64,000 nt of DNA from Marsupella aquatica (GCA_973895155.1 OZ316897.1:1925312-1989311), one strand, 5' to 3'; shown: positions 1 through 64,000, numbered from the stretch's first letter. The notes: generated from the letters alone by a model not told the origin. Translations and numbers: made by a program.

Positions 1-905
1 CAATCTAAATCAGACAAAGAAAATTATCAGTACATTAAGTTTCTTAGCTCCAATATGATTTACGAGCTCCAAAGTCCTACCATGGTTTAAGAGGCCTGTA
101 ATAGGAGTTGCCTTGTTACCTTTGAGAGTAGAATATGCCAACGTCTGTCGAAATCCAAACGAGCACATCGGTTCAGTGACAAGCTCTTCAAACTAGTGGT
201 CTTAACCTCTATGAACGTCAAGTCGCGGTTCCAAAATCAGGGGCTACTGAGCCTTGTCTTGACAGAAGGACTAGAACCAAAGGTGGTATCCTCACCCAGC
301 TTCTGGATGCAGGTTGGGCCTCAAAACTTTCGGAGAATCTGTAGTGCACCAACATATCAGAGAGACAAATTACAGAAATATCCTCAGAATCTCAAGACTT
401 CAGGACTCACCTAGACAAGGTTGATCTCTGCTTCTTCATTCGTATTTGTCAAATACACTTATCGGGACCCTTCTTTGGTAGATTTTGTGGAGGCCTTTAA
501 GTTATGGTTGATTTGCGTGCCATAGCCGTCCTTGCCATGATTGAGTGCTATATTGATCTTTGTAAGATGTGACAACTTGTCCGAAAGTTCTGAAGTCTAA
601 GGCAGAAACTACTCAGAATATGTTTGTCCATTCTTGCAGGCTCTAGAAAGATGAACCCTGCCCGATGTCTCCAACACTGTAAATTCTCTGGTTGATTGTT
701 GTGCGTTCCATGAACCTTCTCCCTCTCTGGCATATAGAAGTTACCTTTACGACACGTCTTGGTGGTCAAGCTCTCAAATGCACGATGCATGAGATCGGGC
801 ATGAGAGCTTTGAGATCTAGTTTAAATGATTGCAATCTAATTCATTTTGCAAATTCTCCTTTGATCATTGATGGCAGCTCAGAATTTGAGGCAAAGTTAA
901 CATTA

Positions 906-1005
906 TTCCTCTCAAAATTGTTGCGCCCGGTTGTTGCATTACCGCTCCAGTGTGATTCCTCTCAAAATTGTTGCGCCCGGTTGTTGCATTACCGCTCCAG
1001 TGTGA
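906..1005. repeat. Perfect 50-bp tandem duplication
   Basis: ttcctctcaaaattgttgcgcccggttgttgcattaccgctccagtgtga occurs at 906-955 and 956-1005. Confidence 0.95.
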
Positions 1006-1972
1006 CTGTGTGAGAGTAATCCGTTGGCAAAGGAACACAATTTCTACAGGGGTACACAAGGTGTGTAAATCAGGTCCTATATACGTTCCCTCAAAATCTA
1101 GTGACGTAATTGGTATTTCTAGAGAATTCTATTCAAATGGTCAATCAGACAATCATGCCCTTGTGAACGTACGAATGAACTTGTGGCATGCAACTCTCTC
1201 AGTTACATCATAATTGGGACCATATCCTTCCGTTTCCTCTCGCTGTCATAGATCATCTCCATCCCTGGCCTGTTAATGAGATTGTCATCACAGCTACAGG
1301 TACAATTGCTGAGAATGCCGACGACCTCCAGACATAAATGAAGCACGTCAATTTGTACGTACGTCTGCTGGAATTCAGCTCATGTACCGGTCGGGAGGAG
1401 GCTGTACAATGCCCACTGAAGGCCACCATTACCCATGGCATCAGTTTACTCTTCGTGTGCTGGAACTGGGCTTCATGAAATGTCACGCATGAAGCCCAGT
1501 GCTAAATCCTAAACGTCACTACAGTACCCAGCAGTGAGACTACGTTCCGTTCTGGCGCAGATCAAGATCATGAATATATCAGAAATTCGGCCCACAGAAG
1601 AAGTTGTTTGCAACGATAAGCAAGCAAATATGTCCGGAATTTGTAGTTAGCCTTCATCATCCTCGTCATCATCGAGCTCATGGTGAAGTCCTGTGTGATT
1701 GATGCATTTGGAAATGAACCACACTCAAACACATGAAGCTGTAGACATAAAGGTGTAGACTAGGTTCAATTTTAGTCAGTCCATGTTATTCAAAGTTCCA
1801 ACATCATCGATCTCATAATAAAATACTTCTCATGAGTTAGAGTTGTGGGTAGTGTACCCATATGGGAGGAAACTCTTCTTTGGGCATGGATCTAGGGTGA
1901 GTTGAGCATAGTCTCACTGATCTGTGAAGTTTGGTGGTGCGTGATCTTCCTCAATTCCAGAGATCTTGTGGA

Positions 1973-2156
1973 GTTGAAGCTTGAATGGCAAAGCTGTGAC
2001 ATTCAATTTGAACTTTCTTGTATGGGTTGTTAACTTGAAGCTTGAAGCTTGAATGCCAAAATTGTGACATTCAATTTGGATTCTCTTGTATGGGTTGTTA
2101 ACTTGAAGCTTGAATGCCAAAATTGTGACATTCAATTTGAATTCTCTTGTATGGGT
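1973..2156. repeat. Tandem repeat, about 60-bp unit x3
   Basis: ttgaagcttgaatgccaaaattgtgacattcaatttg(a/g)attctcttgtatgggt repeated three times with small variants. Confidence 0.85.
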
Positions 2157-3240
2157 CCGCAGATTGTTACCGGAAAGTGTATTTTGACGCTAGCTAGTGT
2201 GGCCGCTTGTGGAATTTGTGGGCCAAAAATTGTCTTCGAGGGACTGGCCCTAGGGACTTACTTGAGTGGGACTTAACCCTTAAATCACCACTAGCCATGA
2301 CAAAACCCTGGTTACATTAAGTTTAGAAATAATATCATTTCCTGAATTTGTGGAGTAATATGGAACTGGATAGGAGAAGAATGAGAGTAAAGGGTAAAAT
2401 GGAGAAGGCTAGGACGCTTCCCATTATATGACTAGTGGCGGTTTAAGGTCCTGGTCAATGCATCTCCCCGCGCCCCCCCCCCCCCAAATCACATTATCCT
2501 ATGATAACTAGTGTAGAGCATGAGAAGTCCTAGACAGTCTAACACAAAAATATTTTTTTATCAGAGACATTACAGTCCATTACTTTACGCTACAGAGTAG
2601 GCCATGAACGGTAAAGGGTTTACTCTTTAGATAGTCTCAACAATCCCATGGTAATATTCTAAACTCTAGAAGTTTGTCTCATATATATTCTTAACAATCC
2701 GATTGTAATATTCTAGATCATCACGTTATCTAAGACACAGAGTCTAGTTTTAGGATCCCATCATTACTGATTGCATTGCGTTCAGTCAAATAGGAATCTC
2801 CAGATTTAATATGGCTGCTATTAGCCGTTTTGTCCCCTGATCTCGTTGCCCTTGTGTGCATTATACATCTCCATTTATTTTTCTCTTCGGATCCATTATC
2901 TATATTTGTGTCCAAACTCAGACAACAAATTATGGCACCTGATTTTGAAGCACTCTTTTAAAAATCAAAGAATTGAAAAAGCACCTGTGCAATGTTTTCC
3001 GTACCAAGAGAAAGAGTTAAAAGTGTCTCCCCAAAAGCAAGGATAAGGAGCCCAACAACAGCAAAAATATTTTAGGTTCCCCCCTCATAAATTAGTGTGT
3101 GGACCCATGCTTCAATGCTTGCAACAAAACTAAAAAAACTTATCCGCAAAGGTAGTACACTAGTACGAGCTCATTCTACAAATTTAGCTCAAACACTACC
3201 TTGTCTCACCTTGTATGTAAACTGAGCAGACCTCTTTAAT

Positions 3241-4065
3241 ACCATATAATGCAGGCCTAGATGTCATCTGGTGGCACTTCAAGTCAAACATTTCCAACAA
3301 CCAGCAAGATGACATCATAGTTGAGCTTTTGAATTGGCCCAAGAGGCAAGAGTTTAGGGTTTAATCAAGAACCCTAAACAAGAACTATAATACAAGGTTG
3401 CGCCTTTTTATGGAGTGGTCGTCATTTGAATTTGAAGGGCACAAAAATCAAAGAATCTGACAAACAGAAGGAATAAACCAAAATTGATAATGTTTAGTGT
3501 GAAATAAAGAGTGCACGTTTTCCAATCAAGAAATAAAGGGGAATGCCAGGAATACCAATGCACAATAATCAAATACTTTATGGACATATAAGTACAGTAC
3601 TATCAATGCATAGGAAACCATCCATGCATAGACATAATACTTTCCATACCTAGACATTCATATCAAGTACCCCCATGATAATCTATGTCAATTACAAATT
3701 AACTCCTATAATACAAGCTTGCGCCACTTTTTGAAGTGATCTGTCATTCAAAATTTACATTTCCAAGCCAAGTGAAAGAAATCAAATATGCAAAAATAAA
3801 CCAACGGCAAAATATGAAGGGAGCAGAATACTTCTTGATATTCCTCATCACTTTAGCAGGTAAAGTACTTCCTTTTGATGCCATCATAGTATTCAAAAAT
3901 ACACTCTTTTATCTAATCCCTCCCAGGCCATTGTCTTAATTGTATTGACCCTGCCTCAATGTACACCTGATGTGCATGCAATGCAAGGAAAGTGTATACA
4001 CCCATTCACCTTGGTACTCATATGAATGAAATCATTTTATAAAAACAAATATACTTGGAAAAATT

Positions 4066-4116
<51 letters not shown>

Positions 4117-5008
4117 GATGAGATAACAAGGGGTTGGGGGCCAAACCACTCTTGGCTGGGGTGAGAGGGTTTTGGGACACATATATAAAGGGACAACCAC
4201 ATTTGACAACATCAAAAACTATAATAAGGTGTTGTGCTTTTTTTTTGCCATGGTCCTCATTTGAATTTACAGGGCCAATTTGGGTTTAAGAAATTCAATA
4301 TGAAAAAAAACCAAAGCAATAGAGACCAAAAATGGCCCTCACATCAGCTCCTGAGGTCAACTTCCATCTGATTGCGGCGACAGCACCGAGCGGAGGCAAG
4401 TAAAATGTTGTGCGGCCAGCCTCTACTACGAGTGGGGCGACCACACTACCGCCTTGCTCCGCACGCCGACCATAGACTGCCGCATTCTTGCGGTCAACCT
4501 CCCACCACCCTCCTTCCCCAACCCGATTACCCGGGGCGGCCCTGCCTCGCCCCACTCTCCCCCTCTTCCCTTCTCCCCTGCCTGAGTCTTTTTAACGACA
4601 TATTTTTACTTGACATCTTCTTAACGATATCTGTCACATAACAACTTCTTTGGTCACACAACTTCTCTGTTTTAATGACATCTTCTTACTTGATGACATC
4701 GTTTACATAAAGACTTCTTCGGCGACACAACTTCTTTTTTTAATGACACCTTTTACATAACAACATCATTGGCAACACGACCCTGGACACTACCTCTATT
4801 TTCTTAACGGCATCTTGGGCCGACACGACATCTTTTGTCTTAAGGACATCTTGGCCGACACGACATCTTTTGTGCAACGCACGAGTATTGAGCTAGTACC
4901 ATATAATGCAGGCCTAATGTCATCTGGTGGCACTTCAAGCCAAACATTTCCAACAACCAGCAAGATGACGTCACAGTTGAGCTTTTGAATTGGCCCAAGA
5001 GGCAAGAG
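3241..5008. repeat. Pair of about 110-bp direct repeats (3241-3352 and 4898-5008) enclosing a (TA)n tract
   Basis: accatataatgcaggccta..atgtcatctggtggcacttcaag..ttgagcttttgaattggcccaagaggcaagag present twice with a few differences. Confidence 0.8.
4068..4113. repeat. (TA)n microsatellite
   Basis: Directly visible dinucleotide run. Confidence 0.97.
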
Positions 5009-5642
5009 GCAAAGTCTAAAAATAATGACATTGATCACATTTTTTTGTGTTGGGCCATTGTTAGACTTTGAATGGGAGCATCATATAGATAATGTTTATT
5101 AAACCTAAACTTGCAACCCCCCAATTTTCCTCCCTCCTTCCACCCATTTCCCCTGCAAGCTGTCTCACTTTTTTTATTTTCTTGTTTCCGTTCGATCTCT
5201 TTCTGATTGATTTGATGACTCCGGTTTTGGCGGGCAATGAATTGGCTCGGTTTGCCAGTCTTTGGTTGGCAATTTTGTGTTGGGTAGCTTTATTTGCCCA
5301 TATTGTGTGTAAGCTGGAGGAGGATCATTGAGAAGTCTTGGAAAATTATTTTTCCTCAAATTATTTATTAAGTAGGTCCCAAAGCTAGGTAACAATGTAA
5401 AATGTTGCCCAAACAGGCTTGAGACAACAAAATTATGGCTAAAATATTCTTCGGATGCAGCTAAGGATTGACTGCCCCGGTGGCACAGAAAAAATTTCAT
5501 TAAAACCTCAAAAGAATAAGTGACTAAATTAAACATCATTGGTTTAAAGTGCACATTGTCACCATTATCAACCTTTGATCTCATCAGCTGATCTAAAAAA
5601 TCTGACTACATGCACCCTTTCTTGTGACTGTTGTGTACTATC

Positions 5643-5982
5643 TGTTAGGGTTTTGACTCAACTTTGGCGAGGTTAACTAGAGTAAGTTAACCGGAATTAA
5701 CATTAGTTGACTAGACTCTTCATGATTCGAAGAAATAACCCTCTTTGTATCCCCGTTTGTATCCCATGGAGATAGAACACTTAGTGAAGTACTTTGTGTG
5801 AGAATGAGAGAGCTTGGACCATGGAGCTATGGTGATATATACTTTTCGTGTTCATAGTGAAGCTCTTGGTGCGGCCGTGGACATAGCCCTAACGGGGTGA
5901 ACCATGTATCTTTGAGTCGATGTACTTGAGTGCTATATGAATGATGATTATGAGACGTCATGCTGTCCGTTTCGATCCTATA
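5643..5982 (+). mobile_element. Solo LTR of a Ty1/Copia element
   Basis: Starts TGTTAGG and ends CCTATA (eroded CCTA(A)CA). Flanked by 5-bp direct repeat CTATC (5638-5642 / 5983-5987). Contains the Copia U5-like motif ccgtggacatagccc..ggtgaaccatgtatct, also seen in the intact LTRs at 10971 and 16461. Confidence 0.75.
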
Positions 5983-7439
5983 CTATCATCCACCCTCCTC
6001 TTTGTTAGTATGATTAAAATATTGAATGCATGGATCAATCAGATCTAATGGCTTACCCAGAGTTACTTGTTGTTATTTTTGAAGTAAAATAATTAACCCA
6101 TATAAATAATTTATTATAATTCAGAAAAAACTGCTACAACCTGATACTTTGTTGTTGCCCCTCTTTGTCCGGGTCTTACCAAGGGTCTTACGGTTTTTTT
6201 CCAAGCATCACAACACACATAAGATGTGTTTGTTGATAATTGTTGTTCATTGTTTGTGACGAAAACTGCTAACTAAGGTGTTGCAACGACATGCCAGGTA
6301 CTTTGCAAAGAACTTGTCATGGGGGTCAGTTAATATAATTATATAAAGCATTACCAAAGAACAAAATGTGCCATGCTGGGAGATAAGATCCCATTGGCAA
6401 CAAACTCAATAAAGGGGGAAAAACCTAAATAAAAGAAAGGGAAACACCCAAGAGTGAATAAGCCAACAAACACAGATAAAATAACAAAGGCCCTACTCAG
6501 CAACATACTCAAGAGCCTAGTAGAGCTCTTCTTAGAGCTTGAATGGGAGTACACCCCATAGGAGAGTAAATTGTCATATCATGTGATTCTAAACATTTAC
6601 TAAACAGATATTATATAGTACTGCAAATGAAAGAAAATAAAGAGTGGATGGACTGAGGGGCTTGTTGTGAAGCCCCATGGATTTCCAAAGCTGGGATGGA
6701 CTGACTCAGAACATCAAAATTTTCTCGGATAGCACTCTTTACAATTTTCACTCAATAACATGTGACCTTAGTTGCGGCTCATGCAAAATACTCAGGGTGT
6801 CCTTCATAACAGTGAAGCGTCCTTTCCCAAAGTGGTAAGTTGCTACTTACAGTGCCCAAAAACTGAGGAGTTTATTCACAAAAGTGAAGCGTCTGTTGGC
6901 GATTAGTTTCTAATAGTTGATCATCTTTGCACTCATCAGTGATCTATTACATCTGAACTTTCTCAAGTAATAGATTGGACATCAGAGAACAAGTTGGAAA
7001 AGTTTTAGCTTCAACAGAGATACACAAGTTGCTTAAATAAATGCACAAGTTTGCTAAAACTAGCATTTCATAGTTGGTCAAGACACCTGGAATGGGTGTT
7101 CTTCTCAAAAGTGAAGCCTCCTTCTTAAGATAGCCCGACAATGTGAATTTTGGGTGTAATGTGAAGCCATGTGTGTCATAGTCCATGGGGATGGGCAAAA
7201 CAAACCCCTCGGTCCATCCAACTTGACTTGTGACTCACTTTATTGAACATTTGGACTGTATGCTACATGTGGCAAAAAAGGGGAGCTGCTCAAAAGGATG
7301 GGTAGCGATAAGTCCTTATGAAAAAGTAGCAGTCGGATAAGTGGAAGGAACAACACTCGATGATGTAAAAGAATCATTGGGTTTATCATGGTATGAAAAC
7401 TTCATCCAACCCGCTTTCTAGTTAGGACATGACATCACA

Positions 7440-7585
7440 ATTTGTTGGTTTTGATGTGCAATTACAGTCAAGTCATAAGGATGGGGTGGGTTCCATGGCT
7501 TGTCATAGCTAATTTGTTAGTCTTGATGTGCAATTACTGTCAAGTCATAAGGATGGGGTGGGTTCCATGGCTTGTCATAGCTAAT
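7440..7585. repeat. About 73-bp tandem duplication
   Basis: tttgtt(g/a)gt(t/c)ttgatgtgcaattac..gtcaagtcataaggatggggtgggttccatggcttgtcatagctaa twice. Confidence 0.9.
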
Positions 7586-8866
7586 TAATGCCATAGTACC
7601 ATGTAGAAAATTTTATATTCCAGCAAACAACACAACACCAAAATATTATTCTCCTAAATAAGTTTTTTAATTTGATATTTACACCAAAAAGTCTATCTTT
7701 ACATAAAGATAATTAGAATATATACTTTAAAATTTTACTCCCCAATGATTGTGTCAGTGTCATCTCCGCTAGATATCACTTTTATTTAATTCCAAACAAC
7801 AACAAGAAAATGCCCCTGACGTAGGTTCTGAGTTTAAGAAATTTTGCGTACATTGATACATTGGCGTTTATGTCAGGATAGTTAAAATACTCTTAAAATC
7901 TCCTGCACAAAATTATTTTAAGATTTCAGAAACAGTCCAAAACATGTTGTCCGTCCAATGTTTCGTAATTACTACCCATGTGAGGGAATGAGTAGCAAGC
8001 GTGACTGTGCAACCAGGTAGAAGCACCCAGGGCATGGTTGTGGAGTAATACAGTAGAAGGGTAGATTTAGAGAGTACTCAGAAGGGCCGTGGTTTCATAC
8101 ACAATAGCCAAAGGAACCCTAACTGCAGAATCTACAGTTAACTTTCTCGAAGTGCTCACTCCCGGGAAGATAGATCTGGTAATTGAACCAGTTTTTGCAT
8201 GATTTCTTCATAATTGCACCCCTTAAAAGGAAGGGGGGGGGGGGGGGATCTTCACTATATGGAGTGACATATATCAGGTGTAACATTTTAGTGTCCGACC
8301 CCCCTAACAGTAAAAGTAACAATGTCAGACTCGTAAAAGCTTGTTGTCCCACGCGTGAGAGGGCTGAGGATCTTTGGATTTGAGACGCCCTATTATTGTG
8401 ACCTTAAACCTTTGGTCAAAGGCGTGCTTGGCTGAACTTGGTTCAATCATCATGAAGGAGCCCCAACACTGCCCCGAACAGTATTCATTGAAAGTTTTCT
8501 CCAAAATAGAGTACACCATATTTTGGGATGTTCATTCAGTTTATTATTAATTGTGGTCAATGACAAAACCTTGCTATTCCCCTATTATTATTTGTGATAT
8601 TTGCCCACTGGCCTGCTTGGCTGAAACTTTGTTCAATTGTCAAGATGGGGCTAAAAAATGGCCCCAAACAGTATTCACTGAAAGTTTTCTCAGAAATAGT
8701 GTACACCTTATTTTGGATGTTCAGTCTATTATTATTGTGATCACAAAGCTTTGAGACTCTCTATTATTGATCACAATCCTTTGATCACTTGGCTGAACTT
8801 TGTTCAATTGTCAAGATGGGGCCCAGAAGTGGCCCCAAACAGTACTCTCTGAACTTTGTCTGGGAA

Positions 8867-9601
8867 CCGCTTTTTACTAGACTAACCCCCCCCCCCAACT
8901 GAACCTTATTACAATACTGCCCCCAAAGCTATCGCCGATTTCGCATACTGCCCCCCAAATCGTATGTAGTTATCTTCAACCTAGCTTTTCAAACAAGCCA
9001 CCTCTCCCATTGGCTGGCGTGTCAAGCCAAGGTTGAATTCCAACCCGCAGCCGCAGTTGTGGTCAGGGCCCCAACAGCACCTGTGCCCGGACTCCTATCG
9101 GGCCTCACATCCAGCCCCGATTCCATTTGCTGGTGACTCCCACCGGGCCCAAATTTGTGCCCCTACTACTATTATTGTGCCCCGACTCCCAGCCCCCACG
9201 TTTCCTTTTGGAAACTAGCCAACAATGCTGGCTTTTGCACATGCACTTTGTATCGAGACGCAAACGCAAACGTGGGGTAGCTTGGATAGTGACGGATTGG
9301 GGGCAAGGGGAGGGGGGCATTTGATCAAGGCTCAGAGCAAGGGGGAGGACAGGGCGCAGCAGCTGGACTGGTTTGTAGTGCGTGCCACCCGGTGTGCCCT
9401 ATGCTGAGTGCCCAATTTGTAGCCCTGGTTTTCTTTGGAAAAACAGGCCCAAACATTGCTGTTTTTAAATATGTTTGTACTTAGGAGAGCATCGGAGGTT
9501 GAACGTAACTATGATTTGGGGGGCATTATGCGAAATAGAATAATTTTGTGGGCAGTATTGTAAAAAGGCTCAGTTTGGGGAGGTAGTTTAGTAAAGCTCT
9601 A
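8867..9601. mobile_element. Non-autonomous Mutator-like (MULE/MITE) element
   Basis: About 110-bp imperfect TIRs (tttactagactaacc..ccaactgaacc..acaatactgccc..tttcgcata.tgccccccaaatc..gtta..ttcaacct and its reverse complement at about 9496-9597). Flanking direct repeat tctgggaa at 8859-8866 and 9602-9609. Confidence 0.75.
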
Positions 9602-9727
9602 TCTGGGAAATAGAAATAGCGTACACTATGTTTTTGAATGTTTAATCTACCATTATTGTGACCATAGACGTGTGAGACTCCGACCCTATTATTATAAAAT
9701 AACATTTAATTACTTTGCCACTAAAGA

Positions 9728-9891
9728 TGTTTGAATTTACAATACTGCCATTATGTTTTTTGTATTTATAAAAATGTCCGGATTTTGCATAAAAATGACA
9801 AGTTTACTAAAGTAACCAAGGGAACTATATATGGAAATAGTGTCATTTTTGTAAATACAAAAAACCAATGAGAATATTGTAAATTCAAACA
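9728..9891. mobile_element. Small foldback/MITE-like element
   Basis: About 48-bp inverted repeat tgtttgaatttacaata....catt..ttttttgtattta.aaaaatg at both ends; TSD not clear. Confidence 0.6.
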
Positions 9892-10000
9892 ATGTACCTG
9901 AAACTTTGGTCACTTGGCTAAACTGTGTTTAATTGTCATGATGGGCCCAAAAATAGCCCTAGGCTGTATTCTCTGAAAGTGTTCTCGGAAATAGTGTACC

Positions 10001-10970
10001 TTGGGTTCGAGGCCCCCCTCTTCTATAGTCATCACACCTCTACAGGAGAGTATACTACTCTTTCTTCTGCAGAAGGTACACGTCAGGGTGACCCTTTGGG
10101 TGGACCTCTTTTTGCCATTGCCCATTTTACTGCTTTACGGGAAGCCTCCGCGGCCCACCCCCAGTGTATCTTCCCCTCCCTTTCAGATGACACCCACATC
10201 ATTGGTCCACCTGTTGCTGTTACTTCTGCCCTAGCCACCCTTTCCACCCATTTGTTGGGCCTCGGTTTACGAGTTCAGCCGGTGAAGAGTCGTGCATGGA
10301 GTCCAGCAGGGTTACCCTCTGATCTTGCGCTTCCCCCTGGGTTCTTACGTCCAGCCGACGGTCTTTGGGTCCTTGGCTCCCCAGTCAGTACCGCCTCCTT
10401 TTGCTCATCTTTCATTGCTGACGCTCTCCAGGCTGCCTTAGCCCCTACTCCTATGCTCCCTAAGTTAGCAGACTCTCAGGCAGCATTTGGGTTGTTGTTG
10501 AGATGCATCCACCCTCGTGCGTCCTATTTGGCTCGGACGCATCCCCCTACCGAGGATCTTTATCTACACCTCCGAGCGTTTGATGTCTCCATTCGTGAGA
10601 CTTTGGCCTCTCTTTTAGGGCCAGGTACTTTGCTCTCATCTCCGTGGCTTCATCGACAGCTCAGTCTTCCTATTTCTCTCGGTGGTTTTGGGCTTACTTC
10701 CACTGAGCGCCTTGCACCTTTGGCCTTCTTGGGCGCGTGGGCGACCGCCTTCTCATTGTTGGCAGATCGTTTCCTTACTGAGGATCGACCTTTTTTACTT
10801 TCGTCTCTCATGGAGGTCGAGGAGGGTTCCCTCCCATTTCAGGTTCATTTGCGCACGGCGCGGTCATCATTACCCGATCCTGTTCGAGCTGCGTTACCTT
10901 CATTCCAGGAGTTTTTATCCTTGGACCCCGTCCGTCTTCAGGCAGACCTTGCTGGGCGTATGCACGCTTT
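10001..10970 (+). pseudogene. CRE-like element ORF, RT C-terminal half/thumb (5' part)
   Basis: ORF 9925-11028; homology starts near FEAPLFYSHH and the frame runs into the Copia LTR at 10971. Confidence 0.82.
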
Positions 10971-11445
10971 TGTTGAGCATAGACGACGATCGCAACGGCA
11001 AGCCCATGAACCATCCAACGCACAATAGTCGACACAAGAGATACGTGGTTCACCTCCTTGAGGCTACGTCCACGGGAACACACAAGAGAACTTTACTGAA
11101 CTCTAAGCCCGTCGGCTATACCGAGTCTCCACAGTGTAAGCTCTCCCTATCTCTCAAGTGGCTCCATAACAATGAGCCTTGGTTCTACCTCTCCAAGCAC
11201 ACATGCCTCTTATGATATAGTGTGCAACTTAGTTGTACCTAACCACATAGTTGTACCTAACCACATAGTTGTACCTAATCACGTAGTTGTACCTAACCAC
11301 ATAGTTGTACCTAATCACGTAGTTGTACCTAACCACATAGTTGTACCTAATCACATAGTTGTACCTAACCACGTAGTTGTACCAACCCACGTTGTTGTAC
11401 CAACCACGTCATACCTAACCTAGACGTAAGAGTAAATACCCAACA
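10971..11445 (-). repeat. 3' LTR of Copia element (contains an 18-bp tandem array at about 11230-11410)
   Basis: Identical to 16461-16935; unit tagttgtacctaa(c/t)cac(a/g) about 10 copies. Confidence 0.97.
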
Positions 11446-11460
11446 ATCTTCCCCTTGACT
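11446..11460 (-). other. Polypurine tract of Copia element
   Basis: Minus strand AGTCAAGGGGAAGAT immediately before the 3' LTR. Confidence 0.88.
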
Positions 11461-11636
11461 CTGGTCTAGGGGAGAGTAATACTGCCAATGTATATGATCC
11501 CTCAGCGGGAAGTTCTGGACAGAAACCAAACCGGTTTCCCTCTCTAACTAGAGCAAACCAGAACTAAGCCGTAGCCTAATACATAGGAATGAGGAAGAGC
11601 ATATATCAGTAATTACAATGAATGTTTAAGAAAACT

Positions 11637-14600
11637 CTACTTGTGATGCAATTGCAAAACCTGCAATACGTCACGGTGTCTAGAGAAACTCTCCAAAGGA
11701 ATCACTTTGGTAAATGCGTCAGCCGGGTTGAGTTTACCATCAATCTTGACTAGCTCAAACAAATTATCAGACACAGCCTGCCTGATAAAATGGTACCTGA
11801 CGTCAATGTGCTTCACTCTACTGTCCATCACCTGGTTCACAGCAAGGTGGAGCGCACTTTGACTATCACAATGGAGCTTCACATTCCCCTGTGGCAATCC
11901 CATTTCAGTGATAAGTCTATCCAACCAAATCGCTTCCTTTGCTGCTTCTGCAGCTGCAACATACTCCGCTTCTGTAGTAGACTGAGCAATACACTTCTGC
12001 AAAGTAGACCTCCAACTTATGCATCCACCGCCAAGTGTGAACACGTATCCTGTTGTTGATCTCCTTCGGTCCAAATCTTGTCCATAGTCAGAATCTACAT
12101 AGCCAATCAATGATCTAGCATTCTTTGCATTCGCATCAAATAAAAGACCATGATCCACGGTACCCTTCAAGTACCTGATAATCCACTTCACTGCTTCCCA
12201 GTGTACCTTCCCTGGATTCGACATGTACCTGCTCACCTTGCCCATAGCCATGGCAAGATCAGGTCTAGTGCAAGTCATCAAATACATGAGACTCCCCACT
12301 GCCTTGTCATATGGAACCTTTGACATCAACCCCTTCTCTGTGTCATCCGTAGGACAGAACGCTGATGATAACTTGAAGTGTGGAGCCAACGGGGTACTTA
12401 CTGGCTTGCTATTCTCCATGTTGAACCTTGCAATTACCTTCCTCGCATAACTGCTCTGCGTCAACCATAGCTTGCCAGCCTCCAAGTCCCTAGTGATCTC
12501 CATACCCAAAATCCTCTTAGCTGGCCCTAAGTCCTTCATCTTAAACTCTGCACTAAGCAGTGCCTTGAGCTTAACAATCTCAGACCTATCCTTGGCTGCA
12601 ATTAGCATGTCATCCACATAAAGTACTAAAACAATGAACCCAAAGACAACATTCTTCACCGGTTTCAAATACACACAAGGGTCAAATACACTTCTGTGAA
12701 AACCTTGTGACCGAATCCAATCGTCAAACCGCTTGTTCCACTGTCTTGGTGACTGCTTCAACCCATACAAGGATTTCAGCAATCTGCAAACCAATTCCTC
12801 CTGTCCTCTCTTCACAAAACCTAGCGGTTGTCTCATGAAGATCACCTCTTCCAATGTGCCATAGAGGAAAGCTGTGACAACATCCATCTGATCTAGGAGC
12901 AGACCAAACATTACAACAAGTACACACAATAGTCGTATTGTAGAGTACTTAGCAACTGGTGAGAAGACCTCATTGTAATCCACACCTTTCTCTTGTGTGA
13001 ATCCCTTTGCTACCAATCTAGCCTTGTAGACCTTCGATCCACCTCCTATGGAATTATCCTTCAGCTTGTAAATCCACTTGCTGTCCACCACTTGCTGACC
13101 CTTAGGCAGCTTAACAAGCTCCCAAGTTTTGTTGTCCTTTAGTGACTGCATCTCCGTTTGCATTGCTGCAGTCCACTTCTGCTTCTCTTTTGAAGCACTT
13201 GCCTCATGAAATGAAGAAGGTTCTCCTTCTTCCAAAATTAACGCATCACCCTCATCATCAGCTGTAAAATCATCCTCTTGCAGTTGAGATGAATCAACCC
13301 ACTGTCCATACCTTGATGGAGCGTGTACAGTGCGACCAGATGTTCTTCTAGTCGATGACTCCGATTGATCTGCGTGTGCTGGTACAATTTGAAGCTCAAC
13401 AGCATCCACTTGTTGCTCACCAGCATCAACAAACTCCTCTGGTTCCTCTGGCATAGGAACCAGCTCCATAATTGGAGCAACTCCTTCTCTCCGGTCATGC
13501 ATCTCATAACCAATCTCCCCCTCAACGAGATCCGGGATAGGAGATTTTCCTTTGTCAGTACGGGAGACCTGAGTATTCTCCCCCTCCTTCAATAATCTGG
13601 ATTCATTGAAGGAAACATCCCTACTGACAACGAGCTTACAGGCAATAGGATCCCATAGCCTATAGGCTTTCACACCACTCTGGTACCCAAGAAAAACACA
13701 TTTCCTGGAGGTAGGATCCAACTTGGTCCTATTCTGCTTTGGTGTGAGAGCATATGCATCACTTCCAAAAATTACCAAGCCATGATAGTCTGCTTGCCGC
13801 TTATAGCGCATCTCAAACGGCGTTTTGAAATTGATAGCACTAGAAGGAGAAAGATTTACCAAATAAGCTGCGGTATTGACAGCTTCTGCCCAAAATTCTT
13901 GTGGTAAACCTGATTGGCTCAACATACTCCGTGACCGCTCCAACAGTGTCCGATTGAGCCTCTCAGCAACACCATTCTGCTGCGGAGTATAAACTGTGGT
14001 GAGATGGCGAGTTATCCCCTGTTCTGAACAGTACTCTTCAAATTCCATTGAAGTGTACTCCCCGCCGTTGTCTGACCTCAGACTCTTCACCCTTGTATCC
14101 AAACACTTGATCGTGTTTCCAGTCTGATTCTCCACCTGGGCCTTCCACTTCTTAAAAATGGACAAGACATCAGACTTATGCGTCATGAAATAAATCCACA
14201 CAAATCTTGAGTAATCATCAATAAATGATACATAGTACAACTTTCCAGAGTGTGAGGGAGTCGGGGATGGACCCCACACGTCACTATGTATGTACTCAAG
14301 AACCGCTTTGGAACGATGAGTTCCAACACCAAAAGCACGACGATGCTGCTTTCCAAGAATGCAATGCTCACAAAACTCTAATTTACAAGATTGCAAATCA
14401 GAAATGAGTCCATTCTTCCGTAAGATAGCCAAACCCTTCTCACTCATGTGGCCTAGCCGTGAATGCCACAGTTGAGTCATCTCCTCGTGAGACTTGGTTA
14501 CATTGGCCTCTCCACATACAGTATTGCCCTGTAACACATACAAATTCTTTTGTCTACTCCCCTTCAAAATCACTGTCTCTCCCGACCTGACTTGAAGTTC

Positions 14601-14909
14601 ACCATCAATAACGCTCCATTGATGACCATTTGAATCCAACACACCGAGTGAAATCAGATTCTTACGCATGCCAGGTACATACCTGACTCCGGACACTATG
14701 CGCACAGCGCCATCAAACATTTGAATCTTCACAGACCCAATTCCCTCAATTTGACAGGAGTGATCATTTCCCATCAGAACTGAACCGTTTGAAACAGAGT
14801 AAGAACTGAAAAACTCACGAATGTAACAAATATGAAAAGAGCAAGCACAATCAAGAATCCACACATCATCTGCTCTCCTAGATGACGTGCACAGGGCATA
14901 CCCCCGGCT
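11637..14909 (-). CDS. pol: Copia pol polyprotein (protease, GAG-pre-integrase, integrase, RT, RNase H)
   Basis: WILDCACSFH (PR); WHSRLGH..CEHC and HSDVWGP/SDNGGEY/QQNGVAER (INT); YKARLVAKG, LYGLKQ, YVDDML (RT); YVDSD..STTEAEY..CDSQSA..KHIDVRYH (RH). Frame is open from directly after the gag TGA. Confidence 0.96.
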   Translation of the reverse strand, partial: SRGYALCTSSRRADDVWILDCACSFHICYIREFFSSYSVSNGSVLMGNDHSCQIEGIGSVKIQMFDGAVRIVSGVRYVPGMRKNLISLGVLDSNGHQWSVIDGELQVRSGETVILKGSRQKNLYVLQGNTVCGEANVTKSHEEMTQLWHSRLGHMSEKGLAILRKNGLISDLQSCKLEFCEHCILGKQHRRAFGVGTHRSKAVLEYIHSDVWGPSPTPSHSGKLYYVSFIDDYSRFVWIYFMTHKSDVLSIFKKWKAQVENQTGNTIKCLDTRVKSLRSDNGGEYTSMEFEEYCSEQGITRHLTTVYTPQQNGVAERLNRTLLERSRSMLSQSGLPQEFWAEAVNTAAYLVNLSPSSAINFKTPFEMRYKRQADYHGLVIFGSDAYALTPKQNRTKLDPTSRKCVFLGYQSGVKAYRLWDPIACKLVVSRDVSFNESRLLKEGENTQVSRTDKGKSPIPDLVEGEIGYEMHDRREGVAPIMELVPMPEEPEEFVDAGEQQVDAVELQIVPAHADQSESSTRRTSGRTVHAPSRYGQWVDSSQLQEDDFTADDEGDALILEEGEPSSFHEASASKEKQKWTAAMQTEMQSLKDNKTWELVKLPKGQQVVDSKWIYKLKDNSIGGGSKVYKARLVAKGFTQEKGVDYNEVFSPVAKYSTIRLLCVLVVMFGLLLDQMDVVTAFLYGTLEEVIFMRQPLGFVKRGQEELVCRLLKSLYGLKQSPRQWNKRFDDWIRSQGFHRSVFDPCVYLKPVKNVVFGFIVLVLYVDDMLIAAKDRSEIVKLKALLSAEFKMKDLGPAKRILGMEITRDLEAGKLWLTQSSYARKVIARFNMENSKPVSTPLAPHFKLSSAFCPTDDTEKGLMSKVPYDKAVGSLMYLMTCTRPDLAMAMGKVSRYMSNPGKVHWEAVKWIIRYLKGTVDHGLLFDANAKNARSLIGYVDSDYGQDLDRRRSTTGYVFTLGGGCISWRSTLQKCIAQSTTEAEYVAAAEAAKEAIWLDRLITEMGLPQGNVKLHCDSQSALHLAVNQVMDSRVKHIDVRYHFIRQAVSDNLFELVKIDGKLNPADAFTKVIPLESFSRHRDVLQVLQLHHK

Positions 14910-15944
14910 TCATAAAACATACTCATCATTGAGTAAATCAGCTTCTCCATCAGCCCTAGCCACATTTGCCGATGAAGTTTCCGCTGCCTTTCCCTTACAG
15001 TCTCGCTTGAAGTGTCCAACTTGGTTGCACTTCCAACATGTCACCTGCCTCCTCTGAGGGGATTTACCCTTGGACTTAGATCTGGATTTAGATCTAAACT
15101 GGGTTCTACGGTCCCCAGTTGGTCGCTGCATACTCCTCCCACGGTTAACATTGAGGGCAGCACCAGATGATGAAGGCTGTGACGTGATGTGCATCTTCTG
15201 CTGAAGATCATCACTAAGCAGAGAACTTACCACGTCATTGTATGAAATGGTATCCCTATCACGATGCAACAACACTCGTGATAGGGACTGGTAAGATGGA
15301 GGCAATGAACTAAGAAGCTGCAGAGCCTTCGTCTCATCATTCAAAGTCTCCCCAAGGTTTTCCAAGTCAACGACCATGTTGTTGAAAGCATCCACATGGT
15401 CTTGCAACTTCGTACCAGATTCCTTCATCCTGAAACTCATCAGTTTGTAGGAAGTGTAGAGCCGGTTCGACAACTCCTTGCGGTGATACTTGCTCTGCAA
15501 TTCCGCAAACAAGGACATGCAATCCTTATGTGCACCTAACTGCTTGATGATGGGAGGCATGAGATAGAGTGTAACACACCACACTCCCTGCTCCTGCATG
15601 CGGTCCCATTGTTTCTCATCAACATCGTCTTCACGAGGGCTCAGCAGTTGGCCCATCCCTGACGCATAAAGCACTCCCTTCACTTGCTTCTCCCATAGCA
15701 AGTAGTCAGAGCGCCCATCATACTTTGTCACTTCATACTTGGGTCCCCCAAGCTTGAAAGTCCCCATCTTCTTCTTTACCGTGAGCTCCGGTAGTAGTAC
15801 TGCTTCCTCCACCACACGCCGCACCAGTGATGGTATCGGTGTCACGTGCTCTTCCTCCTGCTCCTCTCTCTGCCCCTGAAACCTCCGCGGTGATCCTCGT
15901 GCTTCAAGTTCCACGTCTTCGAAAAACTCCTCCGAATCACTCAT
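14910..15944 (-). CDS. gag: Copia gag
   Basis: KYDGRSDYLLWEKQV, UBN2-like core (LQDHVDAFNNMVVDL..LLSSLPPSY), CCHC knuckle CWKCNQVGHFKRDC. Confidence 0.95.
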   Translation of the reverse strand: MSDSEEFFEDVELEARGSPRRFQGQREEQEEEHVTPIPSLVRRVVEEAVLLPELTVKKKMGTFKLGGPKYEVTKYDGRSDYLLWEKQVKGVLYASGMGQLLSPREDDVDEKQWDRMQEQGVWCVTLYLMPPIIKQLGAHKDCMSLFAELQSKYHRKELSNRLYTSYKLMSFRMKESGTKLQDHVDAFNNMVVDLENLGETLNDETKALQLLSSLPPSYQSLSRVLLHRDRDTISYNDVVSSLLSDDLQQKMHITSQPSSSGAALNVNRGRSMQRPTGDRRTQFRSKSRSKSKGKSPQRRQVTCWKCNQVGHFKRDCKGKAAETSSANVARADGEADLLNDEYVL

Positions 15945-16446
15945 ATGAGAAAGTCACAAAAAAAGTTGTTTTTCACAACTTCTCAAAAAACTCAAAACTC
16001 AACACCGCCGCGTAGCCCACAAAGCTAGGAGTCCAATACTTGTCAACAACGAATGTTGATCAACTGCACTTGGTGCCGTCACCAAGTCCAACAAGGTAAT
16101 TGATTTTGCTTAGCCTTCCTCTTTGCATCAAAGAGCCAATCCCGGACTCAAAAACAATCGTCTTGCCTCAATCTCTCCATTGAGTCAAAACACTTGACGC
16201 TTCTCCCTCCGAGTCGATTGCCAACTTTCTTCACAAAATCCAGAACGACGAAAACTTAGATCTCTCTGCACCACGAGCTCCGTTCAACGATTTCTTCACA
16301 CCGTTAGAAAGCTCTTGCCCTGATCTATCCGTTGAGCCCATAAACTCCAAGTTCCATGCGATGGAACTCTGGAAAATCCACCAACACTCAACGCTGGAAA
16401 AACCGTCATGAAATCCCGTCACGAACACACGTCACCTCCCAAGCAT

Positions 16447-16458
16447 GCTCTGATACCA
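16447..16458 (-). other. Primer binding site complementary to tRNA-iMet 3' end
   Basis: Minus strand TGGTATCAGAGC, 2 nt after the 5' LTR. Confidence 0.95.
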
Positions 16459-16460
16459 AT

Positions 16461-16935
16461 TGTTGAGCATAGACGACGATCGCAACGGCAAGCCCATGAA
16501 CCATCCAACGCACAATAGTCGACACAAGAGATACGTGGTTCACCTCCTTGAGGCTACGTCCACGGGAACACACAAGAGAACTTTACTGAACTCTAAGCCC
16601 GTCGGCTATACCGAGTCTCCACAGTGTAAGCTCTCCCTATCTCTCAAGTGGCTCCATAACAATGAGCCTTGGTTCTACCTCTCCAAGCACACATGCCTCT
16701 TATGATATAGTGTGCAACTTAGTTGTACCTAACCACATAGTTGTACCTAACCACATAGTTGTACCTAATCACGTAGTTGTACCTAACCACATAGTTGTAC
16801 CTAATCACGTAGTTGTACCTAACCACATAGTTGTACCTAATCACATAGTTGTACCTAACCACGTAGTTGTACCAACCCACGTTGTTGTACCAACCACGTC
16901 ATACCTAACCTAGACGTAAGAGTAAATACCCAACA
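16461..16935 (-). repeat. 5' LTR of Copia element
   Basis: Identical to 10971-11445; adjacent to the PBS. Confidence 0.97.
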
Positions 16936-16940
16936 GCTTT

Positions 16941-17793
16941 CACCCTTTCCAGCATCCTCACTGAGGCACCTGACACGGACCGAACTCGGATTCTTTCTTC
17001 CGGAGGGAAGGGCGCAGGAGGCTGGCTTCAGGCCAATCCAGTCATTCCTCACCTGCGGATGTCTTCAGCGGAGTTTGCGACAGCCATGCGTCTTCGTATG
17101 GGCTTGCCCCACCCACTTCTTGCTGGTTTCCCTCCTACTTGCACTTGTGGGAAGCCTTGTGATGCCACAGGTGTCCATCTTCTTCGATGCAGTTTGGGCG
17201 GCGAAACCATTTTTGTTCACGACGCTGTGAGAGATGCGACTGCTCAGGTTCTCTCTGGCTCTTTGGTCTGCGTGCGGCGGGAGGTGGTGCTCGAGTTACC
17301 TGGTCCTCCATCACAGCGGTTACGGGTGGATCTTACCATGGTCCGTGACGGTCACCGTACTTTGGCAGATGTAGTGGTGGCAAACCCATTGCGCCAAGAC
17401 ATCATTGGGACAGCGGCAACAACGGCAGGGGCAGCAGCATCACGAGCAGCAACAACGAAGGAGGCCAAATATGCTGCACGAGCTTCATCTGATAGCTTCC
17501 TGCCCCTTGCTCTTGAGATATTTGGGCGTCTCCATCATCAGTTCGACGGGCTTCTTCGCCAAGCTGCTCGGGATGTTCACGGCCGGATGGGTCCCACCGG
17601 GCCCCCGCTATCTGTTTTGACCACGCACTTTTGCCAACGCATTTCAGTCACCTTACAGCGTGCTCAAGCTCGGGCCGTCTATTGTCGATCTCTGACAGTG
17701 GGTGCTAGTGTGACTCCGCAGCGGCTAGCCCCCCTAGAGGACATTCCTGTCCCACTTGCCGATCTAGTTTCGACACTTGATGTAGACCACTAG
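16941..17793 (+). pseudogene. CRE-like element ORF, 3' part (zinc knuckle + REL endonuclease)
   Basis: Removing the Copia element and one TSD joins ..GRMHAF to TLSSILTEAPDTDRTRILSSGGKGAGGWLQANP..LRMSSAEF in frame with ORF 17059-17793. Confidence 0.85.
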
Positions 17794-19704
17794 CTTGTTG
17801 CCACATTTGCTAGGTATGATGAGGACCTCGGTCCATTTGCGGTAGTTTTAGTTCCTCTTTCTTGGTTTTTAGGGGTTTCCTTTTGCTCACTTCTTTTAGT
17901 TCCTCTTTCTTGGTTTTTAGGGTTTTCTTTTGCTCACTTCTTTTTCGTTTGGTTTTGTCCACTTGGGACCTCTCTTGTTTATTCTTTTGTACTCTATTTG
18001 GCCTTTTTCTGTAAAAAGTATGTGTATACTTTTTTATTCTTATTTTCGGATGTTCGGTATTCTCTGAACGTTTTCTCGCAAATGGCATACACCGTATTTT
18101 CGGATGTTCTGTCTAGTATTCATTAATTAAGTGATTATGACCACAAAGCTTTGGCGACGGGCGTGGTTCGGTGGTTATGTCCACAACGGAAAGAGACGAG
18201 GAGAGACTGGACGGAAAGAGAAGAGAAGAGAAGAGAAGAGAAGAGGGACGGGACAGGCAGAAGGAGGTAAGGCGGGGGCGGTGGGTGGATTAGGGGGGGG
18301 CGGAGGGGGCGCGTACTCTTACTCCTGTAGGGGGGCGGACGAAGGGAATGAGTCAGGGCGTGGAGATCGTCGTCGACGAGATGCGGAGGCGACGAGACCA
18401 CAGACAGAGCGAGACAGAGCGAGACAGAGCCAGGACCAGAGGACGGAGAGCAGGGGCAGAGGCAGAGGAGAGGAGAGGAGAACAGAGGAGAGCAGGACGA
18501 GGTGAGAGATCGTTGTCCCACGTCTTGTTTCGGGAAATCGAGGATTGGCATTTTGTCTGGAAGGTATCGCGAGAGCACCCCGAGCATGGACTCCTCCGCT
18601 GATGCTGCTGAAGCTGTCCGCGGTGCCCCTTGTCTGCTGCTGCGGCTGCTGCCATCATCATTGTCTCGTTTGATTCCCTCCCTCGTGCGTCCTCGGATTG
18701 CTGCCCCGCACTGGCGCAAAGCTTGAATGCCGGATTGCCGTGCTCTCGCTGCATTCAAAATCTCTCCGCCTCGCTCACTTTGGTGAAATCTAATTCTGAG
18801 CTCCTCGTGTGAGCGAAGAGGAGAGAGGGAGGGGTGGGGAAGAAGACGACGCTGCGAGGCGGATTTGGGTCGTGAGGCGTCTGTGATTTGGGTGGGTCGG
18901 ACATTGGAGCAACCGCCATTGGTGTGCGCTGCGTCCCGCTTTTGGGTTTCTCGCTCACTTGTGTGCATTGCACGGAGGCTGGTGGCGGTGGTTGTGTGGT
19001 GGTCGTCCACCTCTGCGCGCATCCGTTTCTCTTGCTTTTCTTGCGACGCGTGGAGAGTGGTCCATCGTATTTCCTTGCACTCTGCTCTGCGCAGTTGTGT
19101 ATGGTTTCTCTCCTTTGATCATCGTACCCATCATTCCACCGATTATTGCGTAGTGTGATTCCACCGGTTTTACCGATTGCTTTTGTGTGAGTCCGTCCCC
19201 TTCGGAATTGTTATGAGGAGCAGCAGTGCCTCCTCCACCTCCTCCTCCTCAGGCGTCGGTTTTCCTCCCGGGTGAGAAGAGAGACCGAACCAACGGACGA
19301 CGTCATCTACATTGTCATGTTGAGTTATCTATCGCTCGATCTTTGTCAACGAAAGAAAGGGGAAGTTGCCAAGTGGTCAGATTTTTAGAGCGAAGGAGCT
19401 GAAGAGAGGGAGAGCATTGCGGCATTGTGTTCTTAATCGTCAGGGCAAACTCTTTCTAGGCTCCTTAAACGCTGAGGCTGCGGAGCAGTCAACGTGGACG
19501 GTATTACTGAGATAGGGGTTTAGCCACAGTGAAGCAAACAGTCAGCAGCGAGAGTGGAAGGGCCCTTGCAGGTGGTGGTGGTTTGTGGATTTATGATTGT
19601 GTAGTCTTATATTCTGAAAATACACTTCCTTCAGAGAGGAGTAGACTGGACGTAGGACTGGTTGCGGACAGGCGGCCTAATCGCTGAACGATTCGTCGTC
19701 CGAG

Positions 19705-22700
19705 ATGTCAGGAGCAATTGCAACCTCGCTTCCCGTGACGAGGGGCCTCCAAGGTCATCGTGTCTCTTTCCCGAATTTCTCTCGCTCATCCAACAACAGG
19801 GGCCCAAGCAGAGTGTTCCTTCCTGTTACCGATGAAATTCGCTCCAGACACAATCCGGCAATCTCGACTGGATGGAATGTGGTGAAAAGTTCAAGTATTC
19901 TTGAAGACACGACTGCCGGTCGGGCTCCGTCGGCCTCTCCTACTCCGAAGTAAGTGCGTTTCTTGGAATCCTTGGGATTTCTACTTCTCCCAGAATTCTT
20001 TTTCTGCGAGGATGACACTACACGAAGGAAAATCAAAGTAGCAGGCAAGGCTTATGATTTATCCACCTGCTGCACGGGGTTTTTCCAGGGCATTGAAATG
20101 GCTTTCGTTCTTACCACAAGACGTGGAAGAATCTAAAGGCCAAAGGACCTCAATTGGATTGTGTGACCACAAAATTAAGATGATGCTTGGAGAGAATCAG
20201 AAGTTCCTTTTTGGAGGGAAGGGACCTGGCAAATATTCTACTGACTCAACTGTAGTTTTCTGGGAAGCGTGAATCCTTTCCACTGACTATAGTCCTTCCA
20301 TTGTAGTTACACTTATCGCAGGAATGAACTGAGCTGGGTGGTAGTCAACGTACACCTGTTGCATTCTTTGCCGTCGTTTGGTAAAATGTGTATTCGAAAG
20401 ACCCTAGTTTAGACTTTTCCGAGGGGCTTTGTGGGTGTGGCAGGATGATATTGACTGCCGTTGCAGTCAGTCTTGGTGTCAGTATTCTGCCAAAGATTGA
20501 ATTCTTTAAGAAGAGTGTCCCGGTGAAGTTTAGGGTCATTATGAAAGCCTAATTTGACGAGTTGGAGTTTGAATTCCGACTTGTTCGATGCAAATTAATG
20601 GGACATTGTTATGAAGGCTTTCAAAACTTGTTCCTGTGCTTGTTTGATCTGTGGCCTGATCAGGGAGTTAGTGGTATTTTTCCTCCAGGCGTGTTGGACG
20701 AGGATCCAAGCTGATTGGCAGTGGCTCAGCTGTCCCAAAGAAGGTGATAACAAATGATCAGTTGTCAGAGTTCGTAGAGACGTCTGATGAATGGATTCGC
20801 GTTCGGACTGGCATCCGAAATCGTCGCGTACTGTCAGGTGAGCTTCTCCAAATTCAGAAACAAACCGGATGGATCACTCATCCCTGAAGATTTTCTGTCG
20901 TGTGGGGTAATTCGTGCAAGTGTTATCAACAAATTCATACGAAGATGCAAGGTTTCCCAATCTGACGCTCGAATTCTTGACTGTAGAGGACGAGACTGTG
21001 ACGAGCTTGGCAGTTGAGTCATCGAAAAAGGCGCTGGAAATGGCAAAAGTGAATCCTGAAGATGTGGACTTAATACTATTGTGTACTTCCACTCCAGATG
21101 ACCTTTTTGGCAGTGCCCCAGAGGTACACTTTGTTCATCATTTTCAGATAAGAAAGTCGAGGGGATGTAGGTGTGTACGAGGAAGATGGTTGTTCGAAGG
21201 TCGATTAGTTTCCCAGGGGAATTGCTGACATGAAATTCATGTCTAGATTTTAGCTCTAATCTGGTCTATCTGACTGCCTACCTGCCCAGTCATCACCCAG
21301 ATGTCTTCTAGTCCCTGTCCTGAATTTTCAGGTTCTGACAGCAAGATTGCTCTTACTTTCAGGTGCAGAGAGAGCTGGGTTGTTCAAAGGCCTTGGCATT
21401 TGATTTGACAGCCGCTTGTAGCGGCTTCGTCTTAGGCCTCGTCACTGGAACCCGCTTCATCAGAGGTACGAGAGAGTGATTACTGGACATTCTTCTACTT
21501 CTAGTCTGGCTGGCAGTGTCCATCTTTGGCGTGCCGTAAGTGACAGGAATAACCAACCAAACACGCCTGTGATTACAGGAGGAGGCTTTAAGAATGTCTT
21601 GGTGATCGGTGCTGATGCTCTGTCTAGATATGTAGACTGGAGCGATAGAGGAACTTGTATTCTCTTTGGAGATGGAGCTGGTGCATTGGTCTTACAGGTA
21701 CAAGAATCGGAGCTGCTGTGTGTGATCTGAAATTAATATTTACCTGTAATACAGCATGTTTCTTGAACTTAGGGTTCCGCATTTGGTTATATTCCTTGGT
21801 CAGTTACGGCTGGACACTATATGCCTGTGGGGTTCATCATATCAGCCAGGATATTCAGTATCTTGTCTGATTGTGGCAGGCTTCTGATGACGACCAGGAC
21901 AGTTTACTCGGATTCGACTTGCACAGTGATGGGAATGGACAAAAGTAATTGCTCTCTTACTTCTGGACTCTTCCTGTGACTGTTGGAGTGAGTGAGGTGA
22001 TCGTTTAATTAAGAAAAAACTCTGGTTGTCCAAAGAACCTTTGTTTCGATCGTATCCGTTTCTAAACTGTTCTCATTCAGAGACTACTTTTTGGGAAGGG
22101 ACTAGCCAATATAGAGTGAGCAGATTGACCTCAGTGAGAATGCATCACCTCGAAAGCAAGTACTACCGGATTCAAGTGACGAGGGTTTGGCTCGAATGAC
22201 TTTAATTCTAATTCATCTGGTTTGACTAATTCTATTTGCAGGCATTTGAGTGTGCGTGTTCAATCTGAATCGCCAGCGCCCACCACAAACGGGGCAGCAA
22301 CCAATGGGCATTTAAAGCGGCCAGGAAAAGCATCTATCAATTGTCTCCAGATGAATGGGAAAGAAGTTTTCCGCTTTGCAGTAAAGTGTGTCCCACAGGT
22401 TGTGGAAGGTGCACTCGAAGAAGCAGGTCTTACCGGAGCAAATCTGGACTGGTTGCTCCTCCATCAGGTAATGTTCTGAGCACTTCACAATCGCTAGAGC
22501 GTCGGTTTGTAACACGTTGTCTTTGACTAATTGAATTATTAGGGGTTTGTCGCTGACCAACCGTAGCCGCGGCATTGTGGTTGAATTTTCTCCGAAGGGT
22601 TGTAGAGAATCACTAGCCAAGATTCTTGACTTAAAGTTTCCTCACTCGCGAAGCAAACTGATCAACTTTCAAGGGAGGCATGGATAGAATCATCGAAGCT

Positions 22701-22946
22701 GAATTATTGTCCACATGGTTGCAGGCAAATCAAAGGATATTGGATTCCGTTGCTGATCGCTTACAAATTCCAGCAGAGAGAGTGATAAGTAATCTGGCCA
22801 ATTATGGAAATACCAGTGCTGCTTCTATTCCCCTTGCCCTGGATGAAGCTGTTCGAAGTGGCAAAGTGCAACCAGGTCATATAGTAGGCACTGCTGGCTT
22901 TGGTGCGGGTCTCACCTGGGGCTCTGCTATAGTGAAGTGGGGTTGA
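19705..22946 (+). CDS. KASIII (fabH): Plastid 3-ketoacyl-ACP synthase III; 8 exons: 19705-19949, 20689-20837, 20987-21123, 21363-21465, 21579-21697, 21880-21944, 22242-22467, 22725-22946
   Basis: GT-AG introns join a continuous frame: Ser/Arg-rich transit peptide, [22 protein letters not shown] (catalytic Cys), [17 protein letters not shown] (His), GNTSAASIP (Asn), GFGAGLTWG. Confidence 0.96.
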
Positions 22947-25900
22947 ACAACGTGAAGGACTGACATTAGCAACTAATATTGTCCAGGAGGCATGGGTGAC
23001 GAAGCAAACCGAGCAAAGGGATTCATAATTTGTAGTTCTGGGCCTTTGACATGCTTCCGAAGGACTGCCGCACAGTTACACATGTCAGAAACAAGTGGGA
23101 ATTAAGTAACCCATGGAAGGCTCAGGTTTGATACAACAAAATTGAGACCATTACACAATTTTGGTTCGAAAGTGTTCATTGTTGCTCAGGATGCTGGGGG
23201 AGAGTTCCTGTGCTGTTACACGAGTGAGTTTTAGAGAGCTCTGGGTATGCAGCCCACGTGATGAGTACATTTCTAAAAAGTCCTATCACCCGTTGGAGAG
23301 TATTATCTGCAACATACCTATATCCATCAAAGCGTGGATTTGTCGCTGACAACTGGATATGATCTTAGGGAGAGCATAGGCCTTTTAAGAAGCATACCGG
23401 GTATTTGTTTAACGATTGGCACCTTTGGAGTTTGTCTCCGTATTTATGGCGAGTATGCACATTAGGTGCAACGTTAGTGGGACGATCTTAGCGCATCCAA
23501 TGTAGTCTTGGTTTGTTTAGTATAAAGCAGCACTACTTTGTTTTGGAAACACCTCATTTTGGTGACCTCACAGTGCAAAGAGCCAGCCTCTGGTTCGCAG
23601 ATGCGATGTATTCTCAGAGGTTGCTGGACATGTCATGACCTGCTGTTTCAACCTTGCCAGTGTTGACCAAGCCGCAGTACTTCGCACCATCCTCCGTAAT
23701 GTATTTCAAATAAATTTTAGATCTTCCACCCCCAGCAATTTTGCTACTCTTGGTGTCTGTTCCGTAAGTAGGGTATTGAATTGAAGTGAATGCTTCTCGG
23801 AGGTGCAATTTTGAAAATCTCTCTTACAGGAAAGCTTACTCCAACTGGCTGAGCTGCACAAGCAGAAGTGCAAGGTAAAAGTACTCATGGCTATGGAAGT
23901 ACATGGTCCTGATCATTAAACTTGTGTGCAAGAAGCATAGGATAACGTGGTGGGAAGAAACATCTCCTCCGTATTTGACAATATCCTCCTTAAATAGGCC
24001 CAGTTCATACGTTATAGAAACAACGCCCATTTCACTAAATTCGAGCGCCATGTGCCATATGGACTTCACTCGCGCAAAGAGTGTCGCTCAAACCCTCCAT
24101 TGGAGGAGCACCACTGTAAGTCCCAGGGTACCGACTTGCAGAAGGCATAAGATCAATACAGAAGACTATTTCAGAGTTAGCGCGCGTGTTTCCTCATCTC
24201 CTTGCGTACCAGTCCTTAATGGAGAGGATCAAGCGAGAATCAAGTCTTCACACAAAGAGGGGCATTTCCAATGCTGGAAACTGTTTAGTTCAAAGCTCAC
24301 CGCCATCAAAAAGGTCAATTTGAGCTGCGGTTTTGTATTTCAAGTCTCCATTTCATAAGCCCGTGGTGGGGTCCTACGTTCAGATAAGTTGGAGTTGAGT
24401 CATCAGACCATTCGTTTAATTCAAGTTATTGGACAGGAAATTAAGTGGAGTCCCACCGGAAAATTACTTCCTTGGGAAATAGGTAGAGAAGTAGGATAAG
24501 AATAATCGTTTCCCAACAAATGAGACTCAAAAGAATAAGGATGCAAACTTCTCCATAAGATTTAAAACTAACGTCAACTTGGAGGCTTCCTAATTTGGGA
24601 CCCTACCATTTCCGCAATGACCAGGTTTATCACGAACCTCAAATGCATGGACTCAACTGTTTAGGTTGAGACGTCAGCGATGATGTTGGCTGCGCCAGCA
24701 GCCAGGCCCGCAGCCAGGCCATCAATAGAATGGAGAATATTGAAGTGAGAGTCCAATCGCTCAGAAATGAGAACGGGACAAACTCTGCATACTCTTTAAC
24801 GAGAACCTTTAAACTGTAACCAATTCCCAAAACGGGAAACAATCATTTGAGTAAGAGGTACATTAGCTCTGATGAAAGATGCTCTCACAGCCTCCGATTT
24901 ATCGCCCAGACCTGGCACTTTGCAAACTCAAGTCATAACTCCTTTGCCACAAATTGTTGCCATGATTGCATCATACATGCCTTTCGTGTCCGGCAAGCTT
25001 TGGAACTAGTGTTGAATCCGAGGTTTTGTTACATGTAAACCAAAAGCAGCGAAACGTCAGGCAGCATTCACTAAGTCAATGTGGACGTATGTCCCGCCCT
25101 CCCTCGTCTCGAGACATGAACTGAATTTCTCAGACAGCATAGATGGTCTGTGGTACTAGCGTTTAACCTGTCCCAACTGCGTATCGATTGAGTCAATCCT
25201 AAATGATTGACAAGCATCTTCTGGGCCTTCAAAAACAAGGCAGGACCGAGGGCAGGACTAGCAGTCTCTCGTCTTCTCGCTTTCTATAGTGCTCGGAAAC
25301 ATACAGTACTTAGTTTTGGGTCAGTATTATCATGAGTTTCCTTGGATAAGTATTTATCATGACTTTGAACAACAAGTTCTGATTCCTGAGGGAAAACCAA
25401 GCCAGAGAGGCAAACAATGGTTAGGAAGCTAGGGGAAGAAACAGAATTTAACAAATAGCTTAGTGAAATTTTGAGTGACCATAGACACTTTACTTTCTTG
25501 TTTAGTGTGGTATGAAAGAAGAAGTTAGTCACAAAGAAGATTGTCTCCCTCTAATCATTAAGGTCATCGACATGATAGGTAATCATTAGTGTCCGCATTT
25601 GTCGGAGGGAGCAAGCAAAATGTTACACCGACAATTTCTGCTAGAGTTTGATAGGCCTAAAATCCTCACTTCCATATGAATTCGACCAGAAAAGCGCAGC
25701 GACTGTAGACGAGGTGCCCGGAAAGATCTGAAGTCGATGTGCAGGAAACTCCGAGAATGAACAGCGATGTACGTTGGAAAGTGAGGAGAGCAATGCTTAC
25801 AGCACACTGAACAAATTGTTCCACGGATTCAAATACCGGCACCTGGATCGATCCCAATTATAGCAGTCAAAGCGAAAAGCATATATCACAACTACATTTG

Positions 25901-26189
25901 TTGTTGTCATCGTCAAGGAGAAAGATGCGGCGAGTACAAAAAGACTGTGACCATGATCCAACAGCCGAATACTCGCCCACTGAGGGTCAACTAGAATGAT
26001 AATTTAATATGCTCGCTTGCAATAGAAGGTTGTGCCGTCGTCTTTGCATGGGAGAACTTTCACGTAGAGCTGTGTCTCGCAGCACCTCGGATACTCTAGC
26101 AACGTCGTTTCCAAAGCTCGTGTCTATGGCGGTTTTAATGATTGTGATTGTCTGGTCGATACGAAAAAAAAGTACCAATCTACTAAAAA

Positions 26190-27830
26190 GGGAGTACAAT
26201 AGAACAAAAGCAAGATGTCAAGGTGGCATAAAACAGAAAACACCTAGAGGCAAAATTAAGGAGCAATTTACTAAAAAGGACAAAAACAAAGTAGAATGGA
26301 TTAAAAGCAAAAGAGGTCCAGGTGGCATAAAACAAAAAACTCAAATCTGAAGGCAAATCGTCACTCCAAAAACCTAGGAACCTGTAGACAGACCAATTTT
26401 CTAAAAAGGGCTAAGCAAGGTACAATGGAAATGAATGCAAAAGACTTCCACAGAGCACCCTCCTGCAAATGCAAATTCCAAAAACCTAGAGGCAAAATTA
26501 AGGAGCAATTTACTAAAAAGGACAAAAATAAAGTAGAATGGATTGAAAGCAAAAGAGGTCCAGGTGAAATAAACACAAACTCAAATCAAAGGGCAAATGG
26601 TAACTCCAGAAACCTAGAAACTGGTGGACGAAACAATTTACTAAAAAGGGCTAAGCAAGGTACAATGGAATAAAAGCAAAAGACGTCCAGGCTGGGAGCA
26701 CTTACCTACAAATTTAAAACTCCAAAACCTAGAGCCAAAATGACCAATGCACTGTCTACTGAAAGGGCCAAAACAAATTAGAATGGATTGAAAGCATTAA
26801 AAGCGAACGATGTCCCAGGTGGCATAAACACAAAATTCAAAGAGGGCAAATGCTAACTCCAAAACTCTTAGAATATGCAGATGGACCAATTTACTAAAAA
26901 GGTCCAATCAAAGTACAATGGAATAAAAGCAAAAGAGGTCCACATAGCACTCACCTGAAAATCCAAGCTCCAAATTAAACCCTAGAGGTAAAACTAATAA
27001 TCAATATATTAAAAAGGGACAAAAACGAAGACACTACAATGAGTAAAAGCAAAAGCCAGAGGTCCAGATAGCATAAACACCAAACGCAGTGAGGGCAAAT
27101 GCTAACTCCAAAAACGTAGAAACAGGTAGATGGACCAATTTACTAAAAAGGTCTAATCAAAGTACAATGGAATAAAAGCAAAAGAGGTCCACATAGCACT
27201 CACCTGAAAATCCAAGCTCCAAATTAAACCCTAGAGGTAAAACTAATAATCAATATATTAAAAAGGGACAAAAACGAAGACACTACAATGAGTAATCGCA
27301 AAAGTCAGAGGTCCAGGTAGCATAAACACCAAACGCAGTGAGGGCAAATGCTAACTCCAAAACTCTAGAAACAGGTAGATGGACCAATTTACTAAAAAGG
27401 TCTAATCAAACTACAATGGAATGAAAGCAAAAGAGGTCCACATAGCACTCACCTGCAAATCCAAGCTCCAAATTAAACCCTAGAGGTAAAAGGACAAATG
27501 TATTAAAAAGGGCCAAAAACAAAGGCACTACAACGAGTAAAAGCAAAAGAGCTCCAGGTAGCATAAACACCTCACTCAGTGAGGGCAAATGCTAACTCCA
27601 AAAACGTAGAAACAGGTAGACAGACTAATCTAGTAAAAAGCCAGGTCTAATTAACAAAGTACAATGGTGCAAAAGCAAAAGAGGTTGAGAGAGCAAGGCG
27701 TACCTGGCAAATGTAAACTCCAAAAATCTAGAGATTAAATGACCAATGTATTCCAAAGGGTCAAAACAAAGTAAAAGCAAAAGAGGTCCAGGTGGCATAA
27801 ACACCAAACTCAAAGTGGGTAAATGATAAG
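26190..27830. repeat. A-rich minisatellite/satellite, about 240-250-bp period built from about 120-bp sub-units
   Basis: gagggcaaatgctaactccaaaa recurs near 26843, 27091, 27340 and 27581; aaagcaaaagaggtcca recurs about every 120 bp. Confidence 0.9.
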
Positions 27831-27844
27831 TAACTCCATTAAAA

Positions 27845-28460
27845 CCATTTATTTATTTGAACAAAACCTAAACTTTATTGATGCCAAAAGGAGAAACAAT
27901 AACCCTGTCTGTGGGGGGGTGACAGGAAAGCAAAAGAAAACAAGGGCCACTTAAAAGAAGGAGCATGCCCATAAAGAAGAAAAAGGAGGGGAACCTCAAT
28001 ACCAAACCGCCTATGGGGAGGAGACAGATGAGTGAGGAAAGAAAAGCACCCCGGAAGGCGAGTAGATGCCAAGGACAGAGCGAGAAACTACCCTAAAGAA
28101 AGAACATGAGACTACAATCGGGAGCAAGAAACGAACCATGGGACTGAACCAGCAACCATCGATCTCCCTCTCCGTGGCAAACCTCCATCATGCTGAACGC
28201 CTCCATATACCTCAAAACTCGTCTCCCTAAAATTGTCATTAATAACCTCTGCTAGAAATCCAGTATCCTCTGTCTCCAATACATGTCTTGAATACCCCTC
28301 TTGCTGAGCCTGATGAGCGACAGAAGCAAGCCATATGCACGACAGGACCTGCCCGAAAAGAACTGTGTGTGCAGAAAAATCAGTGCAAGTACAACCTGTC
28401 CATCCAGACCAAAATTGTAATCTGAGCAAGTCCTCCATGAGCACAAAAGCTGAAGTTAAA
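27845..28460 (-). mobile_element. Probable LINE 3'-end remnant
   Basis: Minus strand ends caataaagtttaggttttgttcaaataaataaa (poly(A) signal plus A-rich tail), preceded by a T/pyrimidine-rich 3' UTR and a decayed reading frame; no catalytic domain seen. Confidence 0.45.
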
Positions 28461-28463
28461 ACC

Positions 28464-30014
28464 ATTTTTTACTACCTTGTCCCCCAAACTGACCAAAATC
28501 AGGAACCTGCCCCCCAAACTAATTGAAATGTTAGGTTGACCCCCATTTCATATATGGGGTTACCTTAACCACAGTAGTTAACCCAAGCTTGGTCCTCATT
28601 GGTTGAATGCCATGTGGTGAGGTACTATTGGCCCTGCTTACCCAGGCCAAGAAGGTCCTAACCCGCACAGGCTCCTTCCCATTCCTCCTGGGTCGACAAA
28701 CTTTATTCAGGCTCGAAATCCTCTGGGCCAGACATTTATGTTTTGTGTAGGAAAATACTCCAGGTTGTTTACACATTTTGCATATAAACAAACTGGAAGA
28801 ACTTTTGGGATGAGCAATTTGCACAGTGGGGTGTGGTTGTGGGGACAGGGATGTGACTCAGTGGAGGGAAGCAGCGAAGGTGGGAGGGCAGGGAAGTACG
28901 TCAAAAGTACTTGACAGTTGCCACATTAATTTGGGACATGACCATTTTACTATGGCTAGAGATGCTCAGTCGGATCGATTTCCCTGTCAATCCAAAAATT
29001 GTGATCTTAAAATTATGGGCAAGTAACTACAGACAAAGAAGATTAGCAATGCATCAATGTAGTGAGAGACAAGGAAACCAATATCAGGCTGCAAAAGAAG
29101 CAACTTACAGCAATCGAAGCCTCTAGGATCCACCAAAATTTCCTCCACCAAAATGCACTCTGGTGATCTTCTGTGCTTTCTCAGATTTGATAAAGGAAGA
29201 TTAGCTGTTGACCTTCCATCAATATTACCCGGCTCTATCCCTGGATGTCTGGCAATTGGCAATGGGCCCCTTCTAGATGGAGCTTTACAAATCCTGACAG
29301 TCCTTGATGACCAAATTTATTGGGCCCCTTCTGGATGGAGCTTTACAAATCCTGACAGTCCTTGATGACCAAATTTCTTGGGAACCTTCTGGATGGAGCT
29401 TTACAAATCCTGACAGTGCTCAATGACAACTTTTCTTGGGAATTCGGTACTCTTAAAGCAATCGCTTATTTGCAGGTCTGATCCTGTGTATTGTCTGCTA
29501 CTGATTGCAGGAATTTTTTATCTGACATGCACAAGCTAGCAACTTAGAGCACTTTTCTGTTTGCTGTCTAGAACTTGCTGCCCTGACTCCCACATCCCCT
29601 TCTGCCTCCCTTAGTCAGACACCTTCCCAATCTGCCATAGTGCCCCCAATATACAGCTTGCAGGTCCAAATGTGGTTGCTGCAGCTTTGTTTACACATAC
29701 AAAATGTGTAAAACAAATGAGCCTTTTTCCTCCAGAAAAGTGCCAGGGACTTACGAAAGTTGTGGGTTCAGGAGCCTGCTGGCTTTTGCAAAAGGGAAGG
29801 GAGCCGGCCCAGGTTAGGATATTATGGGCCAGGGTCAGAGGCAGGGCCAATCTCGCCTCACCATGCAACATACGACCAATGTGGAGTGACAGTGGGTTAA
29901 GTATGGGAGTTAAAGTAACCCTTAATATAGGAAATGGGGTCGACTTAGGAATTAAAATAGTTTGGGGGACAAGTTGACAATTTTGGTCAGTTTGGGGGAC
30001 AAGTTAATAAAAAT
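28464..30014. mobile_element. Long-TIR foldback / Mutator-like non-autonomous element
   Basis: Diverged inverted repeats of up to about 400 bp: cttgtcccccaaactgaccaaaat..cccccaaacta..gaccccattt..ttggccctgc..ggctccttccc..ttgtttacacattttg on the left, mirrored at about 29580-30014. Internal three-copy 57-bp repeat at about 29265-29440. Confidence 0.78.
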
Positions 30015-31586
30015 CTGTATTGGAAAAGCTACGATGATGAGGAGTTGTGGCCCTTATCAGCACCTGCTAGTAACATATAGATTTAACTCAGGGAATCCCC
30101 CGGCCAGGCTGGCCAGGGGTTTATAGACCGTAACCTTCAATGAAAATACAAAGAAAGGTCTACAAGGAGTGTTTACGTTCCACATACCTTCCACATTGGG
30201 AACATATGAAAGGAAGGTCTACAAGGAGTGTTTACATTCCACAAGACCTTCCACATTGGGAGCATATGACAAGCAATAATACCTTGCCTGGCCTCACTAT
30301 CAACCAAACAATTTTGTTATGCAACTTCTTTTGCTAGGAGTTGCTTCCCTCATCTACATAATTATCAACCAAACAATCTGGTCATGCAACATCTTTTGCT
30401 AGAAGTTGTTTACTTCATTTACAGTCTCTTCACATCTGCTGGGTTTGGCGAAACGGACTCTTGTGACAATGCCACCATTCAATTGAGTATGCACTGAATC
30501 CGACTAATAAGTATCCTCCAGCTTTACAGAATTGACCAGCTCCAACAAGAAATCCCACAAGAAGTAATGCTGGACATCCATCCCAGTGAATCCAACTAAG
30601 TATCCTCCAGCTTTGCAGGATTGCCATGACTAGCCGAGCAAAGAAATCCCACAAGAAGCAAAGCTGGAAATCCATCCAAGGGCATGAGTGAGAAATGGTC
30701 GAGAACAAGACTCTGAGTCGAACGTCAGGCATTTCACTGAATGGATTGTAGTTCCATTTTTTTATCTGTGCGATTTTTAAGTTGTGCTGGGAGTCTCAGT
30801 TTTTCTTACACGGAATAAGCTTTCAGTTCAATGCACTTGGAGAAGCTCAGCAAATTGGGAATGGCAGCTAGGTAGTCATTGATGGTGTTCCTGAGTAATG
30901 GCATGACAACTTTCAGGTTCAAGGTCGTCAAGTCATGAAGTTACCAAATAAACTGGTTTGATAACATAATTGAATTCGGTTGCAAACGGAAAGGAGACCT
31001 TTTGTAGGCTACATTTCAGTCAAAATTGTAAACAATGTTATTTGAGTCAATTGAAATGTTTTGAGCAAGTCCATCTGGGCTTTAGTTTCGGTCCACAATC
31101 TTCTCACTTTCAAGCTCTTTTTGGTGGCAGATGGACTTCCACATTCAAAGCTCTTTCCACTTGGGCAAAAGTAGAAACAAAGAGCTTGAAAGTGACAAGA
31201 GTGTGGAAACTAAAGCCCAGATGGACATCCACTTTCAATCTCTTTTTTTCACTCTAAAAAACCAATTGAAATTCATTCAAAAAATCAGCATACAACATGG
31301 GTGGCCCACAAAAGGGGGTCAGCACCCCGGGGGGGACCAAAGGTAGTTGAGCCCAAGAAGGCAGAGAAGCCGGCACCAGGAGTGAAACAGGACTAACAAG
31401 GAAGGGAGCAGGGTCATTAGAATAGTGTCACAATCTTCCCAGGCACTTTCAAGCTCTTTGTTTCTATAATTTTCGCCCCATTGCTACATTTAGAGTACAA
31501 CCCCCAAACTGTGTAATAGTCATTGGTGCCATCCAATTTTTTTCGATCAAGAGATTGAAAGATTTAGTAATTTCGAGTTTCAATTT

Positions 31587-31623
31587 CACAACACACACAC
31601 ACACACACACAACACACACACAC
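31587..31623. repeat. (CA)n microsatellite
   Basis: Directly visible. Confidence 0.95.
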
Positions 31624-31922
31624 TTAACTTGAGGTATTAATTGATGTTGCTACAAATTGCAACAATTATGCCAACTCCCTAAACCCTGAGCATTAAATTC
31701 CCTCACTTCAAACTTTAATCTCCATCAACCCAACACGCCACTCCCCTCCCACTAGTTTAGCACCACTTGAGTTGGTTTCAGCGATCTAATGCGCCATTGT
31801 TCACTTGCTCAGTGCAAGCTACTTCTCGAACATCCGTCTCGTGAACTGTTTGCACACGCATTGAGTGAGAGGTCGTCGAGTGTAGCAAAGCAACTGAACA
31901 CATTTTTGATTCGACTGATACG

Positions 31923-32636
31923 ATGAATTTAGCTCAGTTGTTCACTGAACGAGATAGGTTAGATGGATCGAAGAACTGCATTCCCTGGTTCATTAAAGTC
32001 AAGAATCTCCTGAAACTAGATGAAGTCTGGGATGAGTTGGGTTTTAATCATCAACAGGAATCAGCTGGAGCTGATGGCGCTGATGGCACAGGAGCCGCCA
32101 ATGGAGCAGCTGGCGACGAAGACACTAATGTACCGAGAAATGCCCAGCGCAATGTTCAACTTGTCGATGCTGCAGGAGTTCCTCTTACTCCAAGAGAAAT
32201 TGCACGCAAGAAGGTGAAAGCGAAGTCCATCCTCGTACTGACGGTGAAGGATAGGTTTTTGGCCACCGTAGATAAGTTCGATGATCCAGTCGAGTGCTGG
32301 CATTATTTGAAGCAACGCTTTGGTGCTGAACTGCGTCAGAGACAACTTCTTCTTCAGGAGAAGCTGCAATTCGCGAGGATGACGGATGGAGTTTCAGTTG
32401 AAGAGTACATCACCCAAATTGATAACCTCGCTGGTCAACTTGCGTCTATCAATGCAGAAGTAGATGAAGTACAGCTGATGCAGATTGTTCTGACAGGGCT
32501 CCCTCGCAGCTGGAGTCCCTTCGTTTCTATCTTCGCTTTTGAGCTGTCCAGAACACCTCGACCTTCATACACAACTCTTGTGCAACGCTTGCAGACTGAA
32601 GACTATCGGCGAAAGAGTTTCGGGCGTAGGGTTTAG
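31923..32636 (+). CDS. Stand-alone Ty1/Copia gag (UBN2-type capsid) ORF, 237 aa
   Basis: RLDGSKN..PW..KVKNLL..EVWD, W..LKQRF, RM.DG.SVEEYI..I..L..QLASI, IVLTGLPRSWSPFV, LVQRLQTED are typical Copia gag motifs; no knuckle, pol or LTR follows. Confidence 0.8.
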   Translation: MNLAQLFTERDRLDGSKNCIPWFIKVKNLLKLDEVWDELGFNHQQESAGADGADGTGAANGAAGDEDTNVPRNAQRNVQLVDAAGVPLTPREIARKKVKAKSILVLTVKDRFLATVDKFDDPVECWHYLKQRFGAELRQRQLLLQEKLQFARMTDGVSVEEYITQIDNLAGQLASINAEVDEVQLMQIVLTGLPRSWSPFVSIFAFELSRTPRPSYTTLVQRLQTEDYRRKSFGRRV

Positions 32637-34657
32637 TGAACTTGACAGACAAGTTGGGATTTTAGTTCAGAGTGATAGGTTTAGGGTTTAAATTTTTGGA
32701 CTGCGTTTACCTTTTTATGCCATAACTGCATTGTCTGCTAACTAAAGCCAGTTTGCATCGACATTTGCCGGTGTGCCGTCTGTTTGAATCCAGTCATTTT
32801 TCGAAGAAAACATGTTGACCGGAATTCGGGATCCCCAAATGACTTCTGGGCTGCCGTTTTTGGTGTTTTGTGGTCGCCATAACTTAGTTGCCTATTTAAA
32901 ACCAAATTGCTTCGACATTCGCAAGTGTGTCCGATGTTTGAATCTAGACTACAGTAAAGATCGACGTGCCAGGAGCTTCATGTGTACAGCATCGAGGGTC
33001 TTTTCACTCTTTTGTGAATCAGTGGTGAATGTACCTCTATGTGCGGGCTAGCCTTAATTATCCAGGCCTGCAACTAGCCCATGGACATTTTTGATTTCAG
33101 GTAGTTGCTGAGACTGCCATCGCTGCTGTGTAGTTTCCAAACATGGCAAAATACACTTTCGTGCACTTCTCAAAAAGGCTTTCACGTACATGCAACTTGA
33201 CTCGTTGCGCATTTATAGGGTATACTTCACAATGAGTAGTAGTGCAGGTCGGACATGACTGTGGTCCCAGGGCGTTGCACTTAGACAGGGTCACTCATTT
33301 CACATTCCTTTTGAAGCAATTACTAAGCATTTCTTTAACATCATACTATTGGTTTAAGAATAACTTGTTTTCTTTTTCCTGTAGGAAGGGGGGGGGGGAG
33401 GGGAGATTTGGGATTTTTAACGAGGGAAAGGGGTTAAAGCAATTATGTAGTGTTGATTTTCCACATGAACCTATGGGATGTGGGGCTTGTACTCAGACAT
33501 GGTGACACATTTCACTCCAGGTGTAGACTGTCACCTTAATTAAGCAGATATTACGTACTTTATATACAGCAAATATCATTTAGGGTTGATACTGGGTGAC
33601 CTTGGGATTGAGGAGCAAACGGGTTTAAGCATCTACAAATTATTGATGATGTGTTTTTTCCCTCATGAAACTATGGGATTGGAGGCCCTTTCCAGAACGC
33701 CAAAGATTTTACTCCCATGGGCAAAGCTACTGACCCATGCAATCCCCTTGGACTATGACGCCATTCTATGTTCACTCATTGACACTCTTTCTCATTCCCA
33801 AGAAGTTTTCACCAGCAAAGATTGAACTGCAATATCTCTCTTGATTGATACCCAACAGAACTGGCTTGTGTTGTGTTCGTTATAAGTACCTTGGAGAGAT
33901 CTATCCACCCACTCCAATATTTCTAGATTTCATGAATAATTGACAGGAGTTGTGAATTTCTCAATGCCCTACATGATGTTCCTCTTTGTATTTATTTTGT
34001 GCTTTATGGCGAAGAATGCACCAGCCAGATTTGGGTACGGCCTTTATGAAAATTCTCCTGTACTTTTAATAAAAATAGTAAGATGAAAAAGTCTCTTAGG
34101 CCATTAAAGGTGTTCAGTATTGGTGCCCACTTAAAAGGGCATCATGGACAATCATAACCCCTCTAAACTCAAGCTAAAACCCTCATTTTTCAGTGCGTTA
34201 TGCCTCACACTGCCATGTTGTAAAATATACTCTAGTTTCATTGTACACACTTTGCACTTATATACTAGATACCCAGTGTTGATGCTTGGTGCTTTCAAAA
34301 GGTTTGGAGCAGCTAACTTTAAAATCCATTACCTTCCAAAATATAGAATGGAATCTTATTTGTTAGAAACTCCTTCTAAAGATCTTCTCAACGGGCCTGA
34401 TGTAGTCAAATTTTATCAACAATTAAGCCTACAAGTTTTCAAACGTGACTATCTCATTTTCTTGCCATATTTCACTTATCAGTCTAATATGTACAATATG
34501 AGCAAAAATAAGAATTTCGCTGCCATCCATTGACGTTATCCAGGTTATAGCATACATCTGCGTATTTTGGCAAACGGGGAGCTCCATTTGGGCTTCTACT
34601 AGCAAATAGCAAGTAGTGATTTCATATTTTTGAGACTGGAACATTGGAATCCTCCCT

Positions 34658-34914
34658 TGGATAAAAATGGAGATGGAGTAGGCTGGTTTGGTCACGATGT
34701 TTTTCGAGATAAAGAAAGCCATGAACTTGTTGTACCTCGTATGCCAACCTTCTTCCAAATGCCAACCTTCTTCGAAACTTTTCCAGTTGTTTTAGTAGAT
34801 GAAGAAGGTATTGTTCGGGCCGATGTTCCTTTTAGAAGAGCAGAATCTAAATATAGTGTTGAACAAGTAGGGTGTAACAGTCGAATTCGATGGTGGGGAG
34901 CTTGATGGAGTTAG
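34658..34914 (+). pseudogene. psbB: Nuclear plastid DNA (NUPT): fragment of psbB (CP47)
   Basis: [55 protein letters not shown], then after a +1 shift VTVEF.GGELDGV; internal duplication of MPTFF. Confidence 0.93.
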
Positions 34915-35377
34915 GCCCGCTCATGCCCAAACTACTGTAGCCCTTCGCACGATAATAATGTGGCATGGTTTCCGAGAACGGCCAAATCTCAATGACCACA
35001 ATCGTAGTCCCTTGAAGAAATTGTGCCTTGCGCAAACCTTGCTTCCTCATAACATTTGCACTTTGTATCAGTTTCCTCGCACTGCCACTAGTTTGGAGAA
35101 CTTGGCGATTGTCACCTCGCGGCTGCAGGTTGGGTCTTGTGACCTCAGTCTTGTCAGCTGGGTCTCGATCACTATAGTGTGTGCTCGCAGTTGAAGGCTA
35201 CTCACACTGTATCCTTTTCATTGCTATTGGGAGCTCGCAGTTCCAAGGAAGGCTGAGTGAATGACATATGGTTGAGTGGAGGACTGAGCTGCAGGATTAG
35301 GGATTTGTGATTGCGAAGTGGAAGGGATTTTACGAACTGTCAGCTGGAAGGGAGCTATTGTTGTTCTTTGGCAGGGT

Positions 35378-35391
35378 GGGTTTAGGGTTTA
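35378..35391. promoter_or_regulatory. Telo-box-like motif upstream of the CDKAL1 start
   Basis: gggtttagggttta (reverse complement contains AAACCCTA) about 140 bp before the ATG. Confidence 0.35.
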
Positions 35392-35528
35392 TGACCCGCC
35401 ACCAATTGGGATTTTTTTGCCCTTTCCGCCAATTTTCTGCCCACGGAATGGGCTGAAGAAATGAGAGCCACGGCATAATCAATTTGACGGGATTGGAGAG
35501 GAGTTTGGGAAGCGAACAGCACAGAGAA

Positions 35529-38500
35529 ATGGACGACATCGAGGATATGGCGAAATCTTCGCACGCGGGGTTTCATCCACGCGAATTGCGTTCAGCGGTC
35601 GCGTTCAGCTCCCGCAGGAAAATCCCCCCAAAACAGCATTTCCTTCCTCCTGCTGCGGATGATTCTGAATCTGCTCGACATCCCCAGTCGGTTCTTTCGT
35701 CTGCTGTGAAAGCAAAGCCCAGCGTCGGTGTCCCGGGTACTGAGGTAGGCTTGCGCTGCTGGACTCGTATTTCCTCCTCCCGTATTGCATTCCATCCGAA
35801 ATCTCAGTCCCAGGAATTCTCTGTCGGGGCTGTCACGCTCAGCTGTGCTCAATGTGGGTATTGAAAGGGAAAACACTTAGCACACAGATTACGAGAATGA
35901 CAATTTGGCATTCTCTCCGCCCCGCCTTGAAAATTCTTCCAAGCTGATTTAATATGGGGACAGAGGGCATCTGCAGTAGAACTGAAAAATCGGTTTTCGT
36001 AGAGAAAAATGCAGTATTGGTTGTGGCATTCACTCCTTAAAATGCTCGAGATTGATCCGACTTTCAGATAGAAGCAAACAATTGGATTTTTCCCGAGAAT
36101 CCAAATCACCTAACAGGTTCATGAATCAGAGGCAACGAGCTGAAATAGGCCTTGTGATGGATTTTGCAAGGTTTTATGGGTTGCAATATTATTATTAGTT
36201 TGCTACATTACTAATTTCGGTTCCTGCCTAACCTAAATGCCCCTGCGCATCGTGTGAATTGCAGACAATTTATGTCAAGACTTTTGGTTGTTCACACAAT
36301 CAGGTAGAGTGAAACTCCCGGCCTCTATATTTAAGTGTTCTTCTCGGCTTGCATCTTACTAGTCAAGAATTTCATTCGTTCACTTATTTCAGAAAATACT
36401 TCGGATCGAGTGCCTACCGTAAGTAGAACTTGACAAGCAAATGGAAAACTCTTAACCGGCAATCCGAGCTTGTGCATACACCTTAATCCTCGGGACACGG
36501 CAGAATGATGGAGATCTTGATTCTGCAAACTAGGTTTGGATGCTTGTTTGCTTTGTTCGACCTGGTTTCATGTCTGACGCACATTATGTGCAACTTTTGT
36601 GCAGAGTGATAGTGAATACATGGCCGGGCAACTCTCTTCTTATGGCTATTTCCTCACTGAGGAACCTAACCAAGCGGATCTTTGGCTCATCAACACGTAC
36701 GTATGACGTATCGCTGAGGTGTTTCTAGATTTGATTGCATTCAGTGCTACCAGGAATTTTATTTTCCATTCGTTCGACCGAATTTGAGGTTCAGGTAGTG
36801 TGAGATCATCATATGCACATTAGTGTGGTCATGCTTCTCGTTTGTCCCTAACATCTTTACTTCGCTGCTTTCTTTTCAGATGCACTGTCAAAAACCCAAG
36901 TCAGTCAGCTATGGAGACTTTAATTCGCAAAGGCAAAGAAATGAAAAAGCCTTTGGTGGTTGCTGGTTGTGTTCCTCAAGGAAATAGTAAATTGAAAGAT
37001 CTCGACGGAGTAAGCATAGTGGGAGTCCAGCAGATAGATCACATAGTGGAGGTAGTGGAGGAGACTTTGAAGGGTCATGAAGTTCGACTTTTACGACGGC
37101 GTAGTCTCCCTTCGCTTGACTTACCGAAGGTAAGCCAATGAATAGGGGAGATGATTTCTGAACTGATAATTAATGTATTTCCTCACTATTGAATGGAATT
37201 TGATGGTTTAAGTTTTGGCAATTGAATGCATACAAGGGTTCACGTTCAGTTACACCACGAACCGTAGCATGCATTTTGCTGTTATCATTGCAGTTCGTCT
37301 TCCGACAACTTGTTGATCGTACTGCTAAAGGGAAGATTCAGATACAATAACTTGTCTTCAAATCACTGTGATGTGTTCGGTGGAATAATAGGTGCGGAAG
37401 AACAAGTTTGTCGAAATTGTTCCTATCAATGTGGGATGTTTGGGTGCGTGCACCTACTGCAAAACAAAGCACGCCCGTGGGCATCTTGGGAGCTACAGCG
37501 TATCTGCTCTTGTAAGTTGTGAAAAATTTGCAAGACTCGTTCTGGTGGTCGGATTGTTTCTGCCGGTTGCTTTTTCCAGTCGTATGAGGTCGACCTTTTT
37601 TGGTTCTCAATCCTTTTTTCCATAATTGATTTTTTTAAGTTCCAATAATGATAATATTTAGCTAGTGTTAGATCGTAACTTGGAAGATGAGAATAGCCAT
37701 CCGAAGAGTGTAACTGATTTTTGAAACAGGGTGCCGCTTTGGTAATTGTTGTCAGGTTGACAGGGTGAGATCAGTAATAGCTGAAGGGGTAACGGAGATC
37801 TGGCTCAGTAGTGAAGACACGGGAGCTTATGGTAGAAATGCATCTCTATCCTTTGACTAAAGAACTTGTAGTCTTATTTTGTTAGTGAACATGATGCTGT
37901 ATGCCTTCTGTGTGGGACTTTTAGAGAACTTGATCGGGAAGATACTGTAGGTGTCTTGGTGACATTGTTCTTGTTGTCAAGTAACTTTATACTACACAGC
38001 CAAGATGTAAACAAGCATGTAACTTCTGGGAGATGGCGGAGATTTGATTGAGAATTGACTGTATTCCATACCAGTTTCAACTGAATTTGATCATTTTTGT
38101 TCATGTAGGTCGTGACTTAGGAACAGATCTGCCAACATTGCTCCGTTCTTTGGTAGCCGAGCTTCCTGTGGATAGAAGCACAATGTTGCGCATTGGGATG
38201 ACAAACCCACCCTACATCTTACAGCACCTGGAGGCTATAGCAGAGATTCTGCGACATCCATGCATTTACTCGTTTCTTCATGTTCCTGTTCAGTCTGGAA
38301 GCGATGCTGTTCTAAACGTACTACCCCCACCTGGACCAATCGCCCATCTTGTAAATGGGTTTCAATGCAAAGATTATGGTGACTTCACTATCAGTCAAGT
38401 ACTCTCAGTTGAATGATACGGGATCACGTAATTTTGCAGGCTATGAAGCGAGAGTACAACGTGGCAGAGTTTCGCCAGGTAGCAGATACACTTACACGTT

Positions 38501-40409
38501 TGGTTCCCAACATACACATCGCAACGGATATTATTTGTGGATTTCCAGGTAACATGGCTGTTCTGACTAAGGCTATGTTTGGGGGTTCTTGTTATGCTTA
38601 CAGCAGAGTTTACTCACTTTCGCGTAGATAAGAGTACCAGGCTTTTGGTTTTGTTGGTAGTGTACGTTGTATCAGACTTTTGTTGAGAGTGAGGATGTGC
38701 GAGTAGTACTGCTGTCTTTGGTAACATGGTTGCCTCCACTCATACTATAGTCAATATTGACACACTCACCATTTTTGTCGTAAAGCGTGTCGTTGTCTGG
38801 CCTTGAAACTTGGGTTTATATGAATTTGGGAGGTTCTCAAATGTTGGTTGTACTTGCAGGTGAAACTGTTGAAGATTTTGAACAAACTGTTTCACTCATC
38901 AAAGACTACAAGTTTGCAGAAGTCCACATTTCCCAGTTTTATCCACGGCCAGGTTTGTTCAGAAGTCTGCGAAGGCTAACTTAACGTGTTCGAAACGATA
39001 TATTTTAGTCATTTAGACTTCCTGTCGACTAAGTATTGTCACCGTGAGCAATTCTGGAATGACAATTATGCAACGTTGGTGATGTTTGGATCCAGGTACG
39101 CCTGCTGCTCGAATGAAAAAGGTACCTACGTCTGAAGTGAAGAAGCGCAGCCGGGAGCTGACCACAGTTTTTGAAAGCTTCTCACCCTACAAAGATATGG
39201 AAGGCCAGATCGAAAGAGTCTGGGTTACAGATGTTGCCTCGGACGGCATCCACCTGGTACTTTCCTTCTCTTTCAAAGTCGATTCCGGAATGCCTCTTTC
39301 TCAAACCTAGAAGTGTTCGAGGCACATCAGCTGATTTCGAGTTGAACTACTAAACGAAATAATTCAAGCACTCGAAGGATCATGAAAGGCAAGGCTTTGA
39401 AAACTTTCAGTTTCACGTGCTACCATACAGAGAAAAAACATATCTTTCCTTTCACGAATGGATCCTGTCTACAAAGCTACATTCTTGGATAAAAGTCCAG
39501 AAATATTCTCGGAAGTAATTCGCAATTCGCTTGTTTGTTTTTTCTCATTACGTTGTGCAGGTCGGACACACAAAATCTTATGTCCAGGTTCTTCTGCCAG
39601 CTTCGAGTGTCCTATTAGGCACTAACTGTGAGGTGAAGATCACCTCTGCTGGAAGATGGTCTGTCATGGGTGAGCCACTTCTCGCTAGTTCTAACGTACC
39701 TCTTAACCAAGACGGTCAGCTTGATTATTGGACGAAGAGCTTGTCAACGCCACAAAGGAAGGACTCTGAAACTTCAAGTACTGGCTGTTCGAAAGGATCA
39801 GACCCTTGTGCTTGTGATGGTTCCTTTGAGCAACAATCTCATTTGTGTGCATGCGACGATTCAAGAGACAAAGAATCTCCAAAATGCAATTGTGATGGTT
39901 CTGGGGTCAACCAATCTCATCCTTTTGCCTGTGATGAGGACAAGGGAGAGCAAACTAGCACACAATACTCACCAACTGCAGTAGTTGGAAATGATGGAGG
40001 CTGGGAAACTGCAAAATCTGAGAAGACTGGGGCTGAGAGGTATGGTGGAGGTGAGATCCATGCCTTGCAAGAGAGGTCACCTTCAGGGGTTTCAGATAGC
40101 TCTTATGGCTTGAAGATGAGCCTCGCGAGCCCCAGGTTCAAGCAATCTGAGCGGCACAGGAAGGGTGTGAGGTCCCAAAGAGGAAGGAGAATAAGTGTAA
40201 ATTACGGTGATGAGTATGAACAGCTTCCTGGAGATTATCAGATTCAAAAGGCTGGAAGAGTTCCCACATTGGAAGGCAAGCGAGTCCTAGATATGTTTAA
40301 AGAGAGGTGGTCATGGGTAGACTGGACCCTGTTAGCAGGAATGGTGATAGGCTTAATGGGCATATTTGCTGGTGTTCATGGCCTACTGCATCGGCCAGTC
40401 CTCCAATAA
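35529..40409 (+). CDS. CDKAL1: Threonylcarbamoyladenosine tRNA methylthiotransferase (CDKAL1/e-MtaB); 11 exons: 35529-35744, 36265-36303, 36605-36696, 36880-37129, 37392-37511, 37756-37831, 38109-38317, 38440-38548, 38860-38952, 39096-39256, 39561-40409
   Basis: MDDIED start; UPF0004 cysteines ([32 protein letters not shown]); radical-SAM CLGACTYC; [10 protein letters not shown]; HVPVQSGS; [11 protein letters not shown]; [11 protein letters not shown]; TRAM ([10 protein letters not shown]); C-terminal TM helix. Confidence 0.96.
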
Positions 40410-40494
40410 CATCAAAGCAATAAAATTTGTTCATCATGTTGTAATTAGTGCCCAATGACGGGCACTGGGTTTCAGGGAATTTTACTGTAAGAGG

Positions 40495-40762
40495 ACGAAT
40501 TGAAGTCTACTTTTTAGGGCCTAGGTCTAGAGCTGAAGACTCTAGACCATAACTCACTATAAAAGGGCGAACTGAAATCTACTTTTAAAGGCCTAGGTCT
40601 AGACTCACTATAAAAGGGCGAACTGAAATCTACTTTTAAAGGCCTAGGCCTAGACAGTGCAACTCTAGACCAAACTCCCAATAGGCACAAAACTGATAAT
40701 GAGGTTCATTAAGATCAAAATTGATCAACTGATAATGAGGTTCATTAAGATCAAAATTGATC
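40495..40762. repeat. Short local duplications (about 50-bp x3 and 36-bp x2) in the 3' flank
   Basis: gaactgaaatctacttttaaaggcctagg repeats; aactgataatgaggttcattaagatcaaaattgatc x2. Confidence 0.85.
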
Positions 40763-42599
40763 TTTAAATGAGGATGGACAAAAGTGACATTGACTCTTTA
40801 TAAAGACAAAACAGAAATGAAAATGGACAAAAAACAAGGATAGGGCAATGACTCATCAAAATAGAATATAAATTTTATTGTGCAAGATTTCTCATAGAGC
40901 TAGTCTATTCAAGTATTCATTTTACAGGTGCCAACAGTTACTGATAGTTATGCTCTATATAATACGAAAACTGTAATAGTTTCTACACTAAACCCTCTCC
41001 ACGATGACAGGCTCAACACAAGGTTGAACGCCCTTAAGGAAATGCTTTACTCTTCACAAGCTAGGAAGTTGTTTCGAGCTGTCAGTGTGGAGTGTGTTGC
41101 AGGCCAGGCCCTAGAAGCTAGGATGGGTTACCCACAGCATCTTTTTAGTGGCAAACCCCAAATTCCACCACCCCAAAAAGCTTTTGCCACTTTTGGCAAA
41201 AATTGGCTAGTATTTGTGTTTTGCCTCATTAGCCAGTGTCCCACCTAATTACAAGGCCCATTAGCCAAAATCTCACGATCATCCTCAAATCTAGGGACAT
41301 CAATTCAGGGAGATCTGATGGTCAGGAAAGTAATCAGAAAAGTAATATTTTGAGCATCTTCTCCTTCACACACTATGGACATTGGTCAAACTGGAGAACA
41401 AGTAAAAATAAAAACAAAAAAACACACAGGTTACCAGTGTTAAACCTGATGAGTGAATATTGGACAAACAATGCTTGGGAGAGTTGGGGTCCTGGTCTGT
41501 GCCAGGAACAAAGAGTAAAGGGGCGAGTGAGTTATGGCCCATAATTGTCGATGAATATGAAGGAGACCATGGAAAAGGAGGACAGTGCCCACGGAACTAA
41601 ATGTGCAATGCATACAGTATAATGCACTGCACAGCAATGTGAAAGATAGGTAAAGTGTTAGTTTATCTTTGATCATGTGCTGTGCTGAGACAGGCACATT
41701 GGTTTGGTATTCCTTTTTGGGGGGTGGGGCCTTGAAACCTGAAGATGATCCCCCCATCACAGATAGGATAACCAGGTTCTGGGCTTGGGGTTACTAGGCT
41801 TTAACTCTCCTTCTGGAATAAGCGAAAAGTCTGGTAGCAAGGTTATACACTAGAATCCCTGCCAAGCCATCAGTTTTCATAGAGATGGGGTAGAATTTTT
41901 TTCTTCTGGCAAAATCTTTGTGGTTGTGGCAAAACATTTTCCGGGCTTCTTGTCCTTAAAAGCCAGTTCCCACCTAGCCACATACCCCATTAGACTGAAA
42001 CTGATGGTTGTGACCTTTAAACCATGGAAAATCCTACTGCCAGAAATTAATAAAGGAAAATTAGAGAATGAGTGTGTTGAGCATCTTCACCACAGAAATT
42101 AATTTAGGAAAATTAAAAATAATGCTCCAATGGACTGTTAGGCATTTACTTTTAGTCTAGGGTTACAACTGTAACTGTAATTAGGATTTACCTTAGTCGC
42201 GGACTAAGTTAGTTTAGTCATGCTTGCACACTATATCTGCCCATTTGGATGTCCTTGCTGTCCTCTTTCCTAAGTTTTGTCACCCTCGTTTGAACACCTG
42301 GATCTGGGTGCCATGCAGCCCTCTTACACCGTATTTTACATCTTACTCTGTCGCTTAGCCTTGGATCCCTCTGACTCGGCGGCCTGGTCCTTGCTTCTGT
42401 TTCTCCCCCGTTAGGTGGTGGTTCTCCCTCCTTGGGGTGGCCTGGCCACTGAGAGACCAATGGTCTTCTTCAGCAGTTCCTTTTTGGGAGACTGGGCTTA
42501 ATTCAGGAGTAGAGTCTTTGGGTGATGACATTACTACTCAGACCACCCCTTCCCCTATGGTGCCCTAGGTTCCCCTGTTGAGCGTCACCTTTGTCAATG

Positions 42600-43215
42600 C
42601 CTCATGTAGGGACTGGTTGGTGAGTTCTCTCGAGCTGCGCGCTCTTTGGTTCCCCTCTCATCTGCCCCTTCTTTGGAGGAGATGATTGGGACTGGCTGGT
42701 GAGTTCTCTCAAGCTGCGCGCTCTTTGGCTCCCCTCTCATCTGCCCCTTCTTTGGAGGAGATGATTGCTGCATAGGTTTGTCCAATTGGATTGAAATTCA
42801 TCTATCCAAATCAGACAGCAGAATTCAGCTGATCACATGTTGGGACTGACTGGTGAGTTCTCTCGAGCTGCGCGCTCTTTGGTTCCCCTCTCATCTGCCC
42901 CTTCTTTGGAGGAGATGATTGGGACTGGCTGGTGAGTTCTCTCAAGCTGCACGCTCTTTAGCTCCCCTCTCATCTGCCCCTTCTTTGGAGGAGATGATTG
43001 CTGCATAGGTTTGTCCAATTGGATTGAAATTCATCTATCCAAATCAGACAGCAGAATTCAGCCTATCAACCTTTGCCAGTGTCTCATGTTGGGACGGGCT
43101 GGTGAGTTCTCTTGGGCTGCGCGCTCTTTGGCTCCCCTCTCGTCTGCCTCTTCTTTGGAGGAGACGATCGCTGCATAGGGCTGTCCAATTGGATCGAACA
43201 GCAGAATTCCGCCAA
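42600..43215. repeat. Nested tandem repeat (about 80-bp units inside an about 235-bp period)
   Basis: ggtgagttctctc.agctgcgcgctctttgg.tcccctctcatctgccccttctttggaggagatgatt five times; longer unit includes gtccaattggattgaaattcatctatccaaatcagacagcagaattc. Confidence 0.92.
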
Positions 43216-44756
43216 TCAACAGTTGTTGTAAGTTGAATCATCTGGTCCTGACAATTTGGACAATGGATTCCAACAGGATGCAGAATGCAAAGCGGGCAGA
43301 TTGAAGAGCTTTGATCAACTGGTCAAGCCACATGAGATCAACAGTTTGCCATGGAGAATGTCTCATTCAGCAGGGCTCATACCATACTGCTCAACCAATT
43401 CAGTAGACTTAATTTGTTTGCTTAAACATCATAAACGATCGTTCATGAAAATTTCTTTTTTCATGTAGCTGGCCTGGACAACTTTGGTTACGTAGCCAAG
43501 ACATGGATCATACTCTGCTTTTGTTCATAGTGGCTTTGAAATTCAAACAAGTCGCTCAATCCCAATTGAGATCTTCTGGAAGCAGAACTTCTCCTCTTCG
43601 ACAACAACTCATCTCCAGATCGCTGGTTAGATCGATGTCCAAAGCTAGCCAGCGTTTACTTCCGTGTACATCAATCTATTTTACATTCTCGTGTCCATCC
43701 GTCCGCTTTGATGTCCGCTTCGGCTCATACAGTCGAGCTTCCTTGATCGCCGCAAAGGAGATTAGACCAATCAGCATTTTTTCTGGAACTTCTTGGCCAC
43801 CCACATTTTAATTGAGCTACAAACTGTTGGGAAGCTTTTTCGATCGGCCCCAATAATCAGGCTCTCCGTCATCTTCTTTCTTTCTGGAGTACTTTTGCCA
43901 CTGACAAGCTTCTCATCTGCCTGGCTCTCCGTCATCGTCTTTCTGGAGTTCTTTTGCCAAAGACCAAGCTTCTCATCTTTCTGCTGACAATCTCTATCGA
44001 TTACAATGGGAATGCACCTCCCCTCAACTTGTCGCACTCGAAATTTCCATTACCACCACCTCACCGCCATCTCCCAGAGCGTTTCAACTCAATGGCACAA
44101 ACTCCGATCTCGACGACTGCCCGAGCTTCTGAGTCACAATCACACTACAACGAATTTCTGAGCTTGGATGAATGCTGCCCGGGCCCCTTGTTCAGTGATA
44201 CCACTGTCTATCCACAACGTCAAGCATTGTGGTTGCGACCGGACATAACAAGTTGGCACGGTGGCTGTCACCTGCAACACCAGTTCGCGGTCACCTTCAG
44301 GGCCTTGAAAGCAGAGTAGAAGGCCCGGCTGGCCTTCCACCCTTTTAGGAGCCCAAGGGTTAAGGGGTTTAGGTGCTATCTGTTGACTGCATCTTTTTTC
44401 CCCTCATGAAAGTATGGGCCTAAGAGGTCGATTTTGGGGAGAGATCTCCGGATCGAGGTGTGAGCATCGCGTTGGTGCCTAGTGATCGCGAGTCGTGATC
44501 CAGTGACTAGCGATGCGCGATGACGAATGTACTACGGAGCAGAGATCCTGCAAATCCCATGTCGTGCACCTCCGGAGGTCATCTTTGCCGGAAGTAAGTT
44601 CTCTTCCATGTATCATCCTACCTCCATCATTTCTATTGCCAATACCGCCAACTCTCGTGGAGTGATTTAAGGTTTCTCTCAATTGTGACAGAAACATTCG
44701 ATCGACGACGGGGGCTGCAGCTGCATTGAGCCGTTTGTCTGTCTATTGTGGAGGAG

Positions 44757-45998
44757 ATGGAGGGTGGACAGTCTGGGAGACAGCTACCCGAGCATATCGT
44801 AGAAATTATTATAGCGATGATGCCTTTCCCTTCAATTTTCAAGGCTAAGATGTTATCAAAAGCATGGCTGACCAGATTCTCTCCTACGGAATTTTGTGAA
44901 GGTGGGCGCAAGGAGACACTGGGCGCCAAAGAGTTCCAGAAACTGGTGAGCGAGAGGGCCAAGACTTGGGAGATCTTGGGCCCGGTTTGTTCTCGCGATG
45001 ATCATGACGAGTGCCATGTTCACAACAAAGCACGTCGTCCTTGCAATGAGAACTGCTATGCTTACAACCGAGCATCTCAGACCTGGCAAAGAATTCCATC
45101 CAGGCCTGTCATACCCATTCTCACCAAGCCAAAAGCCATCGTAATCGAAGGAGCCCTCATGCTCTTGCCTCGCGATGCCGATTACTATGACGGAAGACCC
45201 AGGAGGGCGAGGTGGACGGACCAATTATATGTAGCAAATATCTTGACCAGGAACTGCAAGTTACTGCCGGCTCGTCCTATTTTGGGGGAGGTGGAGACGA
45301 TTGACCTTGCAAATATTGTTCTCAATATGTCAATGCAAACGTACAAGGTGGTCTTGTTCGATCAAGTTTGGATCTTCAATAGATATGAGTTCTGGGTGCA
45401 AATCTTCGATTCCGTGTCTTGTTCTTGGAGACACAAGGAGCTGTTTGACTTACCACATCTTAAAAACCTGGGTCTTAGTAAAGCTGTTTATTTCAATGGA
45501 GCTCTGTATTTGACGGCCTGCACGTCCCCTATGTTTTTGATTGCGTTCGACATGGAGGAAGAGAAATGGACAGAACTGAGTTTAGGAGAGCTCACGAACC
45601 CGGAAGAAGATGTAGAACATTTCCAGTCGATAGTTGCTTGCGAAGCGGATCTGTTCATAATCTTCACAAGATTGTCTCACACGAAGGAAACGACTAGCTT
45701 TCGAGTTATGAAGGCTGATTTGAGCCTGGGCTCACTATCGCTCGTGACGGAGAGCCCTCCGAGAAGTTTCGAGTCTTCCATCTCTAGCTATCCTGTCATC
45801 GATTACGATCTTCCTATCATCTCTTGCGGTGGTTGCATATATTTCGGAGCGGCAAAGCAGGTGGGACATCGCTCAGCTCAGCAAATGCCGGTTTACAATG
45901 TGCGGGAGGATTGTTGGAGTTGTGTCTCTATGTGTCCCGATGGACTTTGCACTAATGGTTACTTTCAACCAGGTTTGTGTCCCTTCATTGCTGTCTGA
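44757..45998 (+). CDS. Intronless F-box protein with predicted beta-propeller (FBA/Kelch-like) C-terminus
   Basis: F-box LPEHIVEIIIAMMPFPSIFKAKMLSKAW; YVANILTR..KLLP, YKVVL, IFDSVSCSW, AVYFNGALY, AFDMEEEKW, VYNVREDCW; long uninterrupted ORF with ATG at 44757. Confidence 0.85.
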   Translation: MEGGQSGRQLPEHIVEIIIAMMPFPSIFKAKMLSKAWLTRFSPTEFCEGGRKETLGAKEFQKLVSERAKTWEILGPVCSRDDHDECHVHNKARRPCNENCYAYNRASQTWQRIPSRPVIPILTKPKAIVIEGALMLLPRDADYYDGRPRRARWTDQLYVANILTRNCKLLPARPILGEVETIDLANIVLNMSMQTYKVVLFDQVWIFNRYEFWVQIFDSVSCSWRHKELFDLPHLKNLGLSKAVYFNGALYLTACTSPMFLIAFDMEEEKWTELSLGELTNPEEDVEHFQSIVACEADLFIIFTRLSHTKETTSFRVMKADLSLGSLSLVTESPPRSFESSISSYPVIDYDLPIISCGGCIYFGAAKQVGHRSAQQMPVYNVREDCWSCVSMCPDGLCTNGYFQPGLCPFIAV

Positions 45999-47242
45999 CC
46001 TTGAACTGACCTTGAAGTCTCCGAGTCCTTGTTACCGTACCACAACACCCACGCCCAACAACAACACGGTATGCAGAAGCAATTCTCTTCATGTCCGAAC
46101 AGGAAGGACAAGGAGATCAGTTGATCGGTATGTTAACGGGACAGCCTCCCCAAAGTTTATGGAATGTAGGCCCAGACGCCCAGTCATCGACGGTGTGCGT
46201 GATGACAAGTAGCATTTACCCAGCATAGGGTTGGCCATAATTTCTGATGTAGACATAATTTCTGATGTAGCCCTCATCCTGTCTAGTAAGACTGATACCA
46301 TTTCGAACATGATTTCCCCCCCTTTATTGGGTTGTTTTGCCATTGGGACCATTGGCGAGTTTGCCCTTTGGCATGATATATACATGATTATTGCAACCGA
46401 GGATGTTGACCGTTGTTTGGCGACTGGATCCCCAACTTCAGGGTGGGGCATGATGTATTATTGGAGCATGCCCCCTTAAAATGTCCGAGGGTATGACCGT
46501 AAAATTCCTAATTATGGAAAAATGTAACCACGAAATAGTCCAGCTGACAAAAATTTCAGATGATGTTCACAACTTGTCATAGAATTGATGCCAAAACATT
46601 CTCACGTGTCTTCACGACTTACCCTTTCTTGGATCCTAGCTCTGGCATTGAACACAAGGATCATCTCAGTTGAATTGCCTTCTCATGGGCATGCACATCT
46701 CTTGTCAGCTTTCAAGACGTCTGGAAAGCGTCTGGAAAGATATCAGAATACGTCCAGAAAACAAACAGTGATTTTCTTCAATTAAATTCAGTTCCATTCT
46801 GGCGGTGCTTCGAGTTTGAGTCCCAATGTCAACCTAGCGATGTTGCAGGGGGATGCAGATACAGTAACGTAGTCCTTTTCAAATCCAACTATAGAAGGAC
46901 CGAGGAAACATTCTATATTACTCGCCAATTTTCACTCAGAGGATGGTGAGAAGATTCTTCCGATAGAAGCAGACATCCAGATGCCCACGTACATAACAGA
47001 ATTTTTGGTGCTTTCGATGATCCAGAAGTGAAGGGTGGGTAGCTTCTAAGCTTCAATAATCTCGTATTCATCTCAAGGATTTAAAGAGTACATAGCGTTA
47101 GGTTGATATGGAAATCCTCGGAAATGTCCACCAACCTCCCAAGGATATATCTTTCTCCAACATACCTTTAAACTCTTTGATTGCTGGAGTTGAACGTATT
47201 GAATAGATTAACTTCCTAAATTCTCTACTGGCCTTCAGCCTG

Positions 47243-49739
47243 CTACCGATTTATGGGAGTATGAAGTCTATCCTCCAACGCCCGAATGGCACTAAGAGTC
47301 ATTACAAGTGTATCATGTTGAAGAATGCTGTACACATTGAGTCCCTGCAATTTCCAAAGTATGGGGAGCTGGTTAAATCTTAGCTTCTAAAACAATGGGA
47401 GACAGTTGCGTCCACCATAAAGTATAAGCAAATGAGAAGCATTGAAGAAAATAGGTAGGAAATAGAATGACGAATTGTAACTATGCTCTACAAAACAGAT
47501 TTTTAGCTCGCGTTGCCACTACCTTAACGGGGATGACATTAGCATAGTGGATATTCTTGGTGGCTCGGCACAAAAACTCGTTAACCTTCTCGGAATCTTC
47601 CACAAACAAAACTTTGGTGGAATCCTCCATCTCCCCCAGGATTTTAACCATATCCTTGGTCTTTGGAGTGGGTGGGACGATGTCGTCAAAAACTTTCAGC
47701 TGCAGACGCCAATACCAAGACACCAACGTAAGCTGCTGGCGGACAAGAGGTGGTTAGAGAAAACAACTTGACGATTTCACGGCTGGTGTCATTCTTTCAC
47801 AAGCACAGGGAATAATTAACGTACCTTTCCTTCTGCTACTCTTGCTGACAACGCCACTTTTAAGCCCAATCGACGAACTTTTTTCTGTAAGCCTTGCTCG
47901 TAATTACGTGGTTTGGGACCAAAGACATTTGCTCCTCCTCGAAACTGTCGCCAATTGATTTGATTCAGTCTTCAAATCCTAAACTTTGCTTGCCAAATTG
48001 ACTTGTAATTTAATACTCCTCGGATAACACTAAGAACATAAAATCACGGATATGTAGTTCTGTGACCTCTAGCATTCGAAAACACAAATTGGAAAAGCCA
48101 AAGAGCTCAAAGTTTGCAGTGGAGAAGGATGCATATAGGACTAACCTGAGGCCCACGAAGGGTTCCATGTCTAGCACGACCCGAACCTTTCTGCGGTCCG
48201 GGTTTTTTTCCCGTCCCACTTACTTCACTTATAGTCAGAGTCGAATGAGTGCCTTGACGTCTCTTTGCAAGTTGCCAAACGACAACCCGATGTACGATGT
48301 CCCTCCGAATCGGAACGTCAAATACGTCACCGGAAAGGAGTGCCTTTCCTTTATCCTCGTTGGCAAAATTTGTCACTCGTACTTCACGATCAGTCAAAGC
48401 ACCTTTAATCAGAGGCCAACCGAGAGTCAGAATGCGTTCTCACTTAATACAGAAACATTGCAAGGTTCCTCTATCACTTCTCTAGGGCTCTCCACTAAAC
48501 CCTAAACCCTAAACCCCCTCACGCCCAAACAAATCTGGGCAGCAAAAATTTCGATAAGAAAGTAGATAAAAGGACTCTAGTAGGAAAAGAAACAGAGAAG
48601 GAGTCATTCCCGGTAGCAAGGTGAAAGGCTTCAAACTGCAAAGATCACCGACTTAATGCCCAATTGGGACGATCCACAACTCCTCACGGTAAACTCCAAA
48701 AAGCTCAACCAATTGCAATACAGTTTCATGTAGAGAAAAGTGCCACGCTGGTGAGTCCCAGGTATTGATTCATATTGTTCCTCATGAGATGTCTAGGTTG
48801 CAAGGTTTCAGGGTGCGCAAAATGGTTTTTCAGAACACTAACAACACTCTTAGATGTGAAAGGATATAAATACCCTGGGTGATAGTTGAGAGAAATCGAG
48901 AGTTGAACACACTTCGTTGTGGACTTCTCAGTAGCCAATCTGCCTGATCAGAGACATTCCACCAGATTTTGGGTAATTGCCCATTCCTTTCGATCAGTCA
49001 GGGATATAGAACGATACGGACATATTGCCACGATTCCCGGCTATATAATTGTAGGACCCCTCAGCCCTTACATAGTTGCAATGACATACTACAGAAGTAG
49101 AGCCCACGAACCAACAGCACATTTATAGACCCAAACGCCACAATACGACCAAAGCAACCAACACTACGTAAGTTGCACTCACTTCTTAGGATGGAAACCA
49201 TGGAAAAAAACTAACTTGTTATGCACACGTTGGATTTCAGATCGGCAACTCTCAAGTGAAGCAGTCCTCATTCTACGTGGACACCTCCACCACAATTTCA
49301 AGAGAATTACACCTCTGAAGTGTCCAAGGATTGTCATTGTTTCTCTATTAAGGACATTGTTGACAGGTTTACAAAACACGCTCGGAAAACCAAATTCTAT
49401 GGTACAGTAGGACCGGCCCAACACAGATTGTAGACAGGTAGCAACAAAGAAAAAACCCTAGACTCCAACAGATGCCAACGCCATACAATCTAGATCAAGC
49501 ATCATTATCCACAGAAAAGCTTCTCTTGCTTGAATAACAACTTCCACTACAATCGATACGAACACCGGAAACCCAGCTGAAATGGAAAAAAGTGGGGAAA
49601 GGCACCGGACAGTCCTCGAATTTCTCAAAGAGCGCTCGCTATAGCCTCCGATCGAGATGCACACCTGGGTTGCAGCCGTCTGCCGCGCAGCAACGGATCT
49701 GCGAAGAGCACTGACGATTGCAGATAAAACCACGGCCAT
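47243..49739 (-). CDS. uL4m (RPL4): Mitochondrial 50S ribosomal protein L4; exons resolved 49665-49739, 48146-48402, 47825-47944, 47523-47699, 47243-47344; presequence exons between 48402 and 49665 not resolved
   Basis: [84 protein letters not shown]; Arg/Ser/Ala-rich N-terminus. Confidence 0.92.
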
Positions 49740-51215
49740 CCTCCAAACTTCTGCTCTGTTCTGCTCTGCTCTTCTTGACCGAAAGCAAAAGCCTCGTCGC
49801 TCTGCTGATTCTCTTTTCTTGCTACTCCTCTACGCGATACTTCAGCCCAGCAAAGCACATTTCGCCCATCTTCTCCTCTCGTGCAGCTCGACTCTTCTTC
49901 GTCCGCCCTCGAGGTCCGTTCAGTCCATGACATTCAGGTTTCGGTTCCTCGACATTCATTTATTTCCAACCCTTTGGGTCGAACTGATTTACAGTGAACT
50001 CTCGCTAAGTGCACGCTCTGGGGAAGATGGATCTGGCGTGCACTAAACCAGGTGTTGCATGCCTTGATAAGCGCACATGTCGTAACAAGTGCTCTAATTG
50101 ATAAGTGTGTTTCATTTATTTATTTTTATTTTAATGTGTATGCGCTATGGACCCCTCTGTCAGTGAGTAGTCAGCCTCGTACCTAGTATCCCTGCCCTAA
50201 TTCTGTGCCCACACTCCTTAAGTGCATTCTATACTCTACTAAGAATGGGCATGCAATTATTGGGAAATGAGATTTCAGCAGTTTATGCATTTATGCATAA
50301 GCGCATACAAACACATATCAAGGGTAAGCGCTTGTAAAGTTGCCATTTAGCAAAATGATTTTAGCCCTGTGTGAACTTTGATAAACTTATCCTGTGTAAA
50401 AGAAAATGAGAAGAACAAGATGGCATGCACTGAACAAGGGTAAGCGCGTATGGAGTATGTGCTTAGTGACAGTTCATTGTATTACAATCTCTTGGATCCA
50501 TTTTTCTCAAGGCCTCTTTCAAGTCAGGTGATACCTGATTAAACTCGCAGTGCATGCACCTATAAAGAGTTATGGGTTACCCTTAAACCACCACTCTCCA
50601 TATAAAAGGAGAAGTGTCCAAAACTTCTCACTTTTTTCACATTTCTGTCCTCTAGAGTGAGACTTTGCTCCACAATTTCAGGAAAAAGTAACTAAATATG
50701 ATGAAACCTGGTGGATCAAGGGTTTGACATGGACAATGGCTCTTTAACTCTCATTATAAGTTCAGGTTACGACCTGATTAAACTACCAGTGCACCTGTAA
50801 AGAGCTATGGGTTACCCATAACTCTCATTATAAAGTTCAGGGGTTCAAGAATGGCCCTCAGCTACACAAAAGGTGGTGAGTGCATACCCTTTTATTGGCA
50901 AGTGATCCACCATTTATGGTGACACACTATTCACCACAGGAAAGGGAATGAGGAGGAGTGAGGGGGGGAATGAGGCTTTTATATGGGTAGGTGTGGTGTC
51001 GTGACATATAGTATCGTAGCCATAGTGTATCGAAAACATACAAAGCACTGGCAATGCACATGCGCAAGCTGCTAGCAACCAACATGCATAGAAAAAGTCT
51101 CATCACATTTACAAGTGCCAAGAAAAAGCAAATGAGGTGGTATGTACGTAGTGGAGGTGTAAACCTCTGTATCCCCCCCCCCCAGACCACAGCCAAAAGG
51201 AGGGCTGAAGAAAAG

Positions 51216-52560
51216 TCAGGTAGCATGTGAAGCACAGGAAGGGCAAAACCATAACCCTTCTGGCACCTGGGTAAGTTCAGGCCAAAGGCAGAAAAGATGG
51301 TACCCTCCATTGCAATTGTCACACAGCAGCATCTGGTCAGCATCATCAATTCGTAAACACACTTTGCATGGATAATCAACAGGTGGGATCCAAGTAGAAG
51401 TGACAATGGTGGGATCTAGGTTAGGCAGACGACAAGGGGCGCAATTCTTGGCATTGTCAGCAATTGTGCGCCCATCTGCCCCTTGTAACTCTAGCACTCC
51501 AGACGGTCGAATAGCCTTAACCCTGAGAATGGTACGACTGGTAGAGGTGTCCAGGGTGTCGTTAGCTTGCCGCTGCAAGTACACAAAATCTCCCACATCA
51601 AACTTCTTGACCTTGGGCTGAAAAGTGCCCCCTCGTGTGTGTGCATAACGCGCAGTGTCCCTGTGCTGTGCAATGGCCAAATTCTCCATGGCCATGGGCA
51701 TAACCCTCTTGAATAGGGCAGCCCTCTCAGAGATCACATCAGACCAAGTCACGGTTGAATCCAAATCCACCACCTTAAGCATGTGAGCAGCAATTGCAGA
51801 AGGTGGAACTGGATGACGACCAAACAACAAGAAGTAGGGAGAAAAGTTAGACAATGATGCATGTCTGGACATCCTATACCCCATGGCAATGTAGGGTAAG
51901 GCCAGGTCCCAATCCTCCTTGTTTTTGGTGAGGCAGATCTTCCAGAGACCCTTCTTGCATGTCTGAACCATGCGCTCTGCCAAGCCATCTGCTTGTGGGT
52001 GATCTCGTGACGTTCGGCGATGATCAATGAGGGCCTGATCAAGCAGCTCCTGGAACTCTCCTCTGAACTCTGATCCCTGGTCAGTGAGACATTCTGCACA
52101 AGCTCCAAAGCGGCTAAGAACTTGTTGAAGGAATGTCTGACTGGTGCTGCGGGAAGTCTTATCTGGTAATGCCACAAGTTCTATCCACTTGGAAAAATGC
52201 TCTATCATGATCATGATGTAGAGATTACCCCGAGATGTGAGGGGTAATTCTCCAGCCAAATCACATGACCAACGATAAAACATGCCCTAAATAGGGAGTG
52301 GATGAAGTGTGGGTTGCCGAGATGTGAAGGAAGTCCTCACCCTATCACATTGTTCACACCGGGCAATAACATCCCGAACCTGACCATGCATGCCTCTCCA
52401 ATGATAATGGGGAACCAAGAGGCTGTAAGTCCTCTTGACGCCAAAATGACCAAGCTCACAATGTACCTTACGGATAAGGCCAACCCTCTCATGAATGGAT
52501 GGAACCACCACTTCCTTGTCTGGCAAGCAGCGCACGAGATGATCTCCCTTCCACAAGTAG
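51216..52560 (-). pseudogene. Gypsy integrase (HHCC + DDE core) with C-terminal PHD finger (51234-51368)
   Basis: HCELGHFG..CEQC; WSCDLAG, LTDQGSEF, HPQADGLAERMV; PHD C4HC3 pattern CKVC..MLLCDNCNGGYHLFCL.P.L..VPEG.WFCPSC; in-frame TAG at 52287. Confidence 0.93.
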
Positions 52561-52829
52561 CGCTTGGACCTTTGCTGAATTTGGTCTCTCTGGGTTGCAG
52601 TAACATGTGTGGGGTACTCTCCATGCTAAAGGAATCTCAGAGTATCGTTGTCCTCCCATATGTCCACCACAGGTTGGTCAACAATGTAGCATGGCAGCAA
52701 AGCAAGATAGGTAGATGCATGAAATGTAGGCAGGATGGAACCCTGATCAAAATCCTGCTGTGCATCTGAGGAATCATCAGAGGCAATCAAAGGGATGCGG
52801 GACATAGTGTCAGCATTTTGATGTGTCAC

Positions 52830-54240
52830 ACCAGGCCTATGAATTACCTCAAAGTCATACTCCTAGAGTATGAGCGCCCAACGAGCAAGCTTGCCAGTAA
52901 GCTTGTCGTTAGTCATCAACCACTTCAAGGGCTGGTGGTCTGTGTAGAGAGTAAACCTGGTCCCATAGAGGTAGGGCCTGTAATGTATGACAGCCCACAC
53001 AATAGCAAGGCATTCACCCTCATAAGAAGAATAATGACTCTTTGCCTGATTGTTGCTCCTGGATGCATAGGCAATGACGTACTCCTTACCTTCCTCATCA
53101 TGTTGGCCAAGAATGACACCAATCCCAAGGGCACTCCAATCTGTATGTAGCACAAAGACCTTGCTGAAATCAGGTCTTCTCAGCACCGGGTATTCTGAGA
53201 GCTTCTCCTTCAAAGTGGCAAATGTTGCCTCAGCATCTGTTCTCCATGTCCAAGTCACATTCTTTTTCAACAAAGAGTACAATGGGTGTGCAATGGTACT
53301 GAAATCTTTGATGTAGATCCGGTAGTAATTGCACAACCCAATAAAGCTCCTAAGAGTGTGAACATCAGTAGGAGTGGGCATTTCCAAGATGGATACCACC
53401 TTGGCCCAGTGAGCCATGGTCCCATTTGGAAGAATGCGATGCCCAAGATACACTACTAATCTGACAGCGAATTCACACTTCTTGGGATGTATCTTTAGGT
53501 TCACCTTCTTAAGCCTCATGAATAGCTCCTCAAGGTCAAGTAGATGCTGGTCAAATCCTTTGCTGTGGACCAACACATCATCAATGTAGCATTTCATAAA
53601 CTCAGCACCTTGAAGAACCTGGTCCATGACTCTTTGAAAGAATATGGGTGCATTCTTCAAGCCGAATGGCATCACCAACCACTCCCATAGTTGGTTACTA
53701 CCATGGAAAGTTGTTTTCTTGCGATCCTTTGCAAGCAGCAAAATCTGGTTAAAGCCTTGCCTTAGATCCACAAGAGTGAAGATGTTTGAGTCTCCAATGC
53801 TGTCAAATAGCTCCTCTGGCCGTGGCATGGGATACCTATCTTGGGGTGTGACCAGGTTCAGTGGCCTGTAATCCCCACACATGCGCTTCTCTGTCCACAA
53901 TCCACTGGAATCCTTCTTTGCTGGCATCACTGTAGCTGCTGCAAAATCTGATGTAGATGGCTGAATAAGACCAGCTTCATAGAACTCTTGGCACCTCTCA
54001 TCCACCAATTGCCACTCATGCTTACTCAAACGGTGTCTCCGCCTGAAGATAGGTGTTTCATCAGTCAACTCAATGGAGAACTGCATAGTCTTGCACTTAC
54101 CCAAGTCCTTCATAGAGAAAGCAAACACGTTCTCATGTTTGAGGAGCAAATTCAGCAGCTGGTCCTTCTGTCTTTTACTCAGGTGGTTGCCCATGATGAA
54201 TGTGTAGTTGGCAACACTAGGAATAGGACCTGATGTCAGT
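52830..54240 (-). pseudogene. Gypsy reverse transcriptase + RNase H
   Basis: RMCGDYRPLN, DLRQGFNQI, VMPFGLKNAP, YIDDVLV, YLGH, FIGLCNYY; RH HTDWS..IAYASRS..YEGECLA..YTDHQPL..LARWALIL*EYDF. Confidence 0.95.
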
Positions 54241-54559
54241 ACTCGTGCTTGAAGAGCCAAAAGTGCTAGCCTCTCCACTGTCCAAGCTGCTGGCATGCTG
54301 CTGATAAGGTGATGAGGCCTCTCCAAGGCCTGTTGTACCTGCTGATCTGAAGTGGTCCACACCATGAAACTCAGAAATAATGTCAGCCACGTTACAAGGG
54401 ACCTCCTCCCCCCAAACACTTGGACTGAAGTGGTGAGTGTTGGACAAAGGTAAGTGCACCTGGTCTGGATGCCATGCAGCAGCACCATGGAGTGGTAGGG
54501 CTGGAACTCCTGATGCTGGATGAATGTACATCTGAAAAAGGATGCAAGTGACCAGAAGC

Positions 54560-55480
54560 CAAGTGAGAGTGTTAAGATCCATTACCTTGCCAAGTAAAGC
54601 ATTCCTGGCTAGCCTGGTGATCTTGGTGTGGCCTGTAGTACCAGGTTGGAAGCCCATAGCCCGTTCTCTCTCCGTAGGACTAGGTTCATCCCATGTACCA
54701 ATAGAATGTCGATAAACCAGGCCAGGACCATCACCTTGAAAAGCATGTGCACCTGGAAAGGACACAAATGTAGGCCAAGCAGCACAGGGCTCTCCAATGG
54801 TATTGGCTGGATACCAAGGGGCTGGCTCCTGTCGTGTAACTGGTTGGCAAGAACTGGCAGGATCCAAAATCTGGTCCACTATGAGGTTAGTGTCCCTGGA
54901 GGTGTGGTGAAGAGCTAACTCCAGCAAGGAAACTGGTGCCAGGTTAGTCCAAAAGTTACGAAGACGATGTGCATAAGAACCACAATGCACTGCATCAATG
55001 AGAAGGGGTGGTCCCAAGTAGTGCTGGACCACACTGAACGCTGGTCAAACTGAGATGGAGTGTTCTCAATGATATAACCAACAACAGGGTAAAGGGATTG
55101 AGCCCAGGTGAGAACCTGAACCAATGCTATGAAAAGGCCATAACGGGAATCATGCAGTCTAGTGCCGTGACCAGCAGCTGAAAACCCTTGGCATTCCCAA
55201 CCAGCTATGATCAAATCAAGGGAGCCAAGAAGGGTTAAGTGTCGATGCTGGACAAGCTGGATATCTGGAGGGAAGAAAGAAAATGCAGACTTCCATGCAC
55301 TGTGTGGAAACTGCTGGGGAAATCGCTCTGAAAATTCCAGCAGATGGGATTCAGCCACTTGCCTTGCACTTGGATCAATGTCCATGTAGATGTACTACTT
55401 CACCACCATGCCGGACTGTAGGAGAGCTTCCAGGCCTGTAGAAATGCCACCAAAAATCTCAAGTAATGTAAGGCCCTCTG
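54560..55480 (-). pseudogene. C5 cytosine DNA methyltransferase domain embedded in pol
   Basis: Motif I LLEIFGGISTG; II YIYMDID; IV DLIIAGWECQGFSAAG; V (L)HDSRYGLF; VI YIIENTP; VIII AHRLRNFWTN; IX EPSPTERERAMGF; X LLGKVMD, all in canonical order. One TAG (55395) and one frameshift (about 55035). Confidence 0.88.
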
Positions 55481-58400
55481 GAGCAGGAGTCCATGTAACT
55501 GGTGCGCTCAAGATTGGGGCTATTGGCTGTCCATTGTGCTGCCCAAGGTCTTCAAACTTGCGCAATGCAGCCACCAAAGGTCCATGGGTTGCTTGGAGCC
55601 GTTGCACCACCTCTGGTTGATGATCCACATTGTTGGAAAGTGCTGCTATACGTGCAGCAGCATGTGCAGCAGCCACCTCATCATTATCCTCCTCAATCCA
55701 ATCCTGCAATGGGTGGTTGACATAGGTAGTTGTGTGCACTTCTTTCAACACACAGTGATGAGCCATAGGTGTATGGGCACCATGCAAATCAAGTGGAATG
55801 TAGCCCAAGTGTGAGCCATCAGTATGCCAATCAACTCTGTAGTATGCATGCTCATGCCAGTTGTCAATGGTAAAACCTGGTGGGAACAAAGCCTCCTGGC
55901 CAATGAGCACATCATACGTAGTGGCATTGGTAACCAAACATCTGACTGGGAAATGTTCCTGATCTGTATCTCCATTAAAAGTGAGAGTGAGTAAAGTAGA
56001 ACTCTCACCCAGCACATGATCCTCCACAATGCCACTAGCAGTCCGAATGTGCCACCTGGATTGTTGTAAATGATCAATCAGCGGTCCCATCTTCTTGGCA
56101 AACTGAATGCCCAATATCACTGGTTGAGCGCCTGTGTCTAGCATGACCACCTGAGGAGTGTGACCCTCCAACTTGACCGCTGAATTCCTGTTGTCAACAA
56201 TGGCAATGGTGGTAAAAACTAAAGTCCTGTCGCTAGGCACCACTTTTGGCAAATGATGAGGTACCTTGTGAAGGGAGTTAGTGTCCACGGTCTTCCCACT
56301 CAACAGCATAGCCAGGAAAGATGGAGCAGCATGACCAGAATCAAGTGTAGCTCTGGTCACACAATCTGCAGCAATATTGTCATCTCTACCACTGGAAATC
56401 GATACCGGGATAGCCAAACCAGTGGAAGCATGTAATGGAGAAGAAGAAGGTCCAGTATGTACATGAGATTCGACCTCCAAAACCGGTGTCATAGTGGCTG
56501 ATGAAGAATGCAGTGAACCCTCTAGCGCTCTGATGACAGCTCTAGCATCCAGCTGTAAATCATGGCAACTAAAAAGTGGAGTTGTAAGAATCCTTTGTGC
56601 CATATCGGAGGTGAAATGCTCAGGCAGCTCAGGAGAAACAACTCTCTGTGAAATGTCAGCAGCACCTAGTGGTGGAATGTATGTAGCTGCAGCTCCCTCC
56701 CCCCTTGCCAACAAGGTGCACTCTTCAACAAGCGTGAGTGGCTGAAAAGATTGGGGCATGACAGCCCGAGCTCCCCTAGCTCTAGTCATAGGACCGGCAG
56801 CAAGACCATCAGCCTGTACAATGCGGCGTGTGGGAGCAGTACGGGAGGCAACACCAGCCTGCTGGTAAGCAAAATAGGAAGGGCAGAATGAATCTGAAAA
56901 TTTTGCGGTAAGGCCAGGCTGTGTAGCAGAGGATAGCACACACTCACCCATATGAGCATCAAATGGCAAGCCATAGAAAGAGCGGGGTAGAGGTGCTGAA
57001 CTGTTAGTGGTGCCTGGGCCAGGGATGGGTTGCACATGACCAGCCGGTTGAGAAGGACCAGCAGAGGCAGTTGACTTGCCTTTGATGTTGGCAAGTTGGG
57101 CATGTAAGGACTCAAGCTCATGAGTCAGAGACTGGAGTTGAGTTGCCTGTGCGTTGTGAGCCTCCTTCTGAGCTGGTTGCTTCTGTTGCTGCTTGGGCAA
57201 TTTGTTAGCATTGGGTGCTTTGCCACTGGAAGGAGGAGCAACTGAGGCAATAGGAGCCCTCCTAGCTGGTGGGGGAGTGGAAGCAGGAGCAGGATGAGGG
57301 GCCTGCTGTCGTAGCTGCTTCCTCTTTGGGAATTTGGCAAAACAAACTGCCTCCAAGTGACCCACTTTCCCGCAAAAATCACAAGACAGGTACTCAGTAA
57401 CAATATCACATTCATTAGCCTTGTGATTGGGGTTACCACAGTAGTTGCAAGATGGCAGCATGAAAGCAGCATGTGCTGGCTTGGTCTTGGAACCATACTG
57501 TGGCACACGGGAAGGAGTGGCCAATGTAGGGGCAGCAGCCTGGTACCTGGATCACGGTGGATGCGCAATACTGGCCTCATAATGTGCATGGGTCAACACA
57601 AGTTTCTCAGCAGTGTCGTAGACATTGAGCAAAGTGTAGCTGTCTCCAAACTCTGAGAATACTTGCGAATGGAGAGTTGGTGTGCCCTCCAATGCACAAA
57701 GATAATGATGAGCAACCTCCAGGTCAATGATGCTCTGGGTGTCCTCCTTCAGCTTGAGAAGCCGGTGATACATCATCTTCAATGTTTCATCGCGCTGCCT
57801 TACAAAGGTGGCCAACTACATGATTTTGTCAGCACTCTTGATTGGGAATTCCAATTCAAGAACCTGGAAAAACTCAACCACTGGATCAGCAAAGGCAGGG
57901 AAATCAATGGTGGGAGCAATGCCTGATATAGCCGAGGATGTAGCCTATGCCAAGACAGTGGGAGTAATTGGTGCAGTGGTAGGAACTGGAGTAGGAGGGG
58001 AAGTGGCAAGAGCAGCAACATGGGCTGCAATGGCATTCTGTAAGGCCAATTGTGAGGCTGCTGCAATTGCACTCGCATAGGCAGGGTTAGGCATTTGGGT
58101 GACAGCAAGCAGCCGTTGAGAATGTTGCTCATACACATCCAAAGCCTCATGGTGCACATACCTGGCTAGCCGCTTAAATGCAAATGCATTTGTGAAATTG
58201 CTGCCATACTTCAACTCCAATTTGTAAACGACAGTGTAGAAAGTTAATTTGAACTCACACAAAGAAACAGTGCCTGGCCGCCCACTGAAGCGCTCAATGC
58301 GGCCAGATGAGTGGCTGACATCCATGTTGTATGTCGATGAAGCTGGAACAACCACTGATGAAGATGGAGTAAAGGGTAAAGATGTAATAGCAGGCTTTGG

Positions 58401-58589
58401 GGTAGTGGTGAAGCGACCGCCAAATGTAGCAGAAGGGTTGCGTGGTGTGGGTGTTGCTGTTGTCTGCTGGCGCCGTTGAAATTGTCGAGATTCCAATGAA
58501 ATTGGCACCAACGGTCGTGGATCACTCCGTAAGTGGTACCGGGGTGTTGGTGGCGGTGAGCTGCTACGACTCGGCTCCTCTGCTGACAT
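55480..58589 (-). pseudogene. Gypsy gag, two CCHC knuckles and aspartic protease
   Basis: IERFSGRPG..EFK..F..; QRDETLKMMYHRL (gag-like); CNYCGNPNHKANEC and CDFCGKVGHLEAVC; VMLDTGAQPVILG..DVLIG (PR); same frame across stops at 57945, 57816, 57552. Confidence 0.85.
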
Positions 58590-61500
58590 GCTGGCACATG
58601 CTCACCTGGGGTGCCGATGGGAAAGAAACTGACAAGAAAAAGAAATGGCAGCCCCAAGGCTAGGAAATGAAACCCACAAAGGAAACAAACAATGTGAGGC
58701 AGAAATGTGTAGAATGTGTAAGCACCGAGAAACCGTCAAAGTCTATGCAGATGACATATGGCGGCAACAAAGAAATCCGGGAAAAATGGGCCCTTGAAAA
58801 CGTGAATAGGGGCCCCCCTTAAATGTATACACATTGGACCTAAATTTCCCCCGTTGTGTATACACATCGCATGTCAGAATAAACGGCCAAGTGGGGACCG
58901 GCGCATACGGCCCTATGCAGGGTGTGGCCCTGTGTAGGTTGCGCAATGAACGGCGACCACGGCCGGTAAGAAAAGTCAACCGGAAGCAGGTCGCAACCAG
59001 AAAGAAGTAGGTCACGGCCCTATGCACTCCCGTATGTGTATACATAGGGGAGCGGGTGGCAGGGAGAAAGAAAACAGCCAAAAAATGGAGGACCGGACAC
59101 GAACTGACGAGGCAAAAAGAAAACAAAAAATGTGAGGCAAGCAAAAAGAAACCGGCTCCTTGATGGGGTCGAGCCCTGCATAGGGCTTTGCACCCCCCCT
59201 TCCTTGCAAGCTTTCAAAGAGGAGCTACGAGCCCCTCCCCTCCTTAAATGATTCCTTTTGGGCCTCGTGCCCTCACAGTAGGACTCCCGTGAGATGGGAG
59301 TCAAATCTCTCCCCACTTTCCTCCTTTAAATGCCCTCCTTGAATGCTCCTTGAATGCCTGGCAGAAGGACTCCTGAGGGAAGGAGTCGTATGTACTCCCT
59401 CCTCCTCTTAATGCTGCACCATGGGGGCTTGCGTTCCTACCTTGGCTGAGTTGGCTCCCCCTCCCCCTGCTTTAATGCTGCCTAGGGCCTCGTGTCCTCT
59501 CCTAGCGCTCCTTCCCCTTCCTCTGGCTGCTTGTGTTCAGCTCCCCCTCCTCTCCTCGCGCTTGTGCTCCTGCTCGGCTCCCCCTCCTCGCGCTTAATTA
59601 AATGCTGGCCGAGATGCTGGCAATGGGCGAGGAGGAAGAAAAATGCCAAAGGGAGGGCGCGCGGCCCTATGCGCAACCCAGGGGCAATGATGAGCCCCGC
59701 ATGTGTATACACAGGCAGGACTGGGAGGCACCTCGCGACGGTAGCTGCGAGGGGAGGCAAAATGAAACAACGGCCGGTGAGGGAAAAGAAAGAACGGGAC
59801 CCCAAAGGGTCATGGAAACGTAAGGCGAAGGGAAGGTGGTCACGCTGCGACCGGAAAACACCAAATATGGCCCGAAAAAGGTCGTGGCAGTCAGTAGCCG
59901 GCAGCCATAGTTGAAAGCAGCAAAGGGTCCCCGGATGCAACCGGAAAGCAAAAGTCGGGCTCCAACGGGAGCGTTATGTGTATACTTATGTTAAGTATAC
60001 ACATAACACCATATTAATTTCAACCCGTCCCTCCATTGTTGATCAAAGAAATTGCACCGGCTTTGACAAAAATTGTCTGGACCGACATAGCAGCTGAGAA
60101 GCACAACGTCTTTGATCTTCTTCCCTCACCACAGTTCTTCTTGAATAAAAGGCGTAAGAGAAACAAGCGTACTGAAATCGAATCGAAAACCGGCGAGATG
60201 CCAAGATCGGCCGGGAGCATCTAACGAATCACTATGTGAATCCCGTGTACGGAACCGACGAGCACTGTCTGAGCTCTGTCAACAGCGATTCAAGAAGAAC
60301 TAATAACCAACAAAGAAAGACATGCCCTAAGTAAACAAAGTCCTGGCGTCACACTAACAAGCGCGTTTGCTTCAAGAACGCCTGGAATTTGCTATAAGAA
60401 CATGTCGCTAACTCAAGTAGTACACTAGCCCTAACTACATACCTAGTGGGCATGCGAGGGACATGCCGATGTGCACAAGAGGCACTGTCCCTCGGCATGA
60501 CAGTGGTTTCAGAGTTTCTTTGAGAGTAAGTAAAGAGGATATCAAAAAAGGCCTTCTGAAAACATAGATTCCTTCCTTATCACCCTTGGCCACTTAATGT
60601 CACCCATCAGATTCGCATTCAAATGTCTTCCAAACTTTCCAACTTGCACCCCCACCTTTCACACCCCAGAGTCATGGTGTAGAGGCTTCACTCTAGACCT
60701 TGGGCCTTGAGAGCAACTTTCAATCCCAATAATATAGTTAGCTAAGAGTGACAAAAATCATCAAGTCTTTTGTGTGTAGAGAAGAGAGCCACCTCCAGGT
60801 TTGTCTAGAATGATGTCAAGTATTTTGTGTGTAAAGGGTTTTGGTGAGACCTACTTTAGAATGGGGGTTTGTGTAAAAGTTGGTTGAGTGATGAAACTTG
60901 AAATCTGGATCTCACTTGCTGCAATGAAGACTGTTAGTGCTGGGCAATGCTTGTTAGGATGACTACTGTGGAGCAAACTTTGCAGTTATGTGGATCCATC
61001 CATCATAGGTGGTGTTTGGAAATTTGAAGACATACCACCTAGTTTCTTCACCTTTTTTGTACGTGATGGGCAGTGCGCAATAACGGGCATTGAGCGGTGG
61101 GACCCAATGAGAAAATAGACAATGACAACCTAGGAACCCTCATCCAGGATTCAATGAACTATTCTAATTTTTGCAAACCAAAACAAACAAGTTTTGGTGT
61201 CGTGCCGATGAAAAAGATGCCCCGGCAGACTGCTAATGAACCCCATGGATGGTGACTCCCCTTACACCCTTATTTGCTGACACTTTTCATGCTTCCCAAA
61301 ATGAATTACTATCAATTTTCCTCTTCAATTTCTCCTCTGCTGTGCAGCCAAATCAGCTATTCTTGGGTTAGTTAGAAACAGCTTCGAAAGATCTTTCTAA
61401 TGAGCCTAATATCTTCCAGCTTTCATTAGGTGAGAGTGAGAGCTAGATTTCTCCAAAGAACACTCATGCACCATACACTTTTCACTTCCAAAAGTTTTTA

Positions 61501-61809
61501 GCAGCAAACTTTTCCCTTCAATTTTACCTTCAACATTCAATCAAATTCGTTATTGTTCTCAGACCCGCATGGAAAGATTTTCTGAAGGAGCCTACTGTCT
61601 CAAACTCAGATTAAGATTTATAGATCTTCAAACTTCCAAGATGGTTCTTGGTTTTTTGTCACATTTCACTCTCTGGTGAAAATAGGTATCATATGAGAAT
61701 AATGAGGGTTTCCCACTTAGACTTGCCTTTTTTGAATTTTAATAGAAATGAAGACAAAAGTCATCAGGCATATTGACATACATAACACCCATCTTTCTTT
61801 CACATAAAT

Positions 61810-62580
61810 TTTGGTGGGGCCCTAGAGTCACAGCCTAGAGGCTTCAGTCTAGAAGCCTAGACCCTAACTCTAGCTTCGCATAGAGATTAGTTATATAGAT
61901 GTTGGTAGGGCCCTAGAGTCAGATGTTGGCAGGACCCTAGAGTCACTGCCTAGAGTCTTCACTCTAGAAACCTAGACCCCAACTCTAACTTCTCCTGGCA
62001 ATTAGTTATAAGATGTATGTCCATCTTAGCTTCTTTTACAATGCAAAAGTCTACACTGGAATTGTGTAGTTTGTCTGTGGGCTGAGCAATCTATAGTAAT
62101 GTCTCTATGGTTCCCAGATTGAGTACTGTGCCTGCACAGGGCTGAGAAATCCATGTTGGCCAATAAGCTACAAATGTGGTTAACAAATATGTTTTTTTTT
62201 TTGTCTTGAAACCGAAAGCTGACCCATCCAACAGAGGATAGACCAATAAGCTACAAATGTGGTTAACGAATATGTTTTTTTTCTTTTGCCTTGAAACCGA
62301 AAGCTGACCCATCCAACAACAGAGGATAGACGATCAACTCCAGAGCATGCACCTCTATAGGGTAGCCCACAAGGGGGTCATACCCAGGAGCAGGAGGGAG
62401 AGAGGGTTGGACCCCATCCAACAGAAAATAGAATCAACTCCAGAGCATGCACCTCTGTAGGGTAGCCCACAAGGGGGGTCATACCCAGGACCAGGAGGGA
62501 GAGGGTTGGACACCTCTGTAGGGTAGCCCACAAGGGGGTTCATACCCAGGACCAGGAGGGAGAGGGTTGGACCAGAACCC
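61810..62580. repeat. Cluster of local duplications and tandem repeats
   Basis: gccctagagtca units (61818-61960); about 83-bp duplication ccaataagctacaaatgtggttaac..gaaaccgaaagctgacccatccaaca (62160-62330); cacctct(a/g)tagggtagcccacaagggggtcatacccagga..gagagggttgga x3 (62350-62572). Confidence 0.88.
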
Positions 62581-64000
62581 AAAGAGGACCAGCCAGGGCT
62601 GAAGAGAAACCAAAACTTCCTCTTGCCTTGTATGTCCCTAAACTCAGGACAGTGGATAGGCTGCGGCCAGCGAAGTTATTTTCTGAAACTTCAATTTTAT
62701 TCTCAGACTTGTAATCTGAGCTTTTGTATTTGGAGATTCACTCATCAAACAGCTCTTAGTGCAATCTTTCCGTCCAACATGGCGAGGAAATTGTTGGAAG
62801 GAAGCCAAATTCAAAAGAAAATGAATGAGACTTCTACTTCACAATCATCACCTTTACAGCCCTGCGTACTATCCAGAAGAACATTCTTCACGCAAAGTAT
62901 CTGGTGGCAATTCTAAGGAACGGATGAGCACAATCATCGTGGCCGAGAAAGTGACACTGAAGACATTCGTCATAATGACCACCGTGTTCAAGCCATCGAG
63001 AAGACGGGGAAACCCAGAAACTTTGGCTTATATACAGGACAGACAGGATTCCCAACTCAATGGTCAAACCAAACAGCTTTGGTGCGTTGATACCTTTCCA
63101 CAAAATGGCTGCTTAATTAGGGTGAGGTGGATAAGTGCATTGTCCCAACAATTACAGAGAACTTCGATACTTTGGAGAAGGCAGAGACATTCCCATCTTC
63201 GTGAAGAAGGTTGGTAACCTTGCTCACACCAGGCATTCAGATTTAATTTGTTCCCCATGGGCAGAGGTTGGGCCTTGACCTGTCCACCGCAACTTAAAGC
63301 AGATGAGAGACTATACTGGAAAGGTTTTCCATGTACCAATTGCAACATACATTGGACCATCCATTGGCATAGACGTTAAGAGTAAAAACCCAGACCTGCG
63401 GAGGAAAGAATGGGCAAAATTTCACTAGAAATGCAAGACAGATGAATTAAAACTTGAGAATCTTCCATCGTTAAACTTTTCGTATGCTCATTTGAATTGC
63501 TCAATGGTCAAGAATGTCGAACCGCCTTTCATAATAAATTACAGCAAAAGCCAAGTTTACTAGCTTCTGGACTGGGCCTATGGGGACATCTCTAGTTCAA
63601 GGTTCTTCCCGGATCACTAACAATTAGTTTCACGGATTAATTACAGATGTTCTTCTATTCCTCTTAGGTAACAAAACACACGGCTCAGACTTCCACACTA
63701 CCAGTCGGAGATGGCAATACAGGAGGCTCAATTGCAGCCAGAAATAATCAGTCGTGCAACAAATACTCGAGGCCACCAGACATTCTACTCAGCCTCTGGT
63801 GAAAATGCCAACTTCAATGCGGTGAGTAAGTGAGGAGTCTCCTGAAATGGACAGTCAAAATTGTGCTTGTTCTTGCTATACAATAACCATCATGAAACCA
63901 TCACCTCGGGCAGAGGCTTAGGCAGCTGCATTCCAACCATGTGCGCCGGTACGTCCCTCCCACTTCGGTGCTGTAGTCGTTGATGTAAATTCTCAGCTAT

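Follow-up and report, generated by a model that had tools for sequence, protein, structure and literature searches.

A decayed land-plant retrotransposon of the Gypsy-DNMT3 lineage with a methyltransferase domain and a PHD finger in its polyprotein

KnitGypsy-Dnmt3, described in 2018 in the alga Klebsormidium nitens (de Mendoza et al., Nat Commun 9:1341, PMC5890265), is an intronless Gypsy-type element that holds a non-rearranged DNMT3-like domain inside Pol and was reported to evolve under purifying selection (Ka/Ks < 0.2). Its domain order, judged from its nearest relatives, would be gag-CCHC-PR-MT. DIRS-like A-coding-B-A-B repeats were reported for the K. nitens elements, and when the Klebsormidium domain was expressed in yeast no methylation was recorded, a result that the authors call inconclusive (PMC5890265). 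The same paper describes SymbioDIRS-Dnmt3 from Symbiodinium, which also has a DNMT3-type domain within retrotransposon Pol; its domains were reported to carry out de novo CG methylation in yeast, and the authors regard its acquisition as independent (PMC5890265).

Here, we describe an element found in a window of 64 kb, by which we mean the whole stretch of DNA that was analysed. Like KnitGypsy-Dnmt3, it is Gypsy-type and intronless, with a non-rearranged DNMT3-like domain inside Pol that is under purifying selection (dN/dS 0.10), whereas the SymbioDIRS-Dnmt3 elements of dinoflagellates differ from it in being DIRS elements with a tyrosine recombinase (PMC5890265). It differs from KnitGypsy-Dnmt3 in its host, which is probably a liverwort-like land plant rather than an alga, in its motif IV, which is Glu-Cys in the window clade and Pro-Cys in the Klebsormidium-like branch, and in sequence, the window clade methyltransferase being only ~35% identical to the Klebsormidium domain. 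The A-coding-B-A-B repeats, present in the Marchantia locus L008, were undetectable in the window and in two relatives of the element, L001 and L002. The initial annotation of this DNA had named dinoflagellates and charophyte algae as sources of DNMT-bearing retrotransposons, with no characterised land-plant example. We likewise found no paper describing a land-plant example of a retrotransposon-borne DNMT3. The kind itself is already known from the Gypsy-DNMT3 of Klebsormidium (PMC5890265), and the methyltransferase clade of the window element includes a K. nitens protein. The element is a land-plant member of this kind.

Anatomy and decay of the copy in the window

The minus strand from 58325 to 51216 is, with high confidence, a decayed, non-autonomous member of the streptophyte Gypsy-DNMT3 lineage of Ty3/Gypsy-type retrotransposons. 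Read in that direction, it encodes gag, two CCHC knuckles, protease, a complete C5-methyltransferase, reverse transcriptase (RT), RNase H, integrase, and a PHD finger, which is the Ty3/Gypsy order gag-CCHC/PR/RT/RNase H/IN with the methyltransferase placed between PR and RT. All of the features listed in the initial annotation were present on the minus strand where it had placed them, and the Pfam models for methyltransferase (PF00145, E 2.2e-5), RT (RVT_1, 1.4e-27), integrase core (rve, 1.3e-13), and PHD finger (PHD, 4e-11) all matched. Its upstream limit of 58589 had to be moved, since the Met at 58325, where the alignment to the relative L001 begins, is the most likely start of gag.

All features that follow are on the minus strand. 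Gag with its two CCHC zinc knuckles covers 57340-58325; the knuckles, at 57408-57449 and 57342-57383, were recognized by their motif, the zf-CCHC Pfam match being weak and below cut-off. The aspartic protease (55887-56177), a domain kept in relatives, corresponds to residues 450-546 of the ORF 55395-57524 and matches gag-asp_proteas at E 2.5e-5, which is below the gathering score; its active site MLDTGAQ is at 56124-56144. The methyltransferase domain (54538-55490), identified by PF00145, a family HMM, and motif order, is followed by a poorly conserved linker (54262-54537) and by RT and RNase H (52866-54215). Within the latter, RVT_1 extends over 53433-53894, with YIDD at 53568-53591, and RNase H over 52866-53246 (RT_RNaseH, 1.2e-35). 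The integrase (51996-52490) consists of an H2C2 zinc domain at 52332-52490 (Integrase_H2C2, 2.8e-14) and a DDE core at 51996-52277, and the PHD finger at its C-terminus (51234-51368) precedes the natural stop, a TGA at 51216-51218.

This copy is dead and can make none of its proteins, the methyltransferase included. Its frame holds seven in-frame stops (six TAG and one TGA), with TAG 57947, TAG 57818, and TGA 57554 in gag, TAG 55397 in the methyltransferase between motifs I and IV, TAG 52865 closing the RNase H frame, TAG 52628 just upstream of the integrase, and TAG 52289 inside it. There are also two frameshift sites, one at 55037-55038, where sister contigs are longer by 19 bases, and one at 54235-54239, where many of them are shorter by 4 bases; relative to these contigs, the loss of 19 and gain of 4 bases jointly bring back the original frame. 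The methyltransferase had been placed in the frame of the protease, which is correct for its N-terminal half (motifs I-VI) but not for its C-terminal half (55038-54262), which lies one frame off between the two indels. Comparison with sister contigs further revealed an excess of positions at which the window has A/T and the sisters have G/C, and TGA 57554 is CGA in nearly all of them. The CpG observed/expected ratio is 0.25 in the element versus 0.58 in the remainder of the window. The copy was probably methylated by its host and then eroded through C-to-T changes.

The window holds no second copy of the element, and the family is highly repeated in the sequencing runs that hold this sequence, with 6219 contig pieces aligned in one run; none of these runs is recorded as RNA. 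No long terminal repeats (LTRs) or other terminal repeats were found around the copy by repeat finding at two settings, blastn with word sizes 7-9, and Smith-Waterman alignment against shuffled sequences. The best local alignment of one flank to the other scored 17 versus a shuffled maximum of 16, and no direct repeats flank the coding region. Around L001 and L002 there were likewise no terminal repeats above chance. Truncation or decay may account for the missing LTRs of the window copy.

Identity of the methyltransferase domain

The domain displays, in canonical, non-permuted order, motif I (EIFGGISTG, SAM-binding FxGxG, 55434-55460), motif IV (GWECQGFS, 55179-55202), in which the catalytic Cys is present and preceded by Glu, motif VI (IIENTP, 55056-55073) with the ENV Glu, motif VIII (AHRLRNFWTNL, 54940-54972) with the RxR, motif IX (ERERAMGF, 54649-54672), and motif X (LLGKVMDLN, 54571-54597). 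When the two broken methyltransferase pieces were used singly to search the PDB, the matches were not significant (E 0.15 for M.HhaI and 0.085 for DNMT3A), as could be said in favour of a chance resemblance in a degraded polyprotein linker that contains no real methyltransferase. A family profile was needed for this reason. Several lines of evidence argue against chance. PF00145 matched the piece containing motif IV with 24.5 bits, above its gathering score of 22, and the C-terminal half alone as query retrieved 676 cluster representatives, 399 of them with E <= 1e-10. An HMM of the methyltransferase from which the window's own rows had been left out, run against the six-frame translation of the entire 64 kb, matched just three pieces, all colinear on the minus strand, with E-values of 2.1e-82, 4.6e-43, and 7.9e-7. 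The match is thus well beyond chance.

We next consider the type of the enzyme. Against the PDB, the family profile matched DNMT3A best (6.5e-24), then DNMT3C and DNMT3B (~1e-21), DRM (8e-15 to 1e-12), M.HhaI (1.5e-9), and DNMT2 (1e-6), with no match to DNMT1 or CMT at E <= 0.01. The fold was assessed on L002, the closest intact relative, to which the three pieces of the broken window copy are 54-73% identical. An AlphaFold model of the L002 domain (pLDDT 95.6) superposes on DNMT3A/B/C across the whole domain (E 5e-19, TM 0.84). Together with the results above, the profile and fold matches, both to DNMT3, refute chance resemblance, whose probability we consider negligible. By its sequence and its predicted fold, the domain is a DNMT3-type C5 cytosine methyltransferase. 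With mammalian DNMT3A/3B/3C (PDB 6F57, 6U8P, 8TCI), which are its best matches in both respects, it shares the motif order and DNMT3-like motifs I, VIII, and IX-X. It is nonetheless only ~21% identical to them, its insert between motifs VIII and IX is longer, its motif IV is Glu-Cys, neither PWWP nor ADD accompanies it, and it sits in a retrotransposon polyprotein.

The window, L001, L002, and Calypogeia P0184 have Glu in place of the Pro of the catalytic Pro-Cys, and scoring of this dipeptide in 111 family members gave 66 EC, 37 PC, and 8 others. Such a substitution might mean that the domain has been retained in a capacity other than DNA cytosine methylation, its catalysis altered or dead, for DNA or RNA binding, for RNA methylation, or for recruiting or titrating host DNMT3 partners as DNMT3L does. 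The lack of methylation reported for the Klebsormidium domain in yeast (PMC5890265) could be taken the same way, and purifying selection on the domain indicates that it has a function while being silent on which. However, conservation extends to the catalytic Cys, the ENV Glu, the RxR of motif VIII, motif I, and motifs IX-X, and the modelled fold superposes over its whole length on those of active DNMT3A/B. Moreover, Pro-Cys sub-lineages (Klebsormidium-like and Marchantia) neighbour Glu-Cys ones in the methyltransferase tree, and therefore a tolerated substitution fits better than a change of function. We consider such a change unlikely and retain the assignment as a putative DNA cytosine methyltransferase.

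The methyltransferase within pol and its lineage

In L001, which is about 82% identical to the window at the amino acid level from RT to PHD (54239-51216), gag-PR-MT-RT-RH-IN-PHD form a single frame of 2384 codons with one TGA. In L002, the methyltransferase and RVT_1 share one ORF, with IN and PHD downstream, while in L004 one ORF of 2188 aa keeps this order and ends past the core of the integrase, no PHD being seen. Adjacency of PR and MT or of MT and RT was found in 30 of the matches. Going by these relatives, live members have one continuous gag-pol frame encoding gag-CCHC, protease, DNMT3-type methyltransferase, RT, RNase H, integrase, and PHD finger. Comparison of L001 with L002 yielded dN/dS values of 0.10 for MT, 0.08 for RT-RH, 0.06 for IN, 0.055 for PHD, 0.14 for PR, and 0.33 for linkers, all approximate because dS between the two exceeds 1. 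Purifying selection is as strong for the methyltransferase and the PHD finger as for RT and integrase, so both serve the element. The window, L001, and L002 lack the TAG-CAA-YCA leaky stop between methyltransferase and RT, because in this lineage the linker has no stop codon; in the window its frame runs for 259 codons without one.

Seen alone, the methyltransferase segment of the window, with its stop and its two flanking frame changes, could look foreign, as though, in this copy alone, it had been inserted secondarily or a pseudogene of a host DNMT3 had been captured. Sister copies refute this. Relatives from several hosts have the same domain in the same place and in frame, contigs of four sequencing runs span the segment at 85-100% identity with no PR-RT junction that skips exactly that segment, and the frame changes are the 19-base loss and 4-base gain seen against sister contigs, in a domain whose dN/dS is 0.10. 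A one-off insertion is hence very improbable, if slightly less so than chance resemblance. The sequence comparisons bear out the initial view that the methyltransferase belongs to pol as an integral part and is no nested insert.

The methyltransferase tree, which is unrooted, was built without host DNMT3 sequences, and gives neither the donor nor the number of captures, has two sides (SH-aLRT 99). Unmended sequences were used throughout, the window domain being entered as read with X at its breaks. On one side the order is PR-MT-RT and all named taxa are streptophytes (Klebsormidium KFL_000540020, Closterium, Calypogeia, and Marchantia Mp_8g17980), while the other side has the order RT-RH-MT-IN-PHD. 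The window clade, on the same side as KFL_000540020, forms a separate branch (SH-aLRT 100). The K. nitens protein, which we assume to be one of the published KnitGypsy-Dnmt3 copies, is related to the domain at E 7e-29. Relatives occur in Calypogeia, Marchantia, Sphagnum, and Closterium; a Sphagnum magellanicum protein from outside the tree set is 90% identical to L002 across 23% of the queried stretch. The closest named relative of the element is in the leafy liverwort Calypogeia fissa, to which a host-like ORF points too, and the host is probably a liverwort-like land plant, as judged only by similarity to Calypogeia proteins.

A Marchantia/Calypogeia sub-lineage (Mp_8g17980, MARPO_0008s0049, and Calypogeia P0193; loci L008, L009, and L005) has the gag-PR-MT-RT order, tree side, and land-plant hosts of the window element. 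Its domain is ~40% identical to that of the window and has a Pro-Cys motif IV. L005 and L008 have a single TAG-CAA-YCA stop between methyltransferase and RT, whereas the window clade reads through. The Marchantia locus L008/L009 was rejected as an intact copy, since its protease active site is interrupted by a TAG and its frame changes between 14461 and 14464, upstream of the RT domain.

The PHD finger, a proposed mechanism, and implications

The PHD finger is most similar to those of CHD4, WSTF, KDM5, ATXR5, and BAZ2. In a phmmer search of the PDB, it matched CHD4 (7.7e-16) and WSTF (5.8e-15), as well as KDM5/Lid, ATXR5, BAZ2A/B, PHF21A, AIRE, and UHRF1. It takes the place of a chromodomain, which is absent from the integrase C-terminus. 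Chromoviruses resemble the element in having a chromatin-reader module fused there that presumably guides integration, but their reader is a chromodomain, and to our knowledge they have no methyltransferase.

This anatomy suggests a possible mechanism. The polyprotein would be cut by the protease, and the DNA substrate of the methyltransferase would be either the cDNA of the element itself or its newly inserted copy. The PHD finger, by its resemblance to readers of unmodified H3 tails, might anchor the integrase in silent chromatin that lacks H3K4 methylation, a role like that of the chromodomain in chromoviruses. This mechanism as a whole is much less certain than the identity and anatomy of the element, and we put its chances at somewhat below even. 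The initial annotation envisaged that the enzyme could be packaged in the particle, that it could methylate cDNA or the target site, and that writer and reader would form one mobile system, all of which is conjectural. A stronger version, which we consider doubtful, is that in live land-plant members the Glu-Cys DNMT3 and the unmodified-H3-tail PHD finger make up one self-contained system, in which the element would direct its integrase to H3K4-unmethylated chromatin and methylate its cDNA or the site where it inserts. Very high-copy persistence in bryophytes would then come from the element both choosing and reinforcing its own heterochromatin.

A retrotransposon-borne methyltransferase inverts the usual picture of methylation by the host and silencing of the transposon. 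Until now, the plant-side example was one alga, for whose enzyme no activity was recorded in yeast. Although the window copy itself is only a fossil, our findings add that the same lineage exists in land plants (liverworts and peat moss), where it is conserved in relatives and very abundant in the runs that hold this sequence, and that its methyltransferase and PHD finger are under constraint as tight as that on RT and integrase. These findings also carry a warning for annotation, since some DNMT3-like genes of bryophyte gene sets are retrotransposon ORFs, an example being Mp_8g17980, which UniRef names DNA (cytosine-5)-methyltransferase. Because relatives exist in the model plant Marchantia, the role that the enzyme plays for the element is open to experiment.

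Domain content of the element and identity of its methyltransferase

On the minus strand, the element can be read from a Met codon at 58325, to which alignment with relatives moved the start that the initial annotation had placed for gag at 58589, down to a TGA stop codon at 51216–51218. This path contains seven in-frame stops, with TAG at 57947, 57818, 55397, 52865, 52628, and 52289 and TGA at 57554, and the stretch 55038–54262 lies one frame off it. Pfam matches on this strand comprise a protease (under cut-off), a weak CCHC knuckle, the motif IV piece of a DNA_methylase domain (PF00145, E 2.2e-5), RVT_1 (E 1.4e-27), RT_RNaseH (E 1.2e-35), Integrase_H2C2 (E 2.8e-14), rve (E 1.3e-13), and PHD (E 4e-11). 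A motif check of the window found all the motifs previously named, at the same coordinates, and the PF00145 match scored 24.5 bits, above the gathering score of 22. The methyltransferase (54538–55490) had been placed in the frame of the protease, which in this copy is true of motifs I–VI but not of the rest of the domain, since 55038–54262 is one frame off.

In single-sequence searches of the PDB, both parts of the domain gave suggestive matches, neither of them significant: the motif IV piece alone found M.HhaI at E 0.15, and the C-terminal half matched DNMT3A alone (E 0.085), colinearly over motif VIII and motifs IX–X. An exhaustive HMMER search with the C-terminal half returned 676 cluster representatives (E ≤ 1e-3), of which 399 reached E ≤ 1e-10; many of the representatives are polyproteins of 1000 to 3456 aa. 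When a profile built from the methyltransferase domains of five fetched loci and short hits was compared to the PDB, the top match was DNMT3A (6.5e-24), followed by DNMT3C (1.4e-21), DNMT3B (2e-21), tobacco DRM (8e-15), DRM2 (1.4e-12), M.HhaI (1.5e-9), and DNMT2 (1e-6), while DNMT1 and CMT gave no match at E ≤ 0.01. The closest intact domain is that of the relative L002, to which the three methyltransferase pieces of the window are 54–73% identical; its AlphaFold model has a pLDDT of 95.6 and a pTM of 0.93 and superposes over the whole domain on DNMT3A, DNMT3B, and DNMT3C (E 5e-19, target-normalised TM 0.84). As a noncircular check, we left out the window rows, rebuilt the HMM, and ran it on all six frames of the 64 kb. 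It matched three pieces of the minus strand, which follow one another colinearly on the profile (E 2.1e-82, 4.6e-43, and 7.9e-7), and nothing else in the six frames.

Relatives, selection, and sub-lineages

The closest relative, the metagenome contig L001, is a single 2384-codon frame with the order gag-PR-MT-RT-RH-IN-PHD (PR, protease; MT, methyltransferase; RH, RNase H; IN, integrase), broken only by one TGA within MT where the window has Arg. Its amino-acid identity to the window is 58% from gag through the N-terminal half of MT, 79% in the C-terminal half, and 82% from RT to PHD. L002, for which the closest relative with a name comes from Sphagnum magellanicum, carries MT and RVT_1 in one ORF, then integrase and PHD, and a 2188-aa ORF in L004 follows the order of L001 up to the integrase core, where it stops, with no PHD detected in that ORF. 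Between L001 and L002, dN/dS was 0.10 for MT, 0.08 for RT-RH, 0.06 for IN, 0.055 for PHD, and 0.14 for PR, as compared to 0.33 for linkers, values that are approximate because dS exceeds 1. The same order in L001, L002, and L004, together with low dN/dS, upholds the proposal that MT is part of the element and not a nested insert, and sister copies without this segment were not found. Judged by sequence, MT belongs to the element, and these comparisons show MT and the PHD finger as conserved, selected parts of one polyprotein.

Named matches to the L002 MT region were found in Calypogeia fissa (P0184, a protease plus methyltransferase protein with 65% identity), S. magellanicum and S. fallax, Marchantia polymorpha (Mp_8g17980, MARPO_0008s0049, and MARPO_0084s0073), Closterium, Klebsormidium nitens (KFL_000540020, E 7e-29), and the chlorophytes Haematococcus and Monoraphidium. 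We built an unrooted maximum-likelihood tree of 90 MT domains, without host DNMT3, in which the window domain was read, for this purpose only, with X at its breaks. The tree has two sides (SH-aLRT 99), each matching a domain order. The first has PR-MT-RT-RH-IN, and its named taxa, Klebsormidium included, are all streptophytes; the second has RT-RH-MT-IN-PHD and includes Haematococcus. Within the first side, the window, L001, L002, and the protein P0183 form their own clade (SH-aLRT 100), in which no stop separates MT and RT, the two being read as one ORF. In contrast, MT and RT are separated by one TAG-CAA-YCA stop in L005 and in the Marchantia/Calypogeia sub-lineage (TAG CAA CCA or TAG CAA TCA; L008:13850–13858 and L005:6000–6008). 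This stop shares the reading frame of the RT that follows it and stands in the tobamovirus-like leaky context.

The RT-RH-MT-IN-PHD sister group, in which the DNMT3-like domain follows RNase H and precedes integrase, accounts for about 80 of the hits (for example, P0044, P0084, P0112, P0124, and P0142, and loci L006 and L007); among its members in the tree, Haematococcus alone is named. A tail of 300–400 aa past the PHD finger, without Pfam match, is present in many of the proteins, and a language-model look-alike search put this tail near the phage methyltransferases MTS, N6_Mtase, and Eco57I (score 0.95). They may represent chlorophyte elements that combine a PHD finger with methyltransferases of both the C5 and the N6 type, and they may be related to the DAM-LTR elements of a preprint (10.64898/2026.05.21.726589).

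Decay, abundance, and ends of the element

Contigs of four public runs that share sequence with the window were aligned to 52600–58500. In one run, which contains ~41% of the stretch's sampled words, 6219 contig pieces aligned (1677 at ≥99%, 2326 at 95–99%, and 1917 at 90–95%), so the element family is highly repeated there and is abundant. At 55037 sister contigs are longer by 19 bases, and at 54235 many of them are shorter by 4. The window changes frame at exactly these two sites, and −19 +4 restores its original frame. Nearly all sister contigs read CGA where the window has TGA at 57554. In run X1, the window has A/T where sisters have G/C at 163 positions, versus 95 for the reverse, and CpG observed/expected is 0.25 in the element, 0.58 in the remaining window, and 0.46 in L001. 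As read from its sequence, the copy is dead and CpG-depleted, and its indels, stops, A/T excess, and low CpG fit a methylated, deaminating fossil. None of the public runs sharing the stretch is recorded as RNA. Four air metagenomes (X7–X10) contain 9–12% of its sampled words, as would be consistent with spores or fragments, from the host or from a near relative, drifting in the air.

Neither LTRs nor terminal repeats of any other kind were found around the window copy, whose best flank-to-flank local alignment scored 17 (maximum after shuffling, 16), nor were any found for L001 and L002. The assignment to Ty3/Gypsy was therefore made from domain content and order. In Marchantia L008, repeats are arranged as A (5007–5299), coding, B (17139–17257), A (17260–17552), and B (17552–17662), which is the DIRS-like pattern reported for the Klebsormidium element. 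The gene model Mp_8g17980, which UniRef lists as a DNA (cytosine-5)-methyltransferase, covers gag-PR-MT of this multicopy retrotransposon with A...coding...B-A-B repeats (L008:5007–17662, KZ772727.1). The second Marchantia locus, L009, agrees with L008 at every base of 8048 bp (100% identity), and both have a TAG within the protease active site (LDSGA*P).

The window is mostly transposon-derived. Upstream of the element, and unrelated to its flanks, 61800–62600 contains short direct repeats, both tandem and dispersed, with units of 61–88 nt in two to three copies each. A Ty1/Copia pol ORF of 1075 aa at 11637–15944 on the minus strand (RVT_2, rve, and gag_pre-integrs) is apparently well preserved, and directly upstream of it, likewise on the minus strand, is a 344-aa ORF. 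A Copia gag fragment lies apart from these at 31923–32636 on the plus strand. The only host-like gene seen is a plus-strand ORF of 416 aa at 44748–45998, a KIB1-4/DUF295-type F-box-associated beta-propeller (PF03478, E 2e-6). Its best named match, at 42% identity, is likewise F-box-associated and comes from the leafy liverwort C. fissa, so that the host is probably a liverwort.

A land-plant Gypsy-DNMT3 and its possible mode of action

Elements of this kind were known already, from KnitGypsy-Dnmt3 of the alga K. nitens (PMC5890265), and a 2026 preprint uses the phrase "streptophytes (Gypsy-DNMT3)". Our literature search found no paper describing land-plant copies and none mentioning the Marchantia gene models of the family. 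The element in the window is a fossil copy of a land-plant Gypsy-DNMT3.

Its PHD finger is genuine, and the closest by sequence are those of CHD4, WSTF, KDM5/Lid, ATXR5, BAZ2A/B, PHF21A, AIRE, and UHRF1. Most of these fingers bind unmodified H3 tails (H3K4me0 or H3R2), and by analogy reading of the unmodified H3 tail is a lead for the specificity of the element's finger.

The catalytic motifs of MT are all conserved except for motif IV, where the dipeptide is EC in 66 domains, PC in 37, and another in 8. Pro-Cys is found in the Klebsormidium-like and Marchantia branches, and Glu-Cys in Closterium, most of the RT-RH-MT-IN-PHD side, and the clade of the window. A noncatalytic or altered role of MT seems unlikely to us, but we keep it in consideration because of this Glu-Cys motif and of the assay results in PMC5890265. 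For the Klebsormidium domain, the closest known, the sole published assay, in yeast, was negative, a result its authors judged inconclusive, whereas DIRS-borne DNMT3s of Symbiodinium methylated CG. In the mechanism that we infer, the protease would free MT from the polyprotein, MT would act on DNA, methylating the cDNA or else the new insert, and the PHD finger would steer integration to H3K4-unmethylated chromatin.
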